DNA from: a virus
Taxonomy: Duplodnaviria > Caudoviricetes
Reading direction: 5' to 3' (one strand)
Length of the DNA: 52,477 nt
Virus record (IMG/VR): IMGVR_UViG_3300031774_000023
Location: 1 to 52,477 of that record
Shown here: piece by piece, positions 1 through 52,477 of the stretch
Position numbering within the stretch: the first letter of the stretch is position 1
How the letters are laid out: each line of letters begins with the position of its first letter
Translations under genes and position numbers: made by a program
The notes under the pieces: model-generated
The model's database searches: none
What the model saw: only the letters and a program-made list of their open reading frames with translations
What the model was told of the DNA's origin: nothing

Positions 1-2538
1 ATTTTCTGTAAATGTAACATCTCCACTTAAATCATAATCTACTGCACCACCAAATATAAACTTATCTAAACTTGTTATAGTTAAATCACCACTAGAATAA
101 GTAACATCTGATAGGTCATTTAATGCACCACCAAAGCTACTTGTACCAGCACCTATATAACTTCTTAAATTAGCACCTGTAACATATTTAACAACTCCAC
201 TATGCGACATTAAAAATTTATCTGTGTCGCTTCCAACTTCAGATATAGTTGCAATTGTTAATCCACTAGCACTAAGATTACCTAAATCATTATCAGCATC
301 CTCAAATACTATAGATGAACTAGCAGCACATTGAAATGTTATATCACTAGCAGTATTCATAGAAAAATTTCCATCAATATTAAATTGCATATGTGCTGTA
401 GAACCTCCACCATCCTCTACTGTAGTAAATGTAGTTGCACCATCTTCAAATGTTTTTATAGTAAAATAATCTAATGTATTAGCAGAACTAACTATTCTTA
501 TATCTGTAGAACCATCATCGGTATTAAGTAATAATCCTGTTTGAGAACCTGTATCTCCACCTGTAATTGTTAAATGGTATCCTACTTGTGTAGTATCTCC
601 TGTTTCTGTATCTCCTGTTAAAACTTCTTTTATACCTATATTGTCTATACCACTTGCAGCAGAATGACTACCTGCTTCTGCATTCATAGCTATATTAATA
701 CCATAACTATTTGTATTGCCGCCTGTTCCATTAGCTCCTGTGAAATCAAAATCTATATCTAAACCATAATTAGTAACTGTTTGACCTGCACTTGGATTTC
801 CTGAAAAATCTAAATCAATTTTTTGTCCATAATTAGAATGTGTTGTACTTGTAGATGAATCTTTATCAATAGTCAAAGTACCAGCCATTGTATCATCAGC
901 ATTATTTGTTACATAGTTAGTTGGTATTCCTGCAAGACTACCATTATTAGTTATAGCAACATCTTGCCCTGTGTCGTCTGTAAAGTATAGATTGTTAGGA
1001 GTATCATTCTTAACCCATATTTGACCTCTTGAAGTTATATCTGCTGCAGCTGATGCTTTTTCAGTAAAATATGTATGATTAGGAAAGTCTACTACACCAT
1101 TAGAATCAAAATTTATAACATCATCTCCATCGTATTGCATATTTTGGTCTGCATATAGTGAACTTCCTGCAACAAAAGAATGAGCAGTTAAAACTCCTGA
1201 GGTTGTATCATCTGCATTGTTTTTAAGAAAAGCATCATCTACATTAAATGTAGTGCCTGCTAAAGTTAAATTTGTTCCACCTGTATATGTTGTATTAGTA
1301 TCTGCAGTCATATCATCTACAACTAAATCTATAGTTCCATCTCCATCTTCATAGGTTGCTGAAATCCTTGTTTCAGTATTAGATGAGAACATAGCTCCAA
1401 CTATATCTTGAACTTCTTCTGTTGTTAGTTGTGTGTTCGCAGTCATATCATCAACTACAAGGTCTATCGTGCCATCTCCATCCTCGTATGTAGCACTAAT
1501 TCTTGTTTCTGTATTGCTTGTAAACATAGCTCCTACTATGTCTTGAACTTGTTCTGTTGTTAGTGTTGCAGTTATAAATCCTGATGAACTATTATCATAA
1601 TTTGATAAATCATTATCTACTACCAAATCTACAGTACCATCTCCATCTTGATAAGTAGCAGTTATGAGAGTCTCAGTATTACCACTAAACATAGCTCCCA
1701 CTTTATCCTGCACTTGCTCGTCAGTTAATTGAGTATCTGTATAAACACCACCTATCGCAGATTGCATTTCCCCTTGAGTAATTCCAGACTTTAAAGTTGG
1801 AGTGCCGCTATTATCATATATAGCTGAATTACCACTGTCCCCACTTACATTAGCATTTGCTCCATCTGCTACATTTAAGATTGCCAAAGCATCACTTTTA
1901 CTTAAAACTTCTACATCTCCCGTACTTGAAGTTGTCCTTCCTAAAAAGCTATCTGTAGCTATATGAGCAAGTTCTGCTAAAGCTACACCTTCATCTTTTA
2001 TAGTTACAGTACCTGATGATACTGCGAAATTATTAGAGCTAAATATAGCTATTCCTTTGTTAGATGTAGATGCATCTTCTCCTGATATAGTTACTTTATC
2101 TGTAGCTCCAGCTACCGTATCTATACCTTCTCCTCCTTCAATAGTCAAAGTATTTGTATTTGATATAGTCTGGCTAGAACCAGTATCTCCAGCTAAAGTA
2201 AATTCAGATGTACCACCTGCTACATAATTACTTGTGTGTATATTTGTAGAGCCTTGGTCAGTAGTCCAGTCAATATGCTCATTAGATACAAAATTAGTCA
2301 TAGAGTCGTGGTCAAATATTGGACTTTTCCAGCCTTCAGTACTTCTAACTTTAAATGTATATGTTTTGTCTGAATTCTTAATTATCTTGACATCACCAGT
2401 TTTTCCTTGTGAGTCTTCTATATTTGTTTCAGCGGGTGAGTTAACTGATTCAGATAAAAGGTTTAATTCCTTTTCTATTTCTTGAAGAGATTTTTGAACA
2501 TCTCCAAATGATAATATTTTAGTATTTATTCTAGCCAT
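1..2538 (-). CDS. Tail fibre / receptor-binding protein, N-terminal 846 codons (runs off the window edge; probably continues at 52476->51856)
   Basis: Absent from the ORF track because it has no stop in the window. ATG at 2538 overlaps the upstream TAA (TAATG). The segments I translated are open and Gly/Thr/Ser/Asp-rich (MARINTKILSFGDVQKSLQEIEKELN...EDASTSNKGIAIF...LSGDVTFTEN) with fibre-type repeats. Confidence 0.8.
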   Translation of the reverse strand, partial: MARINTKILSFGDVQKSLQEIEKELNLLSESVNSPAETNIEDSQGKTGDVKIIKNSDKTYTFKVRSTEGWKSPIFDHDSMTNFVSNEHIDWTTDQGSTNIHTSNYVAGGTSEFTLAGDTGSSQTISNTNTLTIEGGEGIDTVAGATDKVTISGEDASTSNKGIAIFSSNNFAVSSGTVTIKDEGVALAELAHIATDSFLGRTTSSTGDVEVLSKSDALAILNVADGANANVSGDSGNSAIYDNSGTPTLKSGITQGEMQSAIGGVYTDTQLTDEQVQDKVGAMFSGNTETLITATYQDGDGTVDLVVDNDLSNYDNSSSGFITATLTTEQVQDIVGAMFTSNTETRISATYEDGDGTIDLVVDDMTANTQLTTEEVQDIVGAMFSSNTETRISATYEDGDGTIDLVVDDMTADTNTTYTGGTNLTLAGTTFNVDDAFLKNNADDTTSGVLTAHSFVAGSSLYADQNMQYDGDDVINFDSNGVVDFPNHTYFTEKASAAADITSRGQIWVKNDTPNNLYFTDDTGQDVAITNNGSLAGIPTNYVTNNADDTMAGTLTIDKDSSTSTTHSNYGQKIDLDFSGNPSAGQTVTNYGLDIDFDFTGANGTGGNTNSYGINIAMNAEAGSHSAASGIDNIGIKEVLTGDTETGDTTQVGYHLTITGGDTGSQTGLLLNTDDGSTDIRIVSSANTLDYFTIKTFEDGATTFTTVEDGGGSTAHMQFNIDGNFSMNTASDITFQCAASSSIVFEDADNDLGNLSASGLTIATISEVGSDTDKFLMSHSGVVKYVTGANLRSYIGAGTSSFGGALNDLSDVTYSSGDLTITSLDKFIFGGAVDYDLSGDVTFTEN
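1303..1737 (-). repeat. Three tandem ~45-aa repeats in the tail fibre (LTxEQVQDIVGAMFxxNTETRISATYEDGDGTIDLVVDD)
   Basis: Manual translation. The last two copies have a 135-nt period, are near-identical in protein and differ at synonymous sites. Confidence 0.9.
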
Positions 2539-5500
2539 TACTTAGTGCTTTTTCTTCTAAATATTATACCAACAGAATCTAATGTATCTGTCATTTCTTC
2601 TAACTTAAATTGCATCCACCTTCCTTTTTTATTACTACCTGATAGCTTATAGTCAGAATGGTCGTTAGAAACAGCAGTATAGGTATTATCACTATCTGAT
2701 ATAGCTCCCTCACTTGTAACTACTAAGAGCTTATTACTACTTTCTTTATTGCTTCCAGATAAATTTAAGTTATTTGTTACTCCATTTAATTTAATCTTAT
2801 TAAATACTTTTACTATAGAATCTTCTCCCATAGTAATCTTTTTACTAACCCATGTCCAATATCTTTTAGATGAACCTCCTCTATACTGATATATAGTATT
2901 ATCGATAGGTATACAAACATTACTGTCAGTATCAATAAAAGGTTTGCCTATCGTAGAATCCTCTGATAATTCCCATAAATCCCATCTTTGTTTAGCTATA
3001 TTATAAGACCAACAAAATGATTTTCTAACAGATACTATATCTTTACTACTCAAAGTTCCTTTATTTATATTATCATTAGTTTGAGATATAAACAAAGCAC
3101 AATTAGAGTCAGAATCATAGGTTACATACACATTTGGATTGTTAGAACCTCTAACTAAATTATTCCAAGAAAGGTCTCTAACATTATCAGAGCATTCAAA
3201 TTCGCTGTAAAAGTCTGTATCAGTACCACCTGCTTGTGATATTTTATCAGATATTTTCATAGGAGCTTGACCATTATGCATATAGGCTCCATTTAAATCA
3301 GCGAAAAACATACCATATTCGGTGACAATTATACTATTTTGATTTATACATCCAACTCCTTCAAAAACATCCTCTATTGATAGGTTTTCGGGATTTATTC
3401 GGTATATATTACTATTGTCAAATGCATACAATCTTCCATTGAAATTAGCTAAAGCAGTAGGTTTTGACTTAAGGACTAAGAAATCGTTAGCATAATCAAA
3501 TATACTAAACATACCAGGTTTAGACCTGAATATCATATTTGAAGCTTTTTTAATTCTATTATGGCTGCAATCACCAACAAATAAATATCCAGATACTTCT
3601 TCAGATATTCCATATTTAATCTTTATAGTATCTAAAACCTCTGACAACCCTGTTCTAGCTTCATAAGTAGCTCCTAAAGTACCAGCATCCAATATTTGTC
3701 TAGAGTACTTACCTTCATCAAGAACCCATCCAGTATCTGTTCTTACCTGTTTAACTAAGCTATATAAATCATTAACACCGTTTCTTCTATATAGACAAAC
3801 ATGTGTTAATCTCTTACTGTGCTCTTTTAAAGTTATCGCAACATTCATCTTAGGATAAGTATCTATTTCTAGCTCTTTTTCCCATAAAGAGTTACTTAAA
3901 GGGCCTTCTTGATAGCCATCATATATTAAAGATATTTTATATTGATATTTTATATTTTTTTGGAAGTAATCACTAGAACCACTAGCCCCAGAGGGCTCTA
4001 TAGAAACATTCTCTTCTAAAGCGCTTAAATAAACATTTCCTTCTTCTGTAGTGTTTAAATCATTTCTAATTATATTACTTTTAGAATTACCTCTATCCCA
4101 ATTGTTTAAACCACTTCTTAGTTCTCCTATTCTGCCTTTACCACTTGTTTCAGCTACTATTAATTCCCATTGATTAGTATATGCTGTTCCACTTGAATTA
4201 GTAGAATCAGTATTTGTAATATCAAAAGTAGTAGTTCCATTATCAGCTTTGATTATATAATTACCATCCTGGTCTGCATCTCCACTGTCAAATGTTACAC
4301 TATCTCCAACATCAAATAAATGATTAGCAGATGCAGTTAAGGTTATATCATCAGAGTTATCTGCAACTGAACTTATTGTAGCTGTTTTAGCTTTTCTTGT
4401 ATCAAGACCGCCAAATGTAGACTTTATGATAGGATTGCTTGATTGTATATATAAAGGGTTAGATATAGAATTTATTTCTTCTTTATTAATTTCAGATATA
4501 GTCTTTAAAAGAGCTGTAGAAGAGGCTAATCCAGAGCCTGTAGTAGTATAAGTAAAGGTCTTAGGACCAGTTACTGTTATAGAGTAAACACCTTCATAAC
4601 CTTCTACTATATCAGTACCAGCATGACCAGTATTATAAATATAAACTTTATCATTTGTAGATAAATTATGATTATAACCCCTAGTGCCTGTAGCTGTAGT
4701 ACCAGAAGAAGTTAATTCTATAGCTACGCTATTATTAAAATTAGATTGTAATTTATATATATCTTTATCGATTATAGGGTCTGTCATACCAAGAGTTCCT
4801 ATGCCATAAGATTCCTGAATAGTATTACCAACTTTTCCTCCTAATAATTTAACTGGTGCAGTTGCAGCGACATGAGGAGAAGTTATATATATTCTATCAC
4901 CTTCAGCAGGTTCATGACCAAAAGGATAGTTAACAAATACATAAATATCATCGCTATCAGCTGCTGAAACTCCTGCTTGTATAGTTTTACTCCAAACTAT
5001 TTGTCTTGTTTGTTGAATATTTGTAGCATTATCTACAACAGTTATGCACATTCCTGAAAAAGCATTTATATTTCTCCATTTTGAATCTGATTTAAATAAG
5101 TCATTATTTAAGAAGAATTCTGTGCCTGCTCCTGGTAATATAATATAAGGATGCAAATGAGCAGAAGGATAATCATTACTATCTACATGAACATAAGGAG
5201 TCGCTGGTAATGTAGCTGTTAAATAAACATCCCACGCCTCTGCTTGAGCAGTTTGACTTTCTATTCCAGGGCTAGTATAGTTAAAACTACCATCATCTTT
5301 TAGAGAACCTAAACAACTTCCTTTATCTGGGAAAACATCGTTTAAATCACATATATAAATAGATGAATATATCTGACCATCAGAGCTTTCATCTTCTTGG
5401 GGACAGGATATAAATAACCTACTTGCAAAATTATTATTAGTAGCTGTATTATTAACATGGTAGTGTAAATTAGAGCCATTTTTTACATGATAATTAGCAT

Positions 5501-8500
5501 CGCAATAAGAAGGCATATCAACAGATATGTTATTTCCTATTATTAAATCTTCAAATGTATTATCATGTGTATCAAAAGGTCTAAGCATAACGCCAGCTCT
5601 ATAGTTTAATTTATCAAGTTTGTTTATAAATCCTGGGTATAAACCATCTGTTAAGCCTGTATCTTTTCCTAGACCTGTAAATGTAGGAGTTGTATAAAAT
5701 GTTTTAACATAGTTTCCTGGATAAGTAAGAGGCGTAACATTTTCTTCGTCATAAATCACATCCGTAAAAACACTACCATTATCAGGATTTTCAGTATCAA
5801 AAGCCCAATGATAAGCCTGGCTATTAGTTTCAGGAAAAATAGAACCACAATTACCTTGCCCTGAAAAAGCTGTATCATTATGTTGCTTAGCTAAAGTCAT
5901 TGGATATATAACTGCGTCATGAACACTTGCATTAAATAAAACTGGAACAACAAATTCATCACTATCAATAATTTTAACAATATAAGTTGCTCCATAATTA
6001 GCATCATCTATATAAATAGGGTCACCTGCTTGAAGATTAGCTGTTGTTTCGCCAGATACTAATTGAATTTTTGTTGCTTTATCAGTAGAAACACCACTGT
6101 CTGGTATATCATATGCTGCAGAACCACTAGCATGAGCAGTTAAACTACTCTCCATTTGCATATCTCCAAAATGAACATCAGGACAGATAGCTATAAATTT
6201 TTCAAATTGAATTAATTCTGGAGTATCTTGAGCATGACCGCCTTCAAAAGTGGGGCTATCCATGTGACTTGCAGCAGCTTGTTGAAAATATTCACTATTA
6301 TTTTTAAAGCATACGCCATGATTTCTTATCCAAGGAATGTCAGAGCCTCCAATTATTCCAACACAATGAGCTGTAATTCTTCTGTGCTTTTCACCATAAG
6401 GTCCCATTTTTCTATTATCAACAGTATCAGGCAGTGTAGTTGTACTAGGCATAATTATACCAGTTCCATCTATAACTCCATCTTTGTCGTTATCTGACAT
6501 AGGAAAAAGACCATATTTAGCTATCTTTATTTGGGGGAGTTTTGGAACCCAGCTTCCTTGTGAATTTTCAATAATCATTTCTTTTTCCATGTAAAAACCA
6601 ACATTATATCCAAAATTATATCTACTATAATAATTTCCTTCTAATCCTCCTTCTAAATCATCTAAAATAGATATTTCATTAGGAGGAAAATTTAAAGGTT
6701 GTATTTTTCTAATTTTTCTTATTCCAGTAATATCATTATAATCTATTTCATAAAGTTTATTAACAGGAAGATTAGCTGATGGATAGCCTTTAAACACAGG
6801 CTGGTCTCCTCCGAATTCATTTTCAAATTCTACACTCATATCTGCTTCTGCAGAAGTTAAAGGAGGAGTTCTGTCAGCCATAAATAAAGTATCCCCACCA
6901 TCAGTATTTGTTTCATTTGTCAAACCACAAAACAGAAATCTATCACCTGATGTAAATGATTCGTCATCTCCATGATGAGATTGAACCCATAATCTTGTAT
7001 CAAAGTGGTCAGGTTCATTATGATTACTATTAGTAGCTGCATGAACAAATAATTCATTAGGACCTTTTGTTTCAACTATATCGCTAAGTTTCCCTGCATA
7101 AGATATTGTAGGGCTAGTTTCATCTGCAGTACCTCCAAATATACCAACTCCACTAGCAATATCTCCGTCTGTTCTTTCGTTACTCCATTTAAAAGATTTA
7201 AAAGCTAATGTCATAGGTCCATATTCTGTTGTATAAGAAGACTGCCATTCATCATATTTTAACTGAACATCTACAACTAATACAGAATCACTATTTGCAG
7301 ATAAAGCATATATTCTGCCTCCATTAGTAGCAGCTGTCCCACTTGATGCTTCTTTAGCATAATATGTGCATATAGATTGCACAGGTATTGATAAAGGTTG
7401 ACTTCTTTCTATAGTTCCTGCAACATAGTCTGTATCTACACTTAAATCTGATTTAATTCTTGAATCTGGAGTTATTCTATATATAGAGTTTTCACCTTCT
7501 TTGCAAGCGTAGTAATAATAAGGCCTATAACATATCTTGCCTTCATTACCGTCTCTATCACCATCGGTTTGTAAAAAGTTATTATTAGAAGGATTTTTAT
7601 CAAGCTGAGTTCTTCTTTTGCATACAACAGAATTAGCATCAGGAATACTAGTAACTACCCAAACTCCTTCTCCTTCCCATGTATGACTAGCATCTCCCCA
7701 TTCTCTAATAACTATATTATCCCCAACATTCATAGAATGTGCTGTATGGGTAATATCTAAAGTTGAAGCACTATTATCCCAATCAGCTCTTAAATATTCA
7801 TGCTCTCCAGCTAAGCATATTTTAGTAAAAGAAGAGGCGCTTATTTTATCATAATTATGAACAGTATCTTCATCTTGATATAATACATTTGTATTATCTA
7901 TACCAAATAACTTGTGATTCAAATAACCAACCCACTGAGGAGGAGAATCTGTATTACCACCTCCAAAACCTATATGGACCTCCCTATTTCTAGAAACCAT
8001 AGATACATTTCCAGATGAATAAATAGTAGTTGCAGCTAAGTCAGATGACAGAATGTTAGAATTAGTTGTATGAGTATTAGGATTACCTTTGCTTGAAAAA
8101 CCAGTTATAACGCTTATACTCTTTTTTATATTATCGTATATTACTAAATCTTGAGAACCTGAATTATTTATTTGACCAGTAATGCTTACTTTTGATTCAT
8201 CCTGAACATAAGGATATATCAAAGTATCTTCATTTAAAGTAATTACATCTATCAATACATTACTAGCTTCTTTTCCTCTTGAAGAAAGCTCTATTTTTAA
8301 ATCAGTAGTTATACTTACATTTGAAGGTATTGTAAATTTAAGAACAAACTTTCTCCACTTATCATCTAATTTATTTGAATTACCTGCACTATCTGAATAT
8401 GCATTATCTAAAGACTCAAATCCAATCCATCTATCTTCTTGTGATATTGTTTTATTGTGAATATTTTCAATTCCATTTTTAATATCATTATTAGCAGCAA

Positions 8501-10298
8501 TCCATTCACCATCTGATGAGATATAACCTCCGTTTATAGATAAAGCTAAAGCTCCTCTTGCTCCTGCTAAAGTAGAACCACTAGATGTGTTTCCTTTTGC
8601 ATAAAAAGATAGCTTATAACTTTGTCCTGATTTTATATTATCTTTAGGTATACTTTGAGTTATTAAATGATTTTTACATTTTTGAGGGTAAACACTTCCA
8701 CTAGCTGTTATTGCAACAGGAGTTGTGCCAAATATTCCTCTTTGAACATTAACTATGTTTGAATCAATAGACAAAACTTTCATATATTCTGTAGCAGCAT
8801 CAAGCGCACTATCCCCATCTGCAATAAAAGCTATTATATCTCCTGATGAAAAATAAGTTTCCATACTCCTGTTAAATTGTAATTTATTATCATTTGGGTC
8901 ACTAGTTATACTGGTAGTTAAAGCTTTTGATATTGCAGCGTATTCAGATGTTAATATAATAAAAGGAACTCCAGACTGAAAAGGATAATAAAAAGCAGAA
9001 GCATCAGCAGTTTCCCAGGGCTGTGTTTCATCCCATAAACCTCCACTTATACCGCCTGTTATTGCAACCTTTGTGCTTGTTTGGTTTGAATAAGAATTAT
9101 TAGTTATGGCTTGATGAAGCCAATCATTAACTTTATAGTTTGAGCTTGCTCCTGGAGTAATTGTATTATCTGAAACTATATGAAAAAAAGAGTAATTTTT
9201 AATCATATTACATTCAGTATAAACAGTATCAGAACTCTCTGTTTCTTGCACTGGAGCTGTATCTACAGTTAAAGTAGTATCTCCTCCAGATTCTACCTTT
9301 TTTAATATTTTAAAACTTTTACCATTATTTGAAGAAGCTGCCGAATGATACATTGTAATAGTATCTCCTTCATTAAAACTTAAAGAAGTTACATTGGCAA
9401 ATGTAATTGTTTTATCTGTAGCATTGTAAGATATTGTTTGACTAGCATTAGAGGTAATTATTTTTCCATTTTTCTTTACCTCTCCAGACGAACACTTTGT
9501 CATGTATTGACCATGTCCACCAATATTATTACCAGAATAATCACTCCAACCAGTAAGTAAACAAGTACCCATATTAGTTCTAGCTTGACTACCACTTGCA
9601 ACAGCAGTAATTCTATTCATGTAAAATTCATATTCAGTATCAGTAGCTAATGTTGTAGTTTGTGTTCCAAAGCATCTTCTTTTTATATATATATTATTAT
9701 TAACAGTATCAATACTTAGAACTTTCATTATTTCAAAACCTGCTCTACCTGTAAAAGAAGAGCCTGATGCACAAAAAGATATATAATCATTTTCCTGTAT
9801 ATTGGCTACTTTAACAAAATCATCTGAACCACTAGACATATCATTACCAGTAGCATGGTATGGAATAACTCCATCATCTTTGCCTAAAGCAGAAGTAGGT
9901 TGAAAAGTTAAAGCTGATACTCTTTCAAAATGAGGCTCTATTTCCCTTATTAATAAAGTCTCTATAATACCTTTAGTTCCCATAAACCTAATTCTAGATG
10001 TAGATTTATCTTGAAAAATACTAATGTCATCAAGTCTAATTCTAGAGAAATTAGCTCCAGAGCTATCTTCACTATTTAAATCTAAAGAACCCCAAGTAAC
10101 AGCATCATCCATTGTTGTAAAATTATCATTAGATACATATAAAAGTTTATCTGTTTTTATAGCATCTAATATTCCATTTTCTGAGTTTGGATTTATATTT
10201 AAAGAAAAAGAAGGAGTATCTGCAGGTATATCTCTTTCAGATATATTAGATACTGTTCCAGAAGTAAAATTCTTTATTTCCTTTAATTGTCTAGGCAT
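2538..10298 (-). CDS. Giant tail structural protein (P22 gp10 / tail-tubular-B-like nozzle) with large inserted beta-rich domains
   Basis: 2586 aa. The N-terminus (IKNFTSG...RDIP...SLNINP) and C-terminus (GVGCINQNSII...GMFFADLNGAY...KISDKI...GRWMQFKL) resemble podovirus nozzle/stabilisation proteins. Position in the tail module. Confidence 0.7.
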   Translation of the reverse strand: MPRQLKEIKNFTSGTVSNISERDIPADTPSFSLNINPNSENGILDAIKTDKLLYVSNDNFTTMDDAVTWGSLDLNSEDSSGANFSRIRLDDISIFQDKSTSRIRFMGTKGIIETLLIREIEPHFERVSALTFQPTSALGKDDGVIPYHATGNDMSSGSDDFVKVANIQENDYISFCASGSSFTGRAGFEIMKVLSIDTVNNNIYIKRRCFGTQTTTLATDTEYEFYMNRITAVASGSQARTNMGTCLLTGWSDYSGNNIGGHGQYMTKCSSGEVKKNGKIITSNASQTISYNATDKTITFANVTSLSFNEGDTITMYHSAASSNNGKSFKILKKVESGGDTTLTVDTAPVQETESSDTVYTECNMIKNYSFFHIVSDNTITPGASSNYKVNDWLHQAITNNSYSNQTSTKVAITGGISGGLWDETQPWETADASAFYYPFQSGVPFIILTSEYAAISKALTTSITSDPNDNKLQFNRSMETYFSSGDIIAFIADGDSALDAATEYMKVLSIDSNIVNVQRGIFGTTPVAITASGSVYPQKCKNHLITQSIPKDNIKSGQSYKLSFYAKGNTSSGSTLAGARGALALSINGGYISSDGEWIAANNDIKNGIENIHNKTISQEDRWIGFESLDNAYSDSAGNSNKLDDKWRKFVLKFTIPSNVSITTDLKIELSSRGKEASNVLIDVITLNEDTLIYPYVQDESKVSITGQINNSGSQDLVIYDNIKKSISVITGFSSKGNPNTHTTNSNILSSDLAATTIYSSGNVSMVSRNREVHIGFGGGNTDSPPQWVGYLNHKLFGIDNTNVLYQDEDTVHNYDKISASSFTKICLAGEHEYLRADWDNSASTLDITHTAHSMNVGDNIVIREWGDASHTWEGEGVWVVTSIPDANSVVCKRRTQLDKNPSNNNFLQTDGDRDGNEGKICYRPYYYYACKEGENSIYRITPDSRIKSDLSVDTDYVAGTIERSQPLSIPVQSICTYYAKEASSGTAATNGGRIYALSANSDSVLVVDVQLKYDEWQSSYTTEYGPMTLAFKSFKWSNERTDGDIASGVGIFGGTADETSPTISYAGKLSDIVETKGPNELFVHAATNSNHNEPDHFDTRLWVQSHHGDDESFTSGDRFLFCGLTNETNTDGGDTLFMADRTPPLTSAEADMSVEFENEFGGDQPVFKGYPSANLPVNKLYEIDYNDITGIRKIRKIQPLNFPPNEISILDDLEGGLEGNYYSRYNFGYNVGFYMEKEMIIENSQGSWVPKLPQIKIAKYGLFPMSDNDKDGVIDGTGIIMPSTTTLPDTVDNRKMGPYGEKHRRITAHCVGIIGGSDIPWIRNHGVCFKNNSEYFQQAAASHMDSPTFEGGHAQDTPELIQFEKFIAICPDVHFGDMQMESSLTAHASGSAAYDIPDSGVSTDKATKIQLVSGETTANLQAGDPIYIDDANYGATYIVKIIDSDEFVVPVLFNASVHDAVIYPMTLAKQHNDTAFSGQGNCGSIFPETNSQAYHWAFDTENPDNGSVFTDVIYDEENVTPLTYPGNYVKTFYTTPTFTGLGKDTGLTDGLYPGFINKLDKLNYRAGVMLRPFDTHDNTFEDLIIGNNISVDMPSYCDANYHVKNGSNLHYHVNNTATNNNFASRLFISCPQEDESSDGQIYSSIYICDLNDVFPDKGSCLGSLKDDGSFNYTSPGIESQTAQAEAWDVYLTATLPATPYVHVDSNDYPSAHLHPYIILPGAGTEFFLNNDLFKSDSKWRNINAFSGMCITVVDNATNIQQTRQIVWSKTIQAGVSAADSDDIYVFVNYPFGHEPAEGDRIYITSPHVAATAPVKLLGGKVGNTIQESYGIGTLGMTDPIIDKDIYKLQSNFNNSVAIELTSSGTTATGTRGYNHNLSTNDKVYIYNTGHAGTDIVEGYEGVYSITVTGPKTFTYTTTGSGLASSTALLKTISEINKEEINSISNPLYIQSSNPIIKSTFGGLDTRKAKTATISSVADNSDDITLTASANHLFDVGDSVTFDSGDADQDGNYIIKADNGTTTFDITNTDSTNSSGTAYTNQWELIVAETSGKGRIGELRSGLNNWDRGNSKSNIIRNDLNTTEEGNVYLSALEENVSIEPSGASGSSDYFQKNIKYQYKISLIYDGYQEGPLSNSLWEKELEIDTYPKMNVAITLKEHSKRLTHVCLYRRNGVNDLYSLVKQVRTDTGWVLDEGKYSRQILDAGTLGATYEARTGLSEVLDTIKIKYGISEEVSGYLFVGDCSHNRIKKASNMIFRSKPGMFSIFDYANDFLVLKSKPTALANFNGRLYAFDNSNIYRINPENLSIEDVFEGVGCINQNSIIVTEYGMFFADLNGAYMHNGQAPMKISDKISQAGGTDTDFYSEFECSDNVRDLSWNNLVRGSNNPNVYVTYDSDSNCALFISQTNDNINKGTLSSKDIVSVRKSFCWSYNIAKQRWDLWELSEDSTIGKPFIDTDSNVCIPIDNTIYQYRGGSSKRYWTWVSKKITMGEDSIVKVFNKIKLNGVTNNLNLSGSNKESSNKLLVVTSEGAISDSDNTYTAVSNDHSDYKLSGSNKKGRWMQFKLEEMTDTLDSVGIIFRRKSTK

Positions 10299-10367
10299 TT
10301 AGCTCCATTCCACTTTCTGAGAAGATGTCCAATAATCTTCTGGTATTGTTATGTTATATATTTCCAT
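10299..10367 (-). CDS. Possible 22-aa peptide (MEIYNITIPEDYWTSSQKVEWS)
   Basis: Fills the gap exactly; its stop abuts the ATG of the giant tail gene. Confidence 0.3.
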   Translation of the reverse strand: MEIYNITIPEDYWTSSQKVEWS

Positions 10368-11136
10368 CTAGCAATTTCCCCCATACTGTTGTTCTACCGT
10401 CTATTATTTGCACTATATCTACAGTAAATCTCCCTCCGTAATAATAATCTACTATAGCAAATGCATGTGCCCACTTATGTTGTCTGCCTCCTAACCACTG
10501 ATTCTTCTCAGCAGACATATCCTTTAAACATCCAAGTGACCAGGCAGACTTAGGTCCATCCATAAAAGTCACACTATCTTGTTGCAGGGAATGATGATGA
10601 CCATACATTATATTGGCACCTAGTTTCCTAAGATGATTCGCTGCGTGGTATTGACCACCAAAATGGTGCCCGTGATAAAAATAGAGCTTTCCTATTTTAA
10701 GATACTTCCCAGGTGGGTGATACTTGTATCCTCTCTCTTTGAATCTACATACTTTCTCAAAGCGATAGTCTAGATAAGGATGCTCCTCTACGAATCTATC
10801 TAACCATTCATCATGATTCCCTGCACATATGTGTCTTTCTTTACAATTCACTTTATCCAAAGATTCATCTATTATGTCAAGTAACTCATTAACGCCTTTT
10901 ATATCTTCATCAACTTTAGGCATTATGTACTCTAAAGGTGGTTTTTTCTTACGTTTCCATTGCCAGTGAGATACACTACCAAACTCACCTAAATCGCCCA
11001 AATCTACGTATATTTCGGGCTTTACAAGCTCTATTGCTTGTTTAACTACATTTATTGCCGCCTTATCGTGTATAGGCGCGTGTTTATCTGGAGTGATGAT
11101 TGCTCTTTTAATCACCCCTTTTTTAGTTTTCTTCAT
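10354..11136 (-). CDS. Calcineurin-like metallophosphoesterase
   Basis: Motifs DKH, GDLGE, GNHD, HGH and GHHH in canonical order. Confidence 0.85.
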   Translation of the reverse strand: MKKTKKGVIKRAIITPDKHAPIHDKAAINVVKQAIELVKPEIYVDLGDLGEFGSVSHWQWKRKKKPPLEYIMPKVDEDIKGVNELLDIIDESLDKVNCKERHICAGNHDEWLDRFVEEHPYLDYRFEKVCRFKERGYKYHPPGKYLKIGKLYFYHGHHFGGQYHAANHLRKLGANIMYGHHHSLQQDSVTFMDGPKSAWSLGCLKDMSAEKNQWLGGRQHKWAHAFAIVDYYYGGRFTVDIVQIIDGRTTVWGKLLDGNI

Positions 11137-11150
11137 TTATCAAAAAACTC

Positions 11151-11477
11151 CTAGTTAAATTTACTCCTAGGAACGTAACCCCAATCATTAGAATTTGTCC
11201 AACAATACTTAGCGTTTTGTAATTCAATCTCAGTTCTATCAGGTGTGTATTTTAAAAACATCTCATCACAGCTTTCACATTCCCAGAGAAGGACTCCATC
11301 TTTGGCACCCATTATTTCAACCCCTACTACCTCATCACAGCTGCAGTTAGGACAATGGTCTGGACTATCTTTGTAGATTTGTTTTTGGTTATGTACTAGC
11401 TTATCTAATATTTTACCTTTAACTCTATCTACTAAGTCAACTACTAATACCATTCTAGTTGAAAGTTCTTTTATCAT
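11151..11477 (-). CDS. Zn-ribbon protein
   Basis: CPNC and CESC pairs; 108 aa. Confidence 0.6.
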   Translation of the reverse strand: MIKELSTRMVLVVDLVDRVKGKILDKLVHNQKQIYKDSPDHCPNCSCDEVVGVEIMGAKDGVLLWECESCDEMFLKYTPDRTEIELQNAKYCWTNSNDWGYVPRSKFN

Positions 11478-11479
11478 TT

Positions 11480-11632
11480 TTAGCTCAGGCGGTTTTTAAC
11501 TTGAGCCCAAAGCTTATCATCAAGTTTATTAGAACTTTTAGATACTAAATAATCTCCTAAAGCAACAACGACAGATTTAATCATCTCTTCGCTGAAAATA
11601 CCTTTAAGTACACTTATTATTATTGCTTTCAT
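11480..11632 (-). CDS. Small 50-aa protein, possible lysis accessory (MKAIIISVLKGIFSEEMIKSVVVALGDYLVSKSSNKLDDKLWAQVKNRLS)
   Basis: Manually translated; AGGAG Shine-Dalgarno upstream; amphipathic. Confidence 0.6.
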   Translation of the reverse strand: MKAIIISVLKGIFSEEMIKSVVVALGDYLVSKSSNKLDDKLWAQVKNRLS

Positions 11633-11646
11633 TCATTCTCCTTTAT

Positions 11647-11763
11647 TTAATCCCAATCCTCATCGTCCATGTATATGTCAAACATTTCCCACTTACCTAA
11701 ATACCAGATACCTCCAACAAAGACTACTAAAAAGCCTAATACGAAGTATCCTAGGTTTGTCAT
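11647..11763 (-). CDS. 38-aa single-TM protein with acidic tail (MTNLGYFVLGFLVVFVGGIWYLGKWEMFDIYMDDEDWD)
   Basis: Manually translated; hydrophobic stretch; fits the operon. Confidence 0.55.
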   Translation of the reverse strand: MTNLGYFVLGFLVVFVGGIWYLGKWEMFDIYMDDEDWD

Positions 11764-11765
11764 AG

Positions 11766-11939
11766 CTATCCTCTCATCTTTCCAAATATTGTCATAATAC
11801 CAATTACTATAGCAATTGATAATGATGTAAATGTTAGTATTGGATTAAAATAGTTTGCATAGCTAATTATTGTAGATAAACAAGTCCAACTTAAGCCTAT
11901 CTCTGGATTGTTTGCCAAAATTTTTAATGTATCTTTCAT
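11766..11939 (-). CDS. Small two-TM membrane protein, holin candidate
   Basis: Start moved to 11939 (TAATG coupling). Two hydrophobic segments and a basic C-terminus. Confidence 0.55.
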   Translation of the reverse strand: MKDTLKILANNPEIGLSWTCLSTIISYANYFNPILTFTSLSIAIVIGIMTIFGKMRG

Positions 11940-12316
11940 TATTCCTCGCAATCATCCCATTTGGACAAATCCAACATAGGAAGTGGTTTCTCTATTATGT
12001 GACTTTTTAGCTGACCGTTTTGTATAGCTACTTTATTTCCACCTTTAATATAAGGCTTTCCTTTGGCGCAACCTACAGAGTAAACAAATAGAATTGTTTT
12101 CCAAATACCTACACGTACAACACGAGCAGGCTTTCCATCAAAGTGTATAACATCATCTGTATTTAAATCATTACCAAGAAATATCTTTAATCCCTCTACA
12201 GCTGATTCTATTGTTGATTTAAATATAAAGAGGAAGGAACCCCCCAATATAAGGTAAGCATAATCTCCTAAAACCCCTTTAACATAATCTTCCATTTTAA
12301 CCGATTGTATCCCCAT
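11939..12316 (-). CDS. Membrane protein with an MscS-like beta domain
   Basis: TM segment followed by LGNDLNTDDVIHFDGKPARVVRVGIWKT, resembling the MscS middle-domain pattern GDxIxxxGxxGxVxxIGxxxT. Confidence 0.5.
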   Translation of the reverse strand: MGIQSVKMEDYVKGVLGDYAYLILGGSFLFIFKSTIESAVEGLKIFLGNDLNTDDVIHFDGKPARVVRVGIWKTILFVYSVGCAKGKPYIKGGNKVAIQNGQLKSHIIEKPLPMLDLSKWDDCEE

Positions 12317-12325
12317 AATTAAATA

Positions 12326-12736
12326 TTAAAAATCTTGCGGTACGATTCTCCCTGTTCCTAGCATATTTGTAACTCTAGCTTTAGCTTTTTTTAATTGTTT
12401 CTCATATATAGCTTCAAAATATTCTGCGCTTTGAAGGTCTTTATTCCTTGGGTCTCTATAGCCTATTGCTATAACTTTATCAGCTATACATTTATGAAAT
12501 CTTTCAGGAATTAGTGACCATTTCGTAATAGGGCTAACAGCATCTGGGTCTGTTAAATCAACATCTGAAAAAACACCTACTATTCTTAAATTATTAGTTC
12601 CAGTTAATTCAATTGTTTTATAATCACTTGTCCATCCATTTTTAGTAACAGCACTAGTAGCTTTTTCCACTAAAGCCATTTTAAACGAACCTGAATTACC
12701 ATCTATATACCAAAAATATTCTTTTTTATCTGCCAT
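12326..12736 (-). CDS. Virion protein resembling the C-terminal half of a head-tail adaptor
   Basis: IPERFHKCIADKVIAIGY motif typical of adaptor C-termini. Confidence 0.5.
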   Translation of the reverse strand: MADKKEYFWYIDGNSGSFKMALVEKATSAVTKNGWTSDYKTIELTGTNNLRIVGVFSDVDLTDPDAVSPITKWSLIPERFHKCIADKVIAIGYRDPRNKDLQSAEYFEAIYEKQLKKAKARVTNMLGTGRIVPQDF

Positions 12737-12738
12737 AA

Positions 12739-13035
12739 TTAACTACCATCCTCTATAATAGGGTTTCCTTGAAGTCTTGGGATTCTAACATCATCTAAGT
12801 AAACTTCTTTTATGCTTATTAATTCCATAGGAAATGCACTAGTATTAGTATTAAAATCAGGAAGAGTATACCATCTTGTTCCAGATACAGTATCAATAGT
12901 TACATTACTAGATGCTGTCATTTTAGTATCTTCACAAAATTCTCTCATAGATTGATTTAAAAGGAGTAAAATCTCTGTTTCACCCATATGAGGATGATGC
13001 TGTTGAACAAGTTCTATTAGTTGTTTAGCTGTCAT
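12739..13035 (-). CDS. Virion protein resembling the N-terminal half of a head-tail adaptor
   Basis: MTAKQLIELVQ...LLNQSMREFCEDT...GTRWYTLP pattern. Confidence 0.55.
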   Translation of the reverse strand: MTAKQLIELVQQHHPHMGETEILLLLNQSMREFCEDTKMTASSNVTIDTVSGTRWYTLPDFNTNTSAFPMELISIKEVYLDDVRIPRLQGNPIIEDGS

Positions 13036-13736
13036 TATTCTCCCTCTGGTTTTTGCTGACCTGTATATCTTTGCATTTCAGCCATAAAATCTTTTTCTAA
13101 TAATTGCATTTGAGTACTTATCATTTGCATAAGTTCTATATCTTCTTCATCTTGAACTTGATTACTTATATAAGCTTTAAGTATATTAACACTGCTTTTT
13201 AAAGCTACAGCATGTATTAAATTATTTGGCAAATAAACCGCAGTATTTAAAGTAGCTTCTGTTAAATCTGCTATATCACTATCAGGTACTGTAGACGTAA
13301 CATATGTAAAATACCAAATCCTTGCTTGTTGTCCTACAGAATTAGGTGTAGGTAAAACCTTAAGTGTAGATGCTCCATCATTAGCTGTATCGTGATGAAA
13401 GATAGGACTATAAGCAGTAGCTTCATATATACTTCCACTATCTCCTGCTACAGCAAATCCCCTTCTATCAACACCTAGACATTCTCTTTCAATACCATTG
13501 CTATTAGAATCTACTCTTGTAACCTTTAATATTTTCCTACCTTCAGTAAGCCACTCAGATGCAGAAGTAAGGACTCCAGGAGTTTTAGAATATTTGACAA
13601 GCACTTCAATAGGAAGCATATCTGCTATTTCATTTATAGCAGCATTAATCAAATCACCTTCGTAATCAACATCGGTACTGTATATAGCTCCTATTAAGTC
13701 TGTAATTCTTTGTCCTAAGTTTCCACCTTGTGCCAT
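13035..13736 (-). CDS. Head-tail adaptor / tail-tubular-A-like protein
   Basis: LINAAINEIADMLP ... LPNNLIHAVALK; lies downstream of the capsid genes. Confidence 0.5.
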   Translation of the reverse strand: MAQGGNLGQRITDLIGAIYSTDVDYEGDLINAAINEIADMLPIEVLVKYSKTPGVLTSASEWLTEGRKILKVTRVDSNSNGIERECLGVDRRGFAVAGDSGSIYEATAYSPIFHHDTANDGASTLKVLPTPNSVGQQARIWYFTYVTSTVPDSDIADLTEATLNTAVYLPNNLIHAVALKSSVNILKAYISNQVQDEEDIELMQMISTQMQLLEKDFMAEMQRYTGQQKPEGE

Positions 13737-13849
13737 TATTTACCTTTTTTCTTATTCTTTAAATTTAACTTTCTTCTAGTATCTATCTTAGTACCATGCC
13801 AAGGATTACCCATACTAGTTGAGAATCTATTAGCTAATTTCTTTGCCAT
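13736..13849 (-). CDS. 37-aa basic peptide (MAKKLANRFSTSMGNPWHGTKIDTRRKLNLKNKKKGK)
   Basis: TAATG coupling at both ends. Confidence 0.55.
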   Translation of the reverse strand: MAKKLANRFSTSMGNPWHGTKIDTRRKLNLKNKKKGK

Positions 13850-14409
13850 TAATACTCTATATGCAATATTAAATCAACTGAATCTGCTTGAAAAGTTGGT
13901 GTTCCTGCTGTTATAATAGCTGAAACATAAGCAGATGTTGAATTAGATGCTGCTTGTAATAATTGTGGCTCATTTGATACTCCTGCGTTAGACGTGCTAT
14001 AGCAACTTGCAAAAAATCTTGAATTGTCTATATGTGTAGTTTGAGCCGCAGAGCCATCAAGAAATATCATGCCTGTTAAATTTGCCGCTTCAAAAGTAGA
14101 ATCACCAGCATTAGCAGTAGCCTTTTGTGTTCCAAGTGTCAAAGAATTTTCTGAAAATATAAATGTTGCATCTATTGTTGAACCTATTTGAGAATATATA
14201 TACATACTTATTAGCTTAGAACATCCTCCAATTTCTTTTACTGCATTTGGTATTTCAATTGCATTAAATAAAACATCACCATCAGCATAAGCAGATGTTG
14301 CTAATACAGGTGTAAGTCTTATGACTTTACGCCTACCAGTAGATATAGAGCTACCAGCACTATTAGCTGCAACTGATACACCTGCATTTGTTATTGTTAA
14401 ATCACTCAT
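13849..14409 (-). CDS. Virion structural protein (decoration/spike-like)
   Basis: 186 aa, Ala/Ser/Thr-rich, beta-type; AAGGAG SD; in the head module. Confidence 0.55.
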   Translation of the reverse strand: MSDLTITNAGVSVAANSAGSSISTGRRKVIRLTPVLATSAYADGDVLFNAIEIPNAVKEIGGCSKLISMYIYSQIGSTIDATFIFSENSLTLGTQKATANAGDSTFEAANLTGMIFLDGSAAQTTHIDNSRFFASCYSTSNAGVSNEPQLLQAASNSTSAYVSAIITAGTPTFQADSVDLILHIEY

Positions 14410-14433
14410 TTCTCTCCTTTAAAATTTGTGTAA

Positions 14434-14452
14434 ATGGGGCACAAGGCCCCAT
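14434..14452 (-). terminator. GC-rich hairpin downstream of the capsid/decoration genes (attenuator or weak terminator)
   Basis: atggggc-acaag-gccccat, 7-bp perfect stem; only a weak U tail. Confidence 0.5.
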
Positions 14453-14473
14453 CTACGATTGTTAAACTAACCA

Positions 14474-14947
14474 CTATGATGGGTCTCCACCAGACACTCC
14501 TGCAGTTGTTATTGACACATCTCCTTGTGCTCCATCATCTTGAGAAACGATTACTCTAAAATGATTAGAGCTTTCATCAGCCGCTGAATGTAAAGCTATT
14601 TTAAAGAAAGGATATGGATATAATGCTAGATTAACTGTTCCTCCAGTATAACCATTTGCATTACCACCACTACCATATGCCGTAGCAACATCATCTGCAA
14701 CCTTAACATATGTGCCGCCTTCAGTATTACAAGCATATAAATCTACAACAATTGCTCCGCTAGAAGCGTCATCAATTTCTGTAGTTACACTTATAGTACT
14801 TAACGATACATTTGTACCTACTTTAATAGCATCTGAAAGAGCAGCAGTAGCATTTGTTAAAGCTGTCCCATTTGCATCTAAAGTAGTTCCTAAGTCAAGG
14901 TTATACATTCTTTTGACACCACCTACACTATCTTCTGTCCAAGCCAT
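14474..14947 (-). CDS. Capsid decoration / minor capsid protein
   Basis: 157 aa directly after the MCP; GGAGG SD. Confidence 0.55.
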   Translation of the reverse strand: MAWTEDSVGGVKRMYNLDLGTTLDANGTALTNATAALSDAIKVGTNVSLSTISVTTEIDDASSGAIVVDLYACNTEGGTYVKVADDVATAYGSGGNANGYTGGTVNLALYPYPFFKIALHSAADESSNHFRVIVSQDDGAQGDVSITTAGVSGGDPS

Positions 14948-14960
14948 TATCTACCTCCCC

Positions 14961-16367
14961 TTAAGAAAACTTAAGAATTGCGTGAGTTTCAGGAACACTA
15001 ATTTCCAATCCAGATTCAGTGATAATCTGGTCTTGACGACCATCTACACCGTTGTCTTGTACATTAGTTTCAATGAAGGTGTCTCGACTAACACCATTTC
15101 CACTTAGTGGTCTATAAGCCACATTCTTCATATCAACACAAACTGCATAATCTTCCCAAGGTCCTCTTAATAAAGGCTCTTGAACAAAGTGTAAATTACC
15201 AAATATAGTATTTACCATTGTTACTGTATGCCCGAAAGCACCAGGGATTGACTCTACATCTAATCGATACTGAGATGAACCTACAGAGTTATTTAAAAAG
15301 CTACCACTACCTAATTTATTTAAGTAAGTAATAACTTTTCTTGAAGCTAGTACTAGTTTATTACCACTATTACCAGATTCAGGAGCAAAGAAATCCTCCA
15401 TTGCGTCCAAGAAAGCATCATAACCAGATGAAGCATAAGACATAGTGTAGACTTTACCATATGATTCAGTATAAGGTAATATACCCCAAGTAGCTCTACA
15501 AGGAGCGCCTGAGTTAGATACACCATCAGCTGAACTTCTAGCGTCATTAGTACCTCTACCAAATAACATAGCTTGTTCTATATCCATCTTATGTTCCATA
15601 AGTTTATCTTGCCAGATTCTTTGAAATTCATTAGCAATACCTCTATATTCAGTAGCTAAAGAAGTACCTGAGAATATATTCATACCTGTTTTGAAGATTT
15701 GACAGTATCCTTCTCTGTCATATAAATTATCTTCCCAACCAAGTGGAGAATCAGTACCCTCAGCCCATGCTGAACCAACAACTTGACCTTTATTACCAGC
15801 AGTAAATACTGTGCCATTAGGTATAGCTTTACCTACAGGACTTAGCATTTCACCAGCAATACTAGTTTTGTTGTCAGTTGTTTCATGAGCAATATTATTA
15901 GTAGTAGCAGCTGTACTAGCAGAACTAGTAACTAAAGCGCTTTCACTAATTTTTATATTATAAACTTCACCATCATCTGCTTTGATTGCAAGTACTTGAC
16001 CAGGCAAAAGAAAAGTACATTCAGATGCACTTGCTATTTTACCATACTCATCATACTTACATGTAAGTAGTAAATCAACACCTGCTCCAAGGACTTCACT
16101 TGCTACCATCTCTTCAGCTAGTGTTAATGTTGTATCTACTTCAAAGTTCCTTCTTTGCCACTGATGTCTCTGTTCAAGAAATTTAAACACAGGGTCATTA
16201 GTAGCTTTTTTTGCCACCTTCGATAAATATACGAAGAATGGACTTTGCATTGGGGCTAACTCTGCTACTCTTTCGCCAAAATTAAACTTTCGTCTAGTAT
16301 TATCAATACTAACGCCAGAATTTAGCGCATTACCAGCAGAATTAGACCATACTGTTGCGTCTGCCAT
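14961..16367 (-). CDS. Major capsid protein (HK97 fold, SU10/DUF5309-like)
   Basis: 468 aa; SPFFVYL, YCQIFKT, EHKMDIEQAMLFG and DGRQDQIITESGLEI motifs; follows the scaffold. Confidence 0.85.
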   Translation of the reverse strand: MADATVWSNSAGNALNSGVSIDNTRRKFNFGERVAELAPMQSPFFVYLSKVAKKATNDPVFKFLEQRHQWQRRNFEVDTTLTLAEEMVASEVLGAGVDLLLTCKYDEYGKIASASECTFLLPGQVLAIKADDGEVYNIKISESALVTSSASTAATTNNIAHETTDNKTSIAGEMLSPVGKAIPNGTVFTAGNKGQVVGSAWAEGTDSPLGWEDNLYDREGYCQIFKTGMNIFSGTSLATEYRGIANEFQRIWQDKLMEHKMDIEQAMLFGRGTNDARSSADGVSNSGAPCRATWGILPYTESYGKVYTMSYASSGYDAFLDAMEDFFAPESGNSGNKLVLASRKVITYLNKLGSGSFLNNSVGSSQYRLDVESIPGAFGHTVTMVNTIFGNLHFVQEPLLRGPWEDYAVCVDMKNVAYRPLSGNGVSRDTFIETNVQDNGVDGRQDQIITESGLEISVPETHAILKFS

Positions 16368-16437
16368 TTGTTTCCATCCTTATTTGTGCCCATCTTCAGC
16401 TGTCTTATTAGACCTTCGGGTAGGGCGGTTTATTAAA

Positions 16438-17370
16438 CTATTTCCAAGGGTTTTTACTATTAAAATTCCCTATCATTGTGTCCATAACTTTATCTTCAAA
16501 AGATGTATTATCAACATTAGATTGTCCAGAAGGCATTACTCCCATAGGAGATGGTACTTGCTGTGCATTCTTTGTTTGTTGAAAAGAAGCAGAAGGCTGT
16601 GCAGGTGCATTAGTCTGCGGTGCTGCCCCTCCTTGTTGCATTCTATACAATTGAACTAAGTTATCAACATTTATTGAGCTAGGGTCTGACATTTTTTGCA
16701 TAAAATCATTAGCTTCACCTTCGTTCATACCATGGTGACCCATAACATGATTCCTTATCTCAGATACTTGAGTAGCTTGAACTTGAGCCGCTTCTTGTCT
16801 TTTAGCAGCTTCAATCCTATCGTTTTCCATTCTATTGAATTTATCTTCGATAACAGCTGTTTGGTATTGAGATTTAAGTGAATTATACTCATTTATATCA
16901 TCACGCCATCCTTCTAACTCATCTAAGTACCTAGCACTCTCACTAGAAGGGTCGCTATATGCTTCCTCTCTATTAAAGCTTCTAGGTTGTTGTGGCTTAT
17001 CAGGAGCAGCAGGAAATTCCTCAACAGTAGGCTCAGTCTCAGCAATTGGCTGTGTTTGAACAGGTGCTTGCTGTTGTTTAATAGATTCTAACTCATTTTT
17101 ATACTTATCAGCTTGTGACTGCCAGTATTGAAATCGAGTTTCATCATTATTAGACTGAACTGGTTGATTTTCTCCTACATCATTACTTACTTCAGGTTGT
17201 CCAGTCTCTACTGGAGCTGTTTCAGTATTTCCTTCGTTACCACTAGTAAAAGCACTCGAAACATCACTAGAGCCCTCTGGAGTACCAAACACAGCTTCTT
17301 CTAAAGAATTAAACTGTTGCTCATTACTACTTTCTTGAGGGGTGTCTGTCTGTATATTATCTTGTGTCAT
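16438..17370 (-). CDS. Scaffold protein
   Basis: Acidic, Gln/Pro-rich, YWQSQADK coiled coil; between portal and MCP. Confidence 0.75.
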   Translation of the reverse strand: MTQDNIQTDTPQESSNEQQFNSLEEAVFGTPEGSSDVSSAFTSGNEGNTETAPVETGQPEVSNDVGENQPVQSNNDETRFQYWQSQADKYKNELESIKQQQAPVQTQPIAETEPTVEEFPAAPDKPQQPRSFNREEAYSDPSSESARYLDELEGWRDDINEYNSLKSQYQTAVIEDKFNRMENDRIEAAKRQEAAQVQATQVSEIRNHVMGHHGMNEGEANDFMQKMSDPSSINVDNLVQLYRMQQGGAAPQTNAPAQPSASFQQTKNAQQVPSPMGVMPSGQSNVDNTSFEDKVMDTMIGNFNSKNPWK

Positions 17371-19580
17371 TATTTCTTTCTCCTTTTAGCTGCCTCTTTG
17401 CTACCACCAGAGGGTGAGCTTGTTTCTTTTGCAGAATCTCTTATCTGCGTTTTTATAGTAGCTAAGCTATCGTCAAGTCGTTTTTCATAAAGAGTACCTG
17501 CAGCTTTAGCTTTATTGCTAACCTGGTCAAGGTCTCCTTTAAACTTCTCAACTTCAACTTTCTTCTTAAGATTAACAGCTTCCCTATCTCTAGTTTGCAT
17601 GTCACCTTTAAGTTTTTTATTCTCTTCCTGAGCTTGTTGTAATGCTTGTTGCAATTTAGCAATCATATCAGTTCTTTGCATTACACCTTCCATATCAAAA
17701 ACTTCTGTTTTCTTGAGAACTTCTTCTCTATCAATAATACCTTTTTGGTATGCATCCATATAGAATTCTAGTTCAGCATATCTATTAGAAGGCAATGTTG
17801 AACCAGCTACAACTATAACGTCATACCTTCCTATAGTTATATCATTCATAACTTTTATTTCACCGCTCTTATCATCAACGAGCCTTTTATTTATTACATA
17901 TTCAGACAAAGAATTATTAGGCTGAACGACTCTAAATATCTTTTGAGTTGTATATAACTGTTGCATTAAAGATATAGCAACTTGCCCAGCTCTTGTTAAA
18001 GCTGCTTCTATATCAGCTAATTTAGATTTCATTTTTCTTTGACCAAACTCATCTATAGATATAGTAGCCTTATATGTTTGAGGAGCAGCCTGCGAATTTC
18101 CCATCATCATTTCATATAAGCCAAGGGCATGGTCAATATCATTCTTAGCAGTTAATTCATTTTGATATAATTCATTTGGAAGAGGTGTTGGTTGAACTGG
18201 CATAGGAGCTCCATCAGTAGGGTCATATGCTATTGCTACACCTGGTTGTGACCATTTTTCTTCAAAGTCTTTCATGTCGACACTCCCTTCGGGAACTAAT
18301 ATCTTAGTATTAGTACTTGTCGTAGCATGAGCTATTATCAAAGAACGTGTTTTATTTATATATTCTTGTAATCCCTTAATCATCCTCACATCTGAAACAG
18401 GGTAAGGAGTTCTAGTATGAACATTCATAATAGGTATTATAGGATAATCCTCTAAAGGTAAAATTCTTGAGTATAAATGCTTATCTCCAATTATAATACA
18501 TTGTTTAACCTTTTTAATTGTAACCTTTACAATGTCTATTTGGTTTTGTTCTATTAAATCTTTATAAGTTATTTGCTCTGCATTTACTTCTACTTCTGGT
18601 AATTCAGCACTTTCATCATAACCCATTTGTTGCATTTCTTGAGCTTGTTGCAACTGTTGATTTTGTTTCATCTCAACTAATTGTTGATATAGTTTTCCAG
18701 CTTGTTCTGCATCTGTAAGTATATTACCCTCTATAATCCAAGCTGGTCTTTCTGAATATGACTGAAAATCCTCTTCAGACAATAACTCTTCCTTACCTGA
18801 AAACTTTTCAAAAGTCCTATATTCCATTACATCAACTTTATAATATCTTTCGTAACCCCTTATATAGTCTTGATTATTTAATCTGCCTACATCTTCAGGG
18901 AACTGAACCTCTCCATCATCTTCTCTTCCAGTGTCAGGAGCATTCCAATCTATCCTACTTCCAGATTCGTCAGACGCATTATCTATTGCTTTTGAATACA
19001 TAGGCCATACTTTTTTAGCCTGTTCTTTAGTAAACAACTTAGAAACTATTATATTTTCAGCATCATCAAAAAACCTATGTCGACTATTTGGGTCAACATA
19101 TACATCTAATGGGTCTACATCATGAAAACATACTTCACCTTTACCCATATCCATCATAGGGTCTTGATATACATTAATATAACCAACCCCCATAACATAG
19201 TAATCATCAACTGCTTGACGAATAACTGTTCTTCCATCTGATATATCATACATATATGATAAAAGAGCACTCATTACTTGAGCTACCTTATTATCAGAGT
19301 CTTCTCTAGGAGCAGCTCTAAATGAAGGTCTATTAGCTGTTAACATCGATTTAGCTGATTCTACAGCTGGATGCACTCTATTTATAACAATAGGTGCTTG
19401 ACCCCTTGCTTCAAGTGTTTGCCTTTGACTTTTAGACCATTGTTTACCTAATCTGAATTCTTTATCTTCTTTGGCTTGTTGTGCCCAGGTATCTCTTTTG
19501 CTAGAGTATTTATCGAAGAGGTCTAGTGTCTCGTCTATTATATTATTTTTAGATTTACCATCTTTTTTAGTATATGCCAT
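17370..19580 (-). CDS. Portal protein (P22-like)
   Basis: 736 aa; GKQWS...RGQAPIVINRV, DPLDVYVDP, QEYINKTRS and C-terminal coiled-coil barrel. Confidence 0.9.
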   Translation of the reverse strand: MAYTKKDGKSKNNIIDETLDLFDKYSSKRDTWAQQAKEDKEFRLGKQWSKSQRQTLEARGQAPIVINRVHPAVESAKSMLTANRPSFRAAPREDSDNKVAQVMSALLSYMYDISDGRTVIRQAVDDYYVMGVGYINVYQDPMMDMGKGEVCFHDVDPLDVYVDPNSRHRFFDDAENIIVSKLFTKEQAKKVWPMYSKAIDNASDESGSRIDWNAPDTGREDDGEVQFPEDVGRLNNQDYIRGYERYYKVDVMEYRTFEKFSGKEELLSEEDFQSYSERPAWIIEGNILTDAEQAGKLYQQLVEMKQNQQLQQAQEMQQMGYDESAELPEVEVNAEQITYKDLIEQNQIDIVKVTIKKVKQCIIIGDKHLYSRILPLEDYPIIPIMNVHTRTPYPVSDVRMIKGLQEYINKTRSLIIAHATTSTNTKILVPEGSVDMKDFEEKWSQPGVAIAYDPTDGAPMPVQPTPLPNELYQNELTAKNDIDHALGLYEMMMGNSQAAPQTYKATISIDEFGQRKMKSKLADIEAALTRAGQVAISLMQQLYTTQKIFRVVQPNNSLSEYVINKRLVDDKSGEIKVMNDITIGRYDVIVVAGSTLPSNRYAELEFYMDAYQKGIIDREEVLKKTEVFDMEGVMQRTDMIAKLQQALQQAQEENKKLKGDMQTRDREAVNLKKKVEVEKFKGDLDQVSNKAKAAGTLYEKRLDDSLATIKTQIRDSAKETSSPSGGSKEAAKRRKK

Positions 19581-19586
19581 ATGCCT

Positions 19587-19615
19587 AATTTACCACTACA
19601 TTGTCATCCAATCAA
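19587..19615 (-). promoter_or_regulatory. sigma70-like promoter TTGATT-N17-TAAATT (extended TGn), predicting a leaderless portal mRNA
   Basis: The -10 box ends 6 nt before the portal ATG; no SD is visible. Confidence 0.5.
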
Positions 19616-21095
19616 GACTTTTCTCTTTATTTCTCCAATCTTCATCAGATATTTTCTCTAATTCACTTCTTCTACAGGGTTTTGCCCCATCTAAAGCAGT
19701 CCAAATAGCATCCATTATATCATCATGCTTTCCTTTTGGATACGACAAGAACTCTTGCTGAGCTTTAATATCTTCTGGTCTAAAATAAAAAGTCCCTTTT
19801 GCGAACAATGGTACTAGTGATAACAACCTTTCTGATTTACTATTTCTAGGTTTTACACCAGATTCAAGACCTGGTATATATAAACTTTCTTCTCTCATTA
19901 ATTCTCTTACTGCTGTTCTTAAAGCCTCCTGATAACCTACTGTTTCTACCTTAATTCTCCTTGGTTTAAACTTTTTATAGGTATCTATTATTAATTGAGG
20001 CTGCTGTGCTGGTGATATTCTATTTCTATATATATCTACTATATACTTGTTATTATTCGAATCAATCCCAATAGTAGTGATAACAAAATAGTCAGCCCTA
20101 GCAGACAAAGAGCTTGCAGGGTCAACCCCAGTATATAGCTCCACAGGTTTGATTTTTTCATTTTCTAATCCCTCATTCTTAATTAAACAATTTTGTCCAT
20201 CAATTCTCTTATAATCATAATGATGCATTTTAATCCAATCAGGCTGGAATGGTGCATCATCAGGAGATTGGGCTATATTCATGTATTCTTGATAGAATCC
20301 ATTAATATTCCCTACGGATGAAAATTCATCCTTTATGGCCAATATCCTGTCTCGTGGAAATCTTTCAGGCCAAATACTCTTTTCGTCATCATCCCATATA
20401 GAAAACCATAAAACATTCCATGCAGCAGACTCTTTAGCCCAACATAAGAAACAATCCTCCGATATTACAGTGCCAATCATGGCAATCCTCCCTTCATCAG
20501 AAAGGGAAGGTATAACAGCTTCTGTCATCCATTTCCTGTTTTTAGCCCTAGCCTCTGGTGTATAAGCATTTAACTCTGATTCAAAGTCATCTACTATAAT
20601 CAGGTTAGGTCTTGTATCACCTTCAATAAAACCCCTAACTCTTTGTCCTGTACCAACAGCTATCATACGAGTACCATTGGCAAGCACTATATCAGTATGA
20701 GTCCATCTCTTAGCAGTATTAGGTCCCATATCTCCAAATATCTGTTTAAATCTATCGCTATGTGTTAAGTGATACTTAATTCTTGACAAGAAATTAATAG
20801 ACTGAGCCTGTGACTCTGATACTATAACTATAAATAGTTCATCTGTTGTTGATTTAAAAGCCGCTTTCCATAAAGGGAATATAAGGGTAGTAACTGTAGA
20901 TTTAGCTGTACCCCTAGGAGCTGCTATAAGAACCCTGCGTTTGTCATCATCTGATAAATTTGCATACACTTCATTGTGAAATGGAGGTGTAGCCTTCTTA
21001 AGTGCAGTAGGAAAGCAGTGCTTTCCAAATAAAGCCATGTTATTACGTAACTTCTTAAGAGCTTGTAATTGCTCATATTTATCTTCGTAATCCAT
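19596..21095 (-). CDS. terL: Terminase large subunit
   Basis: Walker A-like APRGTAKST, Walker B IIVDDFE, nuclease motifs GVDPA and HDDIMDA. Confidence 0.93.
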   Translation of the reverse strand: MDYEDKYEQLQALKKLRNNMALFGKHCFPTALKKATPPFHNEVYANLSDDDKRRVLIAAPRGTAKSTVTTLIFPLWKAAFKSTTDELFIVIVSESQAQSINFLSRIKYHLTHSDRFKQIFGDMGPNTAKRWTHTDIVLANGTRMIAVGTGQRVRGFIEGDTRPNLIIVDDFESELNAYTPEARAKNRKWMTEAVIPSLSDEGRIAMIGTVISEDCFLCWAKESAAWNVLWFSIWDDDEKSIWPERFPRDRILAIKDEFSSVGNINGFYQEYMNIAQSPDDAPFQPDWIKMHHYDYKRIDGQNCLIKNEGLENEKIKPVELYTGVDPASSLSARADYFVITTIGIDSNNNKYIVDIYRNRISPAQQPQLIIDTYKKFKPRRIKVETVGYQEALRTAVRELMREESLYIPGLESGVKPRNSKSERLLSLVPLFAKGTFYFRPEDIKAQQEFLSYPKGKHDDIMDAIWTALDGAKPCRRSELEKISDEDWRNKEKSLDWMTM

Positions 21096-21172
21096 TAATA
21101 ATATTTAATGTCTACTTTACCCTTAGATTTGTCTTTTTGACTAAGTTTATAACCTTTCTTCTTTTTCGCCAT
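21095..21172 (-). CDS. 25-aa basic peptide (MAKKKKGYKLSQKDKSKGKVDIKYY)
   Basis: TAATG coupling at both ends. Confidence 0.45.
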   Translation of the reverse strand: MAKKKKGYKLSQKDKSKGKVDIKYY

Positions 21173-21477
21173 TATACTAATTCCTCGTCTGGGTTAGGTA
21201 ATGACTCTTCTATAGCAGGAACTACTGTCCCAGGCCTATAATCAGAACCTTTCTTTTCATATTTAGCATTTATAGGCTTTGTAATTCTATCTTTTAAATA
21301 TGATATATTTGCCAATGCTGCTTCTTTGTTTTTTATCTGCTCCAACTTATTCGCCATGATTTTATTTCCTGATTCAACAAAGGAAACAATACTCCGAACA
21401 TTAGGCTCTGGTGGTCCCCCCATATTATAAATACTTTCCATTATCTGTTCTGTAAGCTCTTTGTTTTTATACTTCAT
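21172..21477 (-). CDS. Hypothetical protein
   Basis: 101-aa ORF coupled within the operon. Confidence 0.65.
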   Translation of the reverse strand: MKYKNKELTEQIMESIYNMGGPPEPNVRSIVSFVESGNKIMANKLEQIKNKEAALANISYLKDRITKPINAKYEKKGSDYRPGTVVPAIEESLPNPDEELV

Positions 21478-22223
21478 TCTTCCTCCTTAGTAGTAGTTCT
21501 AGTTGCAATAAGCTTTTCTTCTTCTTCTCTAAGCTCATCTATTAATTTTACATTACTTGTAGCTTCTATCTGTTCTACAGTCTTAACAAGGTGTTTATCT
21601 TTCATACCATGCATATCTTGTAAGTTATCGACAGCTCTCATTAAATTAGTAACATCGCCCTTATCTTTGGCTTTTTTTATAGTTTCCTCTAAAAGCTCTA
21701 ATGTATAAGCCTCTGTAAGGCCGTGCTCTTGAAGTAACTTCTGTAATTCATCTCTTACCATATCTTTGAATTTCTCCTTCTTCATTCTTCTCTTCCACAT
21801 GACTTTAGTACTATCACTAGGATTATCTAGAACGTGATTGATTGTTTTATCATAGTCCATGGTTTGTGCATACACCATGGCTAAATTCTTCATTTTCTGC
21901 CCACCTGACAACACTTCCCAATGAGTTTTGCCAGATATTGTGTTATTGGCTTTCCTACCAGAAGCATTAAGCTTAACGGAGCTATAATTAGGATTATAAA
22001 AAGTATAACCATAGGGAAGACGAATATAAATGCTAGTGGGCTTATATATGGACTTGCTGATGACCTTAGCCACGTATTCATCATCGGATATGGCGTAATC
22101 TCCTTCGTCAGCTTTTCTCCACTCTTTGTATTCGATTTCTTTGTCATCTGCCTCTTCTTTCCTGTATATCTTATAAGCAGTAGGCTCTTTATCACCTTTA
22201 TGGTGTATATCTATAGTGTACAT
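21474..22223 (-). CDS. Terminase small subunit candidate
   Basis: Upstream of TerL; helical C-terminus (LEETIKKAKDKGDVTNLMRAVDNLQDMHG) resembles TerS oligomerisation segments. Confidence 0.5.
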   Translation of the reverse strand: MYTIDIHHKGDKEPTAYKIYRKEEADDKEIEYKEWRKADEGDYAISDDEYVAKVISKSIYKPTSIYIRLPYGYTFYNPNYSSVKLNASGRKANNTISGKTHWEVLSGGQKMKNLAMVYAQTMDYDKTINHVLDNPSDSTKVMWKRRMKKEKFKDMVRDELQKLLQEHGLTEAYTLELLEETIKKAKDKGDVTNLMRAVDNLQDMHGMKDKHLVKTVEQIEATSNVKLIDELREEEEKLIATRTTTKEEE

Positions 22224-22729
22224 TATATTTTAAAAGCGTCTGAACCCTGTTCTTTCAGAACATTACTTTGCAACAACTGGTCTTTTACAAGCTCTTTATA
22301 TTTAGGGTCGTCTGCACTTCTCCATTCATCTATAAATAAGTCTAAATCTCCATCAAGTCTATTGTACTCAGATTCCATTATCTTCTTAGATATATTCTCA
22401 TACATAACCTTGTCAGTATCAGTAAAATCACCAGTTCCGCCATAATCATATCGTTCATAACCAGGAACCATATCATTTCCGCCGTATTTAAGAAAATTAC
22501 TACCTTGTGGGAGAAAAGTATTCTTTATCCAATCCAACTCTTCATCTGTAGCTCCTATATTAGCATTACCCCTTGCTATATTAGCCATCATTGAACCAGA
22601 ACCTCCAGTTAATTGAACAGGGCCAAAAGCAGATGAACCGCTTCCCGATACCTTCGTTCTTATCCAGGGATTGTTATAAGCTCCTGTTTCTGCTTTGGCA
22701 AAGGCATTATAAAGGTTGTCAAAATTCAT
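22223..22729 (-). CDS. Lysozyme-like / lytic transglycosylase fold protein
   Basis: AET(G)...SSAFGPVQL pattern (catalytic Glu plus GxxQ). Start reassigned to 22729 (TAATG). Confidence 0.55.
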   Translation of the reverse strand: MNFDNLYNAFAKAETGAYNNPWIRTKVSGSGSSAFGPVQLTGGSGSMMANIARGNANIGATDEELDWIKNTFLPQGSNFLKYGGNDMVPGYERYDYGGTGDFTDTDKVMYENISKKIMESEYNRLDGDLDLFIDEWRSADDPKYKELVKDQLLQSNVLKEQGSDAFKI

Positions 22730-23163
22730 TAATACATCTGTTTTGAAGCAGTTGATGAAAGCCAAGGATTAGTATACGCACTCTTAGGATACTTATTCCT
22801 AGCTTTTAATAGATGTCTCTCTTGAGCAGTAGAACCCATAGAATCATACTTATAAGGCTCCTCTAAAGGTGTATCAGTCATCATATCTTGAATAATCTGC
22901 AAAAGACCTTTTCTTTTACTAGCATCCTGCATCTGCTTGCCAACTTTCTTCATATCTATGTTTCCCTCTTCATCTGGCTCTGCTCCCATAAAATAACCCA
23001 TCAATCCAGTAAAAAGAGAACCCATATCTTCAGGATTATTATAGAATCCTCCGCTATACAAATCTTGGTTTACACCAAATTGATTAACATTTTCACTATC
23101 CGACTCTGTAGCTCTTCTTTTTTTTATATTACCTACTATATTCTTTCCAGGGTACCAACTCAT
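22729..23163 (-). CDS. Hypothetical protein
   Basis: 144-aa ORF coupled to its neighbours. Confidence 0.65.
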   Translation of the reverse strand: MSWYPGKNIVGNIKKRRATESDSENVNQFGVNQDLYSGGFYNNPEDMGSLFTGLMGYFMGAEPDEEGNIDMKKVGKQMQDASKRKGLLQIIQDMMTDTPLEEPYKYDSMGSTAQERHLLKARNKYPKSAYTNPWLSSTASKQMY

Positions 23164-23164
23164 A

Positions 23165-23509
23165 TTAAAATCTCCAATCTAAGGTTAATAAGGGGTTCTT
23201 CTTATCTAGTTTAAACCCCATGTTTAAGTTTCTATTAGGCGAAAAGTTTATCTTATTCTTTAATACATCAGCTCTTACACTATCTGGTAGAAGTTTAGTT
23301 AAAGTAGGGTCTATAACTCTATCTAAGAAAGTTTTACCGAATATAGCACCAGGTATTAATGCTGGGTTATCACCCACTTGTGACAAAGTATTCTTTATAC
23401 CTGCCCTGTTTTGTACCCCTTTATGGAGTAATTGTGCCCATACAGGACTTACATCCCTGTTAAAGGTCATTTCTTCCATATTTGCTGTGTTATCGCTATT
23501 ATACGCCAT
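23165..23509 (-). CDS. Hypothetical protein, first gene of the late arm (114 aa, MAYNSDNTAN...)
   Basis: Start reassigned to 23509, just downstream of a promoter; the upstream extension looks non-coding. Confidence 0.6.
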   Translation of the reverse strand: MAYNSDNTANMEEMTFNRDVSPVWAQLLHKGVQNRAGIKNTLSQVGDNPALIPGAIFGKTFLDRVIDPTLTKLLPDSVRADVLKNKINFSPNRNLNMGFKLDKKNPLLTLDWRF

Positions 23510-23520
23510 ATTATAGCTAT

Positions 23521-23550
23521 AATTTAACACTAACAAACACATACTTCCAA
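23521..23550 (-). promoter_or_regulatory. sigma70-like late promoter TTGGAA-N18-TAAATT (extended TGn)
   Basis: Same -10 hexamer as the promoters at 19587 and 49296; 11 nt from the ATG. Confidence 0.5.
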
Positions 23551-23564
23551 ATAGTTTATTATTT

Positions 23565-23695
23565 GAGGTACCTCTAATTACCCAACGTCCATGTAGAGAT
23601 AGCTTATACCTATGTATTCTTTGTCTAAAAAGAAGACTACCGCTAATACTACCCATGGAGGTACCTCTAAGTACTACCTCTATATATATACCTCT
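23565..23695. repeat. Repeated TACCTCT boxes; two copies of the palindrome GAGGTACCTC(taa)
   Basis: gaggtacctctaa at 23565 and 23658; tacctct again at 23675 and 23689. Confidence 0.75.
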
Positions 23696-23839
23696 GGTAG
23701 AAAATAACCCAAAAAATATATTTTCAAAGCCTTTTTTTATTTTTAGGCGTAAATCACTGAAAATCAACGATTTAGGTTGAGTTTTAAAAAAATTATAAAA
23801 ATTTTGCGTGTGTGAGATATACACACAACCCTACCCGCC

Positions 23840-23878
23840 GTTTTCAACCGTGGTGGGGGGGCGTAATCGGTTGAAAAC
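23840..23878. repeat. 11-bp perfect inverted repeat around a G-rich loop at the strand switch
   Basis: gttttcaaccg / cggttgaaaac flanking tggtgggggggcgtaat. Confidence 0.85.
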
Positions 23879-23963
23879 CTCTCATATGATGACCGCTTCG
23901 CTATCATATTCGAGCCCTTGCTATCATTGCTTTTTATTAATTAATAAGATAAAGGAAAAATCA

Positions 23964-24317
23964 ATGAAACAAACTACTAAATTTACAAAATCACTTTTAA
24001 CTACTCTATTTAATAAGATAAGTGATTTGAAAATTCTTGCAATATCAAAAGTATCACCAAAAGACGGCAAGCTCTATATAACTCTTCCATCAGTTGAGAG
24101 GTTACAATTGGGGGATACAACAGAGCCTACCGTCTTTTGGAATGATTCTTCTGATGTAATTGCACAACTAAAGCCTATTATTGGCGACGACTTGGTAATT
24201 GAACTATTGCCTCCAAGTCGTGAAGGTGAGGCTTTAGTTATTAAGGACAAATCAGATATGAAAGAATATTCAAAGAATGTAGCACTTGAATTTGTGGATT
24301 CTTTGAATAATCAATAA
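23964..24317 (+). CDS. Hypothetical protein, first early gene (117 aa)
   Basis: Start reassigned to ATG 23964 behind an AAGGA SD. Confidence 0.7.
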   Translation: MKQTTKFTKSLLTTLFNKISDLKILAISKVSPKDGKLYITLPSVERLQLGDTTEPTVFWNDSSDVIAQLKPIIGDDLVIELLPPSREGEALVIKDKSDMKEYSKNVALEFVDSLNNQ

Positions 24318-24341
24318 TATCTGATTTATCTGTATTAAAGA

Positions 24342-24388
24342 GTGATTGAGTTGTTAGTATATAGCGACTCAATCACATCTTTTTTTTA
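24342..24388 (+). terminator. Intrinsic terminator
   Basis: 15-bp stem gtgattgagttgtta/tagcgactcaatcac (two G-U pairs) followed by a T run. Confidence 0.75.
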
Positions 24389-24463
24389 TATAAAGTAATA
24401 CATACAGTTGTTTTGTATGTGTTTAAAAATTTATTAATTAATGTTAAACATAAAGGATAAAAT

Positions 24464-24619
24464 ATGACTTGCAGTAAATGTAAAACTGAGATTAAAGGTA
24501 ATGTTTTACACACAAATTGTCCTTGTTGTTGGGGAGGTATACTCAAAGTCTGTGAAGATTGTTTTAACTTCATAGAATTTGGTGATAATCCATTGACAAT
24601 GAAGGATATAACTGATTAA
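24464..24619 (+). CDS. 51-aa Cys-rich Zn-finger protein (MTCSKCK...HTNCPCCW...VCEDCF...)
   Basis: Manually translated; AAGGA SD; 7 Cys plus a His. Confidence 0.65.
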   Translation: MTCSKCKTEIKGNVLHTNCPCCWGGILKVCEDCFNFIEFGDNPLTMKDITD

Positions 24620-24628
24620 GAATCGGAG

Positions 24629-24660
24629 CTTGATAGAGCTTGGCAACAGAATCTATCAAG
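24629..24660 (+). other. Intergenic hairpin cttgataga-gcttggcaacagaa-tctatcaag
   Basis: 9-bp perfect stem. Confidence 0.6.
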
Positions 24661-24711
24661 AAGTATTTTATTTTAAAGATTTATAAACAAAACGAAAGGT
24701 AGGATAATTAA

Positions 24712-24930
24712 ATGGAAGATAATGATTTAAAAGAATATGCTCATCATGCAGATGATATAAGTTGTCAAGAAGAATATGATGAGTCTTCTAAGCGTAAAGA
24801 AAAATGCAAATTAAATGAAAAAGAAATTGTTTTGGATTATTACAGAACTAGGCTTGGTAATGCATTAATTTTAATTGATAAATTAGAAGATGAAATAACT
24901 GAATTACAAGGAGAAAGAAGAGGTAATTAA
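24712..24930 (+). CDS. Hypothetical acidic coiled-coil protein
   Basis: 72 aa; SD upstream. Confidence 0.65.
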   Translation: MEDNDLKEYAHHADDISCQEEYDESSKRKEKCKLNEKEIVLDYYRTRLGNALILIDKLEDEITELQGERRGN

Positions 24931-24937
24931 ACAATAA

Positions 24938-25152
24938 CAGAGAGAAAGTGAGGTTTCAACTGTAGAAATAACTATAATATACTAGAGGGATAGGGCGACA
25001 GTCTGATTCCCTCAAAGATTTGATGTATCAATCCGCTATAAATAAACTACTACCAATATGTAAGGAATTTGGGCTTGTGATGTCACTTGCAGCAAAGCTG
25101 GTGAGAGCGGTTTCATATGACGATATGATAGGATATGCATAGTTTTGTTTAT
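24938..25152 (+). ncRNA. Putative structured intergenic RNA(s)
   Basis: Hairpin 24985-25013; closing stem 25038-25049/25140-25152; internal hairpins cagc-aaa-gctg and tcatat-gacg-atatga. Confidence 0.45.
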
Positions 25153-25192
25153 TTACTATGTATTGAAATTAAATAGCTATAAAGGAGCTTAA

Positions 25193-25357
25193 ATGGAACA
25201 TATAGGAAAGATTATTAAAAGAGTAATGGATAGGTGGAAACACTGTAAAAAGTGTGAAATATACTACTTAGAAGACTGTAATTGTAAGATTGAGAAAGTA
25301 ATTGTAAAACTAAAAGACAATGTAATTATACAAACAAAAAGAAAGGTAGGAAAATAA
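25193..25357 (+). CDS. 54-aa protein with CKKC/CNC (possible Zn binding)
   Basis: Manually translated; AAGGAG SD. Confidence 0.6.
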   Translation: MEHIGKIIKRVMDRWKHCKKCEIYYLEDCNCKIEKVIVKLKDNVIIQTKRKVGK

Positions 25358-25494
25358 TGAAAGAATATCATTATATATTTGGTAATCTAATATCTATTGT
25401 AATAGCTAAGAGTAGAATGGAGGCTATTGAAAAGATAAAAGATAATATAGGTAGAAGATTTGTTGTTAGAATCTGTAAAGTAGTATCTATATAA
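25357..25494 (+). CDS. 45-aa hypothetical protein
   Basis: TAATG coupling; SD upstream. Confidence 0.55.
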   Translation: MKEYHYIFGNLISIVIAKSRMEAIEKIKDNIGRRFVVRICKVVSI

Positions 25495-25509
25495 AGATTA
25501 ATTAATAAA

Positions 25510-25608
25510 ATTAGAGAGATGTAAGTCCCGAGAAGACACTCAATAAGTCTTAAGAGCAAATAGCCATCGAGCATATTGCCTAAGCAAAACGAAGGCATTC
25601 TCTCTAAT
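25510..25608 (+). ncRNA. Putative structured intergenic RNA
   Basis: 10-bp closing stem attagagaga/tctctctaat; internal aagac/gtctt and gcct/aggc hairpins; contains TGTAAGTCC. Confidence 0.5.
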
Positions 25609-25628
25609 AAACCAAGAAAGGTATAAAA

Positions 25629-25799
25629 ATGGAATATTTTATAAGCATACTTGAAGAAGTAATAAAAAATTTTAAATCATATTGTGGTATTTTCATTTTA
25701 AAATGGAAAGATTCAAGTGAAATTAAAAAACAAATTGAAAAGATAGTTGAAGAATTGGAGTATTTAATCTTTTTAATAAAACAAGGAGGTATAAAATGA
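25629..25799 (+). CDS. 56-aa hypothetical protein
   Basis: Manually translated; ATGA overlap with the next gene. Confidence 0.55.
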   Translation: MEYFISILEEVIKNFKSYCGIFILKWKDSSEIKKQIEKIVEELEYLIFLIKQGGIK

Positions 25800-26089
25800 T
25801 AGTAGAAATGTTTTATGGTGTATTAATGATTATGGTAGAGTTTAGTGGCGATGATGTTCATCATTATAATGTCAAAGTAAATGAATTAGCGTCTATAAAC
25901 TTTAGTCAAAGCAAAATATCGTTTGTTTACAAGGAAAGCGGTAAAGAAGAGGTTTTAGATATATTTTCTGACCAAGACTATTTAGCATTTGCTAATTGGT
26001 GGAAAGATAATAAATATAAAGTTGTTCAAGCTATGGGTGAAGCAGATACAAAATACATTCATAATAGAAATACAGATGTTAAATTTTAA
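25796..26089 (+). CDS. Hypothetical protein
   Basis: 97 aa; AGGAGG SD. Confidence 0.7.
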   Translation: MIVEMFYGVLMIMVEFSGDDVHHYNVKVNELASINFSQSKISFVYKESGKEEVLDIFSDQDYLAFANWWKDNKYKVVQAMGEADTKYIHNRNTDVKF

Positions 26090-26091
26090 TA

Positions 26092-26209
26092 ATTAATAGA
26101 TGAGGTTCAAGAGTAGGTAAGTTTGAGGTAACATATAACTCTACAAAACTTGAGACGGGTGGTGGTGAGCTAAGGTGAAAGGTGAGAGTCCTTCGTGTAA
26201 TCTATTAAT
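26092..26209 (+). ncRNA. Putative structured intergenic RNA (GAGG...UGAGAC...UAAGG...GUGUA type)
   Basis: 10-bp perfect closing stem attaatagat/atctattaat; T-loop-like hairpin aagg-tgagagt-cctt. Confidence 0.55.
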
Positions 26210-26215
26210 AATAAT

Positions 26216-26360
26216 TAAGTGAGTGTTGTGTAACCGTGAGGCCACAGAGGGTTTTTATGTATTATAAGTAACAAGGGTTTTTGAGTGTTTTCATATTTCG
26301 CTCTATGTTTTCCCTTGACTTCAACTACTTATACCTTTCACCCTTGTTAGCACTCACTTA
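26216..26360 (+). ncRNA. Putative long-hairpin intergenic RNA
   Basis: Nested stems taagtgagtg/cactcactta, tataagta/tacttata and caaggg/cccttg. Confidence 0.55.
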
Positions 26361-26381
26361 TAATTTGGAAAGGAGTAACAA

Positions 26382-26543
26382 ATGAATAGTTATGATGATT
26401 ATCTACTAAGCGTAGTAGATGTCCTAATTGAGAATAATATTAAAATAGGGAGTAAACATGCAAAGAAGAACAAATCAAGCAGTATTCGCAGTATTAGCAA
26501 TGCTAACAATATGGATAGTAATTCATACATCAAGAATAAATGA
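26382..26543 (+). CDS. Possible 53-aa ORF
   Basis: Strong AAGGAG SD, but overlaps the next gene by 86 nt. Confidence 0.3.
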   Translation: MNSYDDYLLSVVDVLIENNIKIGSKHAKKNKSSSIRSISNANNMDSNSYIKNK

Positions 26544-26829
26544 TATAGATTCTGATGTAACAGTATTAAATAGAACATCAAATTCTATGATGAATAGACT
26601 TATATCATTAGAATCTGAGGAAACAGAGCATTCATATTTTGATTTATATGAAGAGCAAAATAGATATTTACAAAGTTTTGAAGGTGACCTAACATTTAAG
26701 GAAACTTTCAAGAAAATGAGAGCAGAGTATGGTGCTGGACATATCTTTGATTGGAATAAAAGGTTGTTCACAACATATTATGCTGAAGAGTTAATGTTAA
26801 CTAGTATAACAGAAAAGGAGAATAGATGA
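26458..26829 (+). CDS. Membrane-anchored protein (N-terminal TM, coiled coil, C-terminal TFKETF..R...F.WN...TT module)
   Basis: 123 aa; hydrophobic AVFAVLAMLTIWIVI; ATGA overlap with the Ubl gene. Confidence 0.7.
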   Translation: MQRRTNQAVFAVLAMLTIWIVIHTSRINDIDSDVTVLNRTSNSMMNRLISLESEETEHSYFDLYEEQNRYLQSFEGDLTFKETFKKMRAEYGAGHIFDWNKRLFTTYYAEELMLTSITEKENR

Positions 26830-27023
26830 ATATTAATCTATTAGTAAACGGTGAATTCGTTTCAAGAGATGTTACAGCTACAACAGTAGGTGAACTAAGA
26901 AATGAATTAGAAGTTCCAGCAGACGCTAATGTAATGGTTGGTGGAACTATCAGACAAAACGATTATGAATTGTCTGACGGCGATATTGTTGCTTATGCAA
27001 GTAATAATAAAGTAGGAGGATAA
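26826..27023 (+). CDS. Ubiquitin-like (ThiS/MoaD beta-grasp) protein ending in Gly-Gly
   Basis: 65 aa; TTVGEL...VMVGG...YELSDGDIV...KVGG-stop matches the beta-grasp pattern; AAGGAG SD. Confidence 0.88.
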   Translation: MNINLLVNGEFVSRDVTATTVGELRNELEVPADANVMVGGTIRQNDYELSDGDIVAYASNNKVGG

Positions 27024-27167
27024 TTATTTGCGAGGGTAAACAAGGAAATAGGAAGCCCATGAGACTAAGCAATTAGGGAATGGTATGCTACTATAATGCT
27101 GAAAGTTCTTAATTGAACAGTATAAGGCAGGAGGGACATCTGTAAAATGATGTGTGTAGCAAATAAT
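27023..27167 (+). ncRNA. Putative structured intergenic RNA (GAGG...UGAGAC...UAAGG...GUGUA type)
   Basis: 9-bp closing stem attatttgc/gcaaataat; internal caattaggga/ttcttaattg and acatc/gatgt stems. Confidence 0.55.
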
Positions 27168-27178
27168 AAATAATAACT

Positions 27179-27270
27179 TTAAATGAGAGCCAATAACTGG
27201 TCCTGTAAGTCCTGGCGAACGTTAACCAACACGATGGCATGGCAAAGGAATATGTGAGGCTCTCATTTAA
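27179..27270 (+). ncRNA. Putative structured intergenic RNA
   Basis: 13-bp perfect closing stem ttaaatgagagcc/ggctctcatttaa; contains TGTAAGTCC. Confidence 0.55.
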
Positions 27271-27298
27271 TTAAACAGAGATAATGAAAGGAGTAACC

Positions 27299-28876
27299 AT
27301 GATATATTATAATGGTCAAGAAGAAATAGAAGTAAGTGAGATTGATAAATTAAAAGATTTAACACAAGAAGAGACAAATAACTTAGCATCTGGACCTCAA
27401 GACTTATTTTTCAGTAAATTAGATGGTGTTAATCATACTTTACAGAATTATGGAATAAAAACACTAGCTGTTAATGATAAATGGAACTGGAAACCAGGAG
27501 CTTATCCAATAATGAGAGAATTTATTTCAAAAAAGTTAGAAATAGATAAAAAATGTCAAAGCTTAACCAAATTACTTGATAGAACAAGAAGCAATGTTAA
27601 TTATACTAATTATCTTACTAGACAAATAAAAGAAATGGAGATTGAGAAAAATAATCTTAAAAGATTAGGAGTATTAAAAGATGTTGATATTGATAAATTT
27701 AAAGAAAAATGTGTTGAATTTGTTAAAAGAATAGAAGAGCAATGCTCAAAAGCTTCTGAATTAACAAAAGGGGATGTTACTATTAATACCTTTGTAACTG
27801 ATTTAGAAACAAGAGTTCCAAGAATATATTATAATATTATATTAAATAATTTAACATTATCTATATATGATGGAGACAAAATGATTCAAGAGATACCTTT
27901 AGCACAGATTCATATAATAATTAGTCAAAATCTAAGAACTAAGTTAGGAATTAAAAATAAAGATATACGATTAACTGGTGTATATCAAGATTCTAACTAT
28001 AAAGAGGCTAAATTTCCTTATATTGCATCTGGTTATAATAATACTGAGTATTCAACTGTATGTTTAGATAAACATTATGATGATGTTTCAAATGCTATTT
28101 ATAAAAATGATTTAATATCTTTATCATTTATATTAATGCAATGGGCTCAATACTATCATATAAGTCATTCTAATCCATATAATCAGCCACATATGCTTAA
28201 GTTTGGTATGCCAGGAGAATATAGTGATGAATATTCAGCAACTCAATCAAGCTCAGCAGTTAATAACAGAAGTAATGAGATTCTTGAACGTAGCATTAAA
28301 TCGCTTAATTTAAACTATATTGATGCTAGTGAATATTATGTTTCTTCTCTGGATTTAGTTGAATGTAAATATAGAAATCTTAATAATGATTATCTAATGA
28401 GTAAAATGCATATTCAATTACAAAATACTGAATATTATTATAAAACAGAATCTTTAGTAATATTATTATTAAATAATATTATGCGTAATGCTGAGAATCC
28501 TAATTCAATATGGACTATAAGTGAAGAAGTTAGTAATCTTACTGGGCAGAATATAGGAATAAATAAAAATAGCTATCAAGAAGGAGACAATCAAATAACA
28601 GACATTAAAGATACACAGAAATCTGTTACATATGCTTTATTTAATTATTTTATGAATAGACCTTATCGTAATGGTTTTAGATTCATAGATAAAACAAATG
28701 AACATATGATAAATGAGTTGAATCCTTATGATTGTAATTACGTATTTAGTTACCTTGAAGCTCATAACTTCATAGAAGATGAGAAAGCAGAATATGTAAA
28801 TGATATTGTAACAAGTGATGATAAAATGAAAGAGATGATGAAAAATTGGGCTAATAGCTCAGAAAGGAGTGCATAA
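27299..28876 (+). CDS. Candidate E2 (ubiquitin-conjugating)-like protein with an N-terminal coiled coil
   Basis: Start reassigned to 27299 (AAGGAG SD). Central beta-rich region followed by FPYI...VCL (Cys codon 28061-28063) and helices ending in NPY. Lies between the Ubl and JAB genes. Confidence 0.6.
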   Translation: MIYYNGQEEIEVSEIDKLKDLTQEETNNLASGPQDLFFSKLDGVNHTLQNYGIKTLAVNDKWNWKPGAYPIMREFISKKLEIDKKCQSLTKLLDRTRSNVNYTNYLTRQIKEMEIEKNNLKRLGVLKDVDIDKFKEKCVEFVKRIEEQCSKASELTKGDVTINTFVTDLETRVPRIYYNIILNNLTLSIYDGDKMIQEIPLAQIHIIISQNLRTKLGIKNKDIRLTGVYQDSNYKEAKFPYIASGYNNTEYSTVCLDKHYDDVSNAIYKNDLISLSFILMQWAQYYHISHSNPYNQPHMLKFGMPGEYSDEYSATQSSSAVNNRSNEILERSIKSLNLNYIDASEYYVSSLDLVECKYRNLNNDYLMSKMHIQLQNTEYYYKTESLVILLLNNIMRNAENPNSIWTISEEVSNLTGQNIGINKNSYQEGDNQITDIKDTQKSVTYALFNYFMNRPYRNGFRFIDKTNEHMINELNPYDCNYVFSYLEAHNFIEDEKAEYVNDIVTSDDKMKEMMKNWANSSERSA

Positions 28877-29787
28877 TGAATATAGAAGATATATTCCACA
28901 TATCAGAGAAAGACTGGTACAATCTTCAAGCGTGGGCTACAATAGCTTACGAAGAGGATAAAAATGAAATATCTGGTTTAATGACAGCAATACCACAAGA
29001 AGATGGCACGATTAAAGTGGGAAATGTTGAAATACTTAAACAAGAGAACACTGGTACTAACACTGAGCTTGATGGAGAGGCTGTTAGTGAGTATATGATG
29101 AAATATGCTATGAAATATAAAGACAAGAATATGAAGTTTGTCTGGTGGCATTCACATCATACTATGGGAGCATTTTGGAGTGGGACTGATGAAAAAGAAA
29201 TAGATGCATGGAAAAATGAAAGCTATTCTTTAGCGTTAGTTATCAATCTAAAAGAAGAGTATCTATTTAGAGTAAGCTTTTGGAAACATAATGGATTACC
29301 TATGGAAAAGCATATAGATACTACTCTCAACATAGATAGAGAGAAGCCTCTTATTAATATCACAAATAAGATGAAGAAAGACTATAATGAGCTTTGCACA
29401 TCACCTCAAATAGCTACTTATAATCATGGCTGGACAAAAGCTGGTTGGTCACTTGATAATCATCAAGATAGCTTTAACTTCAGCAATAAAAAAAGAGTAA
29501 GCGCAAATGTAAAAGAAGCTTATTCGCAATGTCTTAGTAAATGTGAAAAAATGCAAGAAAGCTTCTTAGATGGAACTCTTTCATTTAAGGACTTTAAAGA
29601 CGAGATTAAGATACTTAATAAAGTATGCAAAAATAAGAAACTTCCTTTTAGTATTAAGGAATTTAACATGAGCAAAAATGATTTATTAAATAAATTATTA
29701 GAGCTATTTCCTTGTGATATGATAGAGTATGAGGATAATAATGTTAAACTAGAACTTGAACCACATGGAGGTTACTTATGGGCATAA
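28876..29787 (+). CDS. JAB/MPN+ (JAMM) metallopeptidase
   Basis: N-terminal Glu (NEISGL) and HSHHTMGAFWSGTD = HxH-x7-S-x2-D. Confidence 0.9.
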   Translation: MNIEDIFHISEKDWYNLQAWATIAYEEDKNEISGLMTAIPQEDGTIKVGNVEILKQENTGTNTELDGEAVSEYMMKYAMKYKDKNMKFVWWHSHHTMGAFWSGTDEKEIDAWKNESYSLALVINLKEEYLFRVSFWKHNGLPMEKHIDTTLNIDREKPLINITNKMKKDYNELCTSPQIATYNHGWTKAGWSLDNHQDSFNFSNKKRVSANVKEAYSQCLSKCEKMQESFLDGTLSFKDFKDEIKILNKVCKNKKLPFSIKEFNMSKNDLLNKLLELFPCDMIEYEDNNVKLELEPHGGYLWA

Positions 29788-30443
29788 ATATGAGGAGTGT
29801 AGGACTTGTAGACAACTTAAATGAGTTTAATTATCACATATTAGGCTGTGGCGCTATAGGTAGTGCCGCAGCTACCCAGTTAGTAAGAATGGGTGCAGAA
29901 AACTTCTGTTTATATGATAATGATGTAGTTGATACAGGAAATGTAGGAGTTTCACAATACACAATATACGATATAGGACATAAAAAAGTAGATATGTTAA
30001 AATCTAAAATATTAGATGTTAATAATTCTGCTGAAGTAATGTGTGCTGATGAGATGTTTAGTAATTATATCTATATGAATGATAATGATATAATCATACT
30101 TGGTTTTGATAGTATGAAATCTAGATTAGATGCTGTTAAAGCAATGACTGGGTGGAGACAAAGTAGTCCATTTCTTCTAATTGATGGAAGAATGGGAGCT
30201 GAACATTATCAACAGTATGTAATATTAAAGCCTACATTAGCAAAATACAAGGAAATATGGTATAGTGATGATGAAGGAAGCGAAGAGCCTTGTAATATGA
30301 AAGCTACCTCTTATTGTAGTAATATGAGTGGTAGTTTTATAGCAAATGCTATAAGGAAAATCGTTAAAGTTCAACCTTACGAAGAGTTTCTATCTTTTCA
30401 TTTCCCAACAATGACTATAGATAAAAACACCTTGGTAAAATAA
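29778..30443 (+). CDS. ThiF/MoeB/E1-family adenylyltransferase (Ubl-activating enzyme)
   Basis: ILGCGAIGS, LYDNDVV..GN, K.KV, GFDS..SR, IDGRMG; candidate catalytic Cys in EEPC. Confidence 0.92.
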   Translation: MGINMRSVGLVDNLNEFNYHILGCGAIGSAAATQLVRMGAENFCLYDNDVVDTGNVGVSQYTIYDIGHKKVDMLKSKILDVNNSAEVMCADEMFSNYIYMNDNDIIILGFDSMKSRLDAVKAMTGWRQSSPFLLIDGRMGAEHYQQYVILKPTLAKYKEIWYSDDEGSEEPCNMKATSYCSNMSGSFIANAIRKIVKVQPYEEFLSFHFPTMTIDKNTLVK

Positions 30444-30463
30444 AATAAATGTTGTAATATAAT
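30432..30463 (+). promoter_or_regulatory. Possible sigma70-like promoter for the replication module (TTGGTA-N17-TAATAT, overlapping TATAAT)
   Basis: Consensus resemblance only, in AT-rich sequence. Confidence 0.35.
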
Positions 30464-30533
30464 GGGCTGGCAGAAATAAGATGAAGATAGGTGGTGTAAA
30501 CCTTACACAGCAATCTTATCAAGCCAGTCCATT
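30461..30533 (+). ncRNA. Structured leader upstream of the AAA ATPase
   Basis: aatgggctggc/gccagtccatt closing stem; inner ataagat/atcttat and gtgtaa/ttacac stems. Confidence 0.5.
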
Positions 30534-30557
30534 TCACTTTAAAATAGGAGAATAAAA

Positions 30558-31232
30558 ATGGCATTAAAAAAAGTCAAAAGGAAAGCTGTCTCTCAGAATC
30601 CAAAGACAATGCTATTATATGGAGCACCAAAAGTAGGTAAAACTACAGCTCTAAGTCAATTAGAAGATTGTTTAATAATTGATACAGAAGGTGGTGCAAA
30701 TATGATAGAAGGATATATAGAGACTGTAAATAGTAGAGAAGACCTAATAAAGTTATTAGAAGAGGCTAAAAAAGGCCACGAGTTTAAGTATGTTGCATTA
30801 GATACTATAGACAAAATAGCTATATGGGCAGAAAAAGCAATATGTGAACAAGAAAATGTAACAGCAATAGCTGATTTAGCATTTGGAAAAGGCTTTGGTA
30901 TGGTTAGAGAAAAAGTCTTAAATACAGTTAACATATTAAAAGAGATATTTCCTCATGTAATAATAATCGGACATAGGAAATGGGCTAAAGCTGTTGTAGA
31001 TAGTAAAGCTATAGTTGAGCCAGAAAGCTTGGATTTAACAGGAAAGTTAAAGAACATGTTAATGGCAGATTGTGATGCTATAGGTTACGTTTACAGAGAT
31101 GATGAAAAAGGGAAGTTAATGGTATCATTTCAAGCTAATGAAGCCTTAGAAGCAGGTAGTAGAAGTCCTCATTTGAGAGGCAAAGAGATAGAGTTAACAT
31201 GGAATAATATATATAAAAAGGAGAGTAAATAA
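30558..31232 (+). CDS. AAA ATPase, Sak4/AAA_24-like single-strand annealing protein
   Basis: LLYGAPKVGKTT, IIDTEGG, VALDTID, IIGH and DAIGY motifs. Confidence 0.85.
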   Translation: MALKKVKRKAVSQNPKTMLLYGAPKVGKTTALSQLEDCLIIDTEGGANMIEGYIETVNSREDLIKLLEEAKKGHEFKYVALDTIDKIAIWAEKAICEQENVTAIADLAFGKGFGMVREKVLNTVNILKEIFPHVIIIGHRKWAKAVVDSKAIVEPESLDLTGKLKNMLMADCDAIGYVYRDDEKGKLMVSFQANEALEAGSRSPHLRGKEIELTWNNIYKKESK

Positions 31233-31831
31233 TGGCGATATTTAAACCAGAGACTAAAAGCGGTAACTTTTCAAGCTTTACAGGAGTATGTGAGTTTGGA
31301 ATATTAGAGTTTAAAGATAGGTCAGACGAATTTGATTGGGCTGATTTATTTCTTGAAGTATCAGTTAAACAAAAAGGAAGTGATTTTGACAGACCATTAG
31401 CTATTAAAGGTTCTTTCGACAAAGTAGGTGGAAAGATTACAGGTGGCAATGGTTTAACAAGATTATATCATTTCTTTGACCAAATAGGTTGTGAAGCTGG
31501 TATTAATGTAAATGGTGGCTGGGAAACACCCGATGGCGAAGAAATTAAAGATATAGCTAAATATCTTAATGATAACTTTGTTGTTGGAAATGGAACAGAT
31601 ACCCCTAATTTAGATTATTTAGGTTATTTCTACAAAGAACAACCTAAAGTTCCAGGAGGAACAGCATATACTAGAGTTTTATCTAAAGTATACAGAAATG
31701 TTACTGAAAATAAAGCTAAGCTAGATGATGATGTTAAATGGATGAAATCTAAAGGATATTTAAAAGAGTTTATAGAAGGTGAGACTGCAAGTCAACCAAC
31801 TGTAGACCAGAGTGCCTTAGGTAATCTATAA
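31232..31831 (+). CDS. ssDNA-binding protein candidate
   Basis: Between the Sak4-like ATPase and primase; beta-rich; assignment by context. Confidence 0.5.
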   Translation: MAIFKPETKSGNFSSFTGVCEFGILEFKDRSDEFDWADLFLEVSVKQKGSDFDRPLAIKGSFDKVGGKITGGNGLTRLYHFFDQIGCEAGINVNGGWETPDGEEIKDIAKYLNDNFVVGNGTDTPNLDYLGYFYKEQPKVPGGTAYTRVLSKVYRNVTENKAKLDDDVKWMKSKGYLKEFIEGETASQPTVDQSALGNL

Positions 31832-33585
31832 TGTATGTCGAGATAGCTAAAGGTACACCTGGAAATAGAGGGTATTTAATCAGTAAGAATGACTTAGGTA
31901 ATTTTATTAATGAAAATCCATTATATAGAAGTGTTTATCTATATGATGATGAAGCATTGAAATATGTGGAGGATAATGGAACATTAAAGAATTACTTTGG
32001 AGTTAGATATATTGATAAAGTTCCTATTGATATTGACAAAGGTGGTAACTCAGATGAGAAAACTTTAGATGTCTTGAGAGGTGTTATTCTAGAGCTGGAA
32101 GATGCAGATATTACGGAACAAAGTTTCCAATGTTTCTTTTCTGGCTCTGGATACCACGTTGATTTAGCTGGTGGGTTGTTTAACTTTAAAGCTGGTGTTG
32201 ATTTGCCTTATATGGTCAAACAAACACTAAAAAGTCTAATACCTGATTTAGATTCATCCATATATATGAGAACTGGTATTTACAGAGTTCAACATACTAT
32301 TAACCAAAAGACAAATCTATATAAGATACCTTTATATAGAGATGAGGTTATGAATCTAGATGCAGCTGATATACTAAAGTTAGCCGAAGTTAATCGTAGT
32401 GATTATACATACTTAGGATTAAAAGGCGATGGAGAGTTAGAGCATACTGTAAAAGAAGAAGTTCCTGATGTTCAAGTATTTAATAAAATATCGGAACCAA
32501 CTAAAATAGTACCTTGTGTACAATCAATGTTAAATCAAGGAGCAAAGCAAGGAAATAGGCATATAACAGCCTTGAGGATAGTCAGCCATTTTAAGAGACA
32601 TGGCATCCCAAGTCATTATGCTAAGGTAATGATGCTTCATTGGAATAACAAAAGTATGCCAGAAAAGGAAATAATGGAAATGGTAGAGAATGTATATAAC
32701 AGAAACTATAAGTATGGTTGTCAAGATTCTGTTATGGTAGAGCATTGTAAAACGCAATGTTTATTCTTTAATAAGAAAGACTACATGATAGATGTTAAAT
32801 CATCAACTGATATGCAAAGCGAACTACATGAGAGATTAAATACTGATTTTAGTGGAAAAACTATAGACCTAGGTAGGGCTTTAGGAATAGATAAAGAGTC
32901 AGTAATATATCCAGGTGAGTTAGTCACTATATTTGGACCAACAGGGTCTAATAAGACTACTTTTGCACAGAATTTAGCACTTGGTGTAGACTTTGTTAAT
33001 GATAGAATTGTTAAAGATTGGCAAATACCTACATTATTTCTAAGTTTAGAGTTATCATCTTGGTACATGCATAGAAGACACCTTCAAATAGTTTCAGGAG
33101 TTACTAAGCAAGAAGCCAACGATAATTACACAGAGCTATATAAGAAGCACGAAGAAGAGATGTCACATCTAATGGTTCAAACTATTTCTCCTACTCTTGA
33201 TAAGATAGCAGAGAAAGTTAGAGAGTTAGAACCATCGCTAGTAATAGTAGATTATATTGATTTAGTAGATACACCTCATAACATTAGAGGTGAGTATGAA
33301 AAAATCAAATATATATCTCATGGATTATCTAGTATGGCAGTAAATAACGATATGATAGTCATCCAAGTGTCACAAGTAAGCAGAGAATACAGTCGAAATG
33401 AAGTGCTTGACCTATATGCAGGAAAAGGGTCTGGAGCAATAGAAAATGCGTCTAGAAAAGTGATTGGGCTTAATGGTCAATCAAATTCAGCAACTAGAGC
33501 AGTTAGGTTATTTAAAAACACCGATGGAGAATTGTTCGATACTGAAGTCGAATGGACTCCATCATTTAGACTAAGGAGAGTGTAA
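31831..33585 (+). CDS. AEP primase fused to a 4-Cys (PriL-CTD-like) domain and an SF4 helicase
   Basis: PIDID, FSGSGYH, PC...YGC...HC...C, GPTGSNKT, IVDYID, QVSR. Confidence 0.85.
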   Translation: MYVEIAKGTPGNRGYLISKNDLGNFINENPLYRSVYLYDDEALKYVEDNGTLKNYFGVRYIDKVPIDIDKGGNSDEKTLDVLRGVILELEDADITEQSFQCFFSGSGYHVDLAGGLFNFKAGVDLPYMVKQTLKSLIPDLDSSIYMRTGIYRVQHTINQKTNLYKIPLYRDEVMNLDAADILKLAEVNRSDYTYLGLKGDGELEHTVKEEVPDVQVFNKISEPTKIVPCVQSMLNQGAKQGNRHITALRIVSHFKRHGIPSHYAKVMMLHWNNKSMPEKEIMEMVENVYNRNYKYGCQDSVMVEHCKTQCLFFNKKDYMIDVKSSTDMQSELHERLNTDFSGKTIDLGRALGIDKESVIYPGELVTIFGPTGSNKTTFAQNLALGVDFVNDRIVKDWQIPTLFLSLELSSWYMHRRHLQIVSGVTKQEANDNYTELYKKHEEEMSHLMVQTISPTLDKIAEKVRELEPSLVIVDYIDLVDTPHNIRGEYEKIKYISHGLSSMAVNNDMIVIQVSQVSREYSRNEVLDLYAGKGSGAIENASRKVIGLNGQSNSATRAVRLFKNTDGELFDTEVEWTPSFRLRRV

Positions 33586-33797
33586 TGGGATGGTTACTAA
33601 AAATGTTTTGGCTTGAGGATAGATTTATCCTTATATTACTACGCTTGATAAAAATAGGTTTCATAAGAACTAAATCTAAAAGAATGAATGGTTTTAGTGT
33701 TGTATTTGGAATCGCAAAAATAGAATGTCAAATTAACTTATCAAGTGTTATAAGTGAAACAACTAGGGTAAGAGCTGATGAAATCGGAAGAGCATAA
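33585..33797 (+). CDS. Hypothetical protein
   Basis: 70 aa; TAATG coupling. Confidence 0.55.
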   Translation: MGWLLKMFWLEDRFILILLRLIKIGFIRTKSKRMNGFSVVFGIAKIECQINLSSVISETTRVRADEIGRA

Positions 33798-34284
33798 AAA
33801 CAAGAGATACTATAAGCCGAAAAGGGGGCGAAAGTCCCCTAATAGGCTTACTATCTGGGAAGAGAAGTTTAGCAAAAAATTAAAGAGACATCATGGAACT
33901 TTTGCTAAAAAGACATTTCATAGGTTAATGAAAAAATCGTCTACATTAAGGTCAACATTAAAGAGAAGGAGTAAGGAGTATGAGGTCGAGTTTAATATAT
34001 CACTTGAAGAGGTTAGAGACCTTTTATATAGAGTTTATGGAAAGAAGTGTTGCTATTGCCATAGTAAGTTGGTTGTTAGCAATATGGTATGTGACCATAT
34101 TCTCCCTCTATCTTTGGGTGGTAATTCAACTCCTGGTAATCTTCAGATGATTTGTGGTAGATGTAATACAAGAAAAGGACCTTTAACAGATAGAAATTTT
34201 AGAAAACTATTAAAATGGCTTGATAGACAGAATATAGAACTTAAGAAATATGTTCTTAGAAAGATGTCAAGTAGAGATTTTTAA
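33778..34284 (+). CDS. HNH endonuclease
   Basis: CCYC...CDHILP..GG..TPGNLQMICGRCN. Confidence 0.88.
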   Translation: MKSEEHKNKRYYKPKRGRKSPNRLTIWEEKFSKKLKRHHGTFAKKTFHRLMKKSSTLRSTLKRRSKEYEVEFNISLEEVRDLLYRVYGKKCCYCHSKLVVSNMVCDHILPLSLGGNSTPGNLQMICGRCNTRKGPLTDRNFRKLLKWLDRQNIELKKYVLRKMSSRDF

Positions 34285-34294
34285 AAAGCAAGTA

Positions 34295-34374
34295 GGGGAC
34301 GAATACACGACAGCGGTGAGCAGCTGTAAGCTTAGAAAATAAGTCGGAATGTAATGTCAATTATATTCGTCCCT
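34295..34374 (+). ncRNA. Putative structured intergenic RNA
   Basis: gggacgaata/tattcgtccc closing stem; internal acagc/gctgt and gctta/taagt hairpins. Confidence 0.5.
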
Positions 34375-34393
34375 GAAAAATTAAGGAGGAAGT

Positions 34394-34552
34394 ATGGAGT
34401 GGGAAAGAAGTAAGTGTGTATTCCCTAAAATGGGAACTAGAACACATCAATTAAAAAAGGGGGAGAAAAGAGTTGACCCCGAGAAAACTAAACAAATAGA
34501 AAACGACAGAAAGAAGAGGTTACAAGAATGGAACAAGTGGCTGAAAGGCTAA
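34394..34552 (+). CDS. 52-aa basic hypothetical protein
   Basis: Manually translated; AAGGAGG SD. Confidence 0.6.
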   Translation: MEWERSKCVFPKMGTRTHQLKKGEKRVDPEKTKQIENDRKKRLQEWNKWLKG

Positions 34553-34944
34553 AGGAAAAGTTCACGAAAGAGTATACTTCAAAATTTGACATTGATTTAA
34601 AATTTGGAGAAGAAGCTGAGTATAGCTTGGCTAATATTTTGTCTTTAGGTAAAGTAGAAGTTAAGACAGAAAGAGACATCTGGAAGAGAACTGGAAATAT
34701 AGTTATAGAGTTAAGAAGCAGAGGTAAATATAGTGGTTTAAGTGTTACAGAAGCTGAATGGTGGGCGCATATACTATCATATAAAGGCGTTAAAGAAGGA
34801 GTTATATTAATCCCTGTTAAATTACTTAAAAGAAGAGTAAAACAACTTGTCAAAGAAGGTAAAGCGACTCTGACAGTAGGAGGAGATGACGATACAAGCG
34901 AAATAGTACTTATTCCTATTAAGGAGATTCATGGAATACTTTAA
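34528..34944 (+). CDS. PD-(D/E)xK-like nuclease
   Basis: G..AE...VEVKTE...TGNIVIE...SGL..TEAEWW pattern. Confidence 0.65.
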   Translation: MEQVAERLKEKFTKEYTSKFDIDLKFGEEAEYSLANILSLGKVEVKTERDIWKRTGNIVIELRSRGKYSGLSVTEAEWWAHILSYKGVKEGVILIPVKLLKRRVKQLVKEGKATLTVGGDDDTSEIVLIPIKEIHGIL

Positions 34945-35152
34945 AAGGAATAGAAAGTACACTGGCGCTGTATTGAGAGAGGAAAAACCAGGAAGATGGG
35001 TATCAAATAAGCCTTTGTTTTTGTGCGGAAACAAGGGTTTATTCCCTGTATTTAAAACAGGAGGCCCTACAGGTAGATTCCCTGTGAATCACCAGGAATT
35101 TGAACTTAGGAACATAAGAGAGGAGAGTTTCAGCATTGAAGACAGAATATGA
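34931..35152 (+). CDS. Hypothetical protein
   Basis: 73 aa; AAGGAG SD. Confidence 0.55.
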   Translation: MEYFKRNRKYTGAVLREEKPGRWVSNKPLFLCGNKGLFPVFKTGGPTGRFPVNHQEFELRNIREESFSIEDRI

Positions 35153-35227
35153 TAAAAGAAGGCATCTCCAAATTCAACTAGATAAAGCAAAGGAAGAAAT
35201 TGTTTTTCTAAGAAAGGAGTTAGAGCT

Positions 35228-35509
35228 ATGCCGAGAAGCGACTATGAAGCAATCGCAAAAATAATAGAGGATGTAATAGGCAAAGATACAGTGACATGTG
35301 TAAACCTCTTAGAAGGTATAAGATTTTACTTTGATAAGAAATTAAAAGAAATCGAGATAATTAGAGCAGAAAACATGAAACCTATATCTTTTACTGCCTA
35401 TAAGGTAAAAGAGTGGAAAAAAGAGGCAAATAGCGCCTTAAAACGCTATACAACCAAATTGAACGAGGAAATAAAGCTTGAAAAAGAGGCTTGTTCAATT
35501 ACTGGCTGA
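35228..35509 (+). CDS. Hypothetical protein
   Basis: 93 aa; AAGGAG SD. Confidence 0.6.
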   Translation: MPRSDYEAIAKIIEDVIGKDTVTCVNLLEGIRFYFDKKLKEIEIIRAENMKPISFTAYKVKEWKKEANSALKRYTTKLNEEIKLEKEACSITG

Positions 35510-35708
35510 GAATAGATTAGAAAAGTGCACAGTTTGTGGCACATACAAAAATCAGGCGGTTTATAGGTTTAGACATGCACAATTTGTCAATACTTGGGAA
35601 CCGCCTATATTAGAACCAATGTGTAGGAAATGTGTTTACAGAGAGTGTTATGGGAGTAAACATTATAGAAAAAAAATGAAAGAAAGGAGTTTAGATGGCA
35701 ACTTTTAA
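35478..35708 (+). CDS. Small Zn-finger protein
   Basis: CTVC and CRKC..EC motifs. Confidence 0.55.
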   Translation: MKKRLVQLLAENRLEKCTVCGTYKNQAVYRFRHAQFVNTWEPPILEPMCRKCVYRECYGSKHYRKKMKERSLDGNF

Positions 35709-35985
35709 GAAAAAGCCAACAAATAAAGAAATGGCAAATGCTATTGTAGAAATTAACAACAGAGTTAATGAAATAGCGAATGTAGTATATAATCTTGACA
35801 ATGTTATGGGTATGTTTATTAGAATGGAAGGAAAACTAGAGAAGTTCAATGAATACCTTAAAGAAAAAGCTAAGGAGATGGAAAATGACTCAAAAGCAGA
35901 TGGAGAAGCTGCAGAATCAGATATTCAAAAAGATACAGATGATGAGAGCAGCGGGACAGAAGGAGTACGCAAGGAAGACAAATAA
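35695..35985 (+). CDS. Hypothetical coiled-coil protein
   Basis: 96 aa; AAGGAG SD. Confidence 0.6.
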   Translation: MATFKKKPTNKEMANAIVEINNRVNEIANVVYNLDNVMGMFIRMEGKLEKFNEYLKEKAKEMENDSKADGEAAESDIQKDTDDESSGTEGVRKEDK

Positions 35986-36235
35986 CGCTTTCGCTAATTT
36001 CGAAAGAGTTGCTGATAACCTTGGATTAGACAGAAAAGAAGTTTTACTTGTCTATTTATTGAAACATGTAGATGGCGTATGTTCTTATGTAAAAGGACAT
36101 AAAAGTCAGAGAGAAGATGTTAGAGGTCGAATAATAGACATACATGTATACCTTGATTTGTTATGGGGTATGATAGACCAAGATGAAAAGCAAAGCAGAA
36201 ATGTAAACTACTTAAAAGAGATACAAAATGATTAA
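35885..36235 (+). CDS. Nucleotide-modification-associated domain 1 (Nmad1/DUF1599)-like protein
   Basis: KEYA...NAFANFE...LLKHVD...EDVRGRIIDIHVYL. Start reassigned to 35885 behind AAGGAG. Confidence 0.6.
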   Translation: MTQKQMEKLQNQIFKKIQMMRAAGQKEYARKTNNAFANFERVADNLGLDRKEVLLVYLLKHVDGVCSYVKGHKSQREDVRGRIIDIHVYLDLLWGMIDQDEKQSRNVNYLKEIQND

Positions 36236-36416
36236 ATGCGAAAAATGTGGCGAATTAATAGGCCATAGTGCTCCTATTTATAAAGCATCGAGAGGGTTTT
36301 TAGGTGAAGATGGTAATTTTCATGAAGATGAATCAGTTGTTATTCATATGGAATGTTATTATGATTTTACTTATGACCCTTTTAGTGCTATAGAAAATAA
36401 CATAAAGAATAATTAG
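36228..36416 (+). CDS. Small Zn-finger protein
   Basis: CEKC...HMEC. Confidence 0.6.
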   Translation: MIKCEKCGELIGHSAPIYKASRGFLGEDGNFHEDESVVIHMECYYDFTYDPFSAIENNIKNN

Positions 36417-37300
36417 CCACCATTTATAAATTTCATAAGGCTAAATAATCCGTTTGAAGTAGGATGTCCAAATTTATTTGTCTCACGTATTAAGTGTCTT
36501 ATTAAACCATCATGGTATTTAGTAATTTCCATTAAATTTTGAGGATTAGCAGAACCTTGTCCTATTGTTCCTAAATATCTAGCTCCAAAATCATTAGTAA
36601 AACCAGGTTTAGGTGATAACCTAGCATCAAAAGTTCCTCTTTCCATAACTCCTCTTCTATAAGAATAGTCACCACCTAGAGCTTTATCTATGGTATGAGT
36701 AGATTTACTAGGACGGGTCCTTTTTCCTGTATTAAATATTCTTAATCCAGCTGGAGTTTTATAAACTCTAAATAAAGATTTTTTATCCAATCTTGCATAA
36801 TCAATTAGATTTTTTATAGCCTCTTTTTGAGAATCGAAAGTTATCTGAGCTTTGCTATGTCTTAAAGCATTTGGCAAATCTATATCAATCATAGGTGTTC
36901 TTTTTAAACTTAAAAAATAGGCATTAGATGCTTTATCATATGAAGGACTATATAAAAATCCTTTTCTAAATCCAACATTTTTAGTAATAGGTTTAAATTG
37001 TTCTAGACTTCCGCTTCTCATATTCTTAATTAAAGTCATTTTATCAGACTTACCAGGTATTCTTAAAGCCTCAGGAAGAAAACGAAGATTTGGTTCTTTC
37101 TTTAAAATTTTAAAAGCTGTATCTGTAGTAGTATTCATATTCCTAATAATACTCGGAGAGGCATAACTACGTATTTTATCCTTAGCAGGATTAATATTTA
37201 AATCTTTTAGTAATTTTAAACCTAATTTTTTAGTATTATTACTTCTAATAGCTTGTCTAGCTATTATATAATACATCCCTCTTAATACTGTAGGTATCAC
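36413..37300 (-). CDS. Basic protein with an AEP-like C-terminal domain
   Basis: MIDID, YKTPAGLRIF and FDARLSPKPG motifs; ATGA-coupled to the giant RNAP gene. Confidence 0.55.
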   Translation of the reverse strand: MIPTVLRGMYYIIARQAIRSNNTKKLGLKLLKDLNINPAKDKIRSYASPSIIRNMNTTTDTAFKILKKEPNLRFLPEALRIPGKSDKMTLIKNMRSGSLEQFKPITKNVGFRKGFLYSPSYDKASNAYFLSLKRTPMIDIDLPNALRHSKAQITFDSQKEAIKNLIDYARLDKKSLFRVYKTPAGLRIFNTGKRTRPSKSTHTIDKALGGDYSYRRGVMERGTFDARLSPKPGFTNDFGARYLGTIGQGSANPQNLMEITKYHDGLIRHLIRETNKFGHPTSNGLFSLMKFINGG

Positions 37301-40300
37301 AATATTTTACCTAAATTAGTTCCTGGGGAAGGAGATGTGTATGAATCACCTTCTCTCATCCTTTTTGACTCTTTAGAAAATCCAGTCAAAGGGACACCAA
37401 ATACTTTTTCAGGTATTCTCATGGGGTTTGCAATTATCGATGTTTCAGGATGACCTACATCACGAAGCATTCTTCCAAATGGAAACATAGTCCATACATA
37501 ATAATCAGCTAATTTAGTATAATCATCTTCAGCAAATTCTCTTATAACAGATATAGGGAACCTAGCTAAAGGAGGAGTAATCATTTGAAGAGGAGCTATT
37601 GATGAAGGATAAGTCCCAAAGAATGCTCTATCTCTTTCTGTCTCATCACCAAAAATCCATTCTGCTGTATCTTGTAGCCAATTATAAGGAGCAGGAACTG
37701 TTTGTCCAAATAGAGAATACATAAATACAGAGCCTAAGGCCATTATAAACATATCGGCTTGCATAGTTCTTTCAAACTTTCTCATAGCTTCAGTCCCTGG
37801 TTTAAAACCATATAATTGAGCTTGTTTTCTAACATCATTTCTAAATCTAACTGCATTCCAACTCCATAATTGAAATCTAGAAAACATTTTACCAAGAGCT
37901 GTAGCAGCAAAAGCTGGTCTTTCAGCAGAATTATATAAGAACTGAGTAGCTTTAACTCCTTTTTTAGCAAGTTCAATTAATATAGGATTATCTATATTCT
38001 TTATAGAACCACCTAATCTTTCCCAAGCTTTAATATAGTGAGCCATAAAAGCATCTCTTCTCAAAATCCTTTCAGGGACAGACATAAACAAAGCCGCTTT
38101 ATTCATTATAGCTTTAGATACTCCATATTTATTTGCCAAAGCAACCATATCTATTTTACTTATTTCTTTTAAACCTGTAGATTTGTTTGCCAAATCAGTA
38201 ACAAATGCTTTAGCCCTAGAACCTCTAAAATCTTTATCTAATCCAAACTGATGTAATGTAGCCTCTGGAACAACTCCATGAGATTCAACAAACTCCATAA
38301 CTTTGTCCCAACTAGTCCACTCAGGATTTATTCTCTGTAATTCTTTTAAATTTCTAGCTTTCCTAAGAGGCTCATAGCCTACAGATTGAAATGTGTGCAT
38401 AGTTCCACCAAATATATTATTAATAGGTGTTTTAGGATGTGTCATTAATGTAGCTAACTCAAATTTAGCTTCTAGATTACTCCATCTCTGAGCATCCCAA
38501 GCTGTTTTGCCTAAGTAAGATTCGACTGATTCAATATCCTCTTTTGACATATTTTCAAAATCTATCTTACCCTTTTTCATTTTTAATGCTTTAGGTATTT
38601 TAGCAGATAATCCCATTTTCTTCATAGATGTATTTATAAAATTAGCAAATCTATTATCAGCCCACCAACCATAAGGAGAAGCATCAAGTTTTAATGATTT
38701 GTCATTATACATCTTATCACTTATTATAGTAGGCATACCCATAGCTCTTTTAGCATATAGACTCCAAAAATTCAACCAACCTTTAACTAATTCTTGGCCT
38801 TCAGCTCTCTCTTTATCATTACCTTTTACCCACTTTTTAGTCATATGCTCTCGCATTTGATGTAATGTATATCTTGATGTCATATTTGCCAACTGTCTAA
38901 ATGCTGTTCTTGATAAATTTCTTATATATAAATGCGCATTCTCAACTCCAACTGAGTAACCACCAGTATGATGTTCACGCTTATTCATGCTATTGAATGT
39001 TTCATTTACATTCTCTAGTAAAAATGAATTATTCTCTTTTAATTTTTTCCCTTTTGCCAAATCAAGAAGAGTATCTCCGAATAAATCTGTATCCATTTTA
39101 TCCATCATTTCATAATCAGCTATATCCCAATCGCCATTTCTGGTTCTATATTTAAGAAATATCTTCTTTTGTCTTTCTTGATATTCTTCTTGAGATATAC
39201 TTTTTTTAGATTTTTTTAATTCAGATAATTCAAAGTCCATAGATTCTTTATGCTTTTTATTGCTAAGGAAATAATGAGGAAACCATCCCTTCCTATAATC
39301 AGTGCTAAATATCTCTAGATTTGCATATCTTTCAGCCCTTTCTGAACGACCAGGTTTATAGTATCCTTTTTGTTTAAAAGATAATTTCCAATAATCATCT
39401 ACACTAATCTTAGTACCTTTACCCCATCCATGAGTTTTAATATACTCTGTAGCAGGTAGTAAATCAATCATCATAGACCTATTGATATGCCTCATTCCAT
39501 CTATACCTACTTTTAAACTACTTAAAATATGTTGATTATCTCCTCTTTCATAGGCTTTTTCTAATCTTCTTAAGAATAGCTTCCAATCATATTTAGGTTT
39601 GCTAGGATTAGGTTTATGACCATCATACCATCCTTCTTGATATTCATCTAAAGCGCCCTCTTCTCCTCTAGTAAGTCTGTATGTCTCATTTGCAAATTCT
39701 TTCCATCTTTTAACAGCTTTTTTCAGAAGTTGATGACCAGTGAACTCTTCTCTTTCTTTTCCAGAACCAATAATATATTTCTTAACTTTAAGAGCAGGCC
39801 AATTATGCTTTTCAACAGAGTCTTTCCATTGTTTTTCATATATAGGTGATTCTGATTTATTTTGTAGTTCGTGGTATCTCATTGCCAAATTCCATATAGC
39901 TTCACCATCAGGGACTTGGTCTAAAAATGATATTTTATTGTTTAGTTGATTTTGTTTTGTCAAAGAAAATCCATCTTCTATTTCATGCAACCTTCCTATC
40001 ATGTTCCTAATAGTATCACCATAGTAAGTTGGTCTCAAAACATATCCTTCTTTAGCTACACCATCTTTGTCTTGAAAGAAAGCTTTAACCTTTAGCATTT
40101 TTAAGTCTCTTGCCATCATATTCTTATTAACCTGCTCAGGCATACCCATAAAATCCCAACCTGAAACCTTAGCAGAGTTAACTTCATCTATTTGTCTCTC
40201 TATTTGTTTGCGAATAGTTCCTTTCCTATTCATTTCAAACCACGTATTTAATCTCTTAAAATCCTCTATATTCATCTGATTTAAGTTCTTAGTAACTATA

Positions 40301-43300
40301 GGGTTAATATCAGAGTATATACCTGCTACAAGTTGATTTAAATCCATTTTAGAGTAATCAGTTATTTGTTTTAAGTTATGCTCAAGCTCACTTACTATTT
40401 TTCTCTGTTCTGATGTAATCTCTACTTTAAGGTCAGATAGTCCTTCATAACCAGTCATATCAACTGCGTTTTTATTAATACTAAATACATTCTCCTTAGG
40501 GTCAACCTTCTCTAGTTCTTTATTAAACTCTTTTATAGCTTCACTTTTTTCATTAATCTCTGTCATCGTTTTATTAAAATATTTGCCTTTCAATGCAAGA
40601 AATCTCTGGATATTAGAAGGAGATACATTCTCCGATTCGTATGCTAATTGAGTAGTGCTAGTTTTAGAACCATGTTCGTATAATGCATCTTTAACCATTC
40701 TGTTAAACTTATTATCGCCAGTTAATTTGTCAAGTTTAAAAATGCTTTCTATTTTATCATGAACATTTCTATCTCTTAAAGAGCCTATTAACAAATAGTC
40801 AAACACTTTTTTACCAGTAGGGGATAGAGATTCTTTATATTTATTTATAAAAACATCTAATTGCCCCATATCAAGCAGCTTACTTCTTTTTTCATTAGAA
40901 AAGTCTTTTATATTTGTCTCACCTAAAAGAGCTAATTGAAGCTCTCTAGTTCTTTTCATAGCATATCTTTGAGCTGGTGTTAAATCGTCAAACATAGCTC
41001 CTTGAGTTCTTCTTTGAATTTGATTTAATATACTTGTCTGTTTAAATGCTTCAACATTCTTAGATATATCTTTAACTTCGTTATTAGTTATTCTTTTAGA
41101 CCTAACTTCTGGCTCTATTAATTTAAGAGTAACCATATCATGTAAATCATCAGACAGCCTTCTATCAGCTTCTTTTAATGTATAAAGAAGGTAATCTTTC
41201 ATTATTTCCTTAGTTAAATCCTTCTTTTCAACAATATTACCTCTAAAATCTTTATAAACAGGTTCTATTCCATAGCCACCATCTTCTATACTTTTTCTTA
41301 AAACTCTATCTGTAGATAAATAGGCCTTAGAGAAATCCTCAATAACATATGCTTCATGTAACTTTTCTTTAGATGCAAAATAAATTTCTTTTGAAAAAGG
41401 AGTTTTTAAATAGGTTCTGCCAAGTAAAGGTTTTATCCAGTTAAGTTTAGCAGCCTCTTTATTAGTAGATTCGTATAAAGATTTAACTGCTTCTGAATTA
41501 ATTCTATTAAATATACTAAAATTAAGGTCTATATTTTTTAATGTCAAAGCCATCTTAGGTAATGCTGTATCTATAGAATCTGTTTCAAATGTCTCTATTT
41601 CATTCAACTTTTCTATTTTTTCTGCATTAGTCCAACTTCTATCTTTATTCCAATTCTTTCCAAATAAAGCCTCATTGAATCCTTTTATTTTATCATAAGA
41701 GGAAATATCTTTATAAACTTCTTTTTTTTCTTTCTTTGATGCTTTTATACTTTGAATATTTTTAAATTCTGATTTTTTTATATCAACAAATCCCTTTTTA
41801 GTTATTTTCTTAAATCCTGTTTCAAAATAAGAATCTGTAAGTATAGTTCTTAAATCTTTCATATTCTTTAAGCCCGTCATATCCATAGGGTCTGCCCCAA
41901 ATGCAGTCATAGCACTCGATAGTAATCTTTGTCTTGATGAAGGCTCTTTAGCTTTAAGAACTTTTTTTATTATAGTTCCATCACCATAGGATATTACCTC
42001 TAAATCTTCTGTTGCATTAGCCAGTTTTCTTACAGAACTCCAAGCAGCTCTCATGTTTTGAGTCATACTAACTATAGGTGCAAGTAGATTTCTTCCCTCT
42101 ACAGCTTTCTCCCCTGTAAAAAGTCTAACTCCTGGAAAGAACTTAGCATGAGGCATAGTTTTATCTTTACCTTGCATAATATCTATTATTTCAGGAGGTA
42201 TGCCCATTTTTTTTAATTCTTTTTTACCTATTAAAAGCTCATCTTTAAACATCTCTTTAACATTAGCTAACTCAGAGCCTTCTCTAGATTTTTTGATATT
42301 TTTATCAGTAACCTCCTGTATATGTTCCTTGATTTTCTTTTGTATTTCTTTTAATGCCCCATCTCTAGTAAACCATTTTTGATTAGGCATTTTTTTCAAA
42401 TGAGGATTCCATACAACTTTAATACCTTCAGGACTGCTTTCAAGTTTCTCGCCTTTAATGTGCAATTCTCCTTTTCCAAATTGATAGTCTTTCTTTTTAC
42501 CATCCAAATCTGTTCCTAATTCTCCTGAATTTATACTTTCATTATGCTCTTTTTCAGTATGCTTTATAAACCTTCTATATGCTCTATCTATTCTCCTAGT
42601 TTCTTTAGCGCCTTCTATAGTTGATAAATACTTTCCTCTTTCTGCAGGAGTAACAGGTTTTGACTTATCTTTTGGAATAATGTATTCATCTTTTTGAGCT
42701 CTAAACATTTCTTTAAAGCTATTTTTCATACCAAATCCCTCACCTGTTTCAGCTTTTCCTCCAAAATAGACAAATGATTCATCTCCATCTAAATCAGCTC
42801 CACCTTCAGCTCTTAAAACTCTACCATGTTGCAATATACCATGGTCTTTAACGCCTGTAAAACCTCTAAAATGAAGTACTTGAGCTCCTGACATAGAATC
42901 CTGAGGAACTCTTACACTTATAGCCTCAAATACATCTTCTACCATTTTCTTCTTAGAAACATCATTATCAAAAAGCTTATTTTTATATGCATCCCATAGC
43001 TCACCTAAAGTAGTTTTTTTATAATTATCTATTTCTGTTTTAATAATAGTATCTCTATATAAGTCACCTAAATAAAATAATTCATCAGCATTTTTACCCC
43101 ATGTTTTTTGAGCTTTTTTATCTGAATTTAATTCAGGAAACAACTTCTGCATATAAACATCATAAGGTCTCATTCTAGCCATTAAAGCGTTATCTGCTTT
43201 AGGGTTTAAAACTTTATCGGCTACATAGCCATCTAAAGCTTTTTGTATGTAATTCTTAGTATATTTGTCATAAAACAGTGGATATAGACTTTCTTTAGAT

Positions 43301-46300
43301 GCAGCCATATTTTTTATAAGCTTATCAGCAACTCCTGTAAAACTAACTACTCCTCTTATTTCATTAGATAGGTCGTTTCCAGATAATTCTGATGCAGCTG
43401 ATAATGTTCCTATAGCATGTTTATTAGTTCTAAGTATTTTTAATAAGAACTCTTGAGCTAAAGCTTCTTCTCCAGGTTCTCTTAAGATTCTAAACACCTC
43501 TTCTACTCCTATATTTTCAAAATTGTCAAGAACATCATTAAATAGCTTTTTCTTTTGTTTAGCATCGGTTTCTTGGCTATATTTGTAAAGCAATTCATTA
43601 GACCTAGCTTTGCCATCAAAGGACTTTTGAGAAAGCTCATTATACCAATCATTAATAACTTCTTGATTTATTTTTGTAAAAGCATCTCTATGCGGAAGAG
43701 ATAATAACTGCTTAGGTATTGTAGTACCTATGTATTTACCACTTTCATTAACTCCAAGCATAGCAGGGTCTTGGAAAACAGAATGATTATATCTAAAGGA
43801 TTCAGGTGTTATTTCTACTATATTTTTTGCATCTCCTCTTAAATTAAGTTGATTTCCTTCTAAGTCATAAGAACCTTTTTCACCACCTATATCTCCTCTT
43901 TGTTTAATAGCACTTTTCATAATAAGAAAATTAACACCATCTGAATCTTTATATTCTTTCATCATTTTAGACATCTCAGGATGAGCTTTATGAATCATAT
44001 ATTTACCAAGCATAGTTCCATTATTAGGGTCTCTTAATATTAAGAATGATTTATTTTGCCCAGAAAAAGGATGCCCTGCATCTTTATTTATAATATCTAC
44101 ACTCTCTTCTGTCGCTATTATAGCTCCATCAAAGCTTTCTTCTATTTCTATATTGTTAGCTTTTAATATATTCTTAACTTTTTCAGGGTCATCTATTAAA
44201 CTGCCTTTAAAATTATCATTTTTATTAAGTTTTAATTCTGAACCACCATATTTTTTAATAAAGTTTCTATCACCTCTCCAACCATTAGTCATCCAAATTT
44301 GGCTTCTTTTATTAAAGCCTGTAGCATTTTTAATATACCCATCAGACATAACAGCTTTAGGGTCTCCTATTGGTTTTCCATTTAAAGACAAATCATATGC
44401 AATATTTGATTTAACCATGTCTTTCCATTCGTTAAAAGAAAGTTCTCCTAAAAATGATTTGTCTAATTTATACTCTTTCTCTGATAAATTAATCTTAACT
44501 TTCTTAAACTCTGGATGATATTTGACAAACATAATTCTATCTTTATCTCCATATCCTGAAAACGGATGCATACCATATTGAGATTTCATTTTCTTTATAG
44601 CTTTAGCTATTAAACTTCTTTTTTTACTAATAGCTTCTTTTAAACTAGTACCATTAAAAACTTCATTCATTACATATCGTCCGAGCTCTACATCTACACC
44701 ACCTTTATTAATAGTATCTAATATAGAATAAACACCTTCTTCAGGCATTTTAAAGTTTTTATCTATTTTTTGCATATCTTCAGCAAAAATAATTTCAATA
44801 TCTTTAATAGGCTCTATCATTAACTTCTTAAGACCAGCTATACTATAAGGACTATTCTTATCAGCTATACTAACAGTATCTCCATTATAGTTAATAATCC
44901 TTACTGGAACTCCTTGTTGTTGAACAGTTGCCCATTTTCTCATCTCTCTTCTCATATGGTCACCCAATTTCAACCCTATTTCTTGCTCAACAGCATCAGC
45001 CCATTGTTCTGATTTATTTTCTAAGTTTAATTTGTTCCACTTTGAAGACTCTTCTAAACCTAAAATATCATTTGCCAACTCAGATGCTTTTTTAGAAAAA
45101 TCCATTATTTTTAGATTCATTTCAGTATTATTTTCTACTTGGTCTCTTATTTCTTTTTGAAGGTATCTATGGAATATATATTGCATCTTATTATCCATTG
45201 GAGTAACAACTCTTTCTCCAGTATCAGGCATTTCTGAAGCTTCTTTATCAGAATTCTCCTTATCCTCCATTTTTTTTATATAATCATCTTTAAAGCCCTT
45301 TTTATCATACTCAGTAAATAGCTCTTTTATAACATTACTATCTTCCTTTGAAACTTTAAATCCAGTTTTTAATGGCTCTCCTAAAACAGCGTATCTAAGC
45401 GGTAATTTGGGGGTTTTATTTACAGTCTGAAAATAACCTTTGTTTTGGTTGTATTTAAACCAAGTATTAGCGCCTTTCTTACCTTCTATAGAAGTATCTG
45501 AAATAAATATAGGTTTGTTTAATTGTTTAGCCATTTCAACAGCATATTTTTGAAATCCTTCGGGTCCTTTTAAATTTGGACTAATTTTACTTCCAATAAC
45601 AAAAACTGCATCAGAATGCTTTATCTTTTGATAATCTCTTTTTATAGAATCTAAAGCTGTTCTTTGAAAATTTGCAACATTAGTATTGAATGTTTTAGAT
45701 AGAATATCAATAATAGGATTTGCTTCTGACAAAACCTCTGTATTAGGAAATACCTGCATTGTTGATTTTTGTTTGCCAAAACTTAACTTCTGTCCAGGTG
45801 CTATTAATTGAACGGTAGATATACCTCTTTTATGAGCTTCCTTTGTAAACTCAGAAGCTATACCTTCTTCTCCTCCTGTTATAATATGTATTAAAGAAGG
45901 GTCTTTCTTAGGGTCTAAAGCCTTTGCTTTCTTCTTACTACCTGCCCCTGTTATAGCTTTTTTAACTATATTAGTCTTAACATCTTCGTAGTTCTTAAAT
46001 ATAACATCTTCTACTTTTTTATTAGAAGGAATATCAGATACTTTTTTACCCATACCTTCATATAGTGCATAAGCCGCTTGTGTTATTTGTTCAGGAGTAC
46101 CACCAGCAGCTCCAATACCTATCCTTTTTAATTCATTTTGAACTTCTGGTTCAAGAGATTTCCATTCTAAATCAGGAGTAGCCTCTGGGTCTTTAGTTTG
46201 TCTTAATTTAGGATTATCTTTAAATTTAGGCTGGACTTTTTCTGTCCATATTTTTCTAGCTTTTTGAGTAGTCCAAGGTTTTTCAGAGCCTCCGAAATAA

Positions 46301-47220
46301 GCTCCCATTAAGTATTCATAAATCTGCTCTGGGTTTGTATCTCCTCTCATAGTTGATGGTATACCCATAAACAAAGAACCAGATAATGCTCTAGCAAACT
46401 TCTCGCCTTTCTCAGATTGCACAGAAATAGGGTATTGTTTGCCTTTTAAAAGATTTCCTTTTGAGTCTTTTACAGCAGGAACATTTTTACCTATAATATT
46501 ACCTATACCTCTAAAAACACCACCAGCTACAGCTCCTCCAAAGAAACTATGCATCATATTATCTACTCCATGTTGCCAAGATGACAAAGCACTAGCTGTA
46601 CCTAGATTAAAACCTCCTTCTATTACGCTTTTAGCTTGTTCTCCTAATAAAAAGCTTTTAGCTGTTCCAAGAGCCCTATTTCTTTGTCCAACATTTGACT
46701 TCACTATAGAACCAACTATACTTCTAGCTTTAGGAGTTATATACTTGTCTGACAAATACAATGGAAGACCTTTAACCCCAGCTACTGCTTTAGCGCTATT
46801 TAACAATGTTTTAGAATTAGCAATCTTACCAGCCCAACCCAATGGACCTGATAGTATGCCAGGGGCGAACCCTACAAGGTGACCTAAGTTCCTTGCTACA
46901 GCTTCATATTCATTGTCTGGATGGTCTGGGGATATATTTAAAGTTGTAAATCCTTCTATAAAACCTGCACCTGCTTGTTTTACTGCCTCTAATATAGAGA
47001 AATCTCCTTCATAAAAAGGAACATTATAGTACTGTGCATGTTGTCTTATTGAGTCTAATGATGATGCATAAGCAGCAGGATTCTTCTTATATAAAGAGAC
47101 TATGCTCCTTATTTGCTTTTCAGTATATGTTGGGTTAAACTGCTGTTCTACAGGTTGTTGTGGTTGTTGAAGCACACTAGTACGAAGCTCCACGTGCTCC
47201 TGATGATTCTCCACCTCCAA
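37297..47220 (-). CDS. Giant virion protein containing a single-subunit double-psi-beta-barrel RNA polymerase (alternative GTG start at 47175)
   Basis: SVRVPQ (42904-42912) and GGADLDGD (42781-42804); upstream FDGA, NKS, LGKY and KSAIK; located with the ejection proteins. Confidence 0.78.
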   Translation of the reverse strand: MEVENHQEHVELRTSVLQQPQQPVEQQFNPTYTEKQIRSIVSLYKKNPAAYASSLDSIRQHAQYYNVPFYEGDFSILEAVKQAGAGFIEGFTTLNISPDHPDNEYEAVARNLGHLVGFAPGILSGPLGWAGKIANSKTLLNSAKAVAGVKGLPLYLSDKYITPKARSIVGSIVKSNVGQRNRALGTAKSFLLGEQAKSVIEGGFNLGTASALSSWQHGVDNMMHSFFGGAVAGGVFRGIGNIIGKNVPAVKDSKGNLLKGKQYPISVQSEKGEKFARALSGSLFMGIPSTMRGDTNPEQIYEYLMGAYFGGSEKPWTTQKARKIWTEKVQPKFKDNPKLRQTKDPEATPDLEWKSLEPEVQNELKRIGIGAAGGTPEQITQAAYALYEGMGKKVSDIPSNKKVEDVIFKNYEDVKTNIVKKAITGAGSKKKAKALDPKKDPSLIHIITGGEEGIASEFTKEAHKRGISTVQLIAPGQKLSFGKQKSTMQVFPNTEVLSEANPIIDILSKTFNTNVANFQRTALDSIKRDYQKIKHSDAVFVIGSKISPNLKGPEGFQKYAVEMAKQLNKPIFISDTSIEGKKGANTWFKYNQNKGYFQTVNKTPKLPLRYAVLGEPLKTGFKVSKEDSNVIKELFTEYDKKGFKDDYIKKMEDKENSDKEASEMPDTGERVVTPMDNKMQYIFHRYLQKEIRDQVENNTEMNLKIMDFSKKASELANDILGLEESSKWNKLNLENKSEQWADAVEQEIGLKLGDHMRREMRKWATVQQQGVPVRIINYNGDTVSIADKNSPYSIAGLKKLMIEPIKDIEIIFAEDMQKIDKNFKMPEEGVYSILDTINKGGVDVELGRYVMNEVFNGTSLKEAISKKRSLIAKAIKKMKSQYGMHPFSGYGDKDRIMFVKYHPEFKKVKINLSEKEYKLDKSFLGELSFNEWKDMVKSNIAYDLSLNGKPIGDPKAVMSDGYIKNATGFNKRSQIWMTNGWRGDRNFIKKYGGSELKLNKNDNFKGSLIDDPEKVKNILKANNIEIEESFDGAIIATEESVDIINKDAGHPFSGQNKSFLILRDPNNGTMLGKYMIHKAHPEMSKMMKEYKDSDGVNFLIMKSAIKQRGDIGGEKGSYDLEGNQLNLRGDAKNIVEITPESFRYNHSVFQDPAMLGVNESGKYIGTTIPKQLLSLPHRDAFTKINQEVINDWYNELSQKSFDGKARSNELLYKYSQETDAKQKKKLFNDVLDNFENIGVEEVFRILREPGEEALAQEFLLKILRTNKHAIGTLSAASELSGNDLSNEIRGVVSFTGVADKLIKNMAASKESLYPLFYDKYTKNYIQKALDGYVADKVLNPKADNALMARMRPYDVYMQKLFPELNSDKKAQKTWGKNADELFYLGDLYRDTIIKTEIDNYKKTTLGELWDAYKNKLFDNDVSKKKMVEDVFEAISVRVPQDSMSGAQVLHFRGFTGVKDHGILQHGRVLRAEGGADLDGDESFVYFGGKAETGEGFGMKNSFKEMFRAQKDEYIIPKDKSKPVTPAERGKYLSTIEGAKETRRIDRAYRRFIKHTEKEHNESINSGELGTDLDGKKKDYQFGKGELHIKGEKLESSPEGIKVVWNPHLKKMPNQKWFTRDGALKEIQKKIKEHIQEVTDKNIKKSREGSELANVKEMFKDELLIGKKELKKMGIPPEIIDIMQGKDKTMPHAKFFPGVRLFTGEKAVEGRNLLAPIVSMTQNMRAAWSSVRKLANATEDLEVISYGDGTIIKKVLKAKEPSSRQRLLSSAMTAFGADPMDMTGLKNMKDLRTILTDSYFETGFKKITKKGFVDIKKSEFKNIQSIKASKKEKKEVYKDISSYDKIKGFNEALFGKNWNKDRSWTNAEKIEKLNEIETFETDSIDTALPKMALTLKNIDLNFSIFNRINSEAVKSLYESTNKEAAKLNWIKPLLGRTYLKTPFSKEIYFASKEKLHEAYVIEDFSKAYLSTDRVLRKSIEDGGYGIEPVYKDFRGNIVEKKDLTKEIMKDYLLYTLKEADRRLSDDLHDMVTLKLIEPEVRSKRITNNEVKDISKNVEAFKQTSILNQIQRRTQGAMFDDLTPAQRYAMKRTRELQLALLGETNIKDFSNEKRSKLLDMGQLDVFINKYKESLSPTGKKVFDYLLIGSLRDRNVHDKIESIFKLDKLTGDNKFNRMVKDALYEHGSKTSTTQLAYESENVSPSNIQRFLALKGKYFNKTMTEINEKSEAIKEFNKELEKVDPKENVFSINKNAVDMTGYEGLSDLKVEITSEQRKIVSELEHNLKQITDYSKMDLNQLVAGIYSDINPIVTKNLNQMNIEDFKRLNTWFEMNRKGTIRKQIERQIDEVNSAKVSGWDFMGMPEQVNKNMMARDLKMLKVKAFFQDKDGVAKEGYVLRPTYYGDTIRNMIGRLHEIEDGFSLTKQNQLNNKISFLDQVPDGEAIWNLAMRYHELQNKSESPIYEKQWKDSVEKHNWPALKVKKYIIGSGKEREEFTGHQLLKKAVKRWKEFANETYRLTRGEEGALDEYQEGWYDGHKPNPSKPKYDWKLFLRRLEKAYERGDNQHILSSLKVGIDGMRHINRSMMIDLLPATEYIKTHGWGKGTKISVDDYWKLSFKQKGYYKPGRSERAERYANLEIFSTDYRKGWFPHYFLSNKKHKESMDFELSELKKSKKSISQEEYQERQKKIFLKYRTRNGDWDIADYEMMDKMDTDLFGDTLLDLAKGKKLKENNSFLLENVNETFNSMNKREHHTGGYSVGVENAHLYIRNLSRTAFRQLANMTSRYTLHQMREHMTKKWVKGNDKERAEGQELVKGWLNFWSLYAKRAMGMPTIISDKMYNDKSLKLDASPYGWWADNRFANFINTSMKKMGLSAKIPKALKMKKGKIDFENMSKEDIESVESYLGKTAWDAQRWSNLEAKFELATLMTHPKTPINNIFGGTMHTFQSVGYEPLRKARNLKELQRINPEWTSWDKVMEFVESHGVVPEATLHQFGLDKDFRGSRAKAFVTDLANKSTGLKEISKIDMVALANKYGVSKAIMNKAALFMSVPERILRRDAFMAHYIKAWERLGGSIKNIDNPILIELAKKGVKATQFLYNSAERPAFAATALGKMFSRFQLWSWNAVRFRNDVRKQAQLYGFKPGTEAMRKFERTMQADMFIMALGSVFMYSLFGQTVPAPYNWLQDTAEWIFGDETERDRAFFGTYPSSIAPLQMITPPLARFPISVIREFAEDDYTKLADYYVWTMFPFGRMLRDVGHPETSIIANPMRIPEKVFGVPLTGFSKESKRMREGDSYTSPSPGTNLGKIL

Positions 47221-48679
47221 ATAGCATTTTATCAGGTCGTCTTATGCCACCAGATTCTGATGCAATATCTTTTACAATCTTATAGACAGAGTGTACAGTC
47301 CAAGCATCTAATCCTAATGAAAGAGCCGCAGTTGCTCCTCCAGTAAATAAACCTGCTCCTTTACCTAATAAACTTAATCCAGCTCTTCCTCCAAGTTTTA
47401 ATAAACCTTTTGGTCCAAGCCTTTTAGCTACTTCCATCATTAGTTTTGAAGTACCATGTCTTTTAGAGTAGTTTGCAATAGTTTTTAATTGCTGTTTTAC
47501 ACTAGAAGTTGGTTTAAATGAAGTTTTTAATTTATTTTTAGCTGATTCGACAGCTTTTTTAGCTTTGTCCAAAGATGCATCTGCAGCTGCAGCCTGCTTT
47601 GTTAACTCAGTAGCAGTTTTATATGTTTTGCCTTTGTATTTAAAGGTTCCTTTTTTTCCACCTGTTTTACTGAACTTAGCATTAGGATTTTTTTGTTTTA
47701 ATTTCCAAGCCTTATCAGCAGCTGTCCATTGCTTTTTAAGCCCTTCTTTTGTCTTGTCTACAGCTTTAGTAGCATTCTTTAAAGATTTTTCTGAAGATGT
47801 TAATGCTTTATCTGCAGCTTTTTGAGCTTTTATATTTGATTTTGTACCCCACCTTTTATATTCTCCTGATTTAAGCTGACCTTTTTTAACATCACCTTCA
47901 ACACTTCTTATAGCTTCTGCAAGACCTTTACCCTTACCAAGACCTCTATTCATTACAGTTTTTAATGCTGTTGCTCCAGGAACCATTCTTTTTGCAGCAG
48001 CACTTCTTGCAGCTGCCATTCCTTTGCCTTCTTTTGCTGCTTTAAAAGCTTGATAACCTTGATATGCAGCTGGCATAGCCATTGGAGACAAAGCTCCAGC
48101 AAGGTTACCAATATTGCCAATTGCACTTGGTATTATTCCTCTGCCTGGCATTACATAGTCTTCAAAAGAGGCAAAGCTTTCAGGGCTTATAGCAGATACT
48201 TTGGATAGATTTTGAAGTAACTCGGGATTACCAGCAATCATTTGTCTAACTTTGCTTTTGCTTAATCCAGCATTTTTCATTCTCTCAAATTTATTTGCCA
48301 AATTAATTCCCCACTCGCTAGATTTAGCTCTATACATTTCTGAAAAAAGAGAATATTCATCAGGTCTTAATTTAGCACCTTTATTGTTTAGATTTTGAAC
48401 ATAATCATTCCAAGCTTCAGTCAATGTCTTTACTTTAAAGTTATCACCAAAGTTACCTGATTTATTTGCAACACCTTTATATGACATTGTCCCATCTGCA
48501 GATACCTCAAAGATAGGATTCATAGACATATCTAACGTATTAAAATATTTTGAAAAAGCTTGTTGAGTTCTCTCTTCTGGAGAAGGTAATTGAGCTGCTA
48601 TTTGGGCAAATCCTTGACCTACTGCCTGTCCCACTGTACCACCTCTTGATTGTCCTGCTCCTGAATAATCTATTGCCAT
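47177..48679 (-). CDS. Internal virion / ejection protein
   Basis: 500 aa; Lys/Ala-rich, Gly-rich amphipathic C-terminus. Confidence 0.6.
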   Translation of the reverse strand: MAIDYSGAGQSRGGTVGQAVGQGFAQIAAQLPSPEERTQQAFSKYFNTLDMSMNPIFEVSADGTMSYKGVANKSGNFGDNFKVKTLTEAWNDYVQNLNNKGAKLRPDEYSLFSEMYRAKSSEWGINLANKFERMKNAGLSKSKVRQMIAGNPELLQNLSKVSAISPESFASFEDYVMPGRGIIPSAIGNIGNLAGALSPMAMPAAYQGYQAFKAAKEGKGMAAARSAAAKRMVPGATALKTVMNRGLGKGKGLAEAIRSVEGDVKKGQLKSGEYKRWGTKSNIKAQKAADKALTSSEKSLKNATKAVDKTKEGLKKQWTAADKAWKLKQKNPNAKFSKTGGKKGTFKYKGKTYKTATELTKQAAAADASLDKAKKAVESAKNKLKTSFKPTSSVKQQLKTIANYSKRHGTSKLMMEVAKRLGPKGLLKLGGRAGLSLLGKGAGLFTGGATAALSLGLDAWTVHSVYKIVKDIASESGGIRRPDKMLFGGGESSGARGASY

Positions 48680-48696
48680 ATAATTCCTTTTTTAAT

Positions 48697-49263
48697 TTAA
48701 GTAAGCCAATTCGGATTTTGTATTCCAAGTGCTAATCCACCTAGCAAACCACTGGTAGTAGAATTGGCTCTATCTGTATTGTATTGATTTGTAGCATTTG
48801 TATTTTGAACATAAGCGTTTGCTAAGTTTTCATCTAATCCTTGTTGCAATCCTGTCATTTGACCCATTATACCAGTTCCAATGCCAAATCTATTTTGAAG
48901 CATTTCCATCCACTTGTCATTAATTCCGCCAAGATTTTCGTTTGATGACATTCTTTGTTGCATCGCTATTTGACCTGGAGACATACCTGTCATAGAACCT
49001 AACTTTCCCATTTGATTACTAGCAACAGCAGCATTATTATAGCCTCCTTTGACAAGTAAATCATGCATTGCTTTGTTTACAGCAGAGTTAGGGTCTTGTA
49101 ATTGCCTTCCTAATCCAAGCTGTTCAGTTACAAGTCCTTGAGTAGGTTTAAGATAATTTCTTATCTTGTCAATATCAAGAGCAATAGGCTTTGCTGATTG
49201 TGAAGCTTGATTAGATAATAAACCTCCTGCTAAAGATGATAGGATAGTTCCAAGTATCGCCAT
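48697..49263 (-). CDS. DNA pilot / ejection protein (P22 gp7-like character)
   Basis: MAILGTILSSLAGGLL N-terminus; Gln/Asn/Gly/Met-rich helical body; AAGGAG SD. Confidence 0.6.
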   Translation of the reverse strand: MAILGTILSSLAGGLLSNQASQSAKPIALDIDKIRNYLKPTQGLVTEQLGLGRQLQDPNSAVNKAMHDLLVKGGYNNAAVASNQMGKLGSMTGMSPGQIAMQQRMSSNENLGGINDKWMEMLQNRFGIGTGIMGQMTGLQQGLDENLANAYVQNTNATNQYNTDRANSTTSGLLGGLALGIQNPNWLT

Positions 49264-49295
49264 TATGTATATATCTCCTTATATTTCATCATTAT

Positions 49296-49324
49296 AATTT
49301 ACAAATACTATCTTATTAAAACAA
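49296..49324 (-). promoter_or_regulatory. sigma70-like promoter TTGTTT-N17-TAAATT(ATAAT) for the ejection-protein/RNAP operon
   Basis: In the intergenic gap; same -10 hexamer as the other two late promoters. Confidence 0.55.
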
Positions 49325-49325
49325 G

Positions 49326-49478
49326 CTATTTTGACTTATTAGCTTTATTATCCTTAGTTTTTTCCTCTGCTTCTTTCTCAGCAGTTAAAAACTCTATGAT
49401 TCCTTGACATTTAATATAAGCCTGTTCAAGCCTCTTTAAATTACTTGCCAAGTCCTCTATCTTTTTATCGTAATCCAT
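49326..49478 (-). CDS. 50-aa coiled-coil protein (MDYDKKIEDLASNLKRLEQAYIKCQGIIEFL...)
   Basis: Manually translated; TAATG coupling; GAGG SD. Confidence 0.6.
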   Translation of the reverse strand: MDYDKKIEDLASNLKRLEQAYIKCQGIIEFLTAEKEAEEKTKDNKANKSK

Positions 49479-49714
49479 TATTTAACCTCTTTTATTTCTT
49501 TTAAAATACTATCTAATATATCATTTTTAGCGCTTTCACAGCAACTAATATATTTACTATCATCGTAATAGCCTTCAAATCCCCAACCTTTAGTTCCCAT
49601 AAAGCTATTATCTTTAGGTAGCTTATCTAATTCTTTTGAATTATCAGTATAGTTTTTCAAAGATATATTCCTCTTTTTATACTTACTTATAATATTTAAT
49701 ACTTTGTCAAGCAT
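49478..49714 (-). CDS. Hypothetical protein
   Basis: 78 aa; coupled within the operon. Confidence 0.6.
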   Translation of the reverse strand: MLDKVLNIISKYKKRNISLKNYTDNSKELDKLPKDNSFMGTKGWGFEGYYDDSKYISCCESAKNDILDSILKEIKEVK

Positions 49715-51768
49715 TAGAAGTTAGTCCCAAAGAATGTTGCGTTTTCAGTTGGAGTAGACACTCCTCCTGTTGTATACTCTATATAAGGTAATAAAGAGGA
49801 GGTTGAAATATTAGTACCATAAGATTCAAATTCACGACCATGTTCTTTATTAAGAGAGGTAAGACCATGTGGGTTGTAGCTATTATCATAAAATTCTTCT
49901 TTTTCCACAATCCCAAATTCAAAAGAACTATTGTTTTTTAAATCATTTCTAGCATCTGAGTTCAATGTAATATCTTGCTCTGTTGGAGAGCTATCAGTAC
50001 AAACATGCTCTGCTGAATATTCAGTGACATCACTTGCACCCCAACCTGATGTATGCCCTACAAAATCATTATAATTATCTGCAACTTCGTCACCTGTAAG
50101 ACTTGATTTTAAAAGTATAATATGAATATCGCTTGGATAACCTGTACTTGTACCTGTATTTACATACCTGCCTGTTATTTTAAATGTTGCGCTTGTAACT
50201 GTATCAGTTATGCCCGATGAATTAAAAACAATAAAATTCTGATAGATTGCACAAGCAGTGTTTGTAACAGGAAGACCAAACTGACCTGACGATGTAGATG
50301 AGTAAGTATTTAACATTCCGCAAGTTACTGAGATTGCTGTTGTTGATTTTCCAATTACAGGAACTACATTGTTAGCAGTTGTATTATTTCTTGCACCAGT
50401 AAGAAAGCCTGAAGTGTATCGATTTGTTGACGAATTAAGAACACTAGGTTGACGATAAATATAATAACTATCCTCAGAAGTAGATGCTGCCAAATCTGCA
50501 TCAATATATTTTATATCATATGAGTTTCTTAAATATCCATTTATTGAAAAGTATTTAGTGTATCTATAGCTTCCATCATCATTTTGTTTTAATGAATGGG
50601 CTGTTTCTAATTCTTGCAATTGGTTATAATCCTTGTCAAACAAACTAGGAGGATTTATATAGAATGATTCATTACTTACTTTAAAAACAAATTTATTATT
50701 AATTGGTTCATAATAGTTACTATCAACTTCGATAGATAAATTTTTACCAAAAACATTATTTATATCACTGCAAAATTGCTCTAAGCTAACATCTAAAAAC
50801 GAGGTGTCTTCGAAACTCTTTCTTTTAAATAATGTTTTAATCTCATCAGGTATATCATTAGTATTAATAAATCCAAAAAATACATTATCATATATGATAT
50901 AGCCAATAACCTTTTTCCCATCTTTTGTAAGATATTTTCCACTACCACCATCATCAAAATCCTCCAATCCATATATATTACACAATTTATTTATAATTAT
51001 ATCACCATAATTATCTACATTATAAGATTGAATAGTAAATATTATAGAATTTTTATAATAAACAGCACTACCATTAGGATACATATCTTCATTTATTATG
51101 TAATTGCTTAAATTAGAATCTCCAAATTCTTCTTCTAAACTATATTCTCCTGTTGTGATATAATCATCAGTTATTTTGCCAATATGACAATCAAAGTAAG
51201 GAATATCCTTATTTAAGCGATTATATGTGTTATGCATACCAAGAGTCGTATTTCCATTATTTTCGCCTATATTAGTCAAATTAAAGCCAAAATCATCCCT
51301 TATAGATGTTGTGCTTGAATATTTTGAGTTTTGAATTTCTAAACCTGTATTATGTATATCAAATTCAACTTTAAAATCATTAAAACTCTTATTGACCTTG
51401 ACTAATTGATTTACTCTTGAAGCACTTAATTTAATTTCTAAATCAGTTTCTACATTAAAATCTTGTGATTCTCCATCTAACTCTACATTAATTAAGCTAA
51501 ACTCTAATTGCTGTGTTCCAAGGTGTTGATTTTTATCAGGTCTAACTCCTACTACTTTATGTGGATTGTTTCCTTTTCTTTTACCTACACTCATTATACC
51601 TTTATCCATTAAAGATATATCTCCAATAGAAGATGTTGTATCATTAAAAGTCAAGTCAATATCATCAAATGTTCCATTAGGTTTTTTATACCACAAAGGG
51701 CTGCCTTTTGAATAAAGCCTATAGGTTGTATCATCTACTTGACAGCGTGTTCTACTTAGAGGTTTCAT
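49714..51768 (-). CDS. Tail-associated / receptor-binding protein candidate
   Basis: 684 aa; beta-rich C-terminal domain (FNSSGI..TVTSATFKI...PYIEYT); follows the tail fibre. Confidence 0.55.
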   Translation of the reverse strand: MKPLSRTRCQVDDTTYRLYSKGSPLWYKKPNGTFDDIDLTFNDTTSSIGDISLMDKGIMSVGKRKGNNPHKVVGVRPDKNQHLGTQQLEFSLINVELDGESQDFNVETDLEIKLSASRVNQLVKVNKSFNDFKVEFDIHNTGLEIQNSKYSSTTSIRDDFGFNLTNIGENNGNTTLGMHNTYNRLNKDIPYFDCHIGKITDDYITTGEYSLEEEFGDSNLSNYIINEDMYPNGSAVYYKNSIIFTIQSYNVDNYGDIIINKLCNIYGLEDFDDGGSGKYLTKDGKKVIGYIIYDNVFFGFINTNDIPDEIKTLFKRKSFEDTSFLDVSLEQFCSDINNVFGKNLSIEVDSNYYEPINNKFVFKVSNESFYINPPSLFDKDYNQLQELETAHSLKQNDDGSYRYTKYFSINGYLRNSYDIKYIDADLAASTSEDSYYIYRQPSVLNSSTNRYTSGFLTGARNNTTANNVVPVIGKSTTAISVTCGMLNTYSSTSSGQFGLPVTNTACAIYQNFIVFNSSGITDTVTSATFKITGRYVNTGTSTGYPSDIHIILLKSSLTGDEVADNYNDFVGHTSGWGASDVTEYSAEHVCTDSSPTEQDITLNSDARNDLKNNSSFEFGIVEKEEFYDNSYNPHGLTSLNKEHGREFESYGTNISTSSLLPYIEYTTGGVSTPTENATFFGTNF

Positions 51769-51856
51769 TCTTAAAGTATTTCTTATATTCTTTTATGTCT
51801 TGTTGCCAAAACTTTAAAGACTTCTTTAATATTTTATTGTATTCTTTTTTAGTCAT
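51752..51856 (-). CDS. 34-aa basic peptide
   Basis: TAATG coupling with the tail fibre stop. Confidence 0.35.
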   Translation of the reverse strand: MTKKEYNKILKKSLKFWQQDIKEYKKYFKNETSK

Positions 51857-52476
51857 TAATCTTGAAAATCCAAACTAGCTACACCATAGCATACTTGATT
51901 ATCTGCATCCCAAAAAAATGATACTATATCAACATGATTAGCAGCTGTTGTTAATGTAGGTGCAGTACCTCCTGGAAACTTAACTGCAGGGACAGTTGCT
52001 GCAGTACCATCGTGCTCAAATGCTAGCCAACCATCTGCTGCCATAAGTCTACTACCAGTCCCATCTTGCTTTAATAATACAGTAAAATTACCTGATGTTG
52101 CAGGAAAAGTTAAGTTTAAATCTGCTATATTACCAGTAAGTGTTACCATTTGTTTATTACCTGTTCTAAAATCTACATTAGTATCAGCAGCATTATATGT
52201 AGGCGTTACTAAATCAAAACCTACGCCACATCCGTCAAATTCTACATGACCATCAGGCTCTATATTTAAATGTGCAGTTGCTCCATCATCATCTACTGTA
52301 ACTAATGTTGTTTCTCCATTTGAGCCAACAGTCATTTGATAATAATCACCTGTATCTGAACTATTACTCCATTTATAAGTGTTGCTTGCAATATCCCACG
52401 ATATATATTCAACATAAGAACCCGAATTTAAACCCCATCCAAAAGTTCCAGCATTAGAGTTAGCAAAATGCATATC
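51856..52476 (-). CDS. C-terminal part of the tail fibre (continuation of 1-2538)
   Basis: Frame is open to the window end; C-terminal LKQDGTGSR...FPGGTAPTLTTAANHVDIVSF domain is typical of fibre tips. Confidence 0.75.
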   Translation of the reverse strand, partial: DMHFANSNAGTFGWGLNSGSYVEYISWDIASNTYKWSNSSDTGDYYQMTVGSNGETTLVTVDDDGATAHLNIEPDGHVEFDGCGVGFDLVTPTYNAADTNVDFRTGNKQMVTLTGNIADLNLTFPATSGNFTVLLKQDGTGSRLMAADGWLAFEHDGTAATVPAVKFPGGTAPTLTTAANHVDIVSFFWDADNQVCYGVASLDFQD

Positions 52477-52477
52477 A

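What the first reader, a model, noticed from the sequence alone, without database searches (positions are those of the whole stretch)
26092..27167. Two copies of a candidate structured RNA motif (stem-GAGG...UGAGAC...UAAGG-hairpin-GUGUA-stem)
Seen: elements 26092-26209 and 27023-27167 have different perfect closing stems (10 and 9 bp) but the same ordered short motifs. GAGG follows the 5' stem strand directly (26102, 27032), then TGAGAC (26151, 27060), TAAGG (26171, 27123), a hairpin, and GTGTA directly before the 3' strand (26195, 27154). Conserved junctions with different stems are the signature of a structured RNA family. I do not recognise it as a hammerhead, twister, pistol or HDV ribozyme. 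One copy starts at the Ubl stop codon.
Basis: partly seen in the sequence, partly recalled or inferred. Interest (0 to 1): 0.72.

Follow-up and report, generated by a model that had tools for sequence, protein, structure and literature searches.

The report
New stem-closed RNA family in marine phages
The two elements are real members of an uncatalogued family of compact folded RNAs that uncultured marine phages carry between their early genes, in the same slots where related phages carry other folded RNAs, tRNA genes or the giant GOLLD RNA; what the RNAs do is still unknown.

Summary
Observation confirmed. Both elements have perfect closing stems (10 and 9 bp), GAGG directly after the 5' arm and GTGTA directly before the 3' arm.

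The stems alone are not special in this 33% GC window: about 85 perfect inverted repeats of 9 bp or more lie within 40-260 nt of each other. The full architecture is far above chance.
- In 1.79 Mb of the window plus related phage loci it occurs 93 times (59 distinct sequences, 19 different stem words).
- It is always on the gene strand. Six control word pairs gave 1-6 hits.

Helices not used for selection covary. Covariance models built only from other phages recover both elements:
- A at 73.1 bits, E 8e-15.
- C at 33.1 bits and A at 23.0 bits, as the top two window hits.

Rfam 15 has no match.

TGAGAC and TAAGG are not family-wide (9 and 11 of 54).

The family has no fixed neighbour gene. It sits in tight arrays with other stem-closed RNA modules and tRNA-Met. 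Some relatives that carry it also carry GOLLD RNA.

Best reading: autonomous structured RNA cassettes in early transcripts, probably stable RNAs that act through a purine-rich junction. The biochemical role is not shown.

The parts
26092..26209 (+). Element A, subgroup 1 of the GAGG...GUGUA family. P1 26092-26101/26200-26209; GAGG 26102-26105; P2 26106-26111/26149-26154 with a 35-nt extension in its loop; G-rich joiner 26157-26178; P4 26179-26182/26190-26193; GTGTA 26195-26199.
   Evidence: Sequence. CM R2, built from 8 members of other phages, hits exactly 26092-26209 at 73.1 bits, E 8e-15. In the 12-sequence alignment A6, 237 of 237 cells pair and 13 of 20 pairs change on both sides; 0 of 500 shuffles reach this.
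27023..27167 (+). Element C, subgroup 4-like member. P1 27023-27031/27159-27167; GAGG 27032-27035; inserted module of about 27049-27100 containing the TGAGAC word; AGGG then P4 27136-27140/27149-27153; GTGTA 27154-27158. It starts on the last base of the Ubl stop codon.
   Evidence: Sequence. CM R3, built from 3 members of other phages, gives 27023-27167 as the top window hit (33.1 bits, E 1.9e-5). L001 has the same element with a roughly 80-nt insertion. P4 covaries among L034, L091 and L012.
26216..26360 (+). Element B, a second stem-closed module in the same gap, of a different type. Its closing stem is 26216-26225/26351-26360.
   Evidence: z -3.44. It is 92-97% identical in L003, L006, L002 and L008. 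Its 5' 41 nt are also in L061, L062, L011 and L016. The closing stem has two compensatory changes in L061.
27179..27270 (+). Element D, a widespread stem-closed module of another type. It has a 13-bp P1, two conserved internal loops and a variable apical stem, and lies directly upstream of the RBS of the 530-aa gene.
   Evidence: z -4.25. In 21 aligned copies 95.7% of cells pair, and 11 of 21 pairs change on both sides (1 of 500 shuffles reach that count; 0 of 500 reach the observed value on the other four measures). Its 3' word occurs in at least 119 IMG/VR stretches.
25510..25608 (+). Element E, a stem-closed module of a further type, in the gap after the 45-aa ORF.
   Evidence: 10-bp closing stem. 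Both of its ends recur in L061, L062, L017, L028, L002, L013 and others, mostly in the Ubl/530-aa slot.
26826..27023 (+). Ubl gene (ThiS family, ends in GG). Element C abuts its stop codon.
   Evidence: Pfam ThiS E 1.6e-4; ORF list.

Best explanation
Elements A and C are two paralogous members of an uncatalogued family of autonomous, stem-closed structured RNAs. Each is made as part of the rightward early/replication transcripts of an uncultured marine phage.

Each copy has a long perfect closing helix (P1, 7-15 bp) that brings its ends together and lets it fold independently of the flanking mRNA. Inside is a purine-rich, cytosine-poor junction: GAGG after P1, a GG-N-GG(G) segment, an AGG segment, and GUGUA before P1'. 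This junction carries one to three helices of variable length.

I read these as interchangeable RNA cassettes, not regulators of the neighbouring gene. They are most likely kept, or released by host RNases cutting the short A/U-rich linkers, as compact stable RNAs. They would then act through the conserved junction on a partner in trans, such as a protein, the ribosome or a small ligand. This would make them functionally parallel to the tRNA-Met genes, other stem-closed modules and GOLLD RNA that occupy the same slots in related phages.

Shown: family membership, the helices, the strand, the lack of a fixed gene partner, the co-location with tRNA, and GOLLD in some relatives that carry the family. 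Inferred: release as stable RNA, action in trans, and any partner.

My odds: about 0.9 that this is a real structured RNA family; about 0.45 for the stable, trans-acting cassette reading as a whole.
For: 1. Architecture far above chance and strand-specific.
- 37 instances, all on the + strand, in 514 kb against 0-3 in shuffles.
- 93 instances / 59 distinct in 1.79 Mb with 19 different inner P1 words.
- 37 of 37 informative copies are co-oriented with the D-type module; the other 56 lie in loci without it.
- Control word pairs gave 0-6.

2. Covariation in helices that were not used to select members.
- Subgroup 2, P3: positions 1-5 pair in 20, 20, 20, 17 and 18 of 20 distinct stems, with up to 4 pair types.
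- A5: 98.9% paired, 8 of 13 pairs change on both sides, 0 of 500 shuffles.
- A6, which includes A: 100% paired, 13 of 20 pairs, 0 of 500 shuffles. There are 3 compensatory positions in P2, one in P4, and an invariant U-G pair at the base of P2 that fits RNA of this strand.

3. Models built from other phages recover A (73.1 bits) and both C and A (33.1 and 23.0 bits; next hit 15.0). R3 also finds members of other subgroups in 85 loci.

4. A is 94-98% identical in L003, L061 and L062, while flanking DNA against L062 is 77-82%.

5. Not tied to a gene. 50 downstream ORFs fall in 28 clusters and 52 upstream ORFs in 26. Members lie in ORF-free gaps: 3 of 54 overlap a same-strand ORF.

6. Company.
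- tRNA-Met lies 1 nt before a member in L012 and between a member and a D-type module in L034.
- L092:2620-3800 is a roughly 1.2-kb ORF-free array of tRNA, modules of several types and two family members 3 nt apart.
- GOLLD RNA is in L019, L092, L089 and L100. The last three also carry family members, 2.5-3 kb downstream on the same strand.
- In L019, GOLLD lies after the homologue of the small ORF that precedes element E in the window.

7. The slot between the Ubl gene and the 530-aa gene holds at least six interior types inside a similar hairpin base among 49 distinct gaps.

8. Contigs of RNA libraries run through both gaps in continuity with flanking genes (X15, X16, one study).
Against: - No 5' or 3' ends, abundance or stability data exist. 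The RNA-library evidence is contigs only, from one study, and DNA carry-over is not excluded.
- Those contigs are continuous with the flanking ORFs, which fits an unprocessed mRNA just as well.
- In the window the elements sit singly between protein genes. They start 0-3 nt after stop codons, and elsewhere many end 16-26 nt before a start codon. This placement fits a cis role in mRNA processing, stability or translation equally well.
- P1 was part of the search criterion, so its pairing rate is circular. Only its diversity counts.
- The subgroups cannot be aligned through their interiors. The subgroup 2 model (R1) does not see A or C and R2 does not see C. The unity of the superfamily therefore rests on the outer architecture and on R3.
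- A's own folding energy is no better than that of shuffled sequence.
- No bacterial-genome scan could be obtained, so host copies are unknown.
Confidence: 0.45

Rival explanations
1. Cis-acting punctuation of the polycistronic early mRNA. The modules would be processing or stabilising elements. They might be cut by a host double-strand- or structure-specific RNase, or cleave themselves as a new ribozyme class. Alternatively they might simply block exonucleases. Either way each cistron would get defined, protected ends.
For: - Members begin 0-4 nt after the upstream stop codon in 10 of the 48 members that have an upstream ORF, including A and C.
- 14 of the 50 members with a downstream ORF end 16-26 nt before the next start, just enough room for an RBS.
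- Unrelated module types and tRNA genes replace one another in the same slot. A generic processing role could be met by many folds, and the known small ribozyme classes cluster in phage-like regions (recalled, not from a call).
- RNA-library contigs are continuous with the flanking ORFs.
Against: - A simple exonuclease block would not need invariant junction words across 19 different stems.
- No known ribozyme family matches even at E up to 10.
- Long ORF-free arrays of modules (L092) have no cistrons to punctuate.
- There are no cleavage data of any kind.
Confidence: 0.27
2. Cis-regulatory aptamer: a riboswitch, or an operator for a phage or host RNA-binding protein, that controls translation of the downstream gene.
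For: - A closing helix around a multi-helix junction, with conserved joining strands and variable stems, is the classic aptamer layout (established knowledge).
- Several members lie directly upstream of the RBS of the 530-aa gene: L012, L023, L034, L037, L068, L075.
- The junction words resemble Shine-Dalgarno sequences (read directly from the sequence).
Against: - There is no fixed downstream gene: 28 clusters among 50 ORFs.
- A and C are each followed by another module, not by an RBS.
- P1 is long and perfect (9-15 bp), so it is unlikely to switch.
- No terminator-like site follows either element.
- The same slot is filled by unrelated folds in close relatives.
- Tandem and array arrangements occur far from any ORF.
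Confidence: 0.12
3. A DNA-level feature: hairpin-forming recombination cassettes or miniature mobile elements, whose inverted repeats act in DNA with no RNA function.
For: - Presence or absence polymorphism falls exactly at module boundaries. C is absent from L002, L003 and L005, and L002 has two extra modules in gap 1.
- The same hairpin base carries different interiors.
Against: - The arms differ between copies (19 inner P1 words), unlike the terminal repeats of a mobile element.
- All copies are on the gene strand: 0 on the - strand among oriented loci, and 37 of 37 co-oriented where testable.
- Internal helices covary and use G-U pairs, which would be A-C mismatches on the other strand.
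- No transposase or recombinase is associated.
Confidence: 0.05
4. Chance: two AT-rich inverted repeats that happen to enclose the same short words.
For: Such inverted repeats are common in the window (about 85). A's fold is no better than that of shuffles.
Against: Shuffles and control word pairs, covariation and independent model hits.
Confidence: 0.02

Closest known systems
GOLLD RNA (Rfam RF02032) and ROOL RNA: large phage-encoded structured RNAs near tRNA islands
   Same: Both are phage-borne, on the gene strand, of unknown function and associated with tRNA genes. GOLLD itself is present in four related contigs (L019, L092, L089, L100). Three of these (L092, L089, L100) also carry family members. 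A marine GOLLD downstream of a Met-tRNA is described in passages I read of bioRxiv 10.1101/2024.12.08.627333.
   Different: The elements here are 65-230 nt, against more than 800 nt. They show no sequence or model similarity to GOLLD. They come in many short types. No evidence of multimeric cages exists for them.
Small self-cleaving ribozymes of phage-like regions (hammerhead, twister, twister-sister, pistol, hatchet)
   Same: Both are small multi-helix RNAs closed by a stem, with conserved junction nucleotides. Different classes occur near one another and in tandem in phage-like DNA (recalled from the literature, not from a call).
   Different: No match to any of these Rfam families at E up to 10. 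No cleavage site can be named. Catalysis is untested.
Riboswitch aptamers
   Same: A P1 helix encloses a junction with invariant joining strands and variable-length helices.
   Different: There is no fixed regulated gene, no expression platform, and P1 is very long and perfect. Unrelated folds replace the element in the same slot.
Small stable RNAs in the phage T4 tRNA gene cluster
   Same: Both are tight head-to-tail packing of tRNA genes with other small structured RNAs of unknown function in a phage (recalled, not from a call). Here tRNA-Met lies 1 nt from a member in L012 and overlaps a D-type module in L034.
   Different: There is no sequence relation. In the window itself no tRNA is present and the elements lie between protein genes.
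Candidate structured RNAs catalogued from IMG/VR (Fremin and co-workers 2023, PMC10690425)
   Same: That survey clustered IMG/VR intergenic regions and reported about ten thousand covarying motifs absent from Rfam (passages read). The contigs used here are IMG/VR contigs, so this family or the D-type module may be among those unnamed candidates.
   Different: The main text I searched mentions no ribozyme, tandem, ubiquitin or GOLLD context (0 occurrences each).

Membership tests
GAGG...GUGUA stem-closed RNA family (defined here) | Closing helix of 7 bp or more, with GAGG directly 3' of its 5' arm and GUGUA directly 5' of its 3' arm | tested here: met
   A has a 10-bp stem and C a 9-bp stem, with both words in place.
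GAGG...GUGUA stem-closed RNA family (defined here) | Terminal hairpin 0-2 nt upstream of GUGUA, preceded by an AGG-containing purine stretch (subgroups 1, 3 and 4) | tested here: met
   A: AAGG/CCTT hairpin, then 1 nt, then GTGTA. C: 5-bp hairpin, then 0 nt, then GTGTA.
GAGG...GUGUA stem-closed RNA family (defined here) | Recognised by a covariance model built without window sequences | tested here: met
   R2 hits A at 73.1 bits, E 8e-15. R3 hits C at 33.1 bits (E 1.9e-5) and A at 23.0 bits (E 0.0039), with the next hit at 15.0. Against this: R1 (subgroup 2) finds neither and R2 does not find C.
Known self-cleaving ribozyme families in Rfam | Match to the family covariance model | tested here: not met
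   Nothing at gathering score in the window. None among 5 chance-level matches at E up to 10 in 25500-27800.
Known self-cleaving ribozyme families in Rfam | Site-specific self-cleavage | not testable with these tools
   This needs in vitro transcription or raw-read end mapping. Only contigs were available.
Riboswitch | Consistent association with one gene family or pathway | tested here: not met
   50 downstream ORFs fall in 28 clusters.
Riboswitch | Expression platform (terminator, or RBS-sequestering alternative to P1) | tested here: inconclusive
   No terminator-like site lies next to A or C. A and C are followed by other modules. Alternative pairings were not modelled.
GOLLD RNA (RF02032) | Match to the Rfam model | tested here: not met
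   No match in the window. Matches in relatives only.
tRNA or tRNA-like | Cloverleaf detected by ARAGORN or Rfam | tested here: not met
   0 tRNA genes in the window and no Rfam tRNA hit.
Miniature inverted-repeat mobile element | Conserved terminal inverted repeats and copies in both orientations | tested here: not met
   19 different inner stem words. 0 copies on the - strand among oriented loci, and 37 of 37 co-oriented where testable.
Intrinsic terminator | G+C-rich hairpin followed by a T run | tested here: not met
   The only two terminator-like sites in 23500-27600 are at 24342-24376 (+) and 23827-23807 (-).

The most novel reading that the evidence does not exclude
The GAGG...GUGUA family would be a new functional RNA class whose purine-rich junction is the active part. 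That junction could be a new self-cleaving core. It could instead be a Shine-Dalgarno-like or G-quartet-forming surface that captures the host ribosome or another host factor.

Together with the D-, E- and other module types, tRNA-Met and GOLLD, it would form an exchangeable 'RNA cassette' toolkit. Abundant marine phages would swap these cassettes in and out of conserved hairpin bases between their early genes.
Probability: 0.15. Interest if true: 0.85.

Novelty: new variant of a known kind. Interest (0 to 1): 0.62.

Why it matters
Phage-encoded structured RNAs of unknown function, such as GOLLD and ROOL, are a long-standing puzzle. This phage lineage offers a compact and abundant natural system. 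Small RNA modules with clear covariation sit in the same genomic slots as tRNA-Met, and some lineage members also carry GOLLD.

Several features make the system tractable:
- The modules are short (65-150 nt), so they can be synthesised.
- They have sharply defined ends.
- They occur in many natural variants, which suits biochemical tests such as cleavage, probing and pull-downs.

Finding what one of them binds or does could hint at what the larger phage RNAs in these phages do. The swapping of unrelated folds inside a conserved hairpin base is also an unusually clear case of modular evolution at the RNA level.

Tried and rejected
- **Known families.** Rfam at gathering score on the window, at E up to 10 on 25500-27800 and at E up to 5 on the L092 array gave nothing for the modules. 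ARAGORN found no tRNA in the window.
- **Cultured relatives.** blastn of the region and tblastn of the 530-aa protein against 50,697 GenBank phage records found no match. No cultured relative or host can be named. The low G+C and marine sources only suggest a low-GC marine host.
- **Thermodynamics alone.** A is not better than shuffles, so it was rejected as a criterion.
- **Promoter scan.** 22 sites against 23.3 in shuffles, which is not informative.
- **Subgroup 2 model R1 on the window.** No hit to A or C.
- **RNA-library contigs.** X19 and X20 gave only read-length pieces of a related strain. The parts without cover say nothing.
- **Tool errors.** One search was repeated within the limit. 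Part was repeated.
- **Hypotheses considered and dropped.**
  - An invertible DNA segment: all interiors are in one orientation.
  - An integron attC-like site or a kink-turn next to P3: the sequence does not fit as I recall those motifs. This was not formally tested.
  - A hairpin-ribozyme-like reading of module D: no Rfam hit, and the two loops are separated by only 4 bp.
- **Ideas recalled from general knowledge, not tested.** UGUA/GAG beside P1 might form a bulged-G (sarcin-ricin-like) module. The GG tracts might form a two-tier G-quadruplex.
Full report
**The setting**

The window is a single 52,477-bp contig of 33% G+C, and it is also the whole assembly held for it. It is a tailed-phage genome.
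- Terminase, portal and major head protein lie on the minus strand.
- Two giant ORFs of 2586 and 3307 aa have no family match.
- From about 23.8 to 36.4 kb a rightward block holds small ORFs and replication genes.

In that block, in order:
- a 97-aa ORF (25796-26089);
- a 292-nt gap;
- two small ORFs;
- a ThiS-type ubiquitin-like gene ending in GG (26826-27023);
- a 275-nt gap;
- a 530-aa protein of no known family, whose true start is probably 27299 as in its relatives;
- a JAB peptidase;
- a ThiF-type E1;
- an AAA_24 ATPase, a DnaB-like primase-helicase and an HNH endonuclease.

No GenBank phage record resembles the region or the 530-aa protein.

**Checking the observation**

The stems by themselves mean little. 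A script found about 85 perfect inverted repeats of 9 bp or more, spaced 40-260 nt apart, in this AT-rich window. Element A folds no better than its shuffles (z -0.66) and C moderately better (z -2.38).

Each gap in fact holds two stem-closed elements:
- A (26092-26209) followed by B (26216-26360);
- C (27023-27167) followed by D (27179-27270).

B and D fold much better than shuffles (z -3.44 and -4.25). A fifth element, E, lies at 25510-25608.

**Relatives**

The 530-aa protein was used as an anchor. It brought in 83 loci from IMG/VR and marine metagenomes at 29-91% identity. Some are the same contig fetched from two collections, so I count distinct sequences below.

Alignment of the two gaps gave several results.
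- L002 has a short version of A. The inner extension of one helix is replaced by a 5-nt loop, and the last hairpin carries a compensatory change.
- L002, L003 and L005 lack C altogether.
- L001 has C with an insertion of roughly 80 nt.
- D keeps its closing stem through compensatory changes while its centre varies.

**Is the architecture more than chance?**

I scanned all sequence held, on both strands, for this pattern: a helix of 7 bp or more (G-U allowed), followed directly by GAGG, and preceded on its 3' arm directly by GTGTA, with 40-330 nt between the two words.
- In the window plus 83 loci (514 kb) there are 37 instances (21 distinct). All are on the strand of the genes. Twenty block shuffles gave 0-3.
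- Ten other word pairs gave 0-4 instances on the + strand and 0-2 on the - strand. The two with most hits, GAGT/GTGTA and GAGG/GGTA, are variants that evident members carry.
- Two pattern scans of IMG/VR with 3'-terminal words of two subgroups added 44 loci.
- Over all 236 sources (1.79 Mb) there are 93 instances and 59 distinct sequences. At least two are spurious long spans (in L084 and L233). They carry 19 different 7-nt inner stem words.
- All 37 instances in loci that also carry an oriented D-type word are co-oriented with it. The other 56 lie in loci without that word. Six control word pairs gave 1-6.

**Structure and covariation**

Members fall into subgroups that cannot be aligned through their interiors.

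*Subgroup 1* includes element A. Its order is: P1, GAGG, a 6-bp helix P2 whose loop may carry an extension, a G-rich joiner, a 4-bp hairpin P4, one nucleotide, GUGUA, P1'. On 12 distinct sequences (A6):
- 237 of 237 cells pair.
- 13 of 20 pairs change on both sides: 9 in P1, 3 in P2 and 1 in P4.
- 0 of 500 shuffles reach the observed pairing or covariation score. Sliding the partners drops pairing to 29-53%.
- P2 and P4 were not used to pick the sequences.

*Subgroup 2* has this order: P1, GAGG, an optional hairpin, GG-N-GGGA, a helix P3, GAGGA-AAAA, GUGUA, P1'.
- In 20 distinct P3 stems, anchored only on the flanking words, positions 1-5 pair in 20, 20, 20, 17 and 18 cases, with up to four pair types.
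- On A5 (21 sequences) 98.9% of cells pair and 8 of 13 pairs change on both sides; 0 of 500 shuffles reach this.

*Element C* resembles a subgroup (L034:643-761, L091:1688-1778, L183, L012:2307-2392) that ends in AGGG, a 5-bp hairpin and GUGUA. Two positions of that hairpin covary among the four.

Across the family the joining strands are purine-rich with almost no cytosine. GG-N(1-2)-GG is in 49 of 54 members and AGGT in 37 of 54. In A, TGAGAC is the 3' strand of P2. In C it belongs to an inserted module that also occurs inside other closing stems (L042, L043).

**Independent recognition**

- A model built from eight subgroup 1 members of other phages, leaving out A and its near-identical copies, hits the window at exactly 26092-26209. 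The score is 73.1 bits (E 8e-15) and the next hit scores 13.5 bits. It does not hit C.
- A model built from three members of other phages of C's subgroup gives C (33.1 bits, E 1.9e-5) and A (23.0 bits, E 0.0039) as its two best window hits. The third hit scores 15.0 bits.
- On 85 loci that model also finds members of other subgroups at E up to 0.05.
- The subgroup 2 model finds neither A nor C.

So A and C are two members of one family at the level of the outer architecture, but of different subgroups.

**Known families**

Rfam 15 has no match to any module.
- Gathering threshold on the window.
- E up to 10 on 25500-27800, where the five matches are chance-level and elsewhere in the stretch.
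- E up to 5 on an array in L092.

The main text of a 2023 survey of IMG/VR intergenic regions reports about ten thousand unnamed candidates. Two literature searches turned up no description of such modules. That covers only the held library.

**Context**

Members lie in ORF-free gaps. 3 of 54 overlap a same-strand ORF of 50 aa or more. 13 overlap an opposite-strand ORF, which in AT-rich DNA is probably spurious.

They are packed tightly:
- 10 of the 48 members with an upstream ORF begin 0-4 nt after its stop. This includes A (3 nt) and C (0 nt).
- 14 of the 50 with a downstream ORF end 16-26 nt before its start.

They have no fixed partner gene. 50 downstream ORFs fall into 28 clusters and 52 upstream ORFs into 26.

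They keep company with other RNA genes:
- tRNA-Met lies 1 nt before a member in L012.
- tRNA-Met lies between a member and a D-type module in L034.
- L092:2620-3800 is a roughly 1.2-kb ORF-free array. It holds tRNA-Met, several module types, a D-type module, two family members 3 nt apart and a weak tRNA-like stretch.
- L087 has a subgroup 2 member and a subgroup 1 member 4 nt apart.
- GOLLD RNA passes Rfam's threshold in L019, L092, L089 and L100. The last three also carry family members.
- In L019, GOLLD fills an 860-nt gap after the homologue of the 45-aa ORF that precedes element E in the window.
- The passages I read of the cryo-EM preprint say that GOLLD and ROOL lie near tRNA islands in phages, that a marine GOLLD lies downstream of a Met-tRNA, and that their function is unknown.

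**Slot swapping**

Between the Ubl gene and the 530-aa gene nearly all relatives have a hairpin whose base is similar from phage to phage. The interior is one of at least six unrelated types. By a rough count over 49 distinct gaps these are: D-type in at least 11, E-type in at least 12, the family studied here in at least 7, three further types, and 14 unclassified, some of which are D variants my pattern missed.

The same module types occur at other positions with other stems. A is 94-98% identical between the window and L003, L061 and L062, while flanking DNA against L062 is 77-82% identical.

**Expression**

Contigs from two oligo-dT RNA libraries of one study run through gap 1 (25967-26432 and 25941-26717) and gap 2 (26722 to beyond 27400), in continuity with the flanking ORFs. 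These are contigs. They show neither ends nor strand, and DNA carry-over is not excluded.

**Interpretation**

I take it as shown that this is a real structured RNA family of the gene strand, with two copies in the window, and that it is not in Rfam.

How it works is inference. Three features argue against a switch or a gene-specific regulator:
- the long perfect P1;
- the lack of a partner gene;
- replacement by unrelated folds and by tRNA.

Two further features lead me to favour autonomous cassettes that persist as compact RNAs and act on a partner through the purine-rich junction (about 0.45):
- invariant junction words across 19 different stems;
- the arrays with tRNA genes.

A cis role as mRNA punctuation, including self-cleavage by a new core, is the main rival (about 0.27). 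It fits the snug placement between stop codon and RBS. A cis regulator (0.12), a DNA-level element (0.05) and chance (0.02) follow.

Two structural ideas are recalled from general knowledge of RNA motifs and were not tested. One is a bulged-G module formed by UGUA and GAG next to P1. The other is a two-tier G-quartet from the four GG tracts.

**What is left open**

No bacterial-genome scan could be obtained, so host or prophage copies are unknown. No raw reads were available, so RNA ends are unknown.

Noticed in passing
window 27179-27270 (+): Module D is a well-conserved structured RNA of another type. It has a 13-bp closing stem, two conserved internal loops separated by a 4-bp helix, and a variable apical stem. 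In 21 aligned copies 95.7% of cells pair, and 11 of 21 pairs change on both sides. Its 3' word is in at least 119 IMG/VR stretches. No Rfam match.
   Followed up: partly
window 25510-25608 (+); L002:3867-3975; L061:1190-1300: Module E is a stem-closed element whose two ends recur in many relatives. There it mostly sits in the slot between the Ubl gene and the 530-aa gene instead of this slot.
   Followed up: partly
window 26216-26360 (+): Module B has a closing stem with two compensatory changes in L061 and z -3.44. Its 3' arm carries a conserved TATAAT-like word about 12 nt before the RBS of the next ORF; a promoter-like site is called at 26337-26364.
   Followed up: partly
L019:2031-2435, L092:799-1219, L089:848-1252, L100:6608-6999: GOLLD RNA (RF02032, 164-193 bits) occurs in four related marine phage contigs. 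In L092 and L089 a tRNA gene lies between it and the small modules, on the same strand.
   Followed up: partly
about 55 loci, the 100-350 nt before the homologue of window 27299: The gap between the Ubl gene and the 530-aa gene nearly always holds a hairpin with a similar base, but its interior is swapped among at least six unrelated module types. Many loci also have a small G+C-rich hairpin right after the Ubl stop.
   Followed up: partly
window 26826-30443 (+): A phage-borne cluster of a ThiS-like Ubl ending in GG, a conserved 530-aa protein of no known family, a JAB peptidase and a ThiF-type E1. In PADLOC only the E1 matches (E1-E2 models). The 530-aa protein has no Pfam, PHROG or GenBank-phage match.
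   Followed up: partly
window 23808-23935 (+): A G+C-rich (up to 50%) stretch at the start of the rightward block with several hairpins. It is 94.5% identical in L003. A listed 169-aa ORF begins here, but its first third looks non-coding.
   Followed up: no
window 34296-34373 (+) and 24930-25190 (+): Further stem-closed stretches in other gaps of the same block (10-bp and 9-bp closing stems). No copy was found in the first 83 loci.
   Followed up: no
window 24342-24376 (+): A strong terminator-like hairpin (15 pairs, then a T run) after the gene that ends at 24317.
   Followed up: no
window 2538-10298 (-) and 37297-47220 (-): Two giant ORFs (2586 and 3307 aa) with no Pfam family at E up to 0.001, apart from a sub-threshold carbohydrate-binding hit.
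   Followed up: no
L092:3601-3660 (+): A tRNA-like stretch with an acceptor-like stem and a T-arm-like hairpin. It scores only 18.5 bits against tRNA-Sec (E 1.4) and lies at the end of the module array.
   Followed up: no
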